Source: Eutreptiella sp. 'Long Island Sound 2002' (taxonomy: Eukaryota > Protista > Euglenida). Taken from it: 64,000 nucleotides of DNA. The DNA is taken from positions 109,120,001-109,184,000 of the forward strand of contig OZ038378.1 of NCBI GenBank assembly GCA_964036045.1. Direction: 5' to 3'. The translations under genes were made by a program, and so were the position numbers. Shown here in pieces: positions 1 to 64,000 of this stretch; within the stretch, counting starts at the first letter, position 1; each line of letters opens with the position of its first letter. The notes beneath the pieces were generated by a model. The model saw nothing but the letters and a program-made list of their open reading frames with translations, was not told the origin of the DNA and searched no databases.

Positions 1-1493
1 CCGCCCTGGTCAACCAGGACCAGTGGAAGCGCAACAAGACCTACCTCTGGCATGAGGACCGGATAGTTGTGCCTAGGGACCGTATCGTGGCACTGCTCAT
101 GTGGAGCAATAAGTCCAGTGGTCATGTGGGAGCAAACCGTACCCTGAGGCTGCTCTAGCAGTGGTTCTACTCTACGTGGACTGACGACAAGCTGCGGAAG
201 ACCCTCCAGCCTATCGTGGACTTGTGCCCGTGTCGGTCCTGTAAACCTGGGGAAATGAGGGACAGAGGTCTCTATACGACACTCCCTATCCCCGACTGTG
301 CCAAAAGTGTTCTCTACGTGGACTACACGGAGATGCCTAAGTTCTGGGGCTACGACTTTGCCCTACTGGTAACCTCTGGGCTGGCCAGGTTTACCAGGGT
401 GTTCCCATGCACTAAACACATCACCGGCGAGGAGCCCATCAAGATACTCCTCGAAGAGTGGTTCTGTGTCTATGGGGCACCCAAAAAGATTAACTCAGAC
501 GAGGACGTCCGAGTACGCTCCCACACCCGCTGGTAGGAGAGAGTCCTGAGTTCCCTCAATGTCCAGGTGTCAACAGGGATTCCATATACTCATACGAGTA
601 ACCCACTATGTGAGCGACAGATTCGTTTTCTCAAAGAGAACGTGAGGATATGGTGCAAGACTGAGCGCACCAAATACTGGGTGAGACTACTCCCCGTCAT
701 CTCCTTGATGATGAACTCCCAAGAGAGTTTGGCAACTGGCTATTCACCCCATGAGCTGTTTATGGGACGCCCGGCGTGGTTCCTACACGCTCCTTATCCT
801 GAGGATTCCTACTCCACTGTGGGTAAGTGCATGAAGGAGCAACAACACAAGGTGGACAAGCCCAAGGCTATGCTCCAGAGAGTCAGGGAGCGCCAGTGGA
901 ACAAGAAGAACAAGCACCGGGTGCCCGCCTCCTGCAAAGAGGGTGACTGGGTGCTGGTGCACCACAGTCGGCTACCCGTCTGGCCACGCTCAAGCAGCGA
1001 TGAACCCTACTTTGGACGCTACAAGATCCTGTCTGTGGATGGTCACCGCATCACTGTGCGGTGTTCTCCCGGACTAGGGGGGACCCTGGTGTGCGCTGCT
1101 CAACAGCTCAAGCGCTACTACAACGCAGAGGACCTCTGTGGGGAAGAATGGGAACTAAACAACGAGGAGATCGCCGCTCTGGACCTACAGGGCGCTGCCA
1201 GCCCAATCGAAGTTGAAGGAAAACTTGCCGACATGAATGCCGAGGACATGGCAAAGGAAGGCTTCAACCTGGTGAAGTCGGTTATCCGACGACACTATCG
1301 CCAAGGGTGGTATTTCCTCAGCCTCTGGGAAGGATTTGGAGTTGAAGAAGCTACCTGCGAACCCTTCTCTGCCTTTGTGCTTCCTGAGGGACGCCTGAAT
1401 TCTGTTCTGGTAGCTTACTTGTCCCAAAACAACCTAGGAGAGTTGCTGAGGCTCGCTGAAACACTTGCCTCTCAGAAGAAGCCTAGGGACTGA
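1..1493 (+). mobile_element. Ty3/gypsy chromovirus-type LTR retrotransposon 3' part: integrase + chromodomain (pseudogene)
   Basis: Zn-binding GHVG...CPCRSC, DDE-like LYVDYTEM / INSDEDVR / NPLCERQIR, GPY-like PYFGRYKIL, and a chromodomain-like tail (VKSVIRRHYRQGWYFLSLWEGFGVEEATCEP). In-frame TAG stops at 156-158 and 534-536. Confidence 0.9.
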
Positions 1494-1752
1494 ACCCTTC
1501 CTATACCTGCCTATGTGTGTGTGAGTGTGCTGAACCTGAGGACCTATGAGCAAGCTACAGAAATGGTGTCCTAATTATACCCAAGTCTGCACCCCTGCTG
1601 AACCCGGCGGATGTCTTTACACGGTGCCACGGGGTACGCCCCGGGTTTCTCCGCCCCTAGGTGCCCAATTTCTGTGCTGGCACCAGACTTCCTTGGGGGA
1701 ATACCCAGCATTAACGCCAAGGTATTGGTTTTGCTACCTGCCTGCCTACTAC

Positions 1753-1800
1753 AGGGGAGGGGTGGCCAAAAGCTATGAGGCATGAAAACGCTTGCTTGCT
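1753..1800 (+). repeat. Candidate polypurine tract (AGGGGAGGGG, 1753-1762) followed by TG, the possible start of the 3' LTR
   Basis: Position downstream of the integrase stop and a purine run followed by TG. The LTR end could not be located. Confidence 0.35.
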
Positions 1801-2344
1801 ACGCGGCCAAAGCCTAGACTACCACTGCCACTGCCCCGCAAAACCCTGATAAAATTTCACGAAAGAGGCGTGACACTGACACCCACACTACAAGTCCTAC
1901 ACTCACTACAGTGGCACCAGCCATCGAAGGATGAGCGAGCTCTGGGCTCAAGCCCTCAGCCTGACTTACCACTCCTACAACCACACACGCTACTTGGTGT
2001 TGTTGAAGAGCGTGCTCAGGCCCTAGTGGCCCACCTGTGAAAGGACAAGAGAACACAGCCCTACTAAGCGACTGTCGCCTAACAGGGAGGCCACTACGCA
2101 TTTCCTTGTCAGGGCTTGGAGGGAAGGAGTGCTCTGTTTGCGTGCACAGCGTGTATGTCGAGGATGTCGGACTGCCTTCGCCACTCGTGGCTGAGGTACA
2201 GTTTGTTGATTGCGTGATCAGCGCCGCTTTTAGCGTGGGCATAAAAATCCAAAGTCGCCGAAGGCCACTGCTGCTGCACCAATTCACCCTTACCTTCCCA
2301 CCTGTAAAGCAAAGGCGAATGAACTGGGTTTGAGACGGAGGAAC

Positions 2345-2530
2345 CAAGCCAGCCTCCACGTGTTATACGCTTCCTAGGCTGACCTATAATATGCTGTTCC
2401 CAAACCCAGTTGCAAGCAAGCAAGCTTAAGGATCTCCACCCGTTCTCTTATAGAACGTGGGGTGGAGCCCCTGGGTAACCTAAACAAGGGTTATACCGTG
2501 CGCAACACGCGTGGCCTACCCTTTGATGCG
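2345..2530. repeat. Dispersed repeat, LTR/leader-like; inverted homolog at ~43410-43600
   Basis: Shared blocks GCAAGCAAGCAAG, TTCTCTTATAGAACGT and GGCCTACCCTTT read on + here and on - at 43.4-43.6 kb. Confidence 0.6.
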
Positions 2531-4053
2531 CCATATGCATGCAGGGGTATGCACGAAGCTTTCAATCCACTGTTTTAACCATCTCTTTCTTAACAATCCA
2601 TACCACAATCACGAACTCAACCAGGGGGTGGGCCCTCCTGCGCTTACTGACCTTACCTACCGCTGGACAGAGAAAGCAATTGAGTGAGGAAAATGAAACA
2701 CAAGCGAAGCAAGCGTTTATGCACGCGTGTGTATGTTGTAATCACCCGATCTCACCTCTAATCATCATGCAATCTTCAAATCAATCCCTCTACTTTGTGT
2801 TTGCGTCGCTAGACGGCGAGTTCACGGTAACACGAGACAAGCAATGTGAATGCTGTATACGAAGCAAACAAAACCTGTATGTGTATACCTTGTTCTGCGA
2901 ATCTCTATTGAACTATCGAATTCTTCATTCTTGAATTTTCCTGTAAGCATGGGTGGAATACCTACGTTTGTAATTTATTGTGTGTTTCGTCATTTCTTGA
3001 TTATTGCGTGACATACTGTTATAATATTATTGTCTTTGTCTTTTCTGGCGCCCAATTAGGATGCGCTCCGGCGTGCCGCTTTTCTCTGCGTGTAAATCCA
3101 GGAATTTAAAAATTCCTGTGATGAAATCAAATTTCGTAAAAATGTGCATTTAATGCACATGGAGATTCTGGACAGGTGTGTGCCCTCAGAAAAATTCTAG
3201 GCCGTCATTTGACGGATTTTGGTGTTTGTGTCGATCGTTGCGTGTTTGTCAGTCTCTCAACCCTTTGTCCCTTCTCTGCAGATATCTTGGAGCGCAAACA
3301 GTGGAGTAAGCCGTGTTCAGGCCGAAAACTGACTCATGGACCACTGTCCAGAATCCCATACCCCCATGAGGGTAAGATAATTTTCAACGCCACTAAGGAC
3401 AAATCAGGTTAGACAGCAGGTTGAACGAGTCTCTAGATAGCGTGCCCTGATCGTATCCTGCGTTGGGTTTTGTGTATTGCACTGCGTTTTGCTATTTGGA
3501 GGGAGCGGTGTATGCACACATGAATTGGCATGCCCATTCTAACCCCCTATCAAGCCACAGCTGCCCCAGCGACGCCAATGAGCGCAGTGGGAGCTGTAGG
3601 TGTCTGTTTTGACAAAGCAAAACCTGGCGACTGCCCTGCCGCAGCGCCTTCTTTCCAATGTTAGGGATGTCATAGGAAATTTTAAATAGATGTTGAAGCC
3701 ATTGGGAGGCCAAGAAAAATTCCCTTTTCCTTTAGAATGCGACAGTGGTGGCCACCACAGCACAAGGGGGGAGTAAGAAAAAGTGTATTTCCCTGCTAAA
3801 AGGTTAGCTTTAGTTGTAATAGAGAGGCCTAAAGGCATAACACATTTTTATCTCAGTATTGGCCTAACCAAAAAGGGGTTACAAGACATTTTGACGTATA
3901 AAACCAAGCATTAAACTATGGATGTTGTGTGGACCCCTGACCCCCCAACTGATTGTACTTATGCACCATTCCCTGGAGTGACTGAGGAGCTGACATTGAT
4001 CTAGAGCCTATACATTTTTCTATACCTTCTCATGAATGCTTAGCTATCCTACT

Positions 4054-4120
4054 GCTCTGCACCCTAGGGGGCTGTGGCACCTCTTTTTGAGAGGTCCTGG
4101 ATTCAATTCCCAGTCAGCCT
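4054..4120 (+). pseudogene. Degenerate tRNA-derived sequence (tRNA-Pro-like; possible SINE head)
   Basis: GAGAGGTCCTGGATTCAATTCCCAGTCAGCCT resembles the 3' half of eukaryotic tRNA-Pro (T-arm/B-box), with upstream CTAGGGG. The cloverleaf is incomplete. Confidence 0.4.
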
Positions 4121-4557
4121 AGCTAGGTAGGAAGATCCCATGGGACATGGCAGTGACCTCAGCGCCACAAGCCATGCCACCTCAGCACCTATGGGACCCG
4201 AAACAAAGAGTGCACATCTCTAGATGGCACTATAAAAGAGAGGATGCCCATGTGGGCAGTTTTCCCTTGATTGTAGGATACTTTCTAACTATCTTTTCAT
4301 AAATCTGTAGTTATTGTGAGTTTTCTTGGTTGCTACACTATCTCCTTTGACTGCAGCCCTTCATGTTGTGCATTTGATCTTGTGGTCCTTTGCCTGCACT
4401 GTGGGTACGTTTTTTTGGTTGATTTCATCAAACCATTTTTGTTTGGAAAACCTGAACTACATCAAGAAGCAGCAGAAGCAAGCGGGGGCACAAACAAAAC
4501 AATATCATCAAAGCAATCAACAGTGAAAGCCTGTTCTAACTTTCTAGTACTGGCGAA

Positions 4558-6021
4558 GTGATCAATGTCTCCAAGCAGGATGACCAAGGGAACAAGTGCA
4601 CTTTGACAGCATGCCGTATTGAGGATATCGAAGAGACACCATTAGCCCGTTTCCGGGACTGGCAGTACTCGTTGTTGGTCGTGAATGCTGACCTTTTCGT
4701 GGAATATGACTCTGCAGGATTTGTTCCGAAGTGGCTGTTCGATGTGGTAATGTTGGGAAAGGACGTCATTTTCTATGGCGATTTTTATGTTGTGCACCGT
4801 ATTGGCCGTGACATGCAGAGGCTGTGGCGTATGGAGAAGCACAAGGATCCAACTACTCCGCCTTTCTATCATGCCCGGTTGCCGGTATACTCTTGGTTGT
4901 TGGGTTCCGTTACAAGCAACATGTATTAGTTTGACGAGCACTGTATGTGGATCGGAACAACCAGTCGCTGGGATAAGCAGGTATATCTGCTTTCTCCATC
5001 GATTTCTATGCCGTTGTGTGCGCGAGGGCTCGCGCACTGCTGTCTCCGTTATTCGTCTTTATTCATCGCATTTGCAGTTGTTGAACCATTTGACGCATTC
5101 TGATGGACATTTCAAAGGGATGCACAACAAGAACCTCGGTGGTTTCATGCCTCTGATTCACGTGCTCTGATACCTTGACAAGTATCTTTTGGACTGTGGG
5201 CATGCTGATGCAGTGGTTGTTGTGGATGACACGCCTGCCATGGCCGCAAAGATTGCGATGTCGGACGAGTCAGGGGGGACTAAAGTGGCGTTTCAAGCTG
5301 TGTCAGTGATCAAGCAAAAGGACCCTGCGAATGCCGTTGGAGGTGCTCTCCAGCATGCCTTCATCATGCGCTACATGTTGGAAGCCGATCAAACGGAGCA
5401 GGGAGCGACAGCTTCAACTTGGGATACTCAAGAAGAGTGGCTTCTGCGTGGCATTCCACTGTAGGTTCTAGACAGCAGCCGAGGGTTCGAAGGGCACCAG
5501 AAGGCGCATGCTGCAGAAGACGTCCAAGAACAGATGGTGACTGAGGCGCCCCCCGACGGAAGTGAGCATGTTGCGCCTGCACCTACCTTGCCAAGCCAAG
5601 CCAAGGTGAAGAAGACTGCCAAAGTTGTACCAACTCAGGGTACTGCAGCCAGAAAAGGAACCTCCTCGAGTAGCAAGAAGCAGGCGAAAGGAAAGGAGAA
5701 GGAATCAAAGAAGCCCGGAGAATCAGACGATGACGATGCCGAAAAGGAGACAGAAGAAGGGGATCTGGCGCAAGTGCTGGAGACCCAGCAGAAGCGCAAG
5801 CGGGCACCCGCCACTCACTTCGATGCGAGTCCCGATGATTCGGGTAAGGACCAGCCAAAGAAGAAAGCAATGACTGCTACGACTGCTAGTTCCGAGTTCA
5901 AGCCGCCCTCATGTTCTGGTGCTAAGCCATCCCGCTGTACTGTTGCCTCCCCAAGTGGGACAAGTACGGTGGCAAGAAGCCTGGGTTCCGGGTTGGCTAA
6001 GGTTGCAGGACCGAAGAAGAA
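4558..6021 (+). pseudogene. Spliced pseudogene of unknown product, probably transposon-borne; K/E-rich low-complexity C-terminal part
   Basis: Phase-0 GT-AG intron 4981-5077 joins ORF 4558.. to the frame of ORFs 4775/5189/5534. Single stops at 4927, 5168 and 5462. A GTAAGT donor at 6022 suggests a further intron. Confidence 0.55.
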
Positions 6022-6226
6022 GTAAGTCATCATTAACCCATGTGTTTTTTTCCCTTTTTTCAGTCATGTGTGCTCGAGGCCTCGCGCACTCGCCTCCGAC
6101 GCAAATGCAATTATTTACCCTTAAGGGCTTGTACAATTTTGCCGAACGTTTATTTCAGTGCTTGTATGTTGTGCATTTGTGTCCTGTTTTTGTTGTCTTC
6201 TTTACACAATTGTTTCCGCGATCGTG

Positions 6227-6248
6227 AGTGCGCGAGGCCTCGCGCACT
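6227..6248. repeat. Perfect 22-bp palindrome AGTGCGCGAGGCCTCGCGCACT; variants at ~5018, ~6069 and ~11670
   Basis: Read directly; self-complementary. Confidence 0.85.
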
Positions 6249-6579
6249 GAGGGACAGAAAAAAGCAATTCATTTTGTAGGACAAACTTAGGTACAACTGG
6301 AGACCCACAGAATGTTATTTTTGAAAATGAGCACCTCAAAAGGCAAGCGCGAGTGGGATTTTGAAATACAAAAGCAACAACATTGGTAAAACACACCCTT
6401 CAGATCAGACAAAATCATAGTTTGTTTTGGTAAACAAAACTTAAAAAAAAGCAAAATGCGTAAAAACCTATTTTTTTGGTGGTGTCTAATTCATGCTTGC
6501 TGCAAATGTCCAAAAAGAATAGTTTTTCCGGCTGCCGTTTTTTGCGGCCGCCTCTTCCAAAAGGGGGTGCAGTTTGCGT

Positions 6580-8830
6580 GGGCTAAGTTCTTGGCCTTGG
6601 CGGCGATGGCGGCACTCCTGCCGATCTCGATCTTGTTGATCTGCGCCTCACGCTCAGAGTCCTAGATCCTCCTCTTCAGGTACACGATCCATCGCCAGAT
6701 ATCCTCAGGGATGCCTGCCCCCGGCGGTTTGTCAGGGGGGGTCTCCACCTGGTGGTCCTCTAGGGCGTCCCCTGTCTGGTGGTCATCTATATGGAGGTCC
6801 ACCCGGTGGTCCTCCTCCTGGCGGTCCTCCGGGTGGTCCTCCGGCTCGGGGTTCAAGTGGGCCACCATCCGGGGGTCCTCCCCTGCTGGATGGGACGGCA
6901 TCTGGGCTGACCTCCATGTTGTCGTATATGTCCATGTCTCCCCATCGGGGTTCGGATCTCGGCGGGGGTCGGCCGGGGGTGCTTTCCGTACTACGGCAGG
7001 AAGGTCGGCGACCCTCTCGATCCGAATTTGGAGGTGAGTTGTCCCCTCCTCCGCCACCGGCTCGTGCCACTCAGACCTTGCAGCGTGTGGGCTGGTGGCG
7101 AGGTCGGCGGCTTCGTCCATCCCCATCGCTGCAGCTGACGAGGGGGTCGGAGCCGTGGGGGTGCATCTAGGGCGAGGTCTTCTGCTTGTCCCTGCGGCGG
7201 GGACGGGTGGCGGGGCGGCTGCCCTCGCTGCTCCCAGAGTCCTCCGCGTCCAGGTCGATCTTCATCTCGGAGGCGGCGTCCCCGTCGAAGAACCCCCGGA
7301 GGGTGTCCACTCAGGACCCTCCCGGGGGCGTCTCGCGGCGGATCTTCCTCTCGGCGTCCTCCATGGCCGCGGCGGTTGCCTCCGCGGCACGCCTCTCGGC
7401 GTCCTCGTGGGCACCAGCAGCAGCCGGGCCTTCTCCGCCTCCAGGGCCCTGAGCTCCGCCACGGTCTTGGCCTTCTCCTCGCCGACGTTCCATCGCGCGG
7501 TCTCGATGGCCTCTTGCTTCGCGGCGTCCGCTTGAACCTTTAGCTCCGCCTCCTTTTGTGCCCTATCTTGGGCTAGGGCTCGCTCCAATGCCTTCACCTC
7601 CGCCTTCTTCTTCGCCACCGCCTCCTGGGCGGCGCGGGCCTCGCAAGCAACCGCCGCTTCCCGCGCGGCTGCCTCCGCCTCACGCCCCTCACGGGGAGCC
7701 GCCGCTTCCTGCGCGGCTGCGGCCGTAAGTGCGGCCGAGATGGCCACCACAGCCGAGGCGTGGATCGCCATGCCGTGGTCCCCGTGAACGGCCCCCTCCT
7801 GGTCGATCACGACCGCTCCTTCCACCGCAGCTTTCTGCTGCGTGGCCCGGTCTCGGGCAACCCGGAGGTTGCAGGGCACGCCGCAGACGCGCTCGCACGC
7901 GCTGACGAGTTCGCCTCACTGAGGGGCGAGGAAGGGTGGGGCCACACTGCTGCTGCTGCTGGCGGAGAGTCCCGGGCGGGCCGGCACTCCCCGGTGGGCC
8001 GACTCCACATCGGTGCTTGGACCTCAGCGCTTTAGGTGCAGCGGACGGGCGGGCTTGGCCTTGGATCTAGTCTAGTTTGGGCAGGTCCATGGGTTGTCTT
8101 TGAACCCCTGTACCTGCATGCCACTTAGAAGATGGGACCTAGGGATGGGATATGGTTGGGGACTGAGTGTCTATTGCCCTGGGGCGCCCCTGGCCGAGTC
8201 CATGGCTTACCCCACCTGTGTACATGTCCTTATGTGTTTTATGTACATACCTTTGTTTTGTTTCAGAGTGGCATTCGGGCGACCTCAATGAAGTCGCCCA
8301 GGGTGGTGGCTCTCGGCCGGCGGGCGCCCTTGCATGCGGTGGGGGCGCGCGGGTCTTCAGCCGGTTGGTCCCCTTGGTGGAGGTCGGGGCTGAAGTCGGC
8401 GACGTATCGGCTGTCACGCCAGACACTCTACCGCTTCCGCTGCCACGCGTACTCGTAGCCCAAGGCTTGGAGTTCCGCTTGGATCTCGCGATGATGGCTC
8501 ACATCCTCGCGGATCTCCACGTACTTCGGGGCAGCTTCCCCCCGGGGCCGAGAGTGCCATTCCCGCTCCAGCCCCCGCATGAAGCTGCGGATGATGGCCA
8601 GGCTGGGCACCCTGGTCGCGTGCTCGGGGCTGGCCATGGGGCTTGGTGGCGGCTGTTGCTGGTTGTTGGTGCGGAAGATACAAAGGGTCGTCGATGAGGA
8701 GGTTCTCGGGGTTGGGATACTCGCGGGCTCCCGAGTGGCACGCTGAGATGGGGTACCTCAGCGGCGGTAGGATACTTTTGACGCATTCCCGTGGGGGGGG
8801 CCTGGCCTTGGGACGCTGCGGCGGACACGC
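6580..8830 (-). pseudogene. Decayed gag-like / coiled-coil (Ala-Glu-Arg rich) gene with an intron at 8030-8250; family unassigned
   Basis: ORFs 8428..8637, 7262..7879, 7311..7493 and 6662..7126 link through single stops or frameshifts. AAG|GTATGT donor and CTAAAG| acceptor join in phase 0. Confidence 0.5.
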
Positions 8831-9000
8831 AAGCAAGCAGGCAGGCAAAGCACTGCGCTCACAAGGGCATCCTCATAGAACAAAGCCTTCTAGGATCCTT
8901 CTAGATCCCTGCCAAGGGACAGGCCTCCCGGCCAGCCACGGACGCGTTCCCAGGAACCGATAGACTCCAAGCCCGGCCGACAATAGTTCACTACGCTCCC

Positions 9001-10700
9001 TTGACGGTAGGTCCCAAATCCTTTCTGAGCTCGAGATATGGCCCCGCCATTATCCCCTAGGAGTTGGGGGCTGAAGATGGGCTGTTTCAGCCCGTCCTGA
9101 TTTTTGCTGAAAAAAGTCCAAAATTGAACCCTCGGCAGGGCCATACAGGGGTAGGTGCGAAGCAACCAACCCTCTACCCTTCGAGTGCGAACTCCCTAGA
9201 GGCCCTATGCAACTTGATTCCCCCAGATTCCGAGGCATCTTGGCGCCAAGGGGTCGCCACGTGGGGTCACAATGCCAAAATTGGCAAAATCGGCCATCTC
9301 GTGTGGCCGACCAGGGTTGGCTTCCGTAGCGATCCCATCACGCCAAGTCTTAATCCATAGGCCTTGATATCCCCTTTGGTCCCGCGCATCGGTATTTAGC
9401 TTCTTGTCACATTGGCTGCCTGCTGTTCCCCGAGGGGATGCTCGCGCCACGGGGCAGAAAACAGCAAGAAAGGCAAAGTTTGGTAACATCGCGCGCACCG
9501 TAAGGTGCATAACTCCGGCTAGGCCGGAGGAGCAAATGCGAGACTCTAGGGAGAGTGACCCTTGGTGATATGCTACAAGAATAGTCACTCCCGCCTAGCT
9601 AGGTCCCTTGCCCCATGGAGATATGGTGTTCCCAACTTGGCCCAAAATGGCAAAAACAGCGAAAATTGGCCGACACGGCCCATACTCACGTTCCCGTATC
9701 TCCTTGGTCATGGCGAGCAATAATCTAACCAAAATTGCTATAGACCTATGGGACTTAGGTCCCAATATATGTGCCATGTCAACCCTCGACGTGGCCTCTA
9801 ATCAGTTTTCCCCTTAGCCAAAAAATGGTACATGAAAAATGGCAAGAGGCAGCATACCCCATATTGAGCCACCCATGGCTCTCCCATCGCAAAGAGAGGA
9901 CACTAGGGGATACACCCTATGCGAGGCGGGTTTATGTCCCCTTTCCGAATCGCCCTTAACCTTGGACAATGGGCGCATACGGCCCGGGGGCGAACATTAA
10001 GGGGGAGATGGGGTTTGGCGCCATTATTGCCAAAAAGAGGGTTAGGAGTCCCAAAAGTGTTTACTCCAAAAAGTGTATCTCCGGTTCCCAAAGGTGATGG
10101 ACTTTGGGCCCTTACATGGAAGCAATCAGGAGTCTTAAGTCCCTTTATCAACATTAACTCGGGTCTGAAGCGCAAGAAAAACCATTTTTAACCCTTCGGC
10201 CCTTGGAGCACACGAAAAGTGGGAAATATGGCCAAAATGCCAATGTTGGGACATATATGCCCATGGCACACCAAGGCCGATATGATATGGCACATACCCA
10301 AATTGAAAGACCCATGGGAAGTGTTTACAAACATACTTACTATGGGTCAAGTCCTCCCTTGGATCCCAAGTCAATCATGAATGCATATGGGCACGCGTGC
10401 AACAAGCAGGTTCGGCGCGCGTGCCCACAAGGCAATGTTGTATAAAATAGTAGATAGGCTTGGAAAGATCAAACAAACCATGCACGATATCCTTCGTGCT
10501 CTTTAGTTTCCATATTGCTTTGGTGCAGGGCTCACATGGCCCTTGGCTTCGAAAACGAGCCTTGGCACCACGGCCATTTTGGCCAAATTTTAGAGGAAAA
10601 GTCGTCCTTTCAAGCAGCCATGTTTTGGCACGCATTGAATTGCGTGGAGCCATTGATGGGCTGGCTCAAAAATCGAAAATGACCTAGGGCTATTGGTCTT
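9001..10700. repeat. Non-coding MITE-like block built from GGCCAAAAT / GGGACTTAGGTCCC-type short motifs
   Basis: Recurring short motifs in both orientations and no credible ORF. Boundaries are approximate. Confidence 0.3.
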
Positions 10701-11648
10701 GTGACATTATGTTAAGTTTTTTACGTTCATGCTCACAAGTACACAAAGTTAGCGTTTGCTCGCTATTTTGACTTAAGTTTTTCGCACCCATGTGTGTCCC
10801 AAAACACCCCTAAAAGCCGCTTCCCCAAAGGAAGCGATATGCCCATGTGAAAGGGGCATGGAAGGAAGACAAAGGGGAGAGATGTAGGGTTCACTACAAA
10901 TTCATGGTCAATGAGAACCATGAGTTCGGTCGCTTGACGGAAGAGCTTTCGCGTCGATTTCCTCCCAAACGCGACGGCAAAAAACTCTGGTGAGCACACC
11001 AGATGAAAGTACATGAAAAACCCTACAGATCCATCCCTTAACTTCCTTTCCAACCTCAAAGGCACACGAGAAAAGATCCAAACACGCCGCCAACACGCGC
11101 GCAGGCGACGACAGGCGACATTTTCACGGCGGCGAGAAATCGGGTCAAAATAATCGATTTCAATCGATTTCCCGCAAGATTCGATCATGAAATTGGAATT
11201 ATAAAACCTCCTGATCGATTTAATCGATTGGGAACGTTAGTGCCGGGATCGGTTCCATGCCGGCTCCCAATGGGCTGGAGGAAACATATCCCTACAAGCA
11301 AAACGGAGAATAGGGAGAATAACGGGGAAAAACAGACGTTTGCCCTGTGGGCCATGGGGTCCTGGGTACCGCTTCACTACCAGAAAAATTTAAGTAATTC
11401 GCCAAAACCACCATGTGCTTTTTTGCGCCGAAGACATGCATTTTTGGGGGTAATTGGCTTAGGCGGCTCAAGTTGCATGGTATAAAACAACAGAAAATGC
11501 CCGAAATACAGGGGCTCAAAAAAAAAACCGAAAAGAGCATTCTTTGGCTTACAAAAAAGCAAGCCGTTTCTGAAACACCAAAAAAACTCTTAGGTAAGGA
11601 ATTTTGGCCCTTTTTGTGGTCCCGATGGGTCCAAAAAAATGCATTTTG

Positions 11649-11705
11649 GGGGGCAATGGACTGTTCCTTGCGCGCGGCCTCGCGCATAGAGCAGTCCATT
11701 GCCCC
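11649..11705. repeat. Hairpin: 17-bp stem (1 mismatch) around a GCGCGCGGCCTCGCGC palindrome variant
   Basis: GGGGCAATGGACTGTTC ... GAGCAGTCCATTGCCCC. Confidence 0.75.
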
Positions 11706-14700
11706 TCCAAAGGCAGGTAATGATGGTAGAATTCATGAATCAAGCAGGCACGTACACTGGACACACGCACCCTTGACTTGATCACATTGTACCACATGTT
11801 TATGCGGGCGGACATTCAGCACTCTAAACAAGCCTTGCAAATCTAATTGATGATTCAAGAAATCATTTCTAATGTTGTTGCCTTCCTAACAAAAGGAGCA
11901 CATACGTTGGAGGTGTTGCACAGAGTGCATGCTTCAGCATTGCTGATGATGGACACCTGCCGAAAACTATGGGGGGTGTCAAGCAAAAACAAGAATATCA
12001 CTGGTGGCACATGATGCATGTCCGCTCAACAGATGACATTGAGGTGGACAGTGACCACCCTTGTAGCTTTGGCTGAAGAAAAATTGATGCTCCCGTTGTT
12101 GATTATCAATCAAAATAAATTGTGAAAAAAAAATTGACAACAATTTTTTGCTACTACAGACCCCAAAGCACAAACTTTGTCAAGGGGCACAATTGGGGTA
12201 CAACCTAATTTGGGTGAGCTTAGGGAGCGTGCAGCTGGTGGAACCTTTGGTTGACTGACCCTGTTTAACACAGCCACCTACCAAGAGCTACTGAATTGCA
12301 AACACAGTACTACTGCACGCGACTGGATTGGGCATTGGGGGTGGGGGGGGGGGGGGACCTAATTGGGGGGGGGGGGGGGGACACACATGGGGCAAATCAG
12401 ACTAGGGTCATCGACAGTATTTTGGCATGGCACAAAGGTTAATTCCCACACACATGCCACCCAACTTGTCCCTAACCCCCAAAACAGGCACAAGAGCACA
12501 TGAATCTAGAAACGTGCGTGGGATGTGTTGGATGTTCTACATGGCTAGAGACCTTGATGATCACTCTGTGCCACGGAAGACCGTGCGGCATCGGTCAACA
12601 ATGCTGTACGTCCGTTGCCAAGGAACAGAGTGCAATGCTCGCGTCTTCCAGCTCCGCATCCTACCGCTGAAGCTTTTCGAGGGGGGGGGTGGGGGTCCCT
12701 GTTAAACACTGACAACTTCGTGCAAGGTGTCAGGTCCTTTAGACATAACACACTAGGTCTTGAGAGAGAACACACACACTTGTGTAGGAACCAACAAATC
12801 ACTTTAGAGAGAACACACACACACACACATGAATTGCAAACAAACGAGCAGCACAACCCTGGGTCCGGATGTCAATTCCTTGTCAGCTGGTCATCAAACA
12901 AGACAAAGCATGTTCAACACCAGTATGCGCCTTTCTGCAGGGACAGGCGCGCAGCAGTGATCTTGTCCTAAGAAGGAAGAAGGACGGTGCTGCCCTATGG
13001 CAGTACCGGCCTGAGCTCACGACGATGTCACCAGGGTATCACACACACACACACACACACAAAATATGTGTGGATATTGGCATATGGGTGTGTGTGTGTG
13101 TGCGTGTGGGTGGGTGGGTGCCGGTGTGGGCTGGTATGGGCTGCGGGAAGCTGGAGTTGGGGGGGGGGGGGGGGTTCGGTGTGTAGGGTGTACAGAGCGC
13201 CAGTGCTTCTCGCGCCTGGGCAGGGGCCGGCAGGATTGCTTCCTGTTGGACTATCCCTGCAGGAAGGCCTGGGCATGGCGCCATTGTGCCGCTACAAGCG
13301 CCTGCCGCGCCAGGCAAGTGGCGTGAGACCACCGAGGAGGGGATGCGCAATCCACCAGAGCGGGCGCCAGGGAAGAGCCCTGAGCAACGCTTTGCGCCTG
13401 GCACGAGGCGCCGCCATGCCTGGCCTGCAGACAGCGGGGCGCTCAGCACTGCTGCCAGCGGGCCCATGAGGGGCACCGTATGGGCCCGGCGCCAAGCACC
13501 ACCGTCTGCACAAGCCGTCCAGGCACGGCTTTAGCCTGCCCCACAGGACACAGACGACCGGCCGCTGGAAGCACCAGCGGGTCTGGCACCGGCACGGGTG
13601 AAGGCTGGGCCCTCAGCCCTGCCATGGCAGCCATGCCGGCAGCTGCCTGCGCCCACACAGGCGCGATCGCCAAACGGCGACAGGTGGCGGACGAGCTGCC
13701 GAGAGTGCGGCCCTGTCATAGACGGCGGGTGCTCGTGGGCAAGCCTGTGCGCAAGCGAGCACCAATGCCAGGGCGCGCTGCACGCAAGGCACCGGCAAGT
13801 GCACGAGTGCACGCATCCACCGCACACGCCACAGGCCAAGCCCCCCCCCCCCCCCCCGCCAACTCCGGGGAGGAGGAGGAGGAGGAGGGACCAGCTTATG
13901 CTTGTTTCCCCGCCGTGGCCAATGTGTTGGGCATGGGAACTCGGGGGACCCTGTATGACTCCCCCTCACAGATTACGAGCCCAATTACCCCCCAGATTAC
14001 GAGCCCAATTACCCCCCAGAGGTACCCCTTGGGTTGGAGGGCCACCCCTGTCATGGTTCATGTCATGGTTCATGATCTGTGCAGACCACTTGTGACAGTC
14101 GGGTATCCACGGGTGTAACGTGGGGCCCTCGCGCCGAGTGGCTCAGCACGTACGCAACTGCCGTCCGGTGCATTGGTATCACTGGGGGAGCACTGCAGCC
14201 AACGATGGTGGATTAGGGTAGTCATGTACCCATTGGCCGCTGAGAGTTTCACACACCGCCTACGCATCCACCGGTAGCCCGAAAGTCCTAGGGGTGGTTA
14301 TGAAACGCTCACAATATATTCACTGTCCTTTGTCACTCAGCAAGGAGGTGTGGCGCCACGGATAGCGAGGGCTTTGGTTGTTGGTATCTGGAAGCCTCGC
14401 CCAACATGGGACGGGAGTTGCGAAGATCCCTTGATAGAACCTGGGCGTGACAAATGCAAAGAGACACGAGGCAAACATGGCAGAGGGCAAAGCAAACACC
14501 ATTTATGATGACAACGTAGCCCATGCTGACATGCAAGTCCACTTCGAGGAGGACAACCGTGATGTCCGCATAACAGTGACGGGGCCGGACACCCACAAGG
14601 GCAAGAGCCCGTTGCATGACAAGACGGAGTGCTGCTTGCCTGTGACTAATGCGCTGATCGGAAGCCAACCAAAGGCTTAGAAAGCGACACGGGTGACCGT

Positions 14701-14715
14701 ACTCAAGGGACCAAA

Positions 14716-17310
14716 CTAGCCGACCATGCTGAGTGAAAGAGGGTAGAGTGGGGTAGGACAGATCAAAGATGCATGGATGCCTGTGAAGAAAGGGGGTGGG
14801 GTCCGACCCTGCAGTAGAGCGGTGGAGAACCGGTACAGAGAATTTGCCCAGGGGCTGTCAGCGACCGCACCTCTAGTAATGGAGCGGGGCATGGAAAGGG
14901 ATATTCCAAAAACCGCAACAATCCATTGTAGGATCGCGGGGTGCGGCCATTGTATGGCCCCGGGGGCGGCGTAGGACCAGCTCGATAGCAAGCGGGCACT
15001 TGGGTTGGGGTGAAACCAGGATAGAACAAGATGTTCATTCCCGGATTCATGGGCGCGATAGTCCGGCAAAGAAGGCAGAGCAGGTAAGCGGTTATGAACG
15101 GCAACCACTGAACGTAGTACAAAACCTAACATGTGTCGTAGGGCACGCCGCGTGATACCTCTGCCGAAAAATCGCTCATCCGCAGGTGCAATGTCACCGG
15201 TAAAACTCACACTGCCATTTGGGTACGCCAAAGGACCCGCGAATGCGGAGGGCCAACCGTAATGCCAAACAGAGAATTTCCATAGAAAATGAGAATACCC
15301 AACGGTGAGACACAATCAATGGACCAACGCTGCGCAAAGTCTGAATTGGCCAAAGCAAGTTGTGCATGTAATGAAACACGAAAGAAGTCTAGGAGCGGGC
15401 AATCATCAGATAATCACGTGGTGTCACTATGGCCCTGCACATGCAGCACGTGGCAAGCTTGTGAGATTTATACAAACCCTGTCGTATCGCCACAACGCGT
15501 AGATGGACATCCCATTTGATGTAACTTGAGATGACAACTTGTTCATACGGAAGCAGGGAGGGGGATGGAGGGGAGTAGGGTACATCCAAATCTGAATGTA
15601 CGCAAGTGGGGACTTTCTTAACCAGAAGAGCCTGCAGATCCTGCACTTGTCGATCACCATGCATGAAAAGGACTAGGAGCTGTTGGAGTTCCGGTATCCA
15701 ACCACAGCGTGGGATTTAGGCTAGACCCTCTTCACGCGCCACGCCATCCACCGCGTCCATCATTTGGTCCAAAAAGGTGCCGGTGAGATGCGAGTACAAG
15801 TGCTAGGGAGGGGCTGTGTGTTGATTCAAAAGGCGACTGGCAGTCAAAAGGGAGGTGACCACAGTGGAGGTGCTATCGTTTCGAGACTCAAGCGCAGTAG
15901 TATAAGATTTGGAATTGTGAGGGACCACGTATTATCACAACGATACCATCGGGCATGAGCTCGAGATCGCAGGACAACCAAGGTTACATATAACTCAGCT
16001 TGCTACGAGTTGTCGCAGTAGATGGGGATGGGGATGCGATACAAGGTGTAATGCTCTGTCGCCACATGGAGGACGGCCACGGCATAAGTGGGCATCGTCC
16101 ACTTGCCACTTGGAAGTTGCCCAATAGAGAGGGCAGTTGAGAAGGGGCAATTGTAGGTCATGATGCAGGACGTGAACCTTGATGGATAATTGGTGGTGAC
16201 ACCGAATCACAAACAAGGAATGGTCATCACAATGCGCCGGACAAACATGGAGAACTCCCCGTGCTAGACACGGCATGTCTAGGTGAAAATGTGTGAGAGC
16301 TTTCAGGAGCCCGAGGCGGGTCGAGGCTTGAACATGCGGATTGGGGTGGTTTAATTGGTGTTGGTATGCGGACATGAATGATAATACCATAGTTGGCAAG
16401 GCATTGCATAAACTAGTCCGGCCGGACACCACTGGGTGTAGAAAAAGTTCGGGGGGGGGGGGGGGTGATCAGCAGGGATATCAAAAAATTTCAAAGACGG
16501 GATGCTACAGGCAAATTGGCCAGCCGCATAGCATGAGAGAGAGGAGGACGCACCGCAGACCTCCACCTCTGGATGCCCCCGGCGACGGCGTTGTACATGT
16601 GCACCGGATAGTGGGCAGGTAGGGTGCCCATGGAAATTGGCGCCGCCGCCCTGCGGCACGAGGCGATGAGTTTGCGAAGGTCCTGCTTCTGAAAAACATG
16701 TGGAACCGCATGTCTCCTAGAAGACGGATATATTCCCCGTCTGCCGGCATGCGTAGGGGCATGCCTCTGAAATGTATGGGTTGCCGGTCAAAAACGATGT
16801 GCTTGCCAAGCATGGTGGTGCCAAAACCAATGGTTTTCGTAGCATTGGAGAACAAACTAGTAAGATTGCCAGCCAGGGGCAGGCGGGATGCAACTTGTTG
16901 AATATCATGACGCGAAGTGCCAATCCATGACGAGTCATCCATCCATCCTAAGTTTCTCAAGGGCCCACCGGGGGTGGCGATGAGACCCGCAGACTGCAGG
17001 ACTAACTGTACTCTTAACTCATTCACCAAACAGCATAGAAGAGCAAAATTGGGGTCGCCTTGTCCCATACCCGCCTCATACATGGCACGCAATTGGCGGA
17101 CTCCATGATGTCCTCCCATGTGTAAGGTAAGGTGCTGAACGGCATACAAAATGAGGTCGGTGAGGGTGGGATGCACGCTTGCAGAGAGGATAACCGAAAG
17201 CAATGTGTCGTGGCTAACCGACCCAAACGCGTGAATGACATCATCCAAGAGCATGAAGGTCCAAAGCCCACTCCACCACCTCTGTTGGACCTAGTCAAAT
17301 ACAACACGTA
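14716..17310 (-). mobile_element. 5'-truncated non-LTR retrotransposon (RT, probable RNase H, C-terminal Cys motif), decayed
   Basis: RT motifs DVIHAFGSV, GMGQGDP and WMDD in ORF 16505..17254. Downstream fragments VKKVPT..H and CCMC. Confidence 0.8.
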
Positions 17311-17327
17311 GAAGGTCTACAACCGAG

Positions 17328-18700
17328 GTGGACCGTTGCACAGCCATCCCGGTGCGGGAAATTCGGCCGTGGCAAACTAGCCAAGATTGCAAGGCTTTGG
17401 TGATCACCATGGAAAACAATTTCCAGGGGACTGAGAGGTTAGACAGGGGACGTCCATTCACTACCACCCCATGTGGCCTCTTTTTCGGTAAGAGGTCCCC
17501 GAAAAAATCCCCAAAATGGAGGGCTTCCACTTTACAACCTGACAGAAGGAGGTTGTAAAAATTTACCAGAATGAATAGGTCCGAACACCTGGTGTGTTGT
17601 GCTGGGAGATCTAAATCAAAATCCGAGCTCTGTTGTAGAATTCCCCCGTGCACCACTGGACATATCTGAGCTGTTCAATCAATTTGTCGTGGAAGCATCC
17701 CTTACACGGGCGGATTTCGCCAATATCTCACCCACATGGGTGGGCTCCCAGGGATGGAGCAATGTTCTCGATTATCTATTACTGCGAATTCCGATTCCCC
17801 TCCCCCCGGCACATATACACTCCTCCCTTCTGATCACTTCCCCGTTTCTCTCTCCCTACCGATGTAACACACTGAACAGGAACCTCCTTTATGGGAGACC
17901 AAGTTTCGGTATCGTCTCCCTGCAAAGGTTCCTTATGCGACACATCGGTGTTTCAACAATTCAATGAGCAATTCAAGCAACATATCCCACCCATGTGGGA
18001 GCACCATCAGAAATTTTCGGCTCAAATAGACAGGTTTCCCGCATGCACCAGATACCGTTTTTGGCTCCCCAGACATATAGGTTCTACCCTTGGTATGGTC
18101 GCCACGCAGCAACGCATCTTGTGTACCTTCCTCCTCCAACACCCACGTTGGTGGTTGGAGTTGCGTCATGTCATCACTTTTTTTGAACTTGCGTGAACAA
18201 ATACACTCATCGTGGCATGTGATCAGCTTGGAACCACCGTTGAGGGTTACCCCTACCTGGGATACATAGGTGGCGCCCTCTGGCTCATCTTACCGGGTAA
18301 TTTATCGTAAGCCGTAGTCACAAGCCTTGGACCCCAAGTACGTTGTTACTATGTCTGTCCCTCCCCACCTACACACGGTTGTGGTCTTGGACCAATTGCG
18401 CTAGCATCACTTGAAGCCCTTTGTCCATTGGATGTCCTCACAAGTCCGCCGTATCATGCAGTGGGAATTCCTGGAGACCCCTTTCCACATTCCATCGGTA
18501 CACCTCCATGCTTTGAGCGCGGCCCGATCCGATGCATCCAGGACGACGCCATATTGTGATCTCATGGAATACCCCATGGTCTTTCTCCTCGATGATGAGC
18601 ATGATGACCGGGGCTTGGGCCCACGAGAGCAGAGGCTTGTAGTTTTCGTACCGTCCTGACACATGGAAATAGAATCCTACTACAAGGGAAAATGTGTTGT
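17328..18700 (+). mobile_element. Non-LTR retrotransposon fragment with APE endonuclease, decayed
   Basis: VLGDLN, SPTW and VLDY motifs in ORF 17599..17967. Downstream fragments are heavily interrupted. Confidence 0.7.
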
Positions 18701-20429
18701 ACATGAAGAACCATACTGCTACACCCGGCCGTTTGACCAAATTTCCGACTTGATATAGATGAAACTGGCTACCCTACATACGAGGATCACAACACCCAGA
18801 CACCTGCGGACACCAACAGAGAAAAAGGCTGTGTAAAGAGGGTGGAAGCGGAAGGCAGAACTGATGGTGCCAATTTACTACAAGATAGAAGCTCCGGAAA
18901 GTCGTGAAATTCTATGAAATGCCGAAGAGGCGATGGTTTAGTTGCTACCATTTGTTAGATATTGAGTGTGAGGAGCTTTATGTTGAAAGAGTGGCACATA
19001 GCTAGAGGAGTAACATGGGGAGTGGAGTCCGGCGTGTCACAATTCCAGTTGTGGTTTATAGAATGTGGGTGTATGAGGTGAATGGATTGCAAGGTGCATT
19101 GCGGAAAGGTGCCTAGTGCCAAGCGCCTCAGAGCACGGGCAACAACTGCGGGGTGGAGAATGGAAATGACAATGGCAAGAGGACGTTCCGAACGTGAGGG
19201 ATGCCCAAGTGAAGAGACCGTGTGGAATATCCATGGTGTTAGCCTCCAAAGATGCTGGATAACATTGTATCTCTGCAGTTCAAGAGGCGATTAGTTGATG
19301 TGACGCACGTATCGGTATAAGTACCATGTGTGTGGTCATGTCGACCAAGCGCTTCAGGGGCGTGTGGGTACCCCAAAATGCCACTACATGACAATTTCCC
19401 TGCGGCAGGAAGGGTAAGGTGAGTGAAGGTCTCTAGCAGAACCTCTCTACCAAAAAGGCAGCCCTCGAGCGACCAAATCACCAGGTCCCTCCGGGGGCGG
19501 CCCTGACCCCAGCATATACTCTTTTGCCCTCTTTGTCTGTTGGTCGGCGAAGCCAACAACGGCTCACCCTATGTGCCCAACTCATTGATAGCTTTCCTAA
19601 AAAATGTGTTCGGACAAAATGAAGTATGTTTCATCACCGACGACCCTCTCAGAGGACACCACAATGGCTCTAAGTTTGGGTACACGGTCATTGGCGCGAA
19701 GCCCACCGCATTTGTCTACGGAGACATCATTTGTGACGCGAGACACATGAAATGTTCTAGGCGTTGGGGACGAATTTAAAAAAACGTTCTACGACGCGCA
19801 CAACGTCCGAAACGCGCTGAACAATTCGTGTGGCTCTAAGGACACATTGAGAGCCACGAATGCAATACGCGTGCAACGCGTACGACGCGCATGACACGTC
19901 GTGTAACAGAGTACCAGTGTTGGGGGGGGGGGGGTCCTCACGGTTGGGTATCCAGCCTACGCGGTTGTTCCACCAAGGTGCTAGCAAATGTGTAAGTTCC
20001 ACCTTGAGCGGGACACCGCCGCGGCCCAGAGCGGCGTACCACTGTCTGCACATCGAGGGCTTGCTCTGCGGGTGGTGGTGTGGTGGCTCTGCTCTTGTCC
20101 TGAGAGCCGAATTGCCTGTTCAACACGTTCGCAGTGTTCCCAGCACCTGTGTAGGCTTTTGATTTCTCTGCTCGGCACTCTGTGCCATGTTGCCTCTGTC
20201 CTAGTCAAGACTAGTTACCCCACACCCACCTCACCGACTGCGACCCCATGTCGTGCTGTGACGTCATGAAGAACCGGAATGCGGCGGTGGTTTTACAAGT
20301 GAAGCAGCAGACATGTATGTTTGCAATGTTCAAGTTGTAGCCTCTGGTTGTGTCCCTGCCGCGTAGTGCCGTGTGCATAGCGTTCTCTACGTTCCGTGCG
20401 TTGCCTCTTCGTATGTCCCTGGTGATTAC

Positions 20430-21749
20430 ACACCTTCTTTGCAGCAGGGCACCATGCTTGGTGGGTCTCCGGCATGTCAGAAGTGTATGACAAAAAGACC
20501 AAAACCAATCATTGGGTTGTAACGTTGACGCATGCCTTCACCTAGACGGTTCGTACAACCAAGTAGAAAGGCCGCAAGATTGAGGGCACAAGATCACAGG
20601 TACATTTTGGTTATTTTCCGGCGTGGAGTGTTTGATTACGAAGTACGACGCTAAGGGTGTCATGCGCGTGTGGGCGAAGATGATCCCTCAGTCCACGGTC
20701 CTTTGTGCGGACAGCTTCTTTGACAGTCATGGGCTTGTGGAGGAATTCGCGGCCCAACATCGGCCGTTTCTCATGCTCTCGAAGCGAGATAAGCAAGGTG
20801 CCGGCCTTACAAGGGCGGCCGCCCTTACCCAGGAGGGAGACGTGGCACAGGCAATCCTGGCCGACAAGAACCATGAACTTGCCGTGTACAAGAACCCGAA
20901 GGTGTGGCACAAACCCCCATGCTTGGTCCCCTTCCTTACCAATTGTTGGTATGGGGAGGAGGTGCCCAAAGACCGGAGAGGGAACCCTCTCCCTCCGGTC
21001 GTAGCATGTTACCGGGAGTTTTCCCGGGCCGTAGATGGTGCCAACCAAATGGCGGTGCAAATGCGCCAACTGGGGAGGCAAATGACCTGGAGCCACGCTG
21101 TGCGTGCCTTCATGGTGCGGTACGCGGCCGGGAATGCCTTTGCCACCGCCAAGGCATTGGGGTTGGTGGACGAGAAGACCACCATGCCGGAATTCCAATT
21201 GGACATCCTCAAGCAGCGGTATTTTAGCGGCGCGGAGTTCAACAACACAACACCAACCGCCGCGGTCCCCACGGTGCATGCACCGAAGAGCTTTGCGAGC
21301 CGACTCTTTGCACGCATTGCCGCAGCGGGAGTACGCGTTGGGCGTGCGGAGCGTGCGGGAAGCACATGCACATCAAGTGCTTCGGCGATGCCCACGACGT
21401 GCAGCGTGTCATTGGCGTGACGGGCCATAACAAGACGGTCAAGGCGGCGGAGGCCTTTGCCATCCAGCAGACGGAGCTCACACATGCATTGCAAAGTGTG
21501 CACAAGCGTTGTAGAACGCTGAAAAAATACTTCACAGAGAAACTGGCGCCAAGGACAATTGTGGCGGCAGACGGCAAAAGAGCGCAAGACACGCGCGACG
21601 TTTTTACCTACTTGTATGGGGTAGTGCAACACATGCAAAACACGCACCACAGTGCAGCCAGGGTTAGCAATGTGGCTCTACACCTAAAACTGATGAAATT
21701 ACAAAAAACCGACAATTCCATTGCGTTCCTCACCCTCAAAAACCCCTAG
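20430..21749 (+). mobile_element. piggyBac-like transposase pseudogene with C-terminal Cys-rich domain
   Basis: CADSFFDS and YREFSRAVDGANQM match piggyBac D2/D3 motifs. After a frameshift: CTHC...WACGACGKHMHIKCF. Termini not found. Confidence 0.75.
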
Positions 21750-22799
21750 AGCCAAGCTAACCTCGACGGAGACATGCATGACAAATTAGGCTCCCCATAG
21801 CCATAGCCAAAGGAATATCACGCAATTCCGCACGGTGGATGGTAGTGCCTTTGTTGTCACTATTCACAAAGCTGATAGACAGCCTGGCGCCAATGGACTA
21901 AGGGAGCTGAACTGGCCGCCAAACGGCAACGAGTACAGGACACGGCCCCTACCCCTACGTCTCCTCTTGCCCCCGGGCCCCTCCATCCCCCCCCCCCCCC
22001 GCAAACACTTACCAAGGAGCACCGACCACATATCCGTATTACTATGCCCCTTCCCAACCAGCAACCCCCTGTTGTCTGATGCCCCCAACCACTCCACCGG
22101 CGGGAGACCGTTGAGCCATTCTAGAAAACGTGCCACGGAGGTGCCTTGGGATGGGGAGGGGGGGAAGGGGGGATGTAGCTGTACCCACGGCTGTAGTTGC
22201 TTCAAGCCGTTAAGGGATGGGGGGGAAAGGTGCAACAGTAGAGGGTTGCCTGGGTACAGAAGCTGTAACATCCGGAAGGTCAAAGCTGACCGTTTTTGCC
22301 CATTGAAGTGAACCCACCAAGGGTTTCCAGTCTATGTCCCTAGGCTCTGACAAGGAAACAATGGCAACAATGAGGGGGATGGACCACAGAAAAAGAGGAA
22401 ACACAATTGAGGTTAACGGATACTTTCCCCGAGGTAGGGCCCGACCGTGCCTTGGACCCATTTGTAGACGTCTTGCTGCCCAAGTTTGATGCCCTTTCCC
22501 ACCACTCCGAGGATGAATTCCATCGACTTCAAATGGAAGCACGAAATATGCAATCCTCGCTCGACCACCTGCGTACCTATTCAACACAACAAGAAAGACG
22601 ACTTGTGTCGGAAAAGGCCAAGTGGCAGGAGGCAGCGGTCTCTGCCAAAGAAGCCCACCTCAACGAAGTGCGCGCGGTACATAAGCGTATTCGTACATTT
22701 GCATCGGACCTCAATGCAACCAAGGCCGAAGTTTAGCGACTCTGTCCCACCCACGCATCCCCCCTGGATATCCATTTGTTAATGGGCAATCTCCGTGTA

Positions 22800-25600
22800 G
22801 TATACACCCACGCGGAACTGCCTCGAGAACCTCTTTTGCAGGCACCTACCGGACTTTCAAGTCTCCGTGATAATCGTGAGAGGAAGGCGTGGCACAGGGC
22901 AGCACGACCAAATCAGTTGGTCCCTCGGCGGATAGGATTTCCGCTGGCTCAACGTCAAAGTTCATGGGGTGGAAAAAGCAATGTTGTGCCCGCGAAACTC
23001 AACGGCATTGCCCGGGGAATGGTGTCTCCACAATTGCGAGGGGGGCAACTTGGTGGAAGGTGCCCGGCTGAGGATGCAGATGGTGGGAGCTGTGGCCCAC
23101 GAGAGCTCGGAATCTCCCATAAGGTCCCACAAACGGGGGTGGATACCGGTATGGTCCATGCTTCACAGCAAGTCGAGAGTGTGGAGGCGGCGTTGATGTT
23201 CAACAGAAGGGGGTAGCGAGGGACACCAGATGCAATGCCAATGTGTACACGGGATGAAGACCAAGACAACGAGTCATACCCGAGGTCTGCCAATGGGCTA
23301 TGGTAAGACGCAGGAACTATGGTGGAGATTTCCTTTGGGAGGTGCCACGGCATCTATAGGGCGTCATGTGGCTGTATGGAGTCCCATAGGCGTCGCGCGG
23401 CAGCCTCACTGATGAAGCTGCTGATGGGCTTCATAATTTCTTTCTGGATGGTTCTGCTATCGCTAGTTAAAGCAGAGGAGAAATTGCCTTGCAACATGCG
23501 CGAAATGGAATTGCATAAGGTGGTAGCATCCATTGCTTTGTGTGTAGGTGACCGGACTCCGAGAAGGGATGCTACCACAGGGTTCTCATGGCCGTGGAGG
23601 TATTCGGAGAGTCTGCGGCCCACAGCCATAGCCAAGAGAACAAAGTGTCAATTGGCCCGGGCACCATCAAAACCGCAATGTAGTAGGATACCTTTGAAGA
23701 TCGGGACTGCTTCCACGGGCCATATGGATTGTAAGTAACCTCGCAGGGCACCCAATCGCAATGTCTGAATGTGCCGCATATTCCCGCCGCTTCATTGTTC
23801 CATAGGTCACCGAGGGCTGCGGTGGCTTGATTGAAAACGTCACGAGTCAAATGGTCATCCCAGTGTTGCAACAGCGTGGCGGCAAGAGCATCGGACGTAC
23901 TGGTGGTGTGCCGTATGCTTTGCAGTAAAGAAGTGTCATAAACCTCCATGGCAAACGAATGCAACAGAAGGAATAAAGATAGACTGTGCCAATGTGTTAC
24001 CAAATAGATCCGACGAATTTGGCCGCGTGTCAGGATGAATTGGAAAAAAAACCAAGACGATCAAGAGCGCACGTAGCGTGCACGGCGTAGAGGCAACACA
24101 CGGATACACACACAGCAATCACAAAAAGGAGGGTGGAGTAGCATCCTAACTTAGGCGAAGGCTAACAGTCTACAAATCTGAAAGAGTTCCCTGGACGAAA
24201 GAAGCAAAGCCCACCGCAAATGGGTGCACATCACACGCGGTGAGTACGGGAAAAGGGTAAATTTTTTGCATCTCAAGGAAGGTTTGGACTGGCATCAGGC
24301 AAATGCATGAGGCACTTCCGTTACAGGGCGGTTGAATTTTGATCTGACTAAATCGGTGGGTACACGAAGGAATGCAAAGTGTTGTAGGTGGGGTTCAGGA
24401 TGCTCATGAACCGGCAGCACAGGGATTGAGGCGGGAATCTATCACATCCAAGTGGTACAAGCGCACCGCCTGTAGGTGTGTGCATGTGCATCAGAGTCGT
24501 GTGTTGCAATATGTTGGGTAACATGGGTGCAAAGAGGCTTGGGGAAGAGCCGGGAACTAAGGGGTCAGGTTGCGGCGTGTAGCTCCCATCGGAGGGGACA
24601 CACCTACAGCATGTTGGGTACACATTGCGCGCAACGAGTGGGAGGCAGGGTCGCCTCCGTGAGAGTAGGCATCAATTTCTTATGGCCACTCAGGGTGGTT
24701 ACGCACGCATTGACACAGGGTGGGGACTTGAGTGTGCGGAGTGCATGAGTAAGAGAATACACGTCGCAGAGATGGGTGCCTGCACAAATGAGTCCAGCGA
24801 CTAGATCGAGTGCACAGACTGGCGTAATTCTTGCCTAGAGCAATACAACGCTGAATGTAGGGAACAATGTTGCACAATAGGGGACTGGGACACATTACAG
24901 AAGATGCCAAAAGGCACGGGTGGTACACAAAAGGTCAAATTGTCACCAAAAGGGGAGAAGGCAAAAAGGGCCATGGCTCAAGACCATGTGGTTCTGTGGG
25001 TTCAACTTGAAGCATGGAGTTCTGCCAATGGTCACTCTATATTGATGCACAGTTAAAGGAGCATGCCTCTGCACGGAGATCTCAAGAACAAGGCGCAAAA
25101 GGCTGCAGCGGGGGCCCCGCATCATCATCCGGGGGCTGCTGGTCGTCCCGGGATGCCACTTTGGATCTTCCACCATCGCACTATAGTCCGGAAGCGCGAC
25201 TAGAAAATCGCGCTGACATTGCAGCAACACGGCAGCACCTTGGAAATGGAATCACCGAAGGCCTTGATGCTAAGTGAAGCCAAAGACCAGTCCATGACTG
25301 GCAGACTGGTCAAAACACAAATGTTAGCGTTGATCATGCAAATGGGTTCAAATGCTCTTCGTGAGTGCAGTTTCAGACGCATGTTGGGCCAAGAGGTATC
25401 CCTTATTTTACTCCATCTTTATGCTTTCATCTTGGTGGGCATCTAGAGCACTCAATTCTCCGACCACACTTTCTCGCTCATCCCTCATACACAGCCATTC
25501 TTGGATACTAATTAATTTGCGTGTATGCTCCTTCGATCATTGCGCTTGGTAAACTTCATGTCAATCCCATCACACAACATTTGGAACTCTCTCCCGCCCA
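22800..25600 (-). mobile_element. Highly decayed non-LTR retrotransposon remnants
   Basis: Chain of interrupted minus-strand ORFs with RNase H-like pieces (WAADS..., HGHENP). Assignment is tentative. Confidence 0.35.
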
Positions 25601-25769
25601 TGCCTTTTCTCATGGGGTGCCCCCGGCACTTGCCCATCTCCACACCCTACATTAATCACACGTAGTATCAACGTGGCATATCTTGGCGCTATATTTCGAC
25701 GTTTTTGAATGGATTTGGGTCTGGTAAACGAAATCACTCCTTCCTATCCTTGCTCCTCTCGACACTCTT

Positions 25770-27950
25770 TCAACCTCGTCTCTCCATTAGCCCCCTCGTC
25801 CTCTCCCATGGGCAAACAGAGTGATGCTGGCCATTACAACCGGACCCGGTAGAGCAGGGGCCATGCCAAACATAAACGGGCGGGTGCCTGGAGATTGCGG
25901 CATCCTCGATACGTGCACCTACGCTTTGACCCCTGCATGCTAAATAGAGTTGCCACCTCCGGTGCGGATGCATGACGTCTCCTCTGCTTCCGAAGGCTTC
26001 CAAGGATGACCAATATATTTTGACGTTACCGGTTCCCCCCCCCTCTTATATTCTCAACGGGCCTAAGAGTGGGAAGCAACGGAGGAGCGGGAGAGAGTCT
26101 CCTCTAGGTGGTTTCTGTTTGCCAAGTTTTCTTGTGTTGGCTTGCACGCAATTGAATCACTGCGCACATGAATATTCCGCGATTCGTCGATTTGTGTACC
26201 GACTTTGCATGGAGGCCCACTTGTAACCGCCACCGAAATACCTCCCGTTACTTTGAAATTGCGGGGAAGGCCGTGCTGGCCAAAGACGTGCACGGACAAG
26301 CCGGCCGCGAGCCACAAGCAGCCGCCATTTACCCCATGTCATGACGTACTAAGAGAACATCGTCGAGGTAATGCACCCACAAAATGTTAGGGGGTAACGC
26401 CCGCACCAGTAGGCGCGCCAATGCCTAATGGCAAATATATGGGCTACATTTCCAGCCAAGAAGGAAATATACCCAACCCAAGCCTCTGATCGGCGTGGGG
26501 GTCGTGGAGGTGGTGGGAAGATGGAAGGCCCCCCCCGGTGCTTGACGCTCTGCCCCAAGGTCCGCTGATATGCACCTAAAGATGGCCGCCAATGTGGAGG
26601 GGGGCGGGGGATTGGGTGGTGGACCCTCCCCAGGGCATCCCCCGGGCTCCCTGCCCCCCGTCTCAACCACGGCAATTCCCGTGGGGGAGGGGGGGGGGGG
26701 AGGGGGGGGGCGTCCAGCCACTGCCCATCCCTCCCTCGCATGACGGAGCCGCGCAAGCTGTGTGCCCCCTGTCCGCCTTCACGCGCTCCTAGACCTTGGG
26801 GCCTGTGACCTTGTCGTGATCTTGGGGCCTCGTGGACAACGGGAGAGTGCGAAAAAAATGGAAAAGGGGGGGTCCCGGTGTGGACTAGGATGTCGGATGG
26901 ACCCCCGTGATCTCCACCACCCGACCACTGGGGCTTGAACGCAGGCCAAGCACGGTCCTAGCTGATTCCAGGAGCACAAAAATCCAAAAGGCATTCTTTA
27001 AAGCAATGTGTGTTCCATACAACGGGGCCCCAGGGTACAACGTAACAAGCAGTTTACTCAAATGTTGCAACCACGGAAGCGAGAAACGAGGGGGGGGGGG
27101 GGACACCCGTCCAGCCCGTTCTGTTTAACACAGCTAAGTATTAAAAAAACCTTCTCGGACGTCTTGGGTTTAATGAACGGCGGGCACCTGGGGGGAAGCT
27201 CCTCCGAGAGGTCGTCCAGCCGCCACTGGCACTTCAGCAAAGCAACAAATTTCGTTACCTCATCCAAAACCCAGGAGGAAGCGGCCGGCCTATTGAAGCC
27301 CCGCGAATCCACCCACAGGGCCTCAACATCAAAACTCCTCAAGCCCCCCCCCCCCCCCCGTAGAACTCCTTTGGCACTGCCCGGTCCCAAATATCCTGGG
27401 GGATGATGTGGCTGCCCATTGGCCCCGGGCCATTGAGCAAGATATCTAAGTTAACCTTAGCCGTCCAAGGGACGGGGGAGGTCGTGACATGCAAGCCATG
27501 CCAATCCTCACACCTCAGGCGCCCCAACGCCTGAACCAAAACCAAGGCTGCCGCAGGGAGGCGAAAGTCCTCGGCCGTATGGAAGACACGGTCCATGACC
27601 AGGGTGAGCCTCTTCAGTAAAATCCAAGGCGCGCACCAGAGCTCTGCAGGATGCGAGCCGAAATGGGGGGTGTAAACCATTAAAAAGGCCAGGAACATAG
27701 AATCGCCCATCCTCACCTCCCCCCCTCGCACGGCTGAGGTTGTGTTACGGGGTCACAAGGGGGGTCGAATAAGCCGTCCACACCTGACAGCCAGCCGCAC
27801 ACAGGCAGCCAGGCTAAGGGACAACTCGCCCTCCGACTGCGGGAACACGGCGCCGATCGTGCGACGTTAGACTGGCTCGCCACTCCAATAGACCTAGCCA
27901 CACCGACCGCGCCGGCATGAAGCCCGTCCACTTCCGCTGAAGCACCCACC
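25770..27950 (-). mobile_element. Second, decayed DIRS-group (TATE/VIPER-like) RT fragment
   Basis: PFIKPKTSEKVFLI..N, LKNAFW, LGWKCSPYIC and VHYLDDV (~26350-26375), collinear with the RT of the 32.4-37.2 kb element. Confidence 0.7.
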
Positions 27951-28980
27951 GCGAGCGCGCGCTTGTAGGCGGATGGCAGTGCCCACCACTCCAGTGGCCC
28001 TGCCCCCCGTCCTCAAGCCATGCACCGGGCTTTTAGCGGGGCGACTCCCGGTTAAAACGCCATCCTGCTTTCGCCCATGCGCCCATGGAACGTAGATCTG
28101 AGTGCTGAGTGACGGGCTCGTGGTCTGAGGTTCAAGGCAGGTTTTCCGCCATTACCTCCCCATTGCACCCAAAGCTGTCACCGCAATGGATGGTAACAAA
28201 TCCCCGGTCCCCTGGGTGTGGGAGGGCGGGGGTGGGGGGTGGGGTGGTGGGGGGGGGGGGGGGGGGAGCAGGCAGAGGAGCATACCGGTGGCGCACGGGG
28301 CGCTAGTCCTACCGTGTGACGGCCCCCTAAGTCCGTTTTTTTTTGCGGGGGGGGGGGGGTCAAACAGGTCTTGACACCACGCTTAGGGGTGGAACGTAGT
28401 CGGGGGCCCAGCCTCAACCACTGCTATGCACATATTGGGAGACCATACCTACCCCACATGGTACCTGCCCCCACGAGCAATCGAAGAGGGCCCACAACCG
28501 CAGCGTCTTGGAACGTTGTCACATGGCACAGGCCCGTGCCGACGCTGTACCATCTTCCCCACCAAAAGAAGAACTGCATCCGGGAGTGGCGAGCATAACA
28601 CGCAGCGCTGCCACCCCTCCGCAGAGCTTGCCACCGACAACTCCTCCAAGGTGTCGGCCCCATGAACCTCTAGGAACTTGTGCCGCAGCCATGCATTGCC
28701 CCCAGCAGGATTGTGTATGAAGTTTCATGTCTGATGTCTGATGTGGCATATTGTGTTGCAATGTACACAACAAGATGTGTGATATATCTGATGTAGGTAT
28801 GATGCTGCGGGGAAGGGGGGAGGGGGGTTGGTGTCAAAATGGGTGTGCAAAAAGTTGATGCCCCCCCCCCGCCCCACACAAGAAAAAAATAAAAAAAAAC
28901 AGGGGTTGGGAAATATCAACCCTACATGGAAAAGCTGGAAAAAAACTAAACAACCACAATCCGGAAAAAGGCCCCGACAT

Positions 28981-30020
28981 GTCCCGATAGGTCTTTGTAT
29001 GTCCCCAAAGGTCCCCAAAGCTCCCCGCATGTACCCAAAGGGCCCAAGAGGTCCACAAGGGTCCCCATAGGGCCCCAAAGGTCTCCATAGGTCCCCAAAG
29101 GACCCCTAGGTCCCCATACGTCCCCATGGGCACCCATAACGTCCCTGTACCTCCCCATAGCCCCCCTAGGTCCCCATTGGTCCCCATGGGCCCCCATAGG
29201 TCCCCACAAAGTGTGTAGGTCACCAAAGGATCCCATAGGTAACCATAGGTCCCCTTAGGCTGCCTTGGGTCCCCATGGGTCCCCACAGGCCCCCATAGGT
29301 CCCCATAGGCCCCCATAGGCCCCCATAGGCCCCCATAGGTGCCAATGGGTCCCCAAACGTACCCATGGGTCCCCATAGGTCGCCATAGGTGGCAATAGGT
29401 CACCATTGGTGCCCAAAGGTACCCATAGGTGCCAATAGGTTCACATAGGTCCCCATAGCTCCCGATAGGCCCCCAAAAATCCCCTAGGTGCCCACAGGTG
29501 CCAATGGTTCCCCAAAGATCCCCATAGGTGCCCACGGGTCCCCATAGGTCCCCACAGATGCCCATAGGTCCCCATAGGTCCCCATAGGTTCCCATAGATG
29601 CCCATAGGTGCCCAAAGCAACATAGGTGCCAATGGTTCTCAAAACATCTCCACAGGTCCCCACAAGTCCCCATAGGTTCCCATAGGTGCCCATAGGTGCC
29701 CAAAACAGCATAGGTGCCAATGGTTCTCAAAAGATCCCCATAGGTTCCCATAGGTGCCCATAGGTGCCCAAAACAGCATAGGTGCCAATGGTTCTCAAAA
29801 GATCCCCATAGGTGCCCATAGGTCCACAGAGGTTGCCATAGGTGCCCATAGGTTCACATAGGTGCCCATAGGTCCCCAATGGTCCCCATAGGTGTCAATA
29901 GGTCCGCATAGGCCCCGATAGGTCCTCAAAGTTCCACGTGGGTCCCCATAGATCCCCAATGGTCCCCATAGGTTCCCAGAGGTCTCCAAAGGACCCTATA
30001 GGTCCCCATAGGTCCCCAAA
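28981..30020. repeat. Tandem satellite of 10-bp unit GGTCCCCATA with variants
   Basis: Read directly. Confidence 0.95.
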
Positions 30021-30365
30021 GGGCACGCGATGATTCCTAGGGGGTCTACACCCCCCTAGGAATCATCGCGTGCCCTCTACACTAGTTTAGAGGGCACACC
30101 ATGATTCCTAGAGGGGGCCTAAATCCCCCTAGGAATCATCGTGTGCCCTCTAGACTAGGCTAGAGGGGGCGTGATCATTCCTAGGAGGGTCTACACCACC
30201 CTAGAAAACATTGCGTGCCCTCTAGACTAGAGTGCATCGTGTGGGCCTTAATCATTGTGTGCCCTCTAGTATAGAGGGAGTCGTGTGGGCCCGATACTAG
30301 TGTAGAGGGCACGGGATGATGCGCAGGGGGGTCTACTACCCCCTAGGAATCATCGTGTGCCCTCT
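30021..30365. repeat. Array of ~70-75-bp hairpin units; the first has a perfect 24-bp stem (30021-30044 / 30052-30075)
   Basis: GGGCACGCGATGATTCCTAGGGGG followed by its exact reverse complement after a 7-nt loop; degenerate repeats follow. Confidence 0.9.
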
Positions 30366-32440
30366 ACACTAGTCTAGAGGGCACGCCTACACAAGCGCAT
30401 CGCGCAGGCGGCGTCCCGGAAGGGCTTTCGGCCGTATTTGTCCCCCGAGGGGCTATGCGTCCTGGTGGAGAGAGTTGGCGTGCACCCTTGAGCATTGTTG
30501 ATGGTGTGTGTGGTTGTCCTCCTATGGCTCAGAGTTGGCGAGGTGTCTTCCCTATGCCTGGCGCATGTGTCTTTGCCTTTGTGGATGTAATTGTGAAATT
30601 CCAAATGAGGAGAGGAGGGTTGGCGGTCTAGGCCCCTCTCGCCGTGGACAGATGCGTTTGAAGAAGCCTTGTCCAGTGGGGCAAGGCCAAGGGCCTGCGA
30701 GCGAGTCACCACTTTTTTCTTGGGGCGGCCACGATTGTGTATAGAGACCGAATTGGCCATGAGACATCAAACCTCAAACCTTTGTGGACCGACATGACCC
30801 AAACCATAAACCCCCCCCACCCCCCTTGTGATGTAGTACATCCCCCGCCCAATGGAAGATGCCCCCCGCCCCCCTCTGGCCCTTCCCCAGTCCTACCACC
30901 CCAACCATGAGTGCTTTACAACAGCATGAGGTATGGAAAATGATTCGGAAAAGACCCCCCGCTTGGTGCTATGTATCTTTGTTTGTAAGAAATATGGAAA
31001 TTGCACGCACTCACTACACTCTTCGAGGTGTAGACTTTTCGTTATGTGGCCTCAACCCTAGTGTTGTAGGGCCATCAGACACCATTGCACCGTAAACCAA
31101 CAGATTTGGCGCATGTATAGGCATATGTGCTCCCACACACAGACACACACACACACACACATACGCACACGCACACGCACAAACACTTTGACATTGGGTG
31201 AAGGAAGGGTGGCCTAGGAACCCCCCTCCAAATGACATGGTAGTGCACCGGGGGTGTTTTGGGGGTCAAAATAAGCGTATAGGAACTATCAGGACCCCGG
31301 TTTGGGACCAAGGGAGTCAACTTTTTTCGGGCAGGAACCCCGCTAGGAACCCCTTCCTAGACCCTTCCTGCACCCTTCCTGGATAGACCCCTTCCTGGCC
31401 AGGAACCCCCCTTCCTATGGCCCTTCCTGCCCCTCAAAGGCAGCCCGGTTTTCGCAAAGTGTGCCTGTCCCTTCGCTTGGGATTGGATGGCGGCCGTCAC
31501 AAGCCCGGCCCGTACACGTGGTTGCTCCCTTCCGGAGGGGCAAACGTTCCACGACACGGCCATCGCAACCAACTCCGCCGTGACTTGGCCGCCGGGCACG
31601 AGCATCGGCCAGGTGCGCATCACCAAGTCCAACCTCCGCAACAGGGACCCCTGTGGTCTCTCAGACCTCATTGCAGAGACGGTGCGCCGCAACCCCAAGA
31701 TCACCGCTTTCCACGTGCCGCCCAGCGGAGCAGACTACTCCTCCTTGCTAGAGTCCCTGTCCACCCACCTGCCCAGCGACCACGCCCGGATCCATAGCCA
31801 TTACATGGCTGCCCACCCTGTGGATGCCGAGCCGCCCACCACCCTCTGCTTCGCTTCCACGAAGCCCCAGCCTGCCACTTTCGCCAAGGAGGGGTGGCAC
31901 AAGGACGCAGCCAAGCGGAAGCTCTTCCTCTTCGATCCGCGGCAGTCCCCTGAGGAGACCCTACCCATCTACTCGCTCTCCAATCGCTCAGCGTGGGAAT
32001 GGGACGGCGACGGCCCCGGGCTCACCATGCCGAGTGTGTATGCGGCCAGCGGGCCACTTGCCCTCCACGTCACCTCCACGCCGCTGTTTGTCGCGCACGA
32101 GGATCCCCTGTTGGAGCTGCCAGGTGACTGTCCCACTGCCGTGAACAGCAACCCAAGTCAGCGGGCCAGCCTGCAGCACTTGTTCATCCGGAGTTTTTTT
32201 GCGGAGTATGAGGTGCAGGAGGCGCACAAGGAGGCACTGGCGATCGCCGAGGAGCGTTGGGCCCGGATCTTCAACCACAACCGCCCAGTTGCTGGCCGAG
32301 CTCAGGACCCGCCGGACCGCCAGATGGTGTGCGGGAAGCCGGAGGACATGTCCAAGCATCCGGATGGGGAGGAACACATCCAGCTCTGGGACCTGCCGCG
32401 CCTGTCGGCCATGGTGACGCGGGTGAAGGCCAAGTTTTAC

Positions 32441-32486
32441 GAACAAAAAAAAACACAATTCAGGCATATTGTGGTTCCTCGCTGCT
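32441..32486. repeat. Repeat B2 (46 bp; 3 mismatches versus B1 at 32672-32717)
   Basis: Manual alignment. Confidence 0.95.
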
Positions 32487-32581
32487 GTACCATACACCAC
32501 AAAGGCGCTATGACGCCATAGATACACATGTTGTTCAAAGGGTGGGAGGGCGGGCCTCCTGTCATTCCGGGCGGGCGGGCG

Positions 32582-32667
32582 ATCTTCCCCAGGCAAATTT
32601 TACAAAAAAAATATGGAACAAATAAGACAGATACATAAAACCTCAGTTAGCAAAGCTAACAGTCGTT
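32582..32667. repeat. Repeat A2 (86 bp; 6 mismatches versus A1 at 37066-37151)
   Basis: Manual alignment. Confidence 0.95.
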
Positions 32668-32782
32668 TTAAGAACAAAGCAAAACACAATTGAGGCATAT
32701 TGTGGTTCCTCGCTGCTTATTTTTGTTCACTACCGCACAGGCTTAATCCGAGCACCTCAAATGGCCCTGTCCACAAAAAAAA

Positions 32783-34867
32783 TCAGGATAGAGGGTCAGC
32801 CGAACCCATTGCCGCTGTATCCAGGTTACAGGCTACCCCCCGACGTCCTTTAGGGAAACCCAAATCCCATACTGGGGAGGGAACCCTAGGGAACGACTGC
32901 AAAGCCATGTGGCGGTCTGCAGTCCCCGCATAGGCATCCTGCATCCGCCCCTTGCACTCCGAGTCTATCCTAGAGACGCTGTCAGCCGGGTTCAGATCCC
33001 CCGGAAAATATTCCAGATACACCGAGCCCTCTAGGCGTTGGATCAAATAAGACAACCTGCGCAGGTGCCTATTTTGGCGTCGCAGGCCTCCACTGGTCCT
33101 AAGGGAAGCTACCTGCTCCAAAGCTGAGGAATCATCCCCTATCAGACGCCACACAAGCCAGCCCACCCTGATGCAGAGCCGGACCCCACGCACCGGGGCT
33201 TCGAGCTCGGCCTCTTGCTGAGTCCCGACCCCCGGGGAGCAGGGGAAAACTCGGCCCCTCAAGGTCGGACCCCAAACACCAACTTTAAATTTGTTAACAT
33301 CAAAGGCGGCATCCACATACAGGACCCCCCCACACACACAAATGTTAAGGGGAAGCAATACCTGCAGTTTCCAAGCCGTATAGGAAAGCAAGAGGCAGTG
33401 CAGGAGGCTCTGGACCAAGGACAGGGGGCAATTTTGAAGCCAGTTTGGCCCCCACTGACAGTGGGCCCACCAGTCACTTAAAAAAGGGGCGAACCCAACC
33501 GTCGGGCGCAGGCTCCAAATAAAATGTCCCAAGATACGACGGGCGTGCTTGCGTGTAAGGGGCAGCACCACAGCCCGAATCCAGAGACCAAGTAAAGCAG
33601 CCCCGCCCCTGCCCCTTTTGGGAAGACCCCCGCCCCATCCCCCGAGAGCACCAGCCATTCACCAAACCACTGAATCCCAGGGACCGGCTCAAGGACACTC
33701 TTGGTGCTAATGACAGCCCCCTCCTGGCGCAGAGCATCGCACAGGCGCTGTGACACCGATGCCACCCCGGCTTTTCTATAGCCAATGACCGAAAATCGTC
33801 CAAATAGTGCAACACCAGGACACCACTGGTGTCCAAGGAAACCGTCACAAAAGCCAGTACATATTGGCATATCACTGGCGAAAAACGCCAACCAAAAGGT
33901 AGGCAGGAAAAGGCGTAGGATTTTCCGTCGATGCGCACTCTAAAGCTATTTTTATAAGGCTCTGGCAAAGTCAATGACCAAAAGGCATTGGTGAGGTCCA
34001 TGTGACAGGCCAAGAGGGGGGCACCCGGTTCCGCTCAAAGACGTAAGCTCTCAAGCTCACGCAGGAAGGGGTCGTTCAGGTGGTCCAGACAGCGGGACCC
34101 CAGCGAAAGCCTCGAGAGGCCCATGCTGTGGGCCTGTATAAGAAAGGCAAGGTCCTCAACCAAAGGCAAGCTAAAACGTGGCGGGCGAAACTGGTGGCAC
34201 TTATTGAGGCGCACCAAATGCACAATCATGGAGGCCTTCACGGCGTTTTTGGGGATGGGGAACAGGTAGCCATTGGGCCCCCGGTGACCCCCCCCCCTTC
34301 AGCACACTGCCGGAGGATCCCACCCCTGACCAAAGCACGCGCCATAATGAGGCCCTCAAGGGAGATCTCTGGCATCTCCCCCAAATCACGTTCCGTCACT
34401 TCCTGAAAATCGAGCGGGGCAAGGAAATCCCACAAAAACTCGGGAATGGGGATGTTCCCCACCTGTCCTAATCCCCTATCCCACACAGAAGGGTCGAGGC
34501 TTAGGAGGAGGGCGACCGGGCAGGTAGAATCCCGTAGCACACAGGACCACACATCCCCTCGCAGGGAGTCTAAGGCTGTGATTAGCTGATCATCCACGTC
34601 TACCATACCCAGGTCCCTGGCTACCCTCCCCCCCTGGATGAACAAAAAACGGATTTGCAGGTGCAACAGGTCTCGTAGGCCCCCACTCAGTCTGAGGCCC
34701 GTGGAAATTTCGTCCAGCCACCCGTGTCCTCGTTCTGATCGGATCAGTCTCTCCACAGCCCTCTCTCGGAGGCATTCAACGTTTACCGGCGCCGCCGGCT
34801 GCACGTCGGGCCAGCGCTGCCAGGTGCCGATCCGAGACCCGCCGTGGTTCGGGGCCGTGTCCTCCAT
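32783..34867 (-). pseudogene. Reverse transcriptase - RNase H (ORF3), frameshifted
   Basis: IPKNAVKASMIVHLVRLN, DLTNAFW, LPFGWRFSP, HYLDDF, YVDAA, QQEAEL and PGDLNPADSVSR. Confidence 0.9.
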
Positions 34868-35208
34868 GTTGTGAAACCCCGGGGCCTTCCTTGGAACCGT
34901 CCACCACCTCGAGGCTGTCCTGGGCTTTGTGCCCCTCCACTGGCGTCATGCTGTCTCGCGGGACCCATCTCCACGTCCTGGTCCTCATCAACGTCGATGG
35001 GACTCTCCTTGGAAGTAGCCGGCGTTGTTGGTTTTTCGCTGTGAGCCCTACCCCGTGTCGGTATCGGGTCCATGGACCTCGTACCCCCGGGAGGCTCCAC
35101 TTGTGGTGGGCCCCCCGCTCCTGCAACTCCTTTCGATACCGTACGCCGGAATTTGCGGCTTCCTTGCTCTCGGCGACTTTCGATGACCGCCCGCACCGCG
35201 GAGGCTCT

Positions 35209-36120
35209 TTAGGCTGCGTCCGCTCGTCTCCAGGCATGCCACCTGGCCTCTGATCTGTCGGTCGCCTGCAAGAGCTTGGCCATACCCATCTCGAGATCTA
35301 CCGCCCGTCCCAATGCTGGCGCGTCACCGGGTGCGATCCTGCGGAGCCACGTAGCCCAGACCGGCGAGTACGGCCCCAGTCGTCGTGTGATCTGGCGATG
35401 GTCTCGCTTGATCCCCTGGTACGTGATTCCCACCTTGGAGATGTTCAACCGGCGGAGGGACAAAATTTCACCCACTCTGCACAGCGTGGCGAAGGATAGG
35501 ACCGCTGCGGCATAGATTTTCCACTCCCCCGCCCTGGAGCACGATTCGGCCATGAGCTAGAGCAAGTCGGGCCCTCCGAACTGTCGTTGTCCCAGGGAAT
35601 CCACTGCCGCCTTGGAAATTCTCCACAGCCTGTCCCATTGCAGCAGGGGGATCCACCCCAAGGTAGCCACTGCTTTGAGGGCGGATATGCATCCTCTGGC
35701 CGCCGCTGCCTTCTGTCCCTGTGCAAACATGGAGAGCAGAACCTTTTCCGCCAACGCTTGCATGTCCTTCGGCTGGACAGTGCCCTCGAAGTGGGCGAAT
35801 CGTCGAAGGTGGCTCGTATAGGTCCTTCGTGTCGCTGGCCACCATGTTGAAACCAAACAAGCCGCTGGGCACTCCGTGGGGTGGGTCTCACCCAGGATTT
35901 GCCATGCCTCCACCAGCGCCGGCCATTCGATGACGTCCTGGGAAGCCACAGGGGTGGGTGCCAGCGCAGCCCCCCCCCCCCCCCCCCCCCCCCCCCACGA
36001 AAGCGGTCCAGCCGTTGTAGCATTGATGTCGCGTCCACCGGCTGGGCCGCCAAGTCCCGTCACTCCAGTCTGGGGCAGTTCCATACCAAGTGCCTCTCGA
36101 TGAGCCCATGGCCTTTGCAC
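35209..36120 (-). pseudogene. Tyrosine recombinase (ORF2), interrupted
   Basis: ATRRTY, LCRVGE (R), GIKRD (K) and WHAWRR (HxxR). In-frame TAG at 35557. The catalytic Tyr region is disrupted. Confidence 0.85.
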
Positions 36121-37055
36121 GTTTTACAGGGTCCCACTGGGGCAGAGTCCGACCGCACCCACTTTCCTTTATGGACCTCGAAGTACTCAGTCCCATCAAC
36201 CATTTTGAAACCGCGTCGCATAACCTTTTTAAGGAGTGCCCCCGCCGTAGTCAGGCCTGAGGTAAAGTCCGGATCCGCTGAGGCCTGCTTTGATGAAGTG
36301 GACTCTGACCACACCAGCAACCATAAGGACTCCGCCATGAGCACCGCAGAACTATTCAAGGACAACACCGGGGGGGGTGTGCCTGAGCTGTCATCCATGG
36401 GGGCGTCCCCTGCCGGATCTCTAGCCCCCACCACCTCAGTCCATACCGCGGTGTCTTTCTTCTGGTCGTCCGAGAGGCTGAAAAGGAGGGGCTTCTGCGC
36501 CTCGTCATCCCACTTGGGTGTCATTCTCATGGCATCCAGCGGCAGGGCCTCCTTCAGAATCGCGCATTTGAGGTAGTACAGGACTCTGGTGACCCACTGC
36601 GGGTGGTTCCATACCAAGGCCAGTTCATGCAGCTCCCTGAGGCACAGGGGTGGCAGAGACCTTTCCGACCGTGTGGGGGCTTCCGATAAACTGTTGACCT
36701 TCTCCGTCAGGGACTTGATGAGGGCAGCCTGTCCCTCTAACAAGCTCATCAGGGCGGGATCCGAAGTCCTGTTGACAGTGTCTGGCTGCACTTTGATTTT
36801 CTCAAAAGCCCCTGTGGTCATGTTTATTTGGACCTGCTCTGTCAACGTGTAGCCAATCGGATTCTCAATGAGCGCTTCCTCTGTCCCTCCAAATCCTGAG
36901 GCACCGGCAAATGTCTGGAGCCATTGCGAACGCGAATCCCCCAGATGGCGAAGGGACTTGGTTAACCGCATTTCTGCCTTTGCCCAAGACGCTGCTGGGG
37001 TTCCCTCTCGCAAAGAGTCGTGCACTCCGGCCGAGAGGTAATCCTGAAATTCCAT
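36060..37055 (-). CDS. gag-like ORF1 of the YR retrotransposon, with C-terminal CCHC knuckle
   Basis: Uninterrupted 331-aa ORF starting just after repeat A1; CKTCKGHGLIERHLVWNC. Confidence 0.75.
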   Translation of the reverse strand: MEFQDYLSAGVHDSLREGTPAASWAKAEMRLTKSLRHLGDSRSQWLQTFAGASGFGGTEEALIENPIGYTLTEQVQINMTTGAFEKIKVQPDTVNRTSDPALMSLLEGQAALIKSLTEKVNSLSEAPTRSERSLPPLCLRELHELALVWNHPQWVTRVLYYLKCAILKEALPLDAMRMTPKWDDEAQKPLLFSLSDDQKKDTAVWTEVVGARDPAGDAPMDDSSGTPPPVLSLNSSAVLMAESLWLLVWSESTSSKQASADPDFTSGLTTAGALLKKVMRRGFKMVDGTEYFEVHKGKWVRSDSAPVGPCKTCKGHGLIERHLVWNCPRLE

Positions 37056-38124
37056 GCATTATGCCATCTTCCCCAGGCAAATTTTACAAAAACAATCAGG
37101 GACAAATAAGACAGATACATAAAACCCTAGTTAGCAAAGCTAACAGTCGTTGGAGGCAATCTTGGGCAAGACGCTGCACGTCATGACACAAGGGTACATC
37201 GAGCCCAACACCCACGTTCGACAACTGCCGCACCGAGATTTCCCAGCAGCGTCACTTCCTGTGGATGGCATCGGCCTCTCCGTTTTCTGGCCAATGTCAA
37301 TGGATATCCCTGATGATGAGATTTGCGCACAGTTCGTCGCCATGTCTGCCCGTGCCTTCCCTCGGCCTTGGATCATCCACGGCATGCCAATGAGAAGGGG
37401 TTCCCTGTGGGTGATCTGCTCAACGGTGGTGCATGAAGGAGGCGGCCTGCCATTGGCTGCGGAACCGGGGTCCCGCCGTATTATTGGGTTATGTGGGCTG
37501 CCGACGCACACCGTATCCTACGCCACCACCCACGCCATCACGCCCCCGTTCTGCGCGCACTAGGCCGCTGTCAGTTGTGGAGTCCACGGATGCCGCCGGA
37601 AGCCGACAAGTGAGAAGTGCTTTGGGTGTGGAGTCGTAGTCCTTTGCCGCAATCACACGGGGATCGAGTGCAGTAAGTGCGACACCGAAGCAGTAGCAGC
37701 AGCAGCATCCGATCCGGGGAGTGCCGAGGCCGTTGATCCAAGTCGTGTCCCGGCCCTGCAGCACATGGTGACCTGTTTCATTCCATCGGATGGGACGACG
37801 CTTTACACCGGGCATTACGAGGCAGCGCCGGCACCACATGTGATTCCCGCTAACACAAACCCCAAGCCGAAGCACTGCCCACTGGCGGGGCATGCACAGG
37901 AGAGCGAGTGGCTGCCTTGGCCAAGATCGGAACACCACACCTTGTTGGTTACGCCGCCTGGGAGCATTCTGGTGGTGGTGAACGGCCGCTTTGGAGGATT
38001 CACCCGGGGTACCGAGGAGAGCAGTGACGTTTTGGTGTACCGGATGGAGATGGCACCACCCGAGCTCAGACCCGTGGACCCGAGCTCGTTGATGGCCGCC
38101 GGGGCGATCGTTCACAACACCAAG

Positions 38125-38671
38125 GTGGCACAGGAGCAGGCCCTTTAGTGTGCATGCCAGCAGGTTGACACTCTGTCCCCTTTGAATCGCAGGGCCTTTG
38201 GTTGGAGGGGTTCACAATGCAATGGGGCAAATATATGGTCCGGACTGCTTGCCAAGGGTCAGCGGCAGTGGCAATGCAAGGGGAGGGTTGTTTGAGGGTT
38301 TGAACTGGGCACACTGTGTGGGTTGTGGCATGTGCATGTCACTTAGGAACCCCCCCCCCCTTCCTGCACAGGAACTGTCCCACGAACCCCCCACGAACCC
38401 CCATCCTGCACAGGAACCCCCCCCCCCCCTGCTGCACAGGAACCATCCCAGAAACCCCCTAGGAACCCCCTTCCTGCACAGGAACCATCCCCCTTCCTGC
38501 ATAGGAACCTCCCCCCCTTCCTGCACAGGAACCCCCCTTCCTGGACCCCTTCCTAGACCCTTCCTGGACCCTTCTTGCACACGAACCCCCCCCCCCTTCT
38601 GCGCAAGAACGCCCTTCTTGGACCACTTCTTGTTCCCTCTCGTCGCTGGCATTTCCCGTACTTCTCTTCAG
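38125..38671 (+). other. Predicted GT-AG intron containing an AGGAACCCCC/TTCCTGC array (~38343-38620)
   Basis: AAG|GTGGCA donor and CTTCTCTTCAG| acceptor; phase 0 restores the reading frame. Confidence 0.6.
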
Positions 38672-40071
38672 GCTGATGTCGAAGTGTACCCGCGGCTGGT
38701 CCTGAAGTCCGTCGATGAGGAGGAGCGGGCAGCCCCACTGCCAATGGCACCATCGGAGGCTGCGCGGACTGTGGATGGGCAAGCACCAAGTCTTCAAGAC
38801 CCTCTGACATGGCTGTTGCAATCGACGCTCACCATCACAGGCATGCACAGTCCTATGACCAGGCAGGGGGGCACGTTCTGGTATCGCGACTGCACACTGA
38901 CCGTCCGGAAAGGGAAGGCAGCCACTGCCCTGCAACTGCGGTTGCCAGTGGCATGTACAGACAGTCTGGCCGAGCTGCCCCAAGGGCATGCAGGACATGG
39001 CAAGGCGTACGTGGTTGCGCAGTACTTGTGCCTTGTTGGCCATGCCAAGGCCGGCAACACATGCTCGTTCTTGGTGCACAGCGAGCACACCAGCTTCAAG
39101 ACACCAAAGAGGCCAGCAAGGCTGACGCGTTTGGATGCCGGTGTCCCCATTGAGGTGCAGGACGCATTTGACGGGTGGCTGGAGAAGTACCGCAAGCGGC
39201 AAGAACAGGGTCAATTGGGTGGACGCTCACACGTGAAGAAGGAGCCCGGCACGGATGCACGTACACAGCCACTGTGGCAGCAAACTGGGGCCAAGGTCAA
39301 GTCGGAGCAATCAGAAAGGGCAGCGCGGGGATCCGTGAAGCAACCTGCCTAGAGGACCGTCATCACCGACTCCCCCTCCAAGCGGCGCGAACGAGGCAGT
39401 CGGGGGCGGGCAAGTCCAATGGCAATGGACACGGGGACAGTGATCACGCAGCTGGCCCCTCGGTTGCAGGAGGTCGTGCGCACGGAGTTGAAGGGGGTGT
39501 TGCCTGATGCCGTTCAAAAGGCGATGGCAAGTGGCGGCAAGACCCGTGCAGAGCAGGCCACAGAGCAGGCAACCAAGAAGCAGCGCGAAGCACAGGAACA
39601 GGCTTTCAAGCACGAGGCAACCATTGCAAGTATGCAGCCACGACTCATTGCCCTGGAAGACCGGTTGGAGGCTGCTGAGGATGCGGCGCGCGAGGCGCAG
39701 GCAGGCAAGGTCAAGGCCGAGTCTCTGCTGGAGGAGAAAGCTGCGGAATGTGACCGGGCGTTGAGCATCCTCAACCGGACGTACGGCCAGGGCCCCAGCC
39801 ACAGCAAGTGATGAGGAGTGGCCAGGCACAGTGGCGATGAGAGCGCAAGGATCCGAAGTGTCCCTGTGGCCTGGTGGCTGTTGAGGGGTGCTCGGGTTCT
39901 GCCAACCTGTGTGGGCATGAGACGTGCAGAGACAACCCTTGGTGGCACACTGCGAGCGAGTTGCGTCCTGGTGGTTGCAGTACACGTGTGTTGTGACCAG
40001 CCCACTCCCAAGATTGCACGCATGCATGCATAGCTGTACGAACGCGCCAAGGGTTGTGCGACGCGGTGCGC

Positions 40072-40156
40072 AAAAAAAATCCACACCTTAACCCATAACC
40101 AATAACTAGTCCTTTTTGGCGTAACCCTAACGCATATCTAACCCTTATCTTTTTTT
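40072..40156. mobile_element. 85-bp insertion with A-tract/T-tract ends, flanked by a 6-bp direct repeat GTGCGC
   Basis: GTGCGC at 40066-40071 and 40157-40162; internal degenerate CCTAAC motifs. Confidence 0.65.
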
Positions 40157-40375
40157 GTGCGCCACAGTCGCGTAGGATAGTAGTCACGTCGTGCGCAGGG
40201 CGCGTACGGTGCTGCCACGAGCGGGGAGCTTCACATAGCTTCACCCTTGGGGGCACCACCAAAATTCCCAAGGTCTCCAAGCATGGACGCAGTTGCATGG
40301 CATGTGTGGTTGCAATGCCCCGATGTGACAGCGGTGTTTGAGAGGACCCGATGGGGCAGTACACCGAAACACCAG

Positions 40376-40673
40376 GTACAGGAAAGGGAGGGATTCCTTT
40401 GCAGAAAGTGTCTATGAAGGGGTACAAGAAGGGGGTTGTTGTGCAGGAAGGGGGGGGTTCCTGTGCAGGAAGGGGTCTAGGAAGGGTCCAGGAAGGGTCT
40501 TCCTGTACAAGAAGGGGGGTTTCTTGTGGGGTTCCTGGGACAGTTCCTGGCCAGGAAAGGGGGGGGGGTTCCTGTGCAGGAAGGGGGTTCCTGTGGGGTT
40601 TTTGTGGCACTTCCTGTGCACATCCTGCCCTCGCAATTCTTGGCAAGCTTCCATTTTAAATGCAATGCAAAAG
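40376..40673 (+). other. Predicted GT-AG intron containing the reverse-oriented AGGAACCCCC array
   Basis: CAG|GTACAG donor. The AAAAG| acceptor is weak but gives phase-0 continuity into AIANFLGDVV. Confidence 0.4.
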
Positions 40674-42339
40674 GCCATTGCCAATTTCCTTGGCGATGTC
40701 GTTCGAGTGACCCCGTATTGGGATCCACAGGTTGATGCACGGCGACAGAGACGGAAATGAATTCGCGACGTTGTGGGCGCTGTGCTTGGAGATGACGACA
40801 TCGTTGTGCGCACAGCCGGTAACGGTATACTGATTGAGTCCAACAACCACGAGGTGCGCGATGACGACGACCAACATGCCTCCGAGGAAGTGATACAAGT
40901 GTTGCAAACGGCACACCAAATGAGCCTCTCCACGCGCAACATGTTAAAATTGGAGCGCAATTGTACACGAAGAGAAATTAATGGAGGGGCACAGCAAGCT
41001 GCTGCCATATGTCGCAATGGCCCTGGAGGTTTCATCGGGGGTGGTATCACGCCGATCTGCCGCTGTATGTCCACTCCTTGAAGTAGTGCAAACCCAACGA
41101 ACGTTGAGTAGGGCATGCGGTACCTTTAACATCCCTCGTCAAGACCGGCTCTTGATTATCATTTGCGCAGATGCCACACCACTGTGGCAGACCTCGGCCA
41201 CCAAGTGCGACATCCACGTGACCGTTTGGTCAGAGGGTGTAGCAGCTGCAGGCGACGTGCGACGCTGGGCGACGTGGTGGGCGCTTGACGGACCGGATGA
41301 CACGCACTGTCTCCGGGCCATTGACACTAAGGCAAACCTTAATCAGGATGTTTTGGATGTTTTGTCCACTGTGGATGTTTGGCACTTGGGGAATTGCATC
41401 CCCAGTGTATGTGCCTTGACAGGTGATGGCAAGGCCATGTTTTCGGCCAATTATCACAAGGGGAAATGTTGGGTAGGCTGCCATTGCATTGATTCCTTGG
41501 CACGTGCCAATTCTGTACCGGCCCAATGCAGGTGGGGCTCATTTTTGAGGGCAATTGGACCATGCAACCGCGTTGGTAACGTGGAGCATGGCTCGTGTCG
41601 TATTGCGAACGCCATTGTTAAGCGAGTCAATGAAACATTGAAAGATTTGATTGAAAATGGTGCACCCGACGTTGCCCGTGCTGCAAGGGAGGCAGGGAAA
41701 GCTTTGGTTTTGGAGCTTCACAAGCTTTTGGATGAGGTGAAAAATGTTCCGCATGCTGAGCGGTTGGCTCCCCGGCCAACCAAGGCCGGAAAATGTGATA
41801 TAACAGGTGGCAAAATGTTTTTTGCAGACAGTGCATTACATGGCCGAGTTGTGGCCGTATTGCGGGACAACCTACCTGACGTGGCCTTTGGTAGCATTAA
41901 ATTTTTCCTATTGATGAAGCATGTGTTATTATCAATGCATCGAATGCACGCGCTCTGGCGCAAAAGGGATTGGCTAACACAGGCCGAACTCAAGGAATTG
42001 GAGTCTGCAAGTGACCGTTTAGGGGAGCGTTGGGGTAAATTGCAATGGGGTGTGACCCCTTGGGTACATTGGGCATGTGTTCACATCGCACATTTTGCGC
42101 GTCGCTTTGGGAGTTTGTACGTTTTTCGCAGTATTCCGACAGAATACAGAAACCAACCGTTCAAGCGGCATCTCAAAAACTCAATGCGCGGTTGGTGTCT
42201 TCGGCGACCCCGCATCACACGCCTCCGAATGAGGCATGTGGTGCACACCGACGCGTTGAGTGTCGGTTTGCAATTGTACGAGGCGCAGCAAGGCCGCGGT
42301 GCGGCCGTTGCCAAGCGACGCAAGCGGCATGTGGACTAG
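40674..42339 (+). pseudogene. RAG1/Transib-like DDE transposase (core ORF 40981-42339 open; upstream TGA at 40758 and frameshift ~40978)
   Basis: IIICADATP (D1), LTGDGKAM (D2), NVEHG, and VTPWVHWACVH...GSLYVFRSIPTEYRNQPFKR, which aligns ungapped to RAG1 ITNYFHKTLAH...[20 protein letters not shown] (RAG1 sequence recalled from memory). Confidence 0.8.
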
Positions 42340-43030
42340 TTACAACATCAATGCGGTGGCACAATGCGATTCAAACCCCGGCGAACGGATTTGTGTGCTA
42401 TTGCCTCGGGACACGATGGTCATAGGAAGGGTCTAGGAAGGGGGGTTCCTGCCCAGGAACGGGGGGGTTCCTGCCTAGGAACCCCCCTAGGAAACCCCCT
42501 TCCTGGCTAGGAAGGGGGGTTCCGAGCCAGGAAGGGGGGTTCCTAGGGGGGTTCCTGCCCAAAACGGGGTTCCCAAAAACACCCCAAAATTGGGCATCAC
42601 CAACCCGGGACCCAATGTCCCCCAACGCAGGCGCTTTGAAGGCGCGGTGTTTGTGTTCAAAAGCTTCGGGTGCCGTCTTAACGTGTAGGAGTAGAAAACC
42701 CCTAGGAACGGGGGGGTTCCTAGGCCATCCTTCCTTGGCTGCACCCCAATAGGCATAGGCACTGTGGGGGTGCCCTTGCTTCAAGCCTTGGTTGGGGGGG
42801 CTGCCTTTCCTTTCTTTACACGCTTTTCAGCGGGGGGGGGGGGGGGGGCTTGAGAAACTGCTTTTGGGGGGGGGGGGTTCAATCAGGGGTGTGGGAGGGT
42901 GTTCTTTTCTTTATCTCATAGGTGTCGCTTTTCATACAATAAAAATGACAACAATCAAAAAGATCATTTCACAACTTGCAGGTGTGCCATGCTATGCTGT
43001 GCAGTGTTGTGGTGTACGTCCCTGTAGGTC

Positions 43031-43380
43031 CCCCATCAATTTTATAGCCCCCTCCTATCAATTTCAGAAACCCCCCCAATCAATTTCATAGCCCCCTGTA
43101 TCAATTTTAAAGTCCCTCCCCATCAATTTTTTAGCCCCCCCCCATCAATTTCGTAAGCCCCCCCTCTATGACTTTCATAGCCCCCCGCCCTAGCAATTTC
43201 ATAGCCCCCCACCCATCGATTTCATAGCCCCCCCCCCCATCAAGTTCATAGCCAGCTCTCCTATCAAGTTCATTGGTCCCCCCCCCTATCAATTTCATGC
43301 CCCCCCCCATCGATTTCATAGCTCCCTCCTATCAATTTCATAGCCCCCCCCCCCATTCAATTTTATAGGTCGCCCCCTAT
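43031..43380. repeat. Minisatellite, ~21-22-bp unit ATCAATTTCATAGCCCCCCC
   Basis: Read directly. Confidence 0.9.
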
Positions 43381-44139
43381 GAATCTCATAGGCTTGTGTT
43401 TATTGATACACGTATGCATTAAAGGGTAGGCCGCGCGTTGTGCACACAGTACAACCTTGCTTCCCTCTTGGGGCTCCTCCTTACGTTCTATAAGAGAATG
43501 GGGGGAGTCCCTAATTTGTCTTGCTTGCTTGCAGCTTGGTATTGGCAACCTACTGAGAGGCGTCCTCTGAGAAGGGTATAAATCGTGGATGGGCGTTTGG
43601 CTGGGCAGGAACCACTGCCAGGCTGGCAGCTGCATCTCCGTTTTCGGACAGGTGGGTATACAGGGAAGGGTGACATTGGACTCGCATCGTGCAACTCTTC
43701 AAGGCGAGGGGAGAGGCGCTACCGGGCAGCCCCGGGGGCTGTGCTGTGCTGTGTTATGTTGTGACGTGCACTGATGTGTTGTGTTGTGCTTCGTAGTGCT
43801 CTACTGTGTAGGTGTATGTGCATGGGCATGGGCATGGGCAAGGGCAGGGGCATGGGCATGGGCATGGGCAGGGGCATGGCGGGGGGGTGGATTGAGGGAG
43901 GGGGGGGGGGGTTGTAGACGCTAGGGTCTAGACCACTACCCAGTTCTACACCTCCAGGGTGCGGTGGCAATTGGTTGGTGACAATGGGACAAGTCTGATA
44001 TTAGGGGGGGACACGGGGGGGGGGAATAAAAAGGGTGTTGGGGTGGGGGTGGGGGAGGGGGGGGGGGGGGTGATGGTCCATAAAGGGCTAAAGTCTGAAA
44101 TCTGAGAGCCCATTTGGTTACTATACACAACGCTGGGGA

Positions 44140-46880
44140 ACACCCACGGCCCCCCTTAACCTACTGGAGGTCAGGGCGTCGGTCTGGAGGCAACTCTGCC
44201 CCCAGCGACTCTCCCTGGACGCGGCCATGATGGCGCTCCTGGCCAGTGTGTACCGCCCCACGGCCCACGTGCACGCAGCAAACGACGCCGTGATGGTGCG
44301 GGCATACAAACACATGGCAGGAATCTCCCGCCATGCGCACACCGAACCACTCTCGGAGCCCTGGGAGCATGGTTGCCAAGGTTTGACCGGGTCCTCACAA
44401 ACCTGGCACACTGCGGTCACCCGGGAATGGGTCCGGCAGGGGGCCTGGGCTAAGGAGGACTTTCGGCAGTCCCAAACCTACACCGTCCAGGCACACCAAG
44501 CGCTCAAAGGAGGGTGCCCGGCGGTACTCACCCCCGGGCAGTACACCCACCACCCGAGGTGCCCTCACCTCATCGCTACGCAGCAGGAGGTAGTGGATGA
44601 AGTGTCCATGCCCATGTGGATGCCGAATCCCTGCTTAGGGACGACCCCATCCTAGTGCAGGGCCCGGGTGGTTCTTAGGTAGGGGCGGCGGCGGGGCCCG
44701 CCCCCCAGGTGGGGGTGTACCGAACCCAGTGCGGCGATGTCCTGCAGGTGGTCATCCCCCCGACCGTCTACAAAACGGTGCAGGCTCTGGGATACCACCA
44801 GCTGGGACACCTGTACACAGAAGACCACCGCATCAAAGGGGAACGAACCCTTAAGGAGCGGACGCCAGCCCGCAAGGGTATCCCCAGGCTTCGGGCATGG
44901 CTGGCCCGCCATGGCACTGTCCGAGCGCCCCTACTGCGGATGCCCCCGCCGCGGTGGCAGACTGCGCCTAAGGACTGGATCCCGGGCGCCGTGCCCGCAT
45001 ACCGGGCGGAAGTGGTCATTGGAGGCCTGGTGGCCAAGACCACCTGGATAGAGACCGTATACCACGGGGGCTATCCGATCAAGGTGACAACTGCCATGAA
45101 GGACGTGGAGGCCAAAGACTAGGCGCCGGGCTGCAGGTGTGCTGCGAGCCCCCAAACACGCTGCCGAGCGACACCCGATTACACCGCATCGTGGTGGCCC
45201 TTCTGGGCGTCCAAGTGCAGGTCAACGCACCCCTACATGCCCAACTATGGGATGACCATCACCATGTGTCCCTGGGCCAGCTACAGAGCGCATGGGTATG
45301 GGCACCTACCATCGTGTGGATGTCCGAGCCTCCAACAGACGCCTACTAGCAGTGGGCCAGGCATCGCCGGCCCCCCTGGTCACTGTCACCACAACACTGC
45401 CGCCGTGGCCGTGGATAGCCATTGCCCCGGCCGCGCTGGCAAAGTTCAAGTACCCCACAGGTGTGTGGCGCACAAGTGCCCAGGGCACCCAAATAAGGGG
45501 CCCCTCTACTACTCGCTCGGTACGGCGGGAACAGCACCGGCAGAGCTCGGCTCTGCCCTGCGAACCCACCTCCGTGAAAACCATGGGGACCTCGCTCTCC
45601 TGGCGCCGCACGGCCGGGCTACCAACCCCCGCAGGTGCTGGCCCCCGAGGTCCAGCCGGGCATTTGGTTCCATGACCTGCCGGCGCTGGCGACTCTCCGC
45701 GGCACCGTGGCCGCAGTGGATGCCGGAACCACGCAGGCAGGCGTGGCTATGGCAGGGGTCGCCCTCAGCGGGCCTGAGGCCTACCGGACCCACGTGGCCT
45801 CCGGGGTAGGCACCTCCCAAGAGGGGGAGGCCATGATACTCCTCTTGTACGTCCGCAGGCTGGCGCAACCACCAAGGGTATTTTGGCTCGTGCCAGACTC
45901 AAAGGCGGCGGTGGGGTCCCTCTGAACGTATCAAGAAGGAGGCCATTGTGGAGATGGTATACACCACCTGTACGCCACTGTCCTGGGAGGCCAACACCTC
46001 TCCCCAACCTCAGCCATCAACATGGTTACCACGCCGTCGCACTGGATAACGGACCTGAACGTCCATGTTGATGCAGCGACGTAGGAGCCGCCAGAGGTAG
46101 ACCTGACGTGGCTCCTCCGGCGCCCCTTCTCTTTCCTCCCCCCGATAAGCTACCGCGACCAGTGCCAGCTCTCCCCGACGGCGGTGCGCGACTGGTTACA
46201 AGATCGGGCCTCCATACCAGCGCGGGCCGGCTATGAGGCCCGATGGGGGGCAAACTGCACATCGGGGAGTGGACCCCCCCTCCACTGGTTCGATGGCGAC
46301 CAGCAGCACCACATCATGGCGCACCGCATGGACAACATCTCCACGATGATTGTCCTGGCGCACTGGACTTCCCAGCGGGACACAGTGCTGGACACCACGT
46401 GCCTCCTCTGTGGAGCGCAGCCCCACTCGGCCTGCTCGGCCCAGTCCCATGAGTGGGGACCATCTCGCCAGCGGCTCGCGGAGTGGCTCGACCACTAGGT
46501 GGGGAAACGGGCTACCTCGGTGCGCCACCAATTGTGGGAGCCGACCGTACTGGAGCAGTGGGCGGCGGCCTTGCGTACCCCCTCCATGCGGCGAGCCCAC
46601 ATAGAGTGCTCAGGGCCCCACACGCTAGGAACGGAGGTCATACGTCACGTAATCGAGGAGTCCATCAGAGTCTGGTACGCCCACGCCAAGACACGTGCCA
46701 CGTTGCTGAAAGCCCGCCTAGGCCCAGGCAGCACGATGGCGTGGGTATTGTAGAAGCTACGCCTACACCAGCGGGCAAAGAGAGAGGGACTACAGCGGGA
46801 ACTTCTAGGATGACAATTGTCGCCAGGAGGGTGACATCCAGGTTTCCCCGGCTCCCCGTCTTTCCGCCGATAACCACACA
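44140..46880 (+). mobile_element. 5'-truncated non-LTR retrotransposon 3' half with RNase H and C-terminal zinc knuckle, decayed
   Basis: RNase H motifs VDAG, TSQEGEA, VPDSKAA and TPSHW...NVHVDAA; CLLCG..H. Multiple in-frame stops. Confidence 0.75.
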
Positions 46881-46930
46881 CTAACACACGGCGCACGCGC
46901 TACACACACAGCCCTCCCGTTAACTTGTAC

Positions 46931-47350
46931 CCGTGGGTAGACATCCCGGCCATTGCCTTCTGGTAACAGCGCCTTCCGCACATCTTCATCAACTAGGACG
47001 AACACAAATCCCAGAGACGACGTCAACAAGCACAATTTGTCCACTTGCGGCGCGGTGAGAGTCTTGAGCACATTAGTAGAGACAACAATCAGCTTTCGTA
47101 GCTTAATGAACGATTTCCTCTGAAAAATCCACTTAGCATCCTCCAATCCCAAAACAGAGATCCGTCGAGACCCATCCGTGTCCTTAAACTTTGTGATGGG
47201 GTGCAGTCGCATACTGACTCGGTAATTGCTTGCCAGTTTTTGGCGGCCATATTCCCGCCCGAGATTGATGTCGCTCGTGCGACCACAAGTGCTGGTGGAG
47301 AGCACCCATGCACGCACGTCAAAAAGGCGTGAAGAGTCAAAGAACATCCA
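46931..47350 (-). CDS. Possible isolated exon, product unknown
   Basis: Open, protein-like ~140 codons bounded by a CCACAG| acceptor and a |GTACAA donor. Confidence 0.3.
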
Positions 47351-48877
47351 CTGTGGAGGAGGTGGTGGAGGGGTCCCCCATCACAAGAAGCCCGCCATAA
47401 ATTCCGACAAAATGTGTCTGCAAACCGGTGTGGAGGGGGGCTGGGGGTGGGGGTCGTGGAGCCCAATCAACAAGGTATCCGGTGGGCTCCCCGCTATGCG
47501 TCCCAACCATGGCGATGGCCCGTGAACAGGGGGTGGGGGGGTGCAACCCATCCCTCACTAGCATCTTGGAGCGCGTTACGTTGTGTGCCGCCTCCCCCGA
47601 GTCACGCGATGGGGGGGTTGGGGTCGACACAACCTAGCATCATAATGAGAACCACCACCGGGTGCGCAAAGCACGGGCGCTCAGTGCACCCCACACACCA
47701 ACCCCTGCAGGAGCGAAAAGGGTTTTGCCATCCATGCCTCCTTCCCCTGGAGGAGGTCGCCGTCTAAACGCGGGACTGCCGGTCCAAAGCTTGCTTCAAC
47801 ACCTGTCGCCTCGTGCGTGGGGGGACTACTGCAACCGGTGGTCCTCAGGCGATGGGAGTGCCGTGCCCACGTGTGCCTCAAAAGCCACAGCTAGCTCAAC
47901 ATCGTGACGTGCCCCTGGCCCGGAAGCCACGTCTGCCCCAACGCTCACCAAGATCACCGCTGGGTACATGCTGTACAGCTGGGTACATGCTGTACAGGCG
48001 GTACATCAGCCGGCTCCGGCAGGTTGACATGAGCAGCCGGCAAAAGCCCCATGCTCCGGTCAACGGCGGCCATGCGGGTGGCAGTGCCTACGCTGGCAGC
48101 GGGGCCGCTTCCGCCCAGCACCAATGGCAGCCATCAGGCCCACTATGCCTGCCAGCGTGGGCAGTCCCAGAGCAAGTGCGCCTCAGTCTCAGGTGGGCCT
48201 GCACAGTACAGGCAGGTCACCTGAGCCGTGATGCTGTGCACTATGTATTATTAACAAGGGAGCCCTATGTGTGGCCGTGAGCTGAGGCACCATATTAGCC
48301 TGGCACGGGGGCAGGGCCGGGTATATGTGCTGTGCCCTACTCTTCCACAAAGTCAGAACCTGATAAGAAAAGTGAGATCAGGTGGCTTCAATGGATGCTC
48401 TTCCATGACCCTGTGGAAACAGGGTGCGTGATACATCCGCACTCTTGTCCAGCAGCATGCCCTGTGTGTGTGTGTGTGTGTATGCAGAGACTCTTTTACG
48501 GCAATAAGTTAGGGGTCACATTCAATAATGCTGACAGTCAAGCGCTGTACAACCCTTGCTGTCTTCTGCTTGATCAGGCTGTGTGTGTGCGCGCGCGGGT
48601 GTGTCACATTTCCATTCACCATAAAGAAGCCCACAAACCAAAGTGGGTAGCGGTCCCACAGAAAACGCAAGGGCTCAGCCTGCCTCCTTGCGACCAGCCC
48701 CAGGCCACTGAAAGCCCTAGGCTGAGGCAATCTCAGGCAAAGCCAATGGAAGACAAACACACTCCTCCAAGAACGCTGAAACCAGACTTCTTGCCTTGCT
48801 GCTGCCCAAAGCGCAGTCCTTACCCCTGGGGGAAACGCCGTGGGGCTGTTGGCAGCGGAGTACATCGTGGTACCTGT

Positions 48878-49132
48878 CTACTTCTTGGCATTCTTGGCGA
48901 AGTTCTCAATCCACTCGGGGGTCAGGGACTTGGGGCGCTCCAGGGGCAGGCCCAGCGCCCGGTCCCAGAACAGCTGTGACAGGGCCCCCATGGCGCGGGA
49001 CACGCCGAAGAGGACCGTGTAGTAGTCGTACTGGGTGAAGCCATAGTGCCACAGGAGCACGCCAGAGTGGGAGTCCACGTTGGGGTAGGGGTTCTTGGTC
49101 TTGCCGTGCTCTGTCAGAACGCCGGGCATCAC
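48878..49132 (-). CDS. CS: Citrate synthase (eukaryotic type), terminal exon
   Basis: [26 protein letters not shown] and LERPKS. Pyrimidine-rich CCCCTTCCACAG| acceptor; 255 nt ending in TAG, with no lesions. Confidence 0.93.
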
Positions 49133-51089
49133 CTGTGGAAGGGGGATGCAGTGGGCAGTGCGCGCAGGGCGAGGGGATGTGGTAGCCGGGGGCATGAGGA
49201 GGACACACAGTGCATGGAGAGGGTAGTGTGTCCGTGGAGGAGAATTTTACCCAATCATAAGATTGGGGCAGGGTCTGGGGTGAATGGGGGGGGGGGGGTT
49301 CCGACCCCACCCCCAACCCCAACCCCCACTGATGCTGGGTTGGTAACTCAGAGGGGTGGGGGGGGGGCAAATGTTTTTGGGTTTGGGGGGCATTTTTGAA
49401 TTCACTGTTTCGTTTTGAGCATTGAAAATACACAACGCCAAGGAGCAACATCCCCTTTTACCATTCTCCACAAAAGGGGCAAACTGCTAGGAAATGGGGG
49501 CGCCAAATTCTGTGCCCTGGTCGGGGGGGGGGGGGGGGGGTATGCAGTCACCGGCATTTGCAAAAACTGCGTAAAAATGCGGCAAAAAATGCAACGGAAA
49601 TAACAGTTTTCTTGTAATGGTGTATCCCCCCCCAACGCCTATGTTTCTCAAGATGCATGTTGATCTGTTGACACCATCGCTCTTTTCAAGACGCTAAGGC
49701 CACAGCTCAACATGCATAGCGTGGTAGGGAATCACACCCTTGTATTGTGGTTTAGGAGGAGGAGCGTTACTTCCTCGGCAAGAAGCAGTAGAACCCCAAT
49801 ACTGCCTCCGCCCGATACCCTATTGAAAAAATCGACTATTCGACCTGCAATGGATTCGCCCTTCAAGGGATAGCCCACAAGGTGCCCAATCCCTTGAGCT
49901 TGGCGTATCAATGTGTTTCGCAGTCCTTGCCTCCAACTATTCACCCCTAGTGGTCCCAGCTGTCAAGCCCTAGCAGGGTGCTCCCAACAGCCCCAACGCG
50001 TACGCGCGTCTGTGTCTACACGCACGTCCACCACCATGAGCGCCGAATCCACACATGCGCGCGTTAGTAGGCACACACGCGTGTCTGTGTGGTACACGTG
50101 CGCAACGCGGCCATCTTCCCTAATAGCCCCTACTACCCATTTTGTGTCAACGGTTGGGGACGCCGGTCACCTCCTTTCGTCCTGCAAAAGAAGCTGTGCG
50201 GTCTGCAGTGCAGAGCACCGCCGCCCAACCAAGTGAACGGGTGGATTGAGGAACTTGGGGGGGGGGGGGGTCTGGGGGTACCAACCATTTGCCGTTTGGC
50301 TTGATGGGAACGCAAAGTGCACTACCTTAGTACGTTGATGTGGTCTGCAAACGTCTGCAGGTGTCTGCACACCCGCGCCTTGGCCTTCTTGGTGTGATTG
50401 GCATTTCTTTCCTTTTGCAAAAGTGAGAATGACACACAAAGCACAAAGCAAGTAGCCGAGAATGCCGTGGACCGAGCTTTGTGGAGGTCACACCGTGAGG
50501 GAGGGAAGGGCAACCCAAGCGCCGAAAAGGTGAAATGTACAACCTGTCCCCAATGACCACCAACAAACACACATGGGCGCACACACACATGGGCGCCGCC
50601 CATGCAACCCTAACCCTAACATGAACCCCAACCCTAATCTTAAGCCTACACGGCACCGGAAACACTACATGCTGGTATGCACCACCACAGCGTCAACACG
50701 TGTGATCCAAGAAAGGTGCCAGGGTGGAGGCTTGAGCTCTGCAGCTGCCATTCAAGCGCACCCCAGTCCTTGAGGATGGACTTCTAAGCTTGGCAATTGC
50801 CATGGGCTGCGCCCCACTCATTGGACACGAAGATGATGACAGCAATGCCCGCACTTGATCAATGCAACACTGCCCATGGCATCCCCCAGTTGCAGGCATT
50901 GTCTAGGTTCCTAGACGTGGCATCAGCTGAGGTCGAGGGCCGTTCCAGGTATGCGTATAAGGTCTCATGCCTGATGTCCGAGGTGGTAGGTTCTGTTCGC
51001 AAGGCGGTGTTCGTATGTTGTGGTGTATGATGCAACTTGGCAAAGCATAGGTGATAAGTGGAAAAACAGCAAACTAGGAAAAAAAGAAG

Positions 51090-51580
51090 TTCCCATAGGT
51101 CCCTATAGATCTCTGTAGGTCTCCATAGGTCTCCATAGATCCCTACAGGTGGCTATAGGTCCCCGTACGACCCCATAGGTATCCCTAGGTCCCGGGAAAC
51201 CCCCATAGGTCCTCATAGGTCTCGATTGGTCCCCATAGGTACCCATAGGTCCCCATAGGTCCCCATATGTCCCTATAGGTCCCCAAAGGACCCTACAGGT
51301 CCAAATTGGTCCCCATTCGTCCCCAGAGGTACCCATAGGTCTACATATGTCCCCATACGCCCGCATGGGTCCCTATAGGTCCCCATACATCCCTTAGGCC
51401 CCAACAGCTCCCGTATAGGCCCCCAAAGGTTATAGGTCCCCGTACGTCCCCATAGGTATCCTTGGTCCCCGGAAATAGGTCTCCATAACTCTCCATTGGT
51501 CCCCATAGATCCCCCTAGGTCCCCATAGGTCCGTGTAGACCCCTATAGGTCCGTATAGGTGCTCATAGGTCCCCATAGGT
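51090..51580. repeat. Second GGTCCCCATA 10-bp satellite
   Basis: Read directly. Confidence 0.95.
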
Positions 51581-51599
51581 CCAACGCAAGTGGTGTACT

Positions 51600-54500
51600 C
51601 TTGTGTACAATAGCTGTGTTGATATATCGCAAGGTCTAGACCCTGCAATATATTGTACGTTCTAGACCCTGCAATATGTCAAAGTAGCCTTGGTACTGAC
51701 GAGGAGACCCCTTGCGTTGATACATCGCAGGGTGTACACCCTGCAATACATCAACCCGTTTTGTACAAGGGATTAGAGCAACTGCCCTGACATTGAAGGG
51801 TCTAGACCCTGAAATACATTAGCGCGGCCCTTGTATAGGGGATTAGACCCCTTGTGTTGAATGCATCCATACAAGGGGTCCAGTCCTCATAGGTCGATAT
51901 AGGCCCAATGCAGGGGGTCCGCTGTACAAGTGTTGCGTTGGTACATTGCAGGGTCTAGACCCTGCAAGGTATCAGCGCACGGGGTCTACTCCCCTATACA
52001 AGTCCCGTGTTCATATGTTGGAGGGTGGAGCGTGCAATGCATCAAAGAACAGCCTCTAATCCCATGCACAAGGGATGCGTTGATATATTGCCGGGACATG
52101 GGCTTAGACCCCTGCATTGATACATTGTAGGGTGTAGACCATGCAATATATCAATGTAGCCCTTGTACATGGAGTTTAGAACACCCGCGTTGATATATTG
52201 CAGGGTCTGGACCCTGCCATATATGAATGCAGCCCTTGTAAAGGGGCGTAGACCCCCTATGTTGATACATTGCAAGGTCTAGACCTTGCAATATATGAAC
52301 ACAGCCTTCTGGAGTGGAGACCCCCCGCATTGATACATTGCAGGGTCCATACCCTACAATTTATCAATGCAGCCCTTGTACATGGGATTACACCCCTTGT
52401 GTTGATACATTGCAGGGTCTCGACCCACCAATATTTGAACACGGTACTTGTACAAGGGAGTGGACCCCGGTGCATTGATACATCGTAGGATCTAGACCAT
52501 GCAATACATTGACGTCACCCTGGTATAGGGGACTGGGACCCCTTCGTTGATACATTGTAGGATTACACCCTGCGATATATCGACATAGCCCTTGTGCAAG
52601 GGAGTAGACCTGTTGCGTTGATACATTGCAGGTCTATACCCACCAATATGTCAACATATCACTGAAACATGGGATTAGACCCCCTGTGTTCATACGTTGT
52701 AGGGTCTGGACCCTGCAATATATGAGAACGGCACTTGTACAGGGGAGTACACCCCCCACGTTGATACATTGTAGGGTCTAGACCCTGCCATATATGAATG
52801 CAGCTCTTGTAAAGGGGCGTAGACACCCTGCATTGATACATTGCAGGGTCTAGACCTTGCAATGTATCAACGCAGCCCTTGTACATGGGATTAGACCCTA
52901 TGCTTTAATACATTGCAAGGTCTCGACCCTCCGATATATGGGCACGGCACTTGTACAGGGGAGTAGACCCCTGCATTAATACGTTGTAGGGTCTAGACCA
53001 TGCAATCTATCAACGTAGGCGTGGTATAGGGCATTAGGACCCCGCGCGTTGATACATTGCAGGGTGTAGACCTTGCAATTTATCAACACAAGCCTTGTAG
53101 AGGGGAGTACACCCCCGGCATTGATACATTGCAGGGTCTATACCCTGCAATGTATCAACGCAGCCCTTGTACATGGGATGATAAAGACCCTGTGCTTTGA
53201 TACATTGCAAGGTCTAGACCCTCCAATATATGAAGACGGCACTTGTACAGGGCAGTAGACCCGTGCATTGATACATTGTAGGGTCTAGACCATGGAATAT
53301 ATCAACGTAGCCCTGATATAAAGGATTGGGACCGCTTCGTTGATACATTGCACGGTCTAGACCCTTCAATATATGAATGTAGCCTTTGTAAAGGGGCGTA
53401 GTCCCCCTGCGTTGATACATTGCAGGGTCTAGACCTTGTAGTATATCAACAGAGCCCTTGTGCACGGGAGTAGACCCCGTGCATTGATACATTGCGGGGC
53501 CTAGACCATGCAACATATCAACATAGCCCTGGTATAGGGGATTAGACCCCCCGCATTGATACGTTGCAGGGTCTAGACCGTGCCATATATGAATGCAGCC
53601 CTTGTAAGGGGGCGTAAACCCCCTGCGTTGAAACATTGTAGGGTCTAGGCCCTCCAATATATGAAAATCGCACTTTTATAGGGGAGTAGACCCCGTGCAT
53701 TGATACATTGCAAGGTTTAGACCATGCAATATATCAACGTAGCCTTGGTATAAGGCATTAGACCCCCTGCGTTGATACATTGCAGGGTCTAGACCCTTCC
53801 ATATATGAACGCAGCCCTTGTAAAGGGGTGTACACCCCCTGTGTTGATAGATTGAAGATTTTGGACCTTAGAATATATCAACGCAGCCCTTCTGCAAGGG
53901 AGCAGACCCCTTGCATTGGACCTATAGGAACCTATGGGGACTAGGACCCTTGTCTTGATACATTGGGGGAGCACTTGGCGCGGCGCGCGCACGGCTAATG
54001 CTCTTGAGTTCAAGTACTGCACTAAATTGTTCCATCAAACTGCCCATGCTTTGAGCGCGAGATCGCGCAAGACGAGGTGCCATACCAATGTGGTTTGTTG
54101 CTGTTTGAAGATCCCGCCCTCCAAGCTCAGCCCGGCGTGTTGTACCCAAGGGTTATCTCTACCTAGGGGGCATTTTGGGAGATGTGTCAAGGCTACCCCC
54201 TTACAATTAAACACGTTGGAAAAGTAGCGCGCACGCGGCGCGCGTGCGGCGCACATACTCATCCATTGTAGGGTCTAAACCATGCAATATGTCAAAGTAC
54301 CCTTTTTACACAGGAGTAGAGCCCGTGTGTTGATGAATTCCAATGTGTAGACCCTGCCATATATTAGCCCGTCTTCGGACAAGGAAGTGGAGCACCTTGC
54401 TTCAACATTCCAGGGTCAAGACCCTACCATATATGAACACAGCCCTTGTATAGGAGAGAAGACCCCGTGCCCTGATACATTGCATGGTGTAGACCCTAGA

Positions 54501-57500
54501 GTGTATCAACGCAACACTTGAAGAGGGAAGTAGACCCCCTGTGTTGATGGTTGCAACGTCTATACCCTGCAATATATCAACGCACCCCTTGTACATGGGA
54601 TTAGACCCCCCACGTTGATACATTGCAGGGTCTATACCCTGCCATATATCAATGCAACCCTTGTATATGGACCTAGACCCCCTGCGTTGGTAGCTTGCAG
54701 AGTCTAGACCTTGCAACACATCAACGCTGCCCTTGTGTAAGGGAGTAAACCCCCTGTGTTGATACATTGCAGGGTCCATACGGTGCAATATGTCACAACA
54801 ACCCTTGTACATGGCGGTAAACCCTATGGTGTCATACACTGCAGGGTCTAGAGGCTGCCATATATGAATGCAGCCCTTGTCTGTGGGCGTAGACCCCCTG
54901 CGTTGATACATTGCAGGGTCTAGACCGTGTAATATATCAACACAGCCCTTGTGCACGGGAGTAGACCCCCCGCTTTGATACATTGTAGGGTCTATACCTT
55001 GCAATGTATCAACGCAGCCCTTGTACATGGGATTAGACCCCTTGTGTCGATACATGGCAGGGCCTAGACCCTCCAATATATGAACACAGCACTTGTACAG
55101 GGGAGTAGACCCCTGCATTGATACATTGTAGGGTCTGGACCATGCAATCTATCAACGTAGGCGTGGTATAGGGGATTGAACCCCCTGCATTGATACATTG
55201 AACGGTTTAGACCCTGCCATACATGAATGCAGCCCTTGTCTATGGGCATAGATCCCTGTGTTGATACATTGCAGGGTCTAGACCTTGTAATATATCAACA
55301 CAGCCCTTGTGCAGGGGAGCAGACCCCTTGCGTTGGACCTATAGGGACCTATGCGGACTAGACCCCTTGGTACCCAAGGGTTATCTCTGCCTCGGCGGCA
55401 TCTTGGGAGATGTGTCAAAGCTACCCCCTTACGATTAAACACGTTGGAAAAGTAGCGCGTGCAGGGCGCACGTGCGGCGAAGATACTCCTCTAGCTTAGG
55501 GTCTAGACTGTGCAATATGTCAAAGTAGCCTTTTTACACGGGGGTAGACCCCGTGTGTTGATACATTGCACAGTGTACACCCTGCGATATATTAGCCCGT
55601 CTTTGTACAGGGGAGTAGAGCACCTTGCTTCTACATCGCACGGTCTAGACCCTGCAATGTATCAGCGCAGCCCCTGTACATGGGATTAGACCCCCGTGCA
55701 TTGATACATTGCAGGGTCTAGACCCTGCAATGTATCAACGCAACCCTGCAATAGGGTATTGGACCCCTGCGTTGATACATTCCAGGGTCAAGAGCCTGCC
55801 ATATATGAACACAGTCTGTGTTGATATATTGCAAGGTCTAAACCTTGCAATGTATCAAGGCAGTGGGGGCCTACGCTCCTTTACAAGGGCTGCATTCATA
55901 CATGGCAGGGTCTAGACCCTGCAATGTATCAACGCAGGGGGTCTAATGCCCTGTTCCACGGCTACGTTGATATATTGCATGGTCTAGGACCTGAAATGTA
56001 TCAATGCAAGGGTCTAAGCCAATGTACAAGTGCTGTGTTCATACATTGGAGGGCCTAAACTCTGCATATGTATCAACGCAGGGGGTCAAATCCCATGTAC
56101 AAGGGCTACATTCAAAATATGGCAGGGCCTCTGAGTCTAGACCTTGCAACGTATCAACACGTGGGGTCCTAATCCCCTACACCAAGGCTACGTTGACATA
56201 TTGCATGGTCTAGGCGCTGCAATGTATCAATGCACAGGGTTTACTCCACTGCACCAAAGCCGTATTCATATATATTGGAGGGTCTAGACCCTGCCATGTA
56301 TCAACACAAGGGGTCTAATCCCATGTACAAGGGCTGTGTTGATATATTGCACGGTCTAGACCTTGCAACATAACAACACAGGCGGTCTACCCCATGCACA
56401 AGGGCTGTGTTGATATATTACAAGGTCTAGACCTTGCTATGTATCAAGGCAAGGGGTGTACACCCCTTTACAAGGGCTGCATTCATATATGGCAGGGCCT
56501 AGCCCCTGCAATGTATCAACACAGGGGGTCTAATGCCTTATACCAAGGCTACGTTGATATATTGCCCGGTCCACACCCTACAATGTATCAATGCACCGGG
56601 TCTACTCCCCTATAAAAGTGCAGTGTTCATATATTGGAGGGTCTAGACCCTGTAATGTATTAACGCAAGGGGCCCAATCCCATGTACAAGGGCTGTGTTC
56701 ATATATTGAAGGGTATAGACCCTGCAATGTATCAAAGCGGGGGGTCTACTCCCCGACACAAGGGCTGTGTTGATACATTACCAGGTGGAGACCTTGCAAT
56801 GCATCCACACAGGGGGCCTATGCCCATATACAAGGGCTGCATTCATATATGGCAGCCTCTAGACCCTGCAATGTATCAACGCAGGGGGCTTAATCCCATG
56901 TACTAGGGCTTCGTTGATACATTGCATGGTATAGACCCAACAATGTATCAATGCGGGAATTCAACTCTCCTGTACAAGGGCTGCATTGACATATTACACG
57001 GCCTAGACCCTGCGAGGTATCAAGGCAGGGGGTCTACTCCCCTACACCAGGTGCTATGTTGCTAGATCACAAGCTCTAGAATTTGTAATGTATCACCGCA
57101 GGCGGTCTGATCCCTTGTACCATGACTACGTTGGTATTTTGCAAGGGTTTAGACCTTGCAATGTATCAACACAGGGGTTGTACTGCCCTGCACAAAGGCT
57201 ACGTTGATATATTGCAAGGTCCACACCCTACAATGCATGAGACCCCCTGCGTTGATAAATGGCAAGGTCTAGAGCCTAGTACATGTCAACTTAACCCTTG
57301 TACAGTGGAACAGATCCTTGTGTTGATACATTGCGGGTTGTAGACCCTGCACTATATCAACACGGCCCTTCTACAAGGGAGGAAACCCTCTTCGTAAGGT
57401 CTAGACCTTGCAATATATCAGTACAGCACTCAGAAAAGGGATTAGATATCGTGCGTTCATACATTGTACAATCTAGACCTTGCAATATCTCAACGCACGC

Positions 57501-59047
57501 GTTGTATAGGGGCGTAGACCCCGTGTGTTGATGCATTGCAGGGTGCACATCTCGCAAAATATTGACACAGCCGACGTATAGGGGATTAGAACTTGTGCGT
57601 TGATACATTGCTGGGCCTAGACCCGGCAAGAAACGACAGTAACCCTTGGACAATGGAGTAACCCCATGTGTTGATACATTGCACGCTTTAAAATGTGCAA
57701 TGTATCAACTTCGACCCTAGTACAAAGGATTCCACCTGCTGCATTGATACATTACACGCCTCCAATGCATGAGTGCAGCCCTTGTACAAGGCAGTAGACC
57801 CACTAGACCCATTGCATTCATATGTTGCACGGTCTAGACCCTGCAATGTACCAAAACAGGCGTTCTACTCCCCTACACAAGGGCTGTGTTGACATGTTAC
57901 AAGGTCCAGACCCTGCAATGTATCAACACAGGGGATGTGCGGCCATATATAGGGGCTGTATTCATATGTGGCAGGGTCTAAACCCTGCAATGTATCAACA
58001 AAGGGGGTCTAATCCCCTATACCAAGGCTACGTTGATATATTGCATGGTATAGGCCCTACAATGTATCAATGCACGGGTTTGCTCCCCTGTAGAAGTGCC
58101 GTGTTGATATATTGGAGAGTGCAAACACTGCAATGTGAAAAAGCACAGGGTCTAATCTCATGTACTAGGGCTGCGTTGATACATTGCAGGGTATAGACCG
58201 TGCAATGTATCAACACATGGGGTCTACTCCCCTGCACAACGGTGGCATTGACATATTACATGGTCTAGACCTTACGAGGTATCAAGACAGGTGGTCTACT
58301 CCCCTACACCAGGTATTGTGTTGCTGCATCACAAGCTCTAGAACTTGTAATGTATCACCGCAGGCGGTATCATCCCTTGTACCAGGACTACGTTGGTATT
58401 TTGCAAGGTTTTAGACCTTGCAATGTATCAACACAGGGGGTGTACTGCCCTGCACAAAGGCTACGTTGATATATTGCAAGGTCTGGATCCTACAATGTAT
58501 CAGACCCCCTGCGTTGATACATGGCAAGGTCTAGACCCTATACTATATATCAACGTAGCCCTTGTATAGTGGATTAGACCTCTTGGGTTGATACATTGCA
58601 GGGTCTAGACCATGCGCTATATGAACACAACCCTTCTACAAGGGAGTAAACCCTCTTTGTTCATACATAGCAAGGGCTAGACCCTGCAATATATTAGTGC
58701 AGCACTGAGAAAGGGGATTAGATCCCGTGCGTTGCTAGACCTTGCAATATCTCAACGCATCGCTGTATAGGGGCGTAGACCACGTGCATTGATACATTGC
58801 ACGGTGCATATCCCCCAGCACATACATGCACCTTTGGTATAGGGCAGGAAACCCCGTGCGTTGATACATTGCAGTGTGCATATCCCGCAAAAAATTGACA
58901 TACCCCACATACAGGCGATTAGACTCTGTGTGTTGATACATTGCTCGGCCTAGAATCTGAAATAAATGAGAAAAAGCCCTCAGACAATGGAGTAACCCCT
59001 TGCGTTGATACATTGCACGGTTTAGAATTTGCAATGTATCAACTACG

Positions 59048-59087
<40 letters not shown>

Positions 59088-59777
59088 AAAGGATTCCACC
59101 CGCTGCATTGATACATTGCACGCCTGCAATGTATGAGTGTAGCCCTTGTACAGGGCACTGGACCCAGTGCATTGATACGCTGCACGGTCTAGAGCCTGCA
59201 CCGTATCAACACACACCGTCTACTCCCCTGCACAACAGTTGTGTTGATATATTACAAGGTCCAAACCCTGCAATCTATCAACACAAGGGGTCTACGCCCA
59301 TAGACAAGGGCTGCATTCCTGTATGGAAGGGTCTAGACCCTAAAATGTATCAACACAGTGGGTCTAATCATCTATTCCAAGCCTACATTGATATATTGCA
59401 TAGTATAGACCCTACAATGTATAGATGCACAGGTGTACTCCCCTATACAAGTGCCCCGCTCATATATTGGAGCGTCGAGACCTTGCCACATATCAAAGCA
59501 CAAGGTCTAATCGCATGTACTAGGGCTGCTTTGATACATTGCAGGGTATAGACCCTGCAATGTATCAACGCAGGGGGTCTAATCCCCTACACAAGGGCTG
59601 CACTGACATATTACATGGTCTAGACCCTGTGAAGTATCAAGACAAGGGGTCTACTCCCCTACACTAGGTGCTGTGTTGCTGCATCACAAGCTCTGGAAAT
59701 TGTAATGTATCACGGCACGTGGTGTGATCCCTTGTACCACGACTACTTTGGTAGTTTGCAAGGTTTTAGACCTTGCA
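51600..59777. repeat. ~8-kb satellite of ~72-bp self-complementary units (GGGTCTAGACCC; TGCAATGTATCAACGCA...TGCGTTGATACATTGCA) with orientation switches
   Basis: Unit spacing of 71-73 bp measured at 52774-53062. Reverse-complement blocks start at ~55750. Confidence 0.95.
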
Positions 59778-59916
59778 GTGTCCCCGGTGACCTAGATTAA
59801 AGTCAATATGTTAATTTTTAATTTCTAATATATGAAGGCGTTAATATATTAATCTCGCAAATATTAAGAGGTTAAAGTCAAATTTTTGCGATCGGGCCAT
59901 TTGTACCCATTTTTCC

Positions 59917-61850
59917 ATGCACATATGCGGACCTATAAGGGGTGTTACGTGGTATATTGTTGCACAACGGTGTAGTAGAGAGGTTCCGATGTTGTGTTGG
60001 CGGGCGTCTTGGACACCCCCCCTCCGGTTGCCCGCATCCCCCCCCCCTCCACACCACCATGTTCCCTTGTATAGCCGAGCGAGTTTGGTCTCCCAACTCC
60101 TTGGTGAGTGGGTGGCCTCATCCCCTTTAGCCCGGGCCCGATGGTCCGAGGCCATGGAGGTTGGGTACCCCTCCCTTATTCGTACTAAGCAAGTGGAGGC
60201 GGTGAAGCAATATTTCCCGGCCCCGGACCTCATCGGCCTCCTCATGGACTTGAACGTCCCCAAACTCGGCTTCCGGCACGTGTCGGAGTACATGAGCCGC
60301 CGGGGGTCGGCCTACTCGGCCGCAACGGGCCTCCCGTTCACCCGCCCCATCCCCACTCGGGATACGTTCACGGACACGTGGAAGGAGTTGGTCACCCCCC
60401 TTGACCTACCACCACCCGTGTCCGTCCCCGATCCCCCCGCCAGTGGGCGCTATTGGCCGCTACCCTCATGGGCCCGGTACGTCCAATCACGCCCATCGCT
60501 AGTGGAGACCATCGATTGGACAAGGCCCCTCACCTTCATTGTGCGTGGGGATGCGCACCCGTGCGCCGGTGGTAGTTGGACCCAACTCTCAATTATGCTC
60601 CTCAACCACGGCGCACGGGGCCGCACACCCGCGTACTTGCGGGTGATAGGGATGGCCGTGTGCGGGGACAAGGACATGGCGGCACTTGCAACGATATCGG
60701 CCGACCACTTGAAGGTTTGTGGCCCATTCGTTGTTTGTTAATTTTTGCGTTTTTTGCGTTAATTTCTCGAGATTAATATCTTGTTTTGAGTTAATATTAA
60801 CGCCGACTGAAAAATTAACTTAATATTAATCTCGAGAAATTAATGTAATAATTAATCCATGTCAATTTTGTAGGTATTGCAGTCCATACAAGACTACGAG
60901 AAGTTTCATTGGGTGTCGCGCTGGGTGCCAAGCAGGTTGGTCATCGGGGGAGACCAACCGTTCGTGCGGCGCCTTATCGGTGTGTCCACCTCGCCCTTGG
61001 TGGGCTCAATTTACAATATGGGGGTGTGGGACAAGGTTGCGGCGGCATGGGTCAACGTGGCGACCCGGCGCACCTTGGACCGTGAGGAGGCGGATCGCCG
61101 CCGCTACAAGGAGACCGGCCGTAGCTTGGAGAATGGGGGATGCATAGGGGATCCACACATTGTGGTTGACCGGTGCATGGTTTTCCTATGCATCCTCCAT
61201 TGTGCATGGCCATTGGCCGGCTCCAAGTGGCGTTTATCAAGACACGCCTTGTGGGCCTCCCCAAGGAGAACACCGACGCCGTGCAACGGGTCCTCTACCG
61301 GGCCCGCACCGGTGTGAAGTTGGGTGCGATGGGGGCACACGACGGGGAGGAGGCCCGTGCGTTGTTCCTCGCGTGGGAGGAACTTGGTCCGTTGTTCGAC
61401 TACGTCCCGGAGGATGGTGAATGGCAACCTGTCGTGGCCATGCGTGACCTCCTCCGGGAGTTGTACACGGACAAGCCGCCCCGCGGGGACCTACGTGCGG
61501 CCGAGGTGGCACGCGCCTACCGTGCACATTGTTGCAAGGAGGCGTGTCAATCAAACTACCTCCTCTATTTGGAGGAGGATATCACCAAGGCCGTGGCCAA
61601 TGCACGCCGCTTGGGGGTTGGGTTGGGTGCCCTGTGCGCGGATGTCGTTGAGAGCCTCAACGCCATCCTTAAGCGCGCATACAATGACCACTCGGGCTGG
61701 GGGGGATGCCGGGGGCAACCCAAGTAGAGCGGGAGGGGGAGGTAGTTTTTCAAGTGTGGGAGTGGTGGTTTTTAAAATTTGACCTCCCGCTACGCAACTA
61801 CGGGACCCCCCATACCGCCCCATGCACCATGGCCAAACTCATGGCCACGC
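59917..61850 (+). pseudogene. Second RAG1/Transib-like transposase, with intron 60715-60873 and frameshifts near 61204 and 61700
   Basis: FIVRGDAHP (D1), VIGGDQPFVRRLIG (D2), LCILHC.MAIGRL, SNYL and VVESLNAILKR (E). The phase-0 GT-AG intron restores the frame. Confidence 0.72.
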
Positions 61851-61907
61851 ATAGCCCCCCGCCCTCCACCCTTGCTTGCCCACAACTAGCTTTGTTTTTT
61901 CCTTGCC

Positions 61908-62414
61908 ATGGACGCCTCGGCCATGCAAAAGATGTTGGCCGACATGTTCAAAGCGAACAACGAAGCCTTGGTGTGTTTTGCTTGTGCACGCTTGCTTGCG
62001 TATACGAATTCATATTTCCGTCGATCCGTTTAATATTTCGAGATTAATATTAATAGGCGCGGTCATTAATATTTAATATATTAATTAATTTTTCGATAGA
62101 TAATATCAATTTCAAGAAATTAAGTCGGGGGCACAAAAATTAATTTTTTTTTCATCCTGTCACTCTCTTAGATGGCACAAGTGGAGCGGCGACTGGCTGC
62201 AGCTCCTCCGGCAGCAGCAGCAACTCCAGCACCAGCACCAACACCAGCACAAGCACCTCCTCCACCTCCCGCCGCACAACTGCCAATCGAGGAGTCAAGC
62301 GAAGACTCCTTGGATAGGCGGCGGAAGGAGAAGAAGGAGAAGAAGAAAAAGAAGAAGGAGAAGAGGGAGAGGAGAGAGAGGGAGAGCAGCCAGGGGCAGG
62401 GGAGGGGGGGGTAG
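61908..62414 (+). CDS. Small spliced ORF (coiled coil, Pro/Ala-rich, K/E/R-rich NLS-like), intron 61971-62171
   Basis: MDASAMQKMLADMFKANNEAL|GTGTGT ... CTCTCTTAG|MAQVERRL, phase 0. Confidence 0.5.
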
Positions 62415-62769
62415 AGGCCAGCCTGGGGGGGGGGGGGGGGGTGTCAAGGATGAGGGGGAGGGGGAAGTGGTGGTGGACGAGGGGGATGGGGACGGGGACG
62501 GGGATGGAGTTCAGGTTGTTGACCCCCCCAATGACCCTCCCCCCTCCCCCAGTGGCTTCTCAAAGCCCCCAATCTGCCACTGCCCGAAAGGCGGGGCCGA
62601 TCCCCTGGTCAGCCCGGGTGCTGCAGGAGGGGTGCGCGGGGGATCAAGCCGTTTTTTCCTCCCCCCCCCCATAGCCACATGACAATCATCAGCTATGGGT
62701 ATAAAGTCTGAAGTCTGAAGTCTGATTTGGCATGTCCTGTTGCGGACCCACCATTAGAGCACATCCAAG

Positions 62770-63250
62770 TAAAAGTCTGATACAAGTGCGCCCCCCCCCC
62801 CCCACACACACACAAGAACTTGAGTTCAAGAAAATGGTTACAGCAGTGCGGACCCCCCCCCCAAGAAACATAGCAACTTCAGAGGAAAATGGGGATAAAA
62901 GTGCAATACCCCACCCCCCACAGACACACAGCCACTTCACCTCGGGAAAATGGTGCGTTAGGGAAAATAGGTTGGAATGGAAAATGTGGACAAGGGAACA
63001 CTAGGAAAAGTCTGATACAAGCCCCCCCCCCGAAAAAAAAAAACACACAACCACGCAGTTCAAGAAAATGATGGGTTGGGTTGGGGAAAAAAGGGGGTTT
63101 GAAAATGCGGAAAAGGCAAATCTGGAAACAATGTGGCAAAATCCCCCCCCCCCCCCCCGCCAAAAAAAAACACATACCTCTTGAGTAATGGGGCGTTGGG
63201 GAAAATGTGGGAAAAGGGAAAACCAAGGGAAATGGGAAAACCGTACTGAT
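62770..63250. repeat. Degenerate tandem repeat (AAAGTCTGATACAAG-C-tract-A-tract-AGTTCAAGAAAATG), ~235-bp spacing
   Basis: Copies near 62771 and 63007, plus a partial third. Confidence 0.6.
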
Positions 63251-63346
63251 GGTTGCTAATGTATGAATGGACCTGCACAGAAGGAGAACATGGGGATTAG
63301 CACAACAAGCATGCAAAAGCACAATACCACTGCAACCCCAACACTG

Positions 63347-63982
63347 TCATTCATCAATGAGTCCGTCCATGTCATCCACCGGCACTTGGGAACATGGCTG
63401 TGAGCTGCTGGGAGGTGCAGCACAACGGGTAACACGATCCGTTGGGGGGACCCAATCAGAGTCCATCTGGGCTAGCAAAGGCAACACCTGTTGCATAGCA
63501 AGTTCTCGGCCTTGTCCCCGGGTCTTGCTATTTGGCACCTTCACACCCATGCTTGCCAAGCAATCACGGATTCGAGCGCGTGTCCAATCACGCAATGTGC
63601 CTGACTTTGCGGCACATACCAACTTGGCCTGTGCACGGGCCAAGGCACGCTTTGGGTCGGACTTCCGTGGTGCCACTGCCTCCACTTCACTGTTATTTTC
63701 AGCAGCCTCAGCTGCATCATCCACAACCTGCACCACTGCCTCACCACACGGTCTTGGATCCTTGACAAAGCACGTATGGCAAACCAGACATGTGTTGCAC
63801 CAGATGCGCACAGACTCCCTGCAAACTACACAGTCCATGCCCCTTCGGAAAGTGAAGAAGTCATGGTTGCCACCATGCTGAGCAGGACTACCATCATGTT
63901 CGACCAAAGTGCCCTCAGTGTGCTCAGACGGGGCTTGTCGGTCAGCGCGTCTGCGTGTTGCGCCTTGACAAGCCAGTGGCAC
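63347..63982 (-). CDS. ORF with Cys-rich finger and SAP/HeH-like helix pair; probably the C-terminus of a gene entering from beyond the window
   Basis: CVVCRESVRIWCNTCLVCHTC and TLRDWTRARIRDCLASMGVKVPNSK. Confidence 0.4.
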   Translation of the reverse strand: MPLACQGATRRRADRQAPSEHTEGTLVEHDGSPAQHGGNHDFFTFRRGMDCVVCRESVRIWCNTCLVCHTCFVKDPRPCGEAVVQVVDDAAEAAENNSEVEAVAPRKSDPKRALARAQAKLVCAAKSGTLRDWTRARIRDCLASMGVKVPNSKTRGQGRELAMQQVLPLLAQMDSDWVPPTDRVTRCAAPPSSSQPCSQVPVDDMDGLIDE

Positions 63983-64000
63983 TTCCGACCCCCCAAAAGA

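Follow-up and report, generated by a model that had tools for sequence, protein, structure and literature searches.

Transposons of the CACTA/Mirage/Chapaev/Transib (CMCT) clade have the transposase pattern D, D, C..C, H, H-x4-H-x19-E in common and generate target-site duplications (TSDs) of 2–5 bp; lineages other than Transib also show RAG1-like motifs and HHpred matches to RAG1 (PMC12730594). In fungi, PlavakaA, ESTA and the TET+ EnSpm/Plavaka elements have RAG1 as their match in structure or HHpred comparison (Kojima 2025, PMC12730594). PlavakaA has a 2-bp TSD and ends of the 5'-TG...CA-3' type (TGT..ACA), and ESTA targets TA (PMC12730594). Accessory genes for 2OG oxygenases in CMCT transposons have already been published (PMC12730594; bioRxiv 10.1101/2025.02.11.637652). 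The fungal TET+ EnSpm/Plavaka elements encode a 2OG-Fe(II) dioxygenase of the TET/JBP type, according to Iyer et al. 2014 as cited in PMC12730594, and among red-algal CMCT transposons the 2OG oxygenases described are JmjC and PAG3, the best HHpred match of the latter being the PhyH-family protein PHYHD1 (2OPW) (PMC12730594; bioRxiv 10.1101/2025.02.11.637652). The PAG3-bearing Plavaka elements, a lineage of EnSpm/CACTA hosted by Bostrychia, Chondrus, Gracilaria and Kappaphycus, are multi-gene elements of 10–21 kb with a 2-bp TSD, terminal inverted repeats (TIRs) of 13–35 nt and termini CGTCT..AGACG or CACTG..CAGTG; inverted-repeat tandem arrays adjoin the PAG3 gene, for which a role in anti-silencing or self-modification has been proposed (bioRxiv 10.1101/2025.02.11.637652). 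Transib elements possess a 38-bp bipartite TIR, a 5-bp TSD and an invariant 5'-CAC (Kapitonov & Jurka 2005, PMC1131882).

The window analysed here comprises 64,000 nucleotides of Eutreptiella sp. 'Long Island Sound 2002' (contig OZ038378.1). At positions 31195–42748 it contains a cut-and-paste DNA transposon with three genes (Table 1), which is likely a decayed copy of an autonomous element combining a CMCT transposase of the RAG1 fold, not demonstrably Transib, with a PhyH-type dioxygenase partner. Many copies of this family (family 1) are present in the same genome, together with hundreds of a younger sister family (family 2). The element shares its 2-bp TSD, multi-gene composition, accessory 2OG oxygenase and repeat arrays with the red-algal Plavaka elements, and differs from them in its length without insertion (about 6.6–6.9 kb), in its termini (TGG..CCA) and in the PAG1/PAG2 (N6-adenine methylase-SET) genes that they additionally carry (bioRxiv 10.1101/2025.02.11.637652). 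The novelty of the transposase–dioxygenase pairing, implied by an earlier note on this DNA, is weakened because 2OG oxygenase accessory genes are known in fungal (TET/JBP) and red-algal (PAG3 and JmjC) CMCT transposons.

Table 1. Features of the Eutreptiella transposon in window coordinates.
Feature	Position	Strand	Basis
Left TSD copy, AT	31193..31194	.	Read from sequence; matches AT at 42749-42750
Left TIR	31195..31226	+	Left-end alignment with L002, L003, L004, L005, L008
Array 1, C-rich orientation, upstream of ORF1	31325..31430	+	Repeat search and motif scan
ORF1 part 1: N-terminal domain and dioxygenase start	31487..32436	+	tblastn of P0195 residues 10-340
Nested retroelement, 4.7 kb, interrupting ORF1 and foreign to the transposon	32437..37148	-	Absent from L002, L003, L004
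ORF1 part 2: PhyH-like double-stranded beta-helix, finger, C-terminal domain	37149..38148	+	Homology to L009 ORF
Array 2, C-rich orientation, between ORF1 and ORF2	38345..38610	+	Repeat search and motif scan
ORF2 pseudogene: conserved N-terminal region, basic linker, coiled coil	38640..39811	+	tblastn of L003 ORF2, 73% identity
Array 3, G-rich orientation, directly upstream of transposase gene	40400..40620	+	Repeat search and motif scan
Transposase pseudogene, about 550 aa (~557 codons)	40665..42339	+	Homology and frame reading; RAG1/Transib fold match
Array 4, mostly G-rich orientation, downstream of transposase	42420..42570	+	Repeat search and motif scan
Right TIR, 38 bp, ending ...GGCTGCACCCCA	42711..42748	-	Comparison of copies
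Right TSD copy, AT	42749..42750	.	Read from sequence, comparison of copies

The element ends were set from five other family-1 copies (L002, L003, L004, L005 and L008) and four family-2 copies. The element begins with TGGG... and ends with ...CCCCA, so that the five family-1 copies correct the span of 31184–42766 given previously. The TIRs, 38 bp in length (5'-TGGGGTGCAGCC...), are bipartite, with a conserved terminal 12-mer TGGGRTGCAGCN, a 15-bp spacer and then a GGAACCCCCC box. The left TIR is degenerate, keeping 32 of the 38 consensus bases and having lost one G and CAGCC: TGGG(G)TG(CAGCC)AAGG. A 26-bp inverted box reported earlier is real (2 matches in the window versus 0.00 expected) and represents the inner part of the 38-bp TIR, at 31201–31226 and 42711–42736. 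A 2-bp TSD is found in all eight copies with left and right ends present (AT, AG, AA, GC, CA, CA, AG and TA), with a chance of matching of 1/16 per copy. The L004 copy is inserted in a repeat whose uninterrupted paralogue lies in the window at 37063–37151 (CAAAAACAATC), and this empty paralogous site (n=1) is consistent with a 2-bp AA duplication. Longer flank matches in two copies, L005 (GCCGC) and L002 (AGGACAG), are unexplained by a strict 2-bp rule. L004 positions 9659–16567 align with the window element, minus the nested retroelement, in one 6976-bp HSP at 88.6% identity.

The transposase is a DDE enzyme of the RAG1 fold with a split C..C/H..H zinc site. The gene starts with an ATG upstream of the previously noted ORF 40981–42339(+), in which the motifs ICADATP, LTGDGK, TPWVHWACVH and PTEYRN are present as described, contributing D64, D149, H363/H368 and E388, respectively. 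Its key residues are D64 (41170), D149 (41425), C163/C167 (41467/41479), H203 (41587), H363/H368 (42067/42082) and E388 (42142); the pattern D, D, C..C, H, H-x4-H-x19-E is conserved, D, D, C, C, H, H and E varying little or not at all, and D64, D149, H363/H368 and E388 show this constancy in relatives 33–45% identical. The H-x4-H-x19-E spacing is the same as that of H937/H942/E962 in mouse RAG1. The transposase family comprises 976 clusters at 50% identity (E<=1e-3); the N-terminus of one member, P0001, is array 3 of another copy, translated. With the AlphaFold2 model of family member P0021 (pLDDT 75, pTM 0.73) as the Foldseek query against the PDB, the top 48 matches, which are all the significant ones, belong to the RAG1 core, BbRAGL (6b40) or HzTransib (6pq*), bearing out the earlier assignment at fold level. 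The best match is RAG1 (4wwx_B, E=5.6e-12, TM 0.55), the similarity of the core fold extending at a TM of about 0.55 over 580–670 columns (4wwx, 6b40, 6pqr), and the next family in the ranking is the P element transposase (E=3e-3). The PDB is without EnSpm, Mirage, Chapaev or Plavaka structures, and the matches cannot rank RAG1/Transib against those lineages. The transposase has no Pfam RAG1, Transposase_21 or Plavaka match even at E<=10 and no sequence-level match to HzTransib or RAG1 chains; Plavaka-transposase (PF18759) proteins, in contrast, are recorded in the Bostrychia genome. Its membership of the CMCT clade is based on fold and motif pattern only, because a sequence-level link to curated transposase families is lacking, and the pattern, being common to the clade, does not single out Transib.

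The earlier note had read the locus as a Transib/RAG-like transposon. As a genuine member of that group it would have a RAG1L orthologue, RSS-like heptamer ends, a 5-bp duplication and a dioxygenase replacing RAG2L. This reading accommodates RAG1, BbRAGL and HzTransib as the top PDB structures, with no other strong match, the zinc-site spacing identical to that of RAG1, the 38-bp bipartite TIR resembling that of Transib (PMC1131882) and the perfect 5-bp flank match GCCGC of L005, yet it is very improbable. The duplication is 2 bp rather than 5 bp in all eight copies, in agreement with the one empty site; the termini are 5'-TGG...CCA-3', whereas CAC (5'-CAC...GTG-3') is invariant in all Transib (PMC1131882); the transposase does not resemble RAG1 or Transib in sequence; and RAG1-like motifs and HHpred matches also occur in the other CMCT lineages (PMC12730594). 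The CACTGTG at 42760–42766, taken for an RSS heptamer end, is flanking DNA 12 bp outside the element, where the flanks of other copies differ, and CACTTTG at 31184 is likewise flanking DNA. CACWGTG is not above chance in the window (16 found versus 13.45 expected). Both ends are identical, and the element accordingly shows no sign of 12/23 asymmetry; unlike RAG1/ProtoRAG, it is without a RAG2-like partner. The Transib/RAG-like reading is largely refuted already by the ends and the duplication, which look most like those of Plavaka or Mirage-type elements. The duplicated dinucleotide varies, unlike the TA target of ESTA (PMC12730594).

The ORF1 product, of ~690 aa, has four parts: its N-terminal domain is followed by a PhyH-type 2OG-Fe(II) dioxygenase domain, then by a Cys/His finger with eight ligands, and last by a C-terminal domain. 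The 2OG-Fe(II) dioxygenase/zinc-finger partner proposed earlier is present, as a PhyH-type protein. ORF1 is uninterrupted in L003 and L004, whereas the window copy is cut by the retroelement; its second part retains H-R-D at 37231–37239 and the distal His at 37432, followed by a premature stop at 37561–37563 and the finger at 37576–37680. Of 9 ORF1 domain segments taken from two families, 7 gave PhyH matches (best E=2e-4), and the matches of the window family fall under the cut-off of Pfam. The homologue in L009 clears the Pfam PhyH cut-off (27.9 versus 22 bits, E=3.4e-6) and matches the ORF1 profile with an hhalign probability of 99.7% (E=7.5e-26). Among homologues, H-x-D...H...R is invariant and the finger is conserved. 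The AlphaFold2 model of ORF1 is of low confidence (pLDDT 30). ORF1 has no Tet_JBP match, which sets it apart from the fungal TET/JBP enzymes, and it differs from PAG3 in the finger that follows the oxygenase; searches for homology to PAG3 and for a ParB-like N-terminus in ORF1 did not demonstrate either.

The dioxygenase gene is a constant partner of the transposase and no casual cargo. In family 2, an ORF1 homologue lies within the TIRs (tblastn E=1e-24; second search E=7e-30), and in L009, from another sample, one adjoins the transposase. Across the three lineages transposases are 33–36% identical and ORF1s 23–25%. Both genes sit between one pair of TIRs, and their linkage recurs in three divergent lineages; the copies therefore do not show the separate mobilisation of cargo and transposase that the earlier note named as a refutation. 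Also very improbable is that the dioxygenase is accidental cargo from a single capture, or a chance host neighbour, without a role in the element. Host genes are indeed picked up by transposons, ORF1 homologues were neither found outside transposable-element contexts nor annotated, and in L010 a related transposase adjoins a hAT transposase instead of ORF1; against this, ORF1 occurs inside the TIRs of two families that share only 33% identity in their transposases and beside the transposase of a third lineage, has diverged alongside the transposase while keeping its catalytic triad and finger, and forms two family-2 clusters whose 491 and 220 members are nearly identical.

The palindromic motif CCCC-TTCCTG-NN-CAGGAA-CCCC makes up four arrays that flank the three same-strand genes. 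Subterminal repeat arrays had been noted before and are real: TTCCTGNNCAGGAA has 13 matches versus 0.19 expected, every one inside the four arrays. Plant CACTA/En-Spm elements (TnpA/TnpD), also of the CMCT clade, likewise have subterminal short-repeat arrays and more than one element-encoded protein; unlike the Eutreptiella element, they end in CACTA, make a TSD of 3 bp, contain a Transposase_21 domain, produce their proteins via alternative splicing and are without a dioxygenase. The array motifs are lineage-specific. Family 2 (L006) repeats this arrangement of four arrays and three genes, although its motif, GTTATCGCGCGATAAC, is unrelated, its ORF2 showing weak homology to that of family 1, and in L009 a third motif, GTTACTGCGCAGTAAC, lies on either side of the transposase gene. 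Similarly improbable is that the two inner arrays bound a nested non-autonomous element and that the 11.5-kb region is a pile-up of several elements. The inner arrays are mutually inverted (62 nt at 87% complementarity), and L002 is without 37333–40173; the TIR sequence TGGGRTGCAGC, however, is not found at the inner arrays, the layout recurs with other motifs in family 2 and L009, and the ORF2 segment is present in L003, L004, L005 and L008, which identifies L002 as a deletion derivative.

The window copy of this CMCT transposon is dead and incapable of self-mobility, all three genes being broken and the left TIR damaged by deletion. ORF1 is split by the retroelement and carries a stop, ORF2 has an in-frame stop at about 39353, and the transposase has an in-frame TGA at 40758–40760 and a frameshift at about 40975–40988. 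The retroelement encodes a reverse transcriptase (RVT_1 match, E=1e-9, at 33474–34013(-)) and, as read at its junctions, has a 3-bp duplication, GTT, on either side. The retroelement, the pseudogene state of the three genes and the transposase start at 40665 had been missed previously.

In an intact copy, the TIRs would be bound by the transposase, and the element excised and reinserted with a 2-bp stagger. A dimeric protein encoded by the element may bind the palindromic arrays; the candidates are ORF2, the N-terminal domain of ORF1 and the N-terminus of the transposase. As has been proposed for fungal TET/JBP and red-algal Plavaka PAG3, the dioxygenase may target the element's own chromatin or DNA and would thereby counter silencing by the host.

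The boundaries of the element were determined by comparison with its paralogues; dozens of copies of the transposase together with its upstream neighbour are present in one ENA assembly (ERZ25074135, with contigs of up to several Mb). Loci of family 1, the transposon family of the window copy, were compared (L001-L005, then L008 as a sixth). With positions 32437-37148 removed, the window element forms a single alignment block with L004 9659-16567; the same structure is found in L003, L005 and L008, and L002 is an internally deleted copy. Alignment of the copy ends places the element at window positions 31195 to 42748, instead of the limits at 31184 and 42766 proposed in an earlier note on this DNA. 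The terminal inverted repeat (TIR) is bipartite, comprising a 12-mer, 15 bp and then GGAACCCCCC, a spacing that is kept in family 2, a younger sister family in the same genome, and both families have the termini 5'-TGGGRTGCAGC. In the window copy, the left TIR lacks 6 of the 38 bases. The 26-bp inverted box that had been described is confirmed at 31201-31226 and 42711-42736 and has no further occurrence in the window. The CACTGTG that had been taken for a recombination-signal (RSS) heptamer, at 42760-42766, belongs to flanking DNA outside the element, and the flanks of other copies are unrelated; CACTTTG at 31184 is likewise flanking DNA. The heptamer occurs 16 times in the window, compared with 13.45 in shuffled sequence, and is thus not enriched.

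The 64-kb window is eukaryotic in appearance, with short, broken open reading frames and microsatellites; it gave no match in Rfam, and 10 flanking ORFs gave none in Pfam. Nested in ORF1, the first gene of the element, is a 4.7-kb retroelement (32437-37148, minus strand) with an RVT_1 match (E = 1e-9), a weak RNase H-like match and a GTT duplication at its flanks. A segment of 89 nt occurs twice in this retroelement, once at the 5' end (37063-37151) and once close to the 3' end (32579-32667). A second insertion (37333-40173, besides 32435-37150) was suggested by L002 and corresponds to a deletion in L002, as judged from L003, L004, L005 and L008. The element is flanked by further repeats: a (CA)n microsatellite (31134-31182) abuts its left end, and just downstream lies a tandem array of units of about 22-24 bp (CCCCCCCCATCAATTTCATAG, 43028-43400) followed by a GGGCAT hexamer microsatellite (43798-43887). 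Imperfect palindromes in units of approximately 72 bp (…CCCCCCTAGGAATCATCGCGTGCCCTCTACACTAG…) are present at 30020-30400 of the window and at L003 490-1100; their occurrence at two unrelated loci indicates a dispersed satellite or a MITE-like host repeat.

Features of the two transposon families and related lineages, with coordinates in the window or in the named locus
Feature	Family or lineage	Coordinates	Description
Window copy	Family 1	31195-42748	TSD AT
Copy at L002	Family 1		TSD AG
Copy at L004	Family 1		TSD AA
Copy at L005	Family 1		TSD GC
Copy at L006	Family 2	5410-12040	TSD CA
Copy at L007	Family 2	9570-11776	TSD CA
Copy at L013	Family 2	7527-14185	TSD AG
Copy at L014	Family 2	7528-12529	TSD TA
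TIR	Family 1		38 bp, TGGGGTGCAGCCAAGGAAGGGTGGCCTAGGAACCCCCC, from alignment of copy ends
TIR	Family 2		Perfect, 36 bp, TGGGATGCAGCG...
ORF1 (window)	Family 1	31487 to about 38148	Cut at 32436 by retroelement, resumes at 37149; stop at 37561-37563
ORF2 (window)	Family 1	About 38640-39811	Conserved N-terminal segment, basic linker, coiled coil; stop near 39353
Arrays of TTCCTGNNCAGGAA (window)	Family 1	31325-31430; 38345-38610; 40400-40620; 42420-42570	
Array motif	Family 1		TTCCTG-NN-CAGGAA, palindromic
Array motif	Family 2		GTTATCGCGCGATAAC, palindromic
Array motif	L009, contig from another sample		GTTACTGCGCAGTAAC, palindromic
Array motif	L010, contig from another sample		GCTGGAA.../...TTCCAGC, palindromic

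The sole constant feature of the flanks is a 2-bp repeat, the target-site duplication (TSD), present in all eight copies with both ends. The duplicated dinucleotide varies, indicating that there is no strict target. The L004 copy is inserted in the 89-nt repeat that also occurs in the nested retroelement, so that the window contains an uninterrupted paralogue (37063-37151) that serves as an empty site; the L004 flanks joined, minus one AA, reproduce the paralogous empty-site sequence CAAAAACAATC. A TSD of 5 or 7 bp, considered on the basis of L005 (GCCGC) and L002 (AGGACAG), was dropped because these eight copies have only 2 bp in common and the L004 empty site fits 2 bp; the 5-bp duplication anticipated in the earlier note gives way on the same grounds. 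The family is mobile, as seen from its many copies, their TSDs and the empty site, and the window copy, with three genes on one strand between its TIRs, is dead.

The transposase ORF (40981-42339, plus strand) contains every motif that had been listed for it and is an incomplete gene. Homologous proteins of approximately 550 residues begin about 100 residues earlier, and the missing N-terminal part is present in the window from an ATG at 40665; between it and the ORF lie a TGA in frame (40758-40760) and, near 40975-40988, a frameshift. An AlphaFold2 model of the intact relative P0021, built from an 11-sequence alignment (pLDDT 75, pTM 0.73), was compared with the PDB using Foldseek, and all 48 significant matches are to HzTransib, amphioxus RAGL or the RAG1 core. 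The strongest is 4wwx_B (E = 5.6e-12, TM 0.55 over about 660 columns), and the P element transposase, as the next fold in line, reaches only E = 3e-3. Invariant or nearly invariant residues (P0021 numbering) are D170, D255, C270, C273, H309, H464, H469 and E489, and the Cys pair in the window's family is C-x3-C. The H-x4-H-x19-E spacing of the transposase is the same as that of H937, H942 and E962 in RAG1. Together, the fold match, the conserved residues and this spacing uphold the assignment of a RAG1-like transposase, with a DDE active site and a Cys2/His2 zinc site. At the sequence level, the window ORF and the family profiles gave no match to Pfam or to PDB sequences, whether single sequences or profiles were used; phmmer and hmmsearch detected none with Pfam RAG1 or with PDB RAG1 and HzTransib, even when matches up to E<=10 were admitted. 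With thresholds of E<=1 or E<=10, the Plavaka model PF18759 matched none of the 11-14 members of the family that were searched, and the EnSpm model PF02992 (Transposase_21) did not match the transposase family.

Transib is by definition "the only superfamily" with a 5-bp TSD (Kapitonov & Jurka, PMC1131882), and its 38-bp TIRs start with the heptamer CACAATG, in which CAC is perfectly conserved (PMC1131882). The window element, in contrast, has a 2-bp TSD and TGG..CCA ends, and it shows neither a sequence match to RAG1 or Transib nor a RAG2-like partner, so that of the Transib/RAG-like element originally proposed, the RAG1-fold transposase stands and the Transib membership does not. A match to RAG1 in HHpred is also obtained with ESTA and other non-Transib members of the CACTA/Mirage/Chapaev/Transib (CMCT) clade (Kojima 2025, PMC12730594), in which TSDs range from 2 to 5 bp and PlavakaA combines a 2-bp TSD with TGT..ACA ends (PMC12730594). 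The window's family lies within this range at 2 bp and has the CMCT pattern of catalytic and zinc residues (conserved D, D, C, C, H, H, H, E). To our knowledge, RAG1 and Transib are the only CMCT members with solved structures, and a best PDB match to RAG1 therefore denotes placement in the CMCT clade, not in Transib. The 2-bp TSD is shared with PlavakaA, whereas the ends have only TG..CA in common. EnSpm/CACTA elements in the strict sense are characterized by CACTA termini, a 3-bp TSD and Transposase_21, all of which are absent from the window's family.

ORF1 is solidly predicted to encode a PhyH-type 2OG-Fe(II) oxygenase with a finger. The window's own ORF1 family matches PhyH at 16.8-18.4 bits, under the curated cut-off (22 bits), and longer paralogues (P0195, P0208 and others) give weak PhyH matches that are also below cut-off (E 0.003-0.009). 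The assignment is nonetheless solid owing to homologues in two further lineages and to conserved catalytic and finger residues. Inside the family-2 TIRs lies an ORF1 homologue (23% identity, E = 7e-30) with weak PhyH and 2OG-FeII_Oxy_3 matches, as in family 1. On L009 (ERZ27267618, another sample), a transposase of a third lineage is followed by an ORF1 homologue (99.7% and E = 7.5e-26 against the ORF1 profile in hhalign) that matches PhyH at 27.9 bits, above the Pfam gathering score of 22. H138, D140, H206 and R223 (H-x-D, distal H and downstream R) are invariant across the two families, and the L009 homologue has WHRD...IHRGGG. The three lineages have in common the finger C-x4/5-C-x8/10-C-x2-C-x6-C-x2-H-x5-C-x2-C, followed by a further C-terminal domain. 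The dioxygenase/zinc-finger partner reported from the window sequence is thereby corroborated. The AlphaFold2 model of ORF1 was unusable (pLDDT 29.7), and profile searches of the PDB with the full-length protein, as well as with its oxygenase and N-terminal domains, gave chance matches or none. Tet_JBP was not matched by ORF1 or its homologues, which match PhyH and 2OG-FeII_Oxy_3 only, and no kelch or RAG2 partner was matched, the other two genes encoding the PhyH-like dioxygenase and a coiled-coil protein.

That the dioxygenase gene moves with the transposase, as the earlier note held, is borne out by its position within the TIRs in family 2 and next to the transposase in L009. The gene order is ORF1-ORF2-transposase in families 1 and 2 and transposase-ORF1 in L009. 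Between lineages, the transposases have diverged by 64-67% and the ORF1 proteins by 75-77%, the parallel divergence predicted by long-standing linkage. At its end, the L009 element is abutted by a zinc-knuckle (gag-like) coding stretch (L009 1-400).

ORF2 has no Pfam domain, and family 2 has a weakly similar gene at the same position. The subterminal repeat arrays noted earlier are part of a wider layout: the motif TTCCTGNNCAGGAA occurs 13 times in the window (0.19 expected), and all 13 copies lie in four arrays. Array motifs sit within G/C runs, on both sides of the genes. The inner arrays were considered as the ends of a nested MITE, which is ruled out by family 2 and L009 sharing the layout with other motifs. 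These lineage-specific arrays suggest a dimeric, element-encoded DNA-binding protein that co-evolves with them.

The family-2 transposase is 33% identical to that of family 1. Family 2 has been recently active: its copies are 97-99% identical, its TIRs are perfect, and its proteins fall into clusters with 275, 491 and 220 near-identical members. All copies sampled are nonetheless lesioned, L006 by a frameshift in ORF1 and L007, L013 and L014 by internal deletions, with an ORF2-transposase fusion in L014. Beside the L006 element lies a piggyBac-like DDE_Tnp_1_7 gene (12640-13962, minus strand).

An exhaustive profile search yielded 976 transposase clusters at 50% identity (E<=1e-3), most of them on environmental contigs of 1-3 kb. 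Two short loci were found in JGI metagenome contigs and no locus in the viral contigs scanned; a word-indexed search for ORF1 homologues was dominated by copies from the same genome. Distant transposase relatives (including L011, L012, L015 and L016) are mostly on 1-3-kb single-gene contigs that come from numerous samples in ENA, JGI and Logan, one contig being labelled as a lake metagenome scaffold. Such contigs may be short metagenome contigs or may be transcripts, in which case the genes would be expressed. On the 5-kb contig L010, a complete hAT transposase gene (787-2760; BED finger, DUF659 and hAT dimerisation domain) immediately precedes this family's transposase on the same strand, an arrangement for which nesting and a composite element are both conceivable.

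The closest description found is that of the red-algal "giant Plavaka" elements, all of which have 2-bp TSDs (bioRxiv 10.1101/2025.02.11.637652). The accessory gene PAG3 of these elements adjoins tandem arrays of inverted repeats and combines an N-terminus of weak ParB likeness with a 2OG oxygenase domain, for which PHYHD1 of the PhyH family (2OPW) is the best HHpred match (bioRxiv 10.1101/2025.02.11.637652); ORF1 and PAG3 are compared here by description only. HMMER searches of the PDB and Pfam detected no ParB-like N-terminus in ORF1, and the published PAG3 assignment is itself weak (HHpred E=0.29). Unlike the giant Plavaka elements, the window's family is smaller (6.6-6.9 kb), ends in TGG..CCA, has no PAG1 or PAG2, carries an oxygenase with an added zinc finger, and has a transposase without similarity to the Plavaka model. 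Plavaka-like elements have been reported across Archaeplastida (PMC13519894), a JmjC accessory gene in Porphyra EnSpm elements (bioRxiv 10.1101/2025.02.11.637652), and TET/JBP genes in fungal CMCT and other transposons (PMC12730594). A literature search linking phytanoyl-CoA dioxygenase, transposase and terminal inverted repeats found nothing relevant. The combination of a RAG1-fold transposase with a dioxygenase/finger protein is a novel variation on a published theme, not a new category.

Transposition would follow a DDE cut-and-paste route in which the stagger is 2 bp, and excision may be of the hairpin type, as in RAG and Transib. The arrays would serve as protein-binding sites, and the target of the dioxygenase may be the DNA or chromatin of the element itself, or else a host silencing factor. 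A more far-reaching reading, which we put forward as doubtful, is that of an unclassified, widespread environmental RAG1-fold lineage of about superfamily rank between Transib and EnSpm/Plavaka, in which symmetric 38-bp ends (terminal 12-mer, fixed 15-bp spacer and C-rich box) would be recognised in the manner of a heptamer-spacer-nonamer signal and an obligate PhyH-type dioxygenase/finger partner would bind its own palindromic arrays and modify its own chromatin.

The RAG1 fold and zinc-site architecture reach an abundant family that is missed by current domain libraries, although it comprises 976 clusters at 50% identity and a single genome has hundreds of its near-identical copies. For the origin of RAG, a caution follows, in that a RAG1-like fold and motifs do not by themselves identify a Transib or a RAG ancestor. 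The PhyH-like protein with its zinc finger joins TET/JBP and PAG3/JmjC as a third case in which a 2OG oxygenase is linked to a transposon, and strengthens the idea that CMCT transposons recruit oxygenases repeatedly, probably to escape silencing. With its perfect 36-bp TIRs and its copies of 97-99% identity, the young family 2 offers a practical candidate system in which to test the role that a dioxygenase of this kind plays for its transposon.
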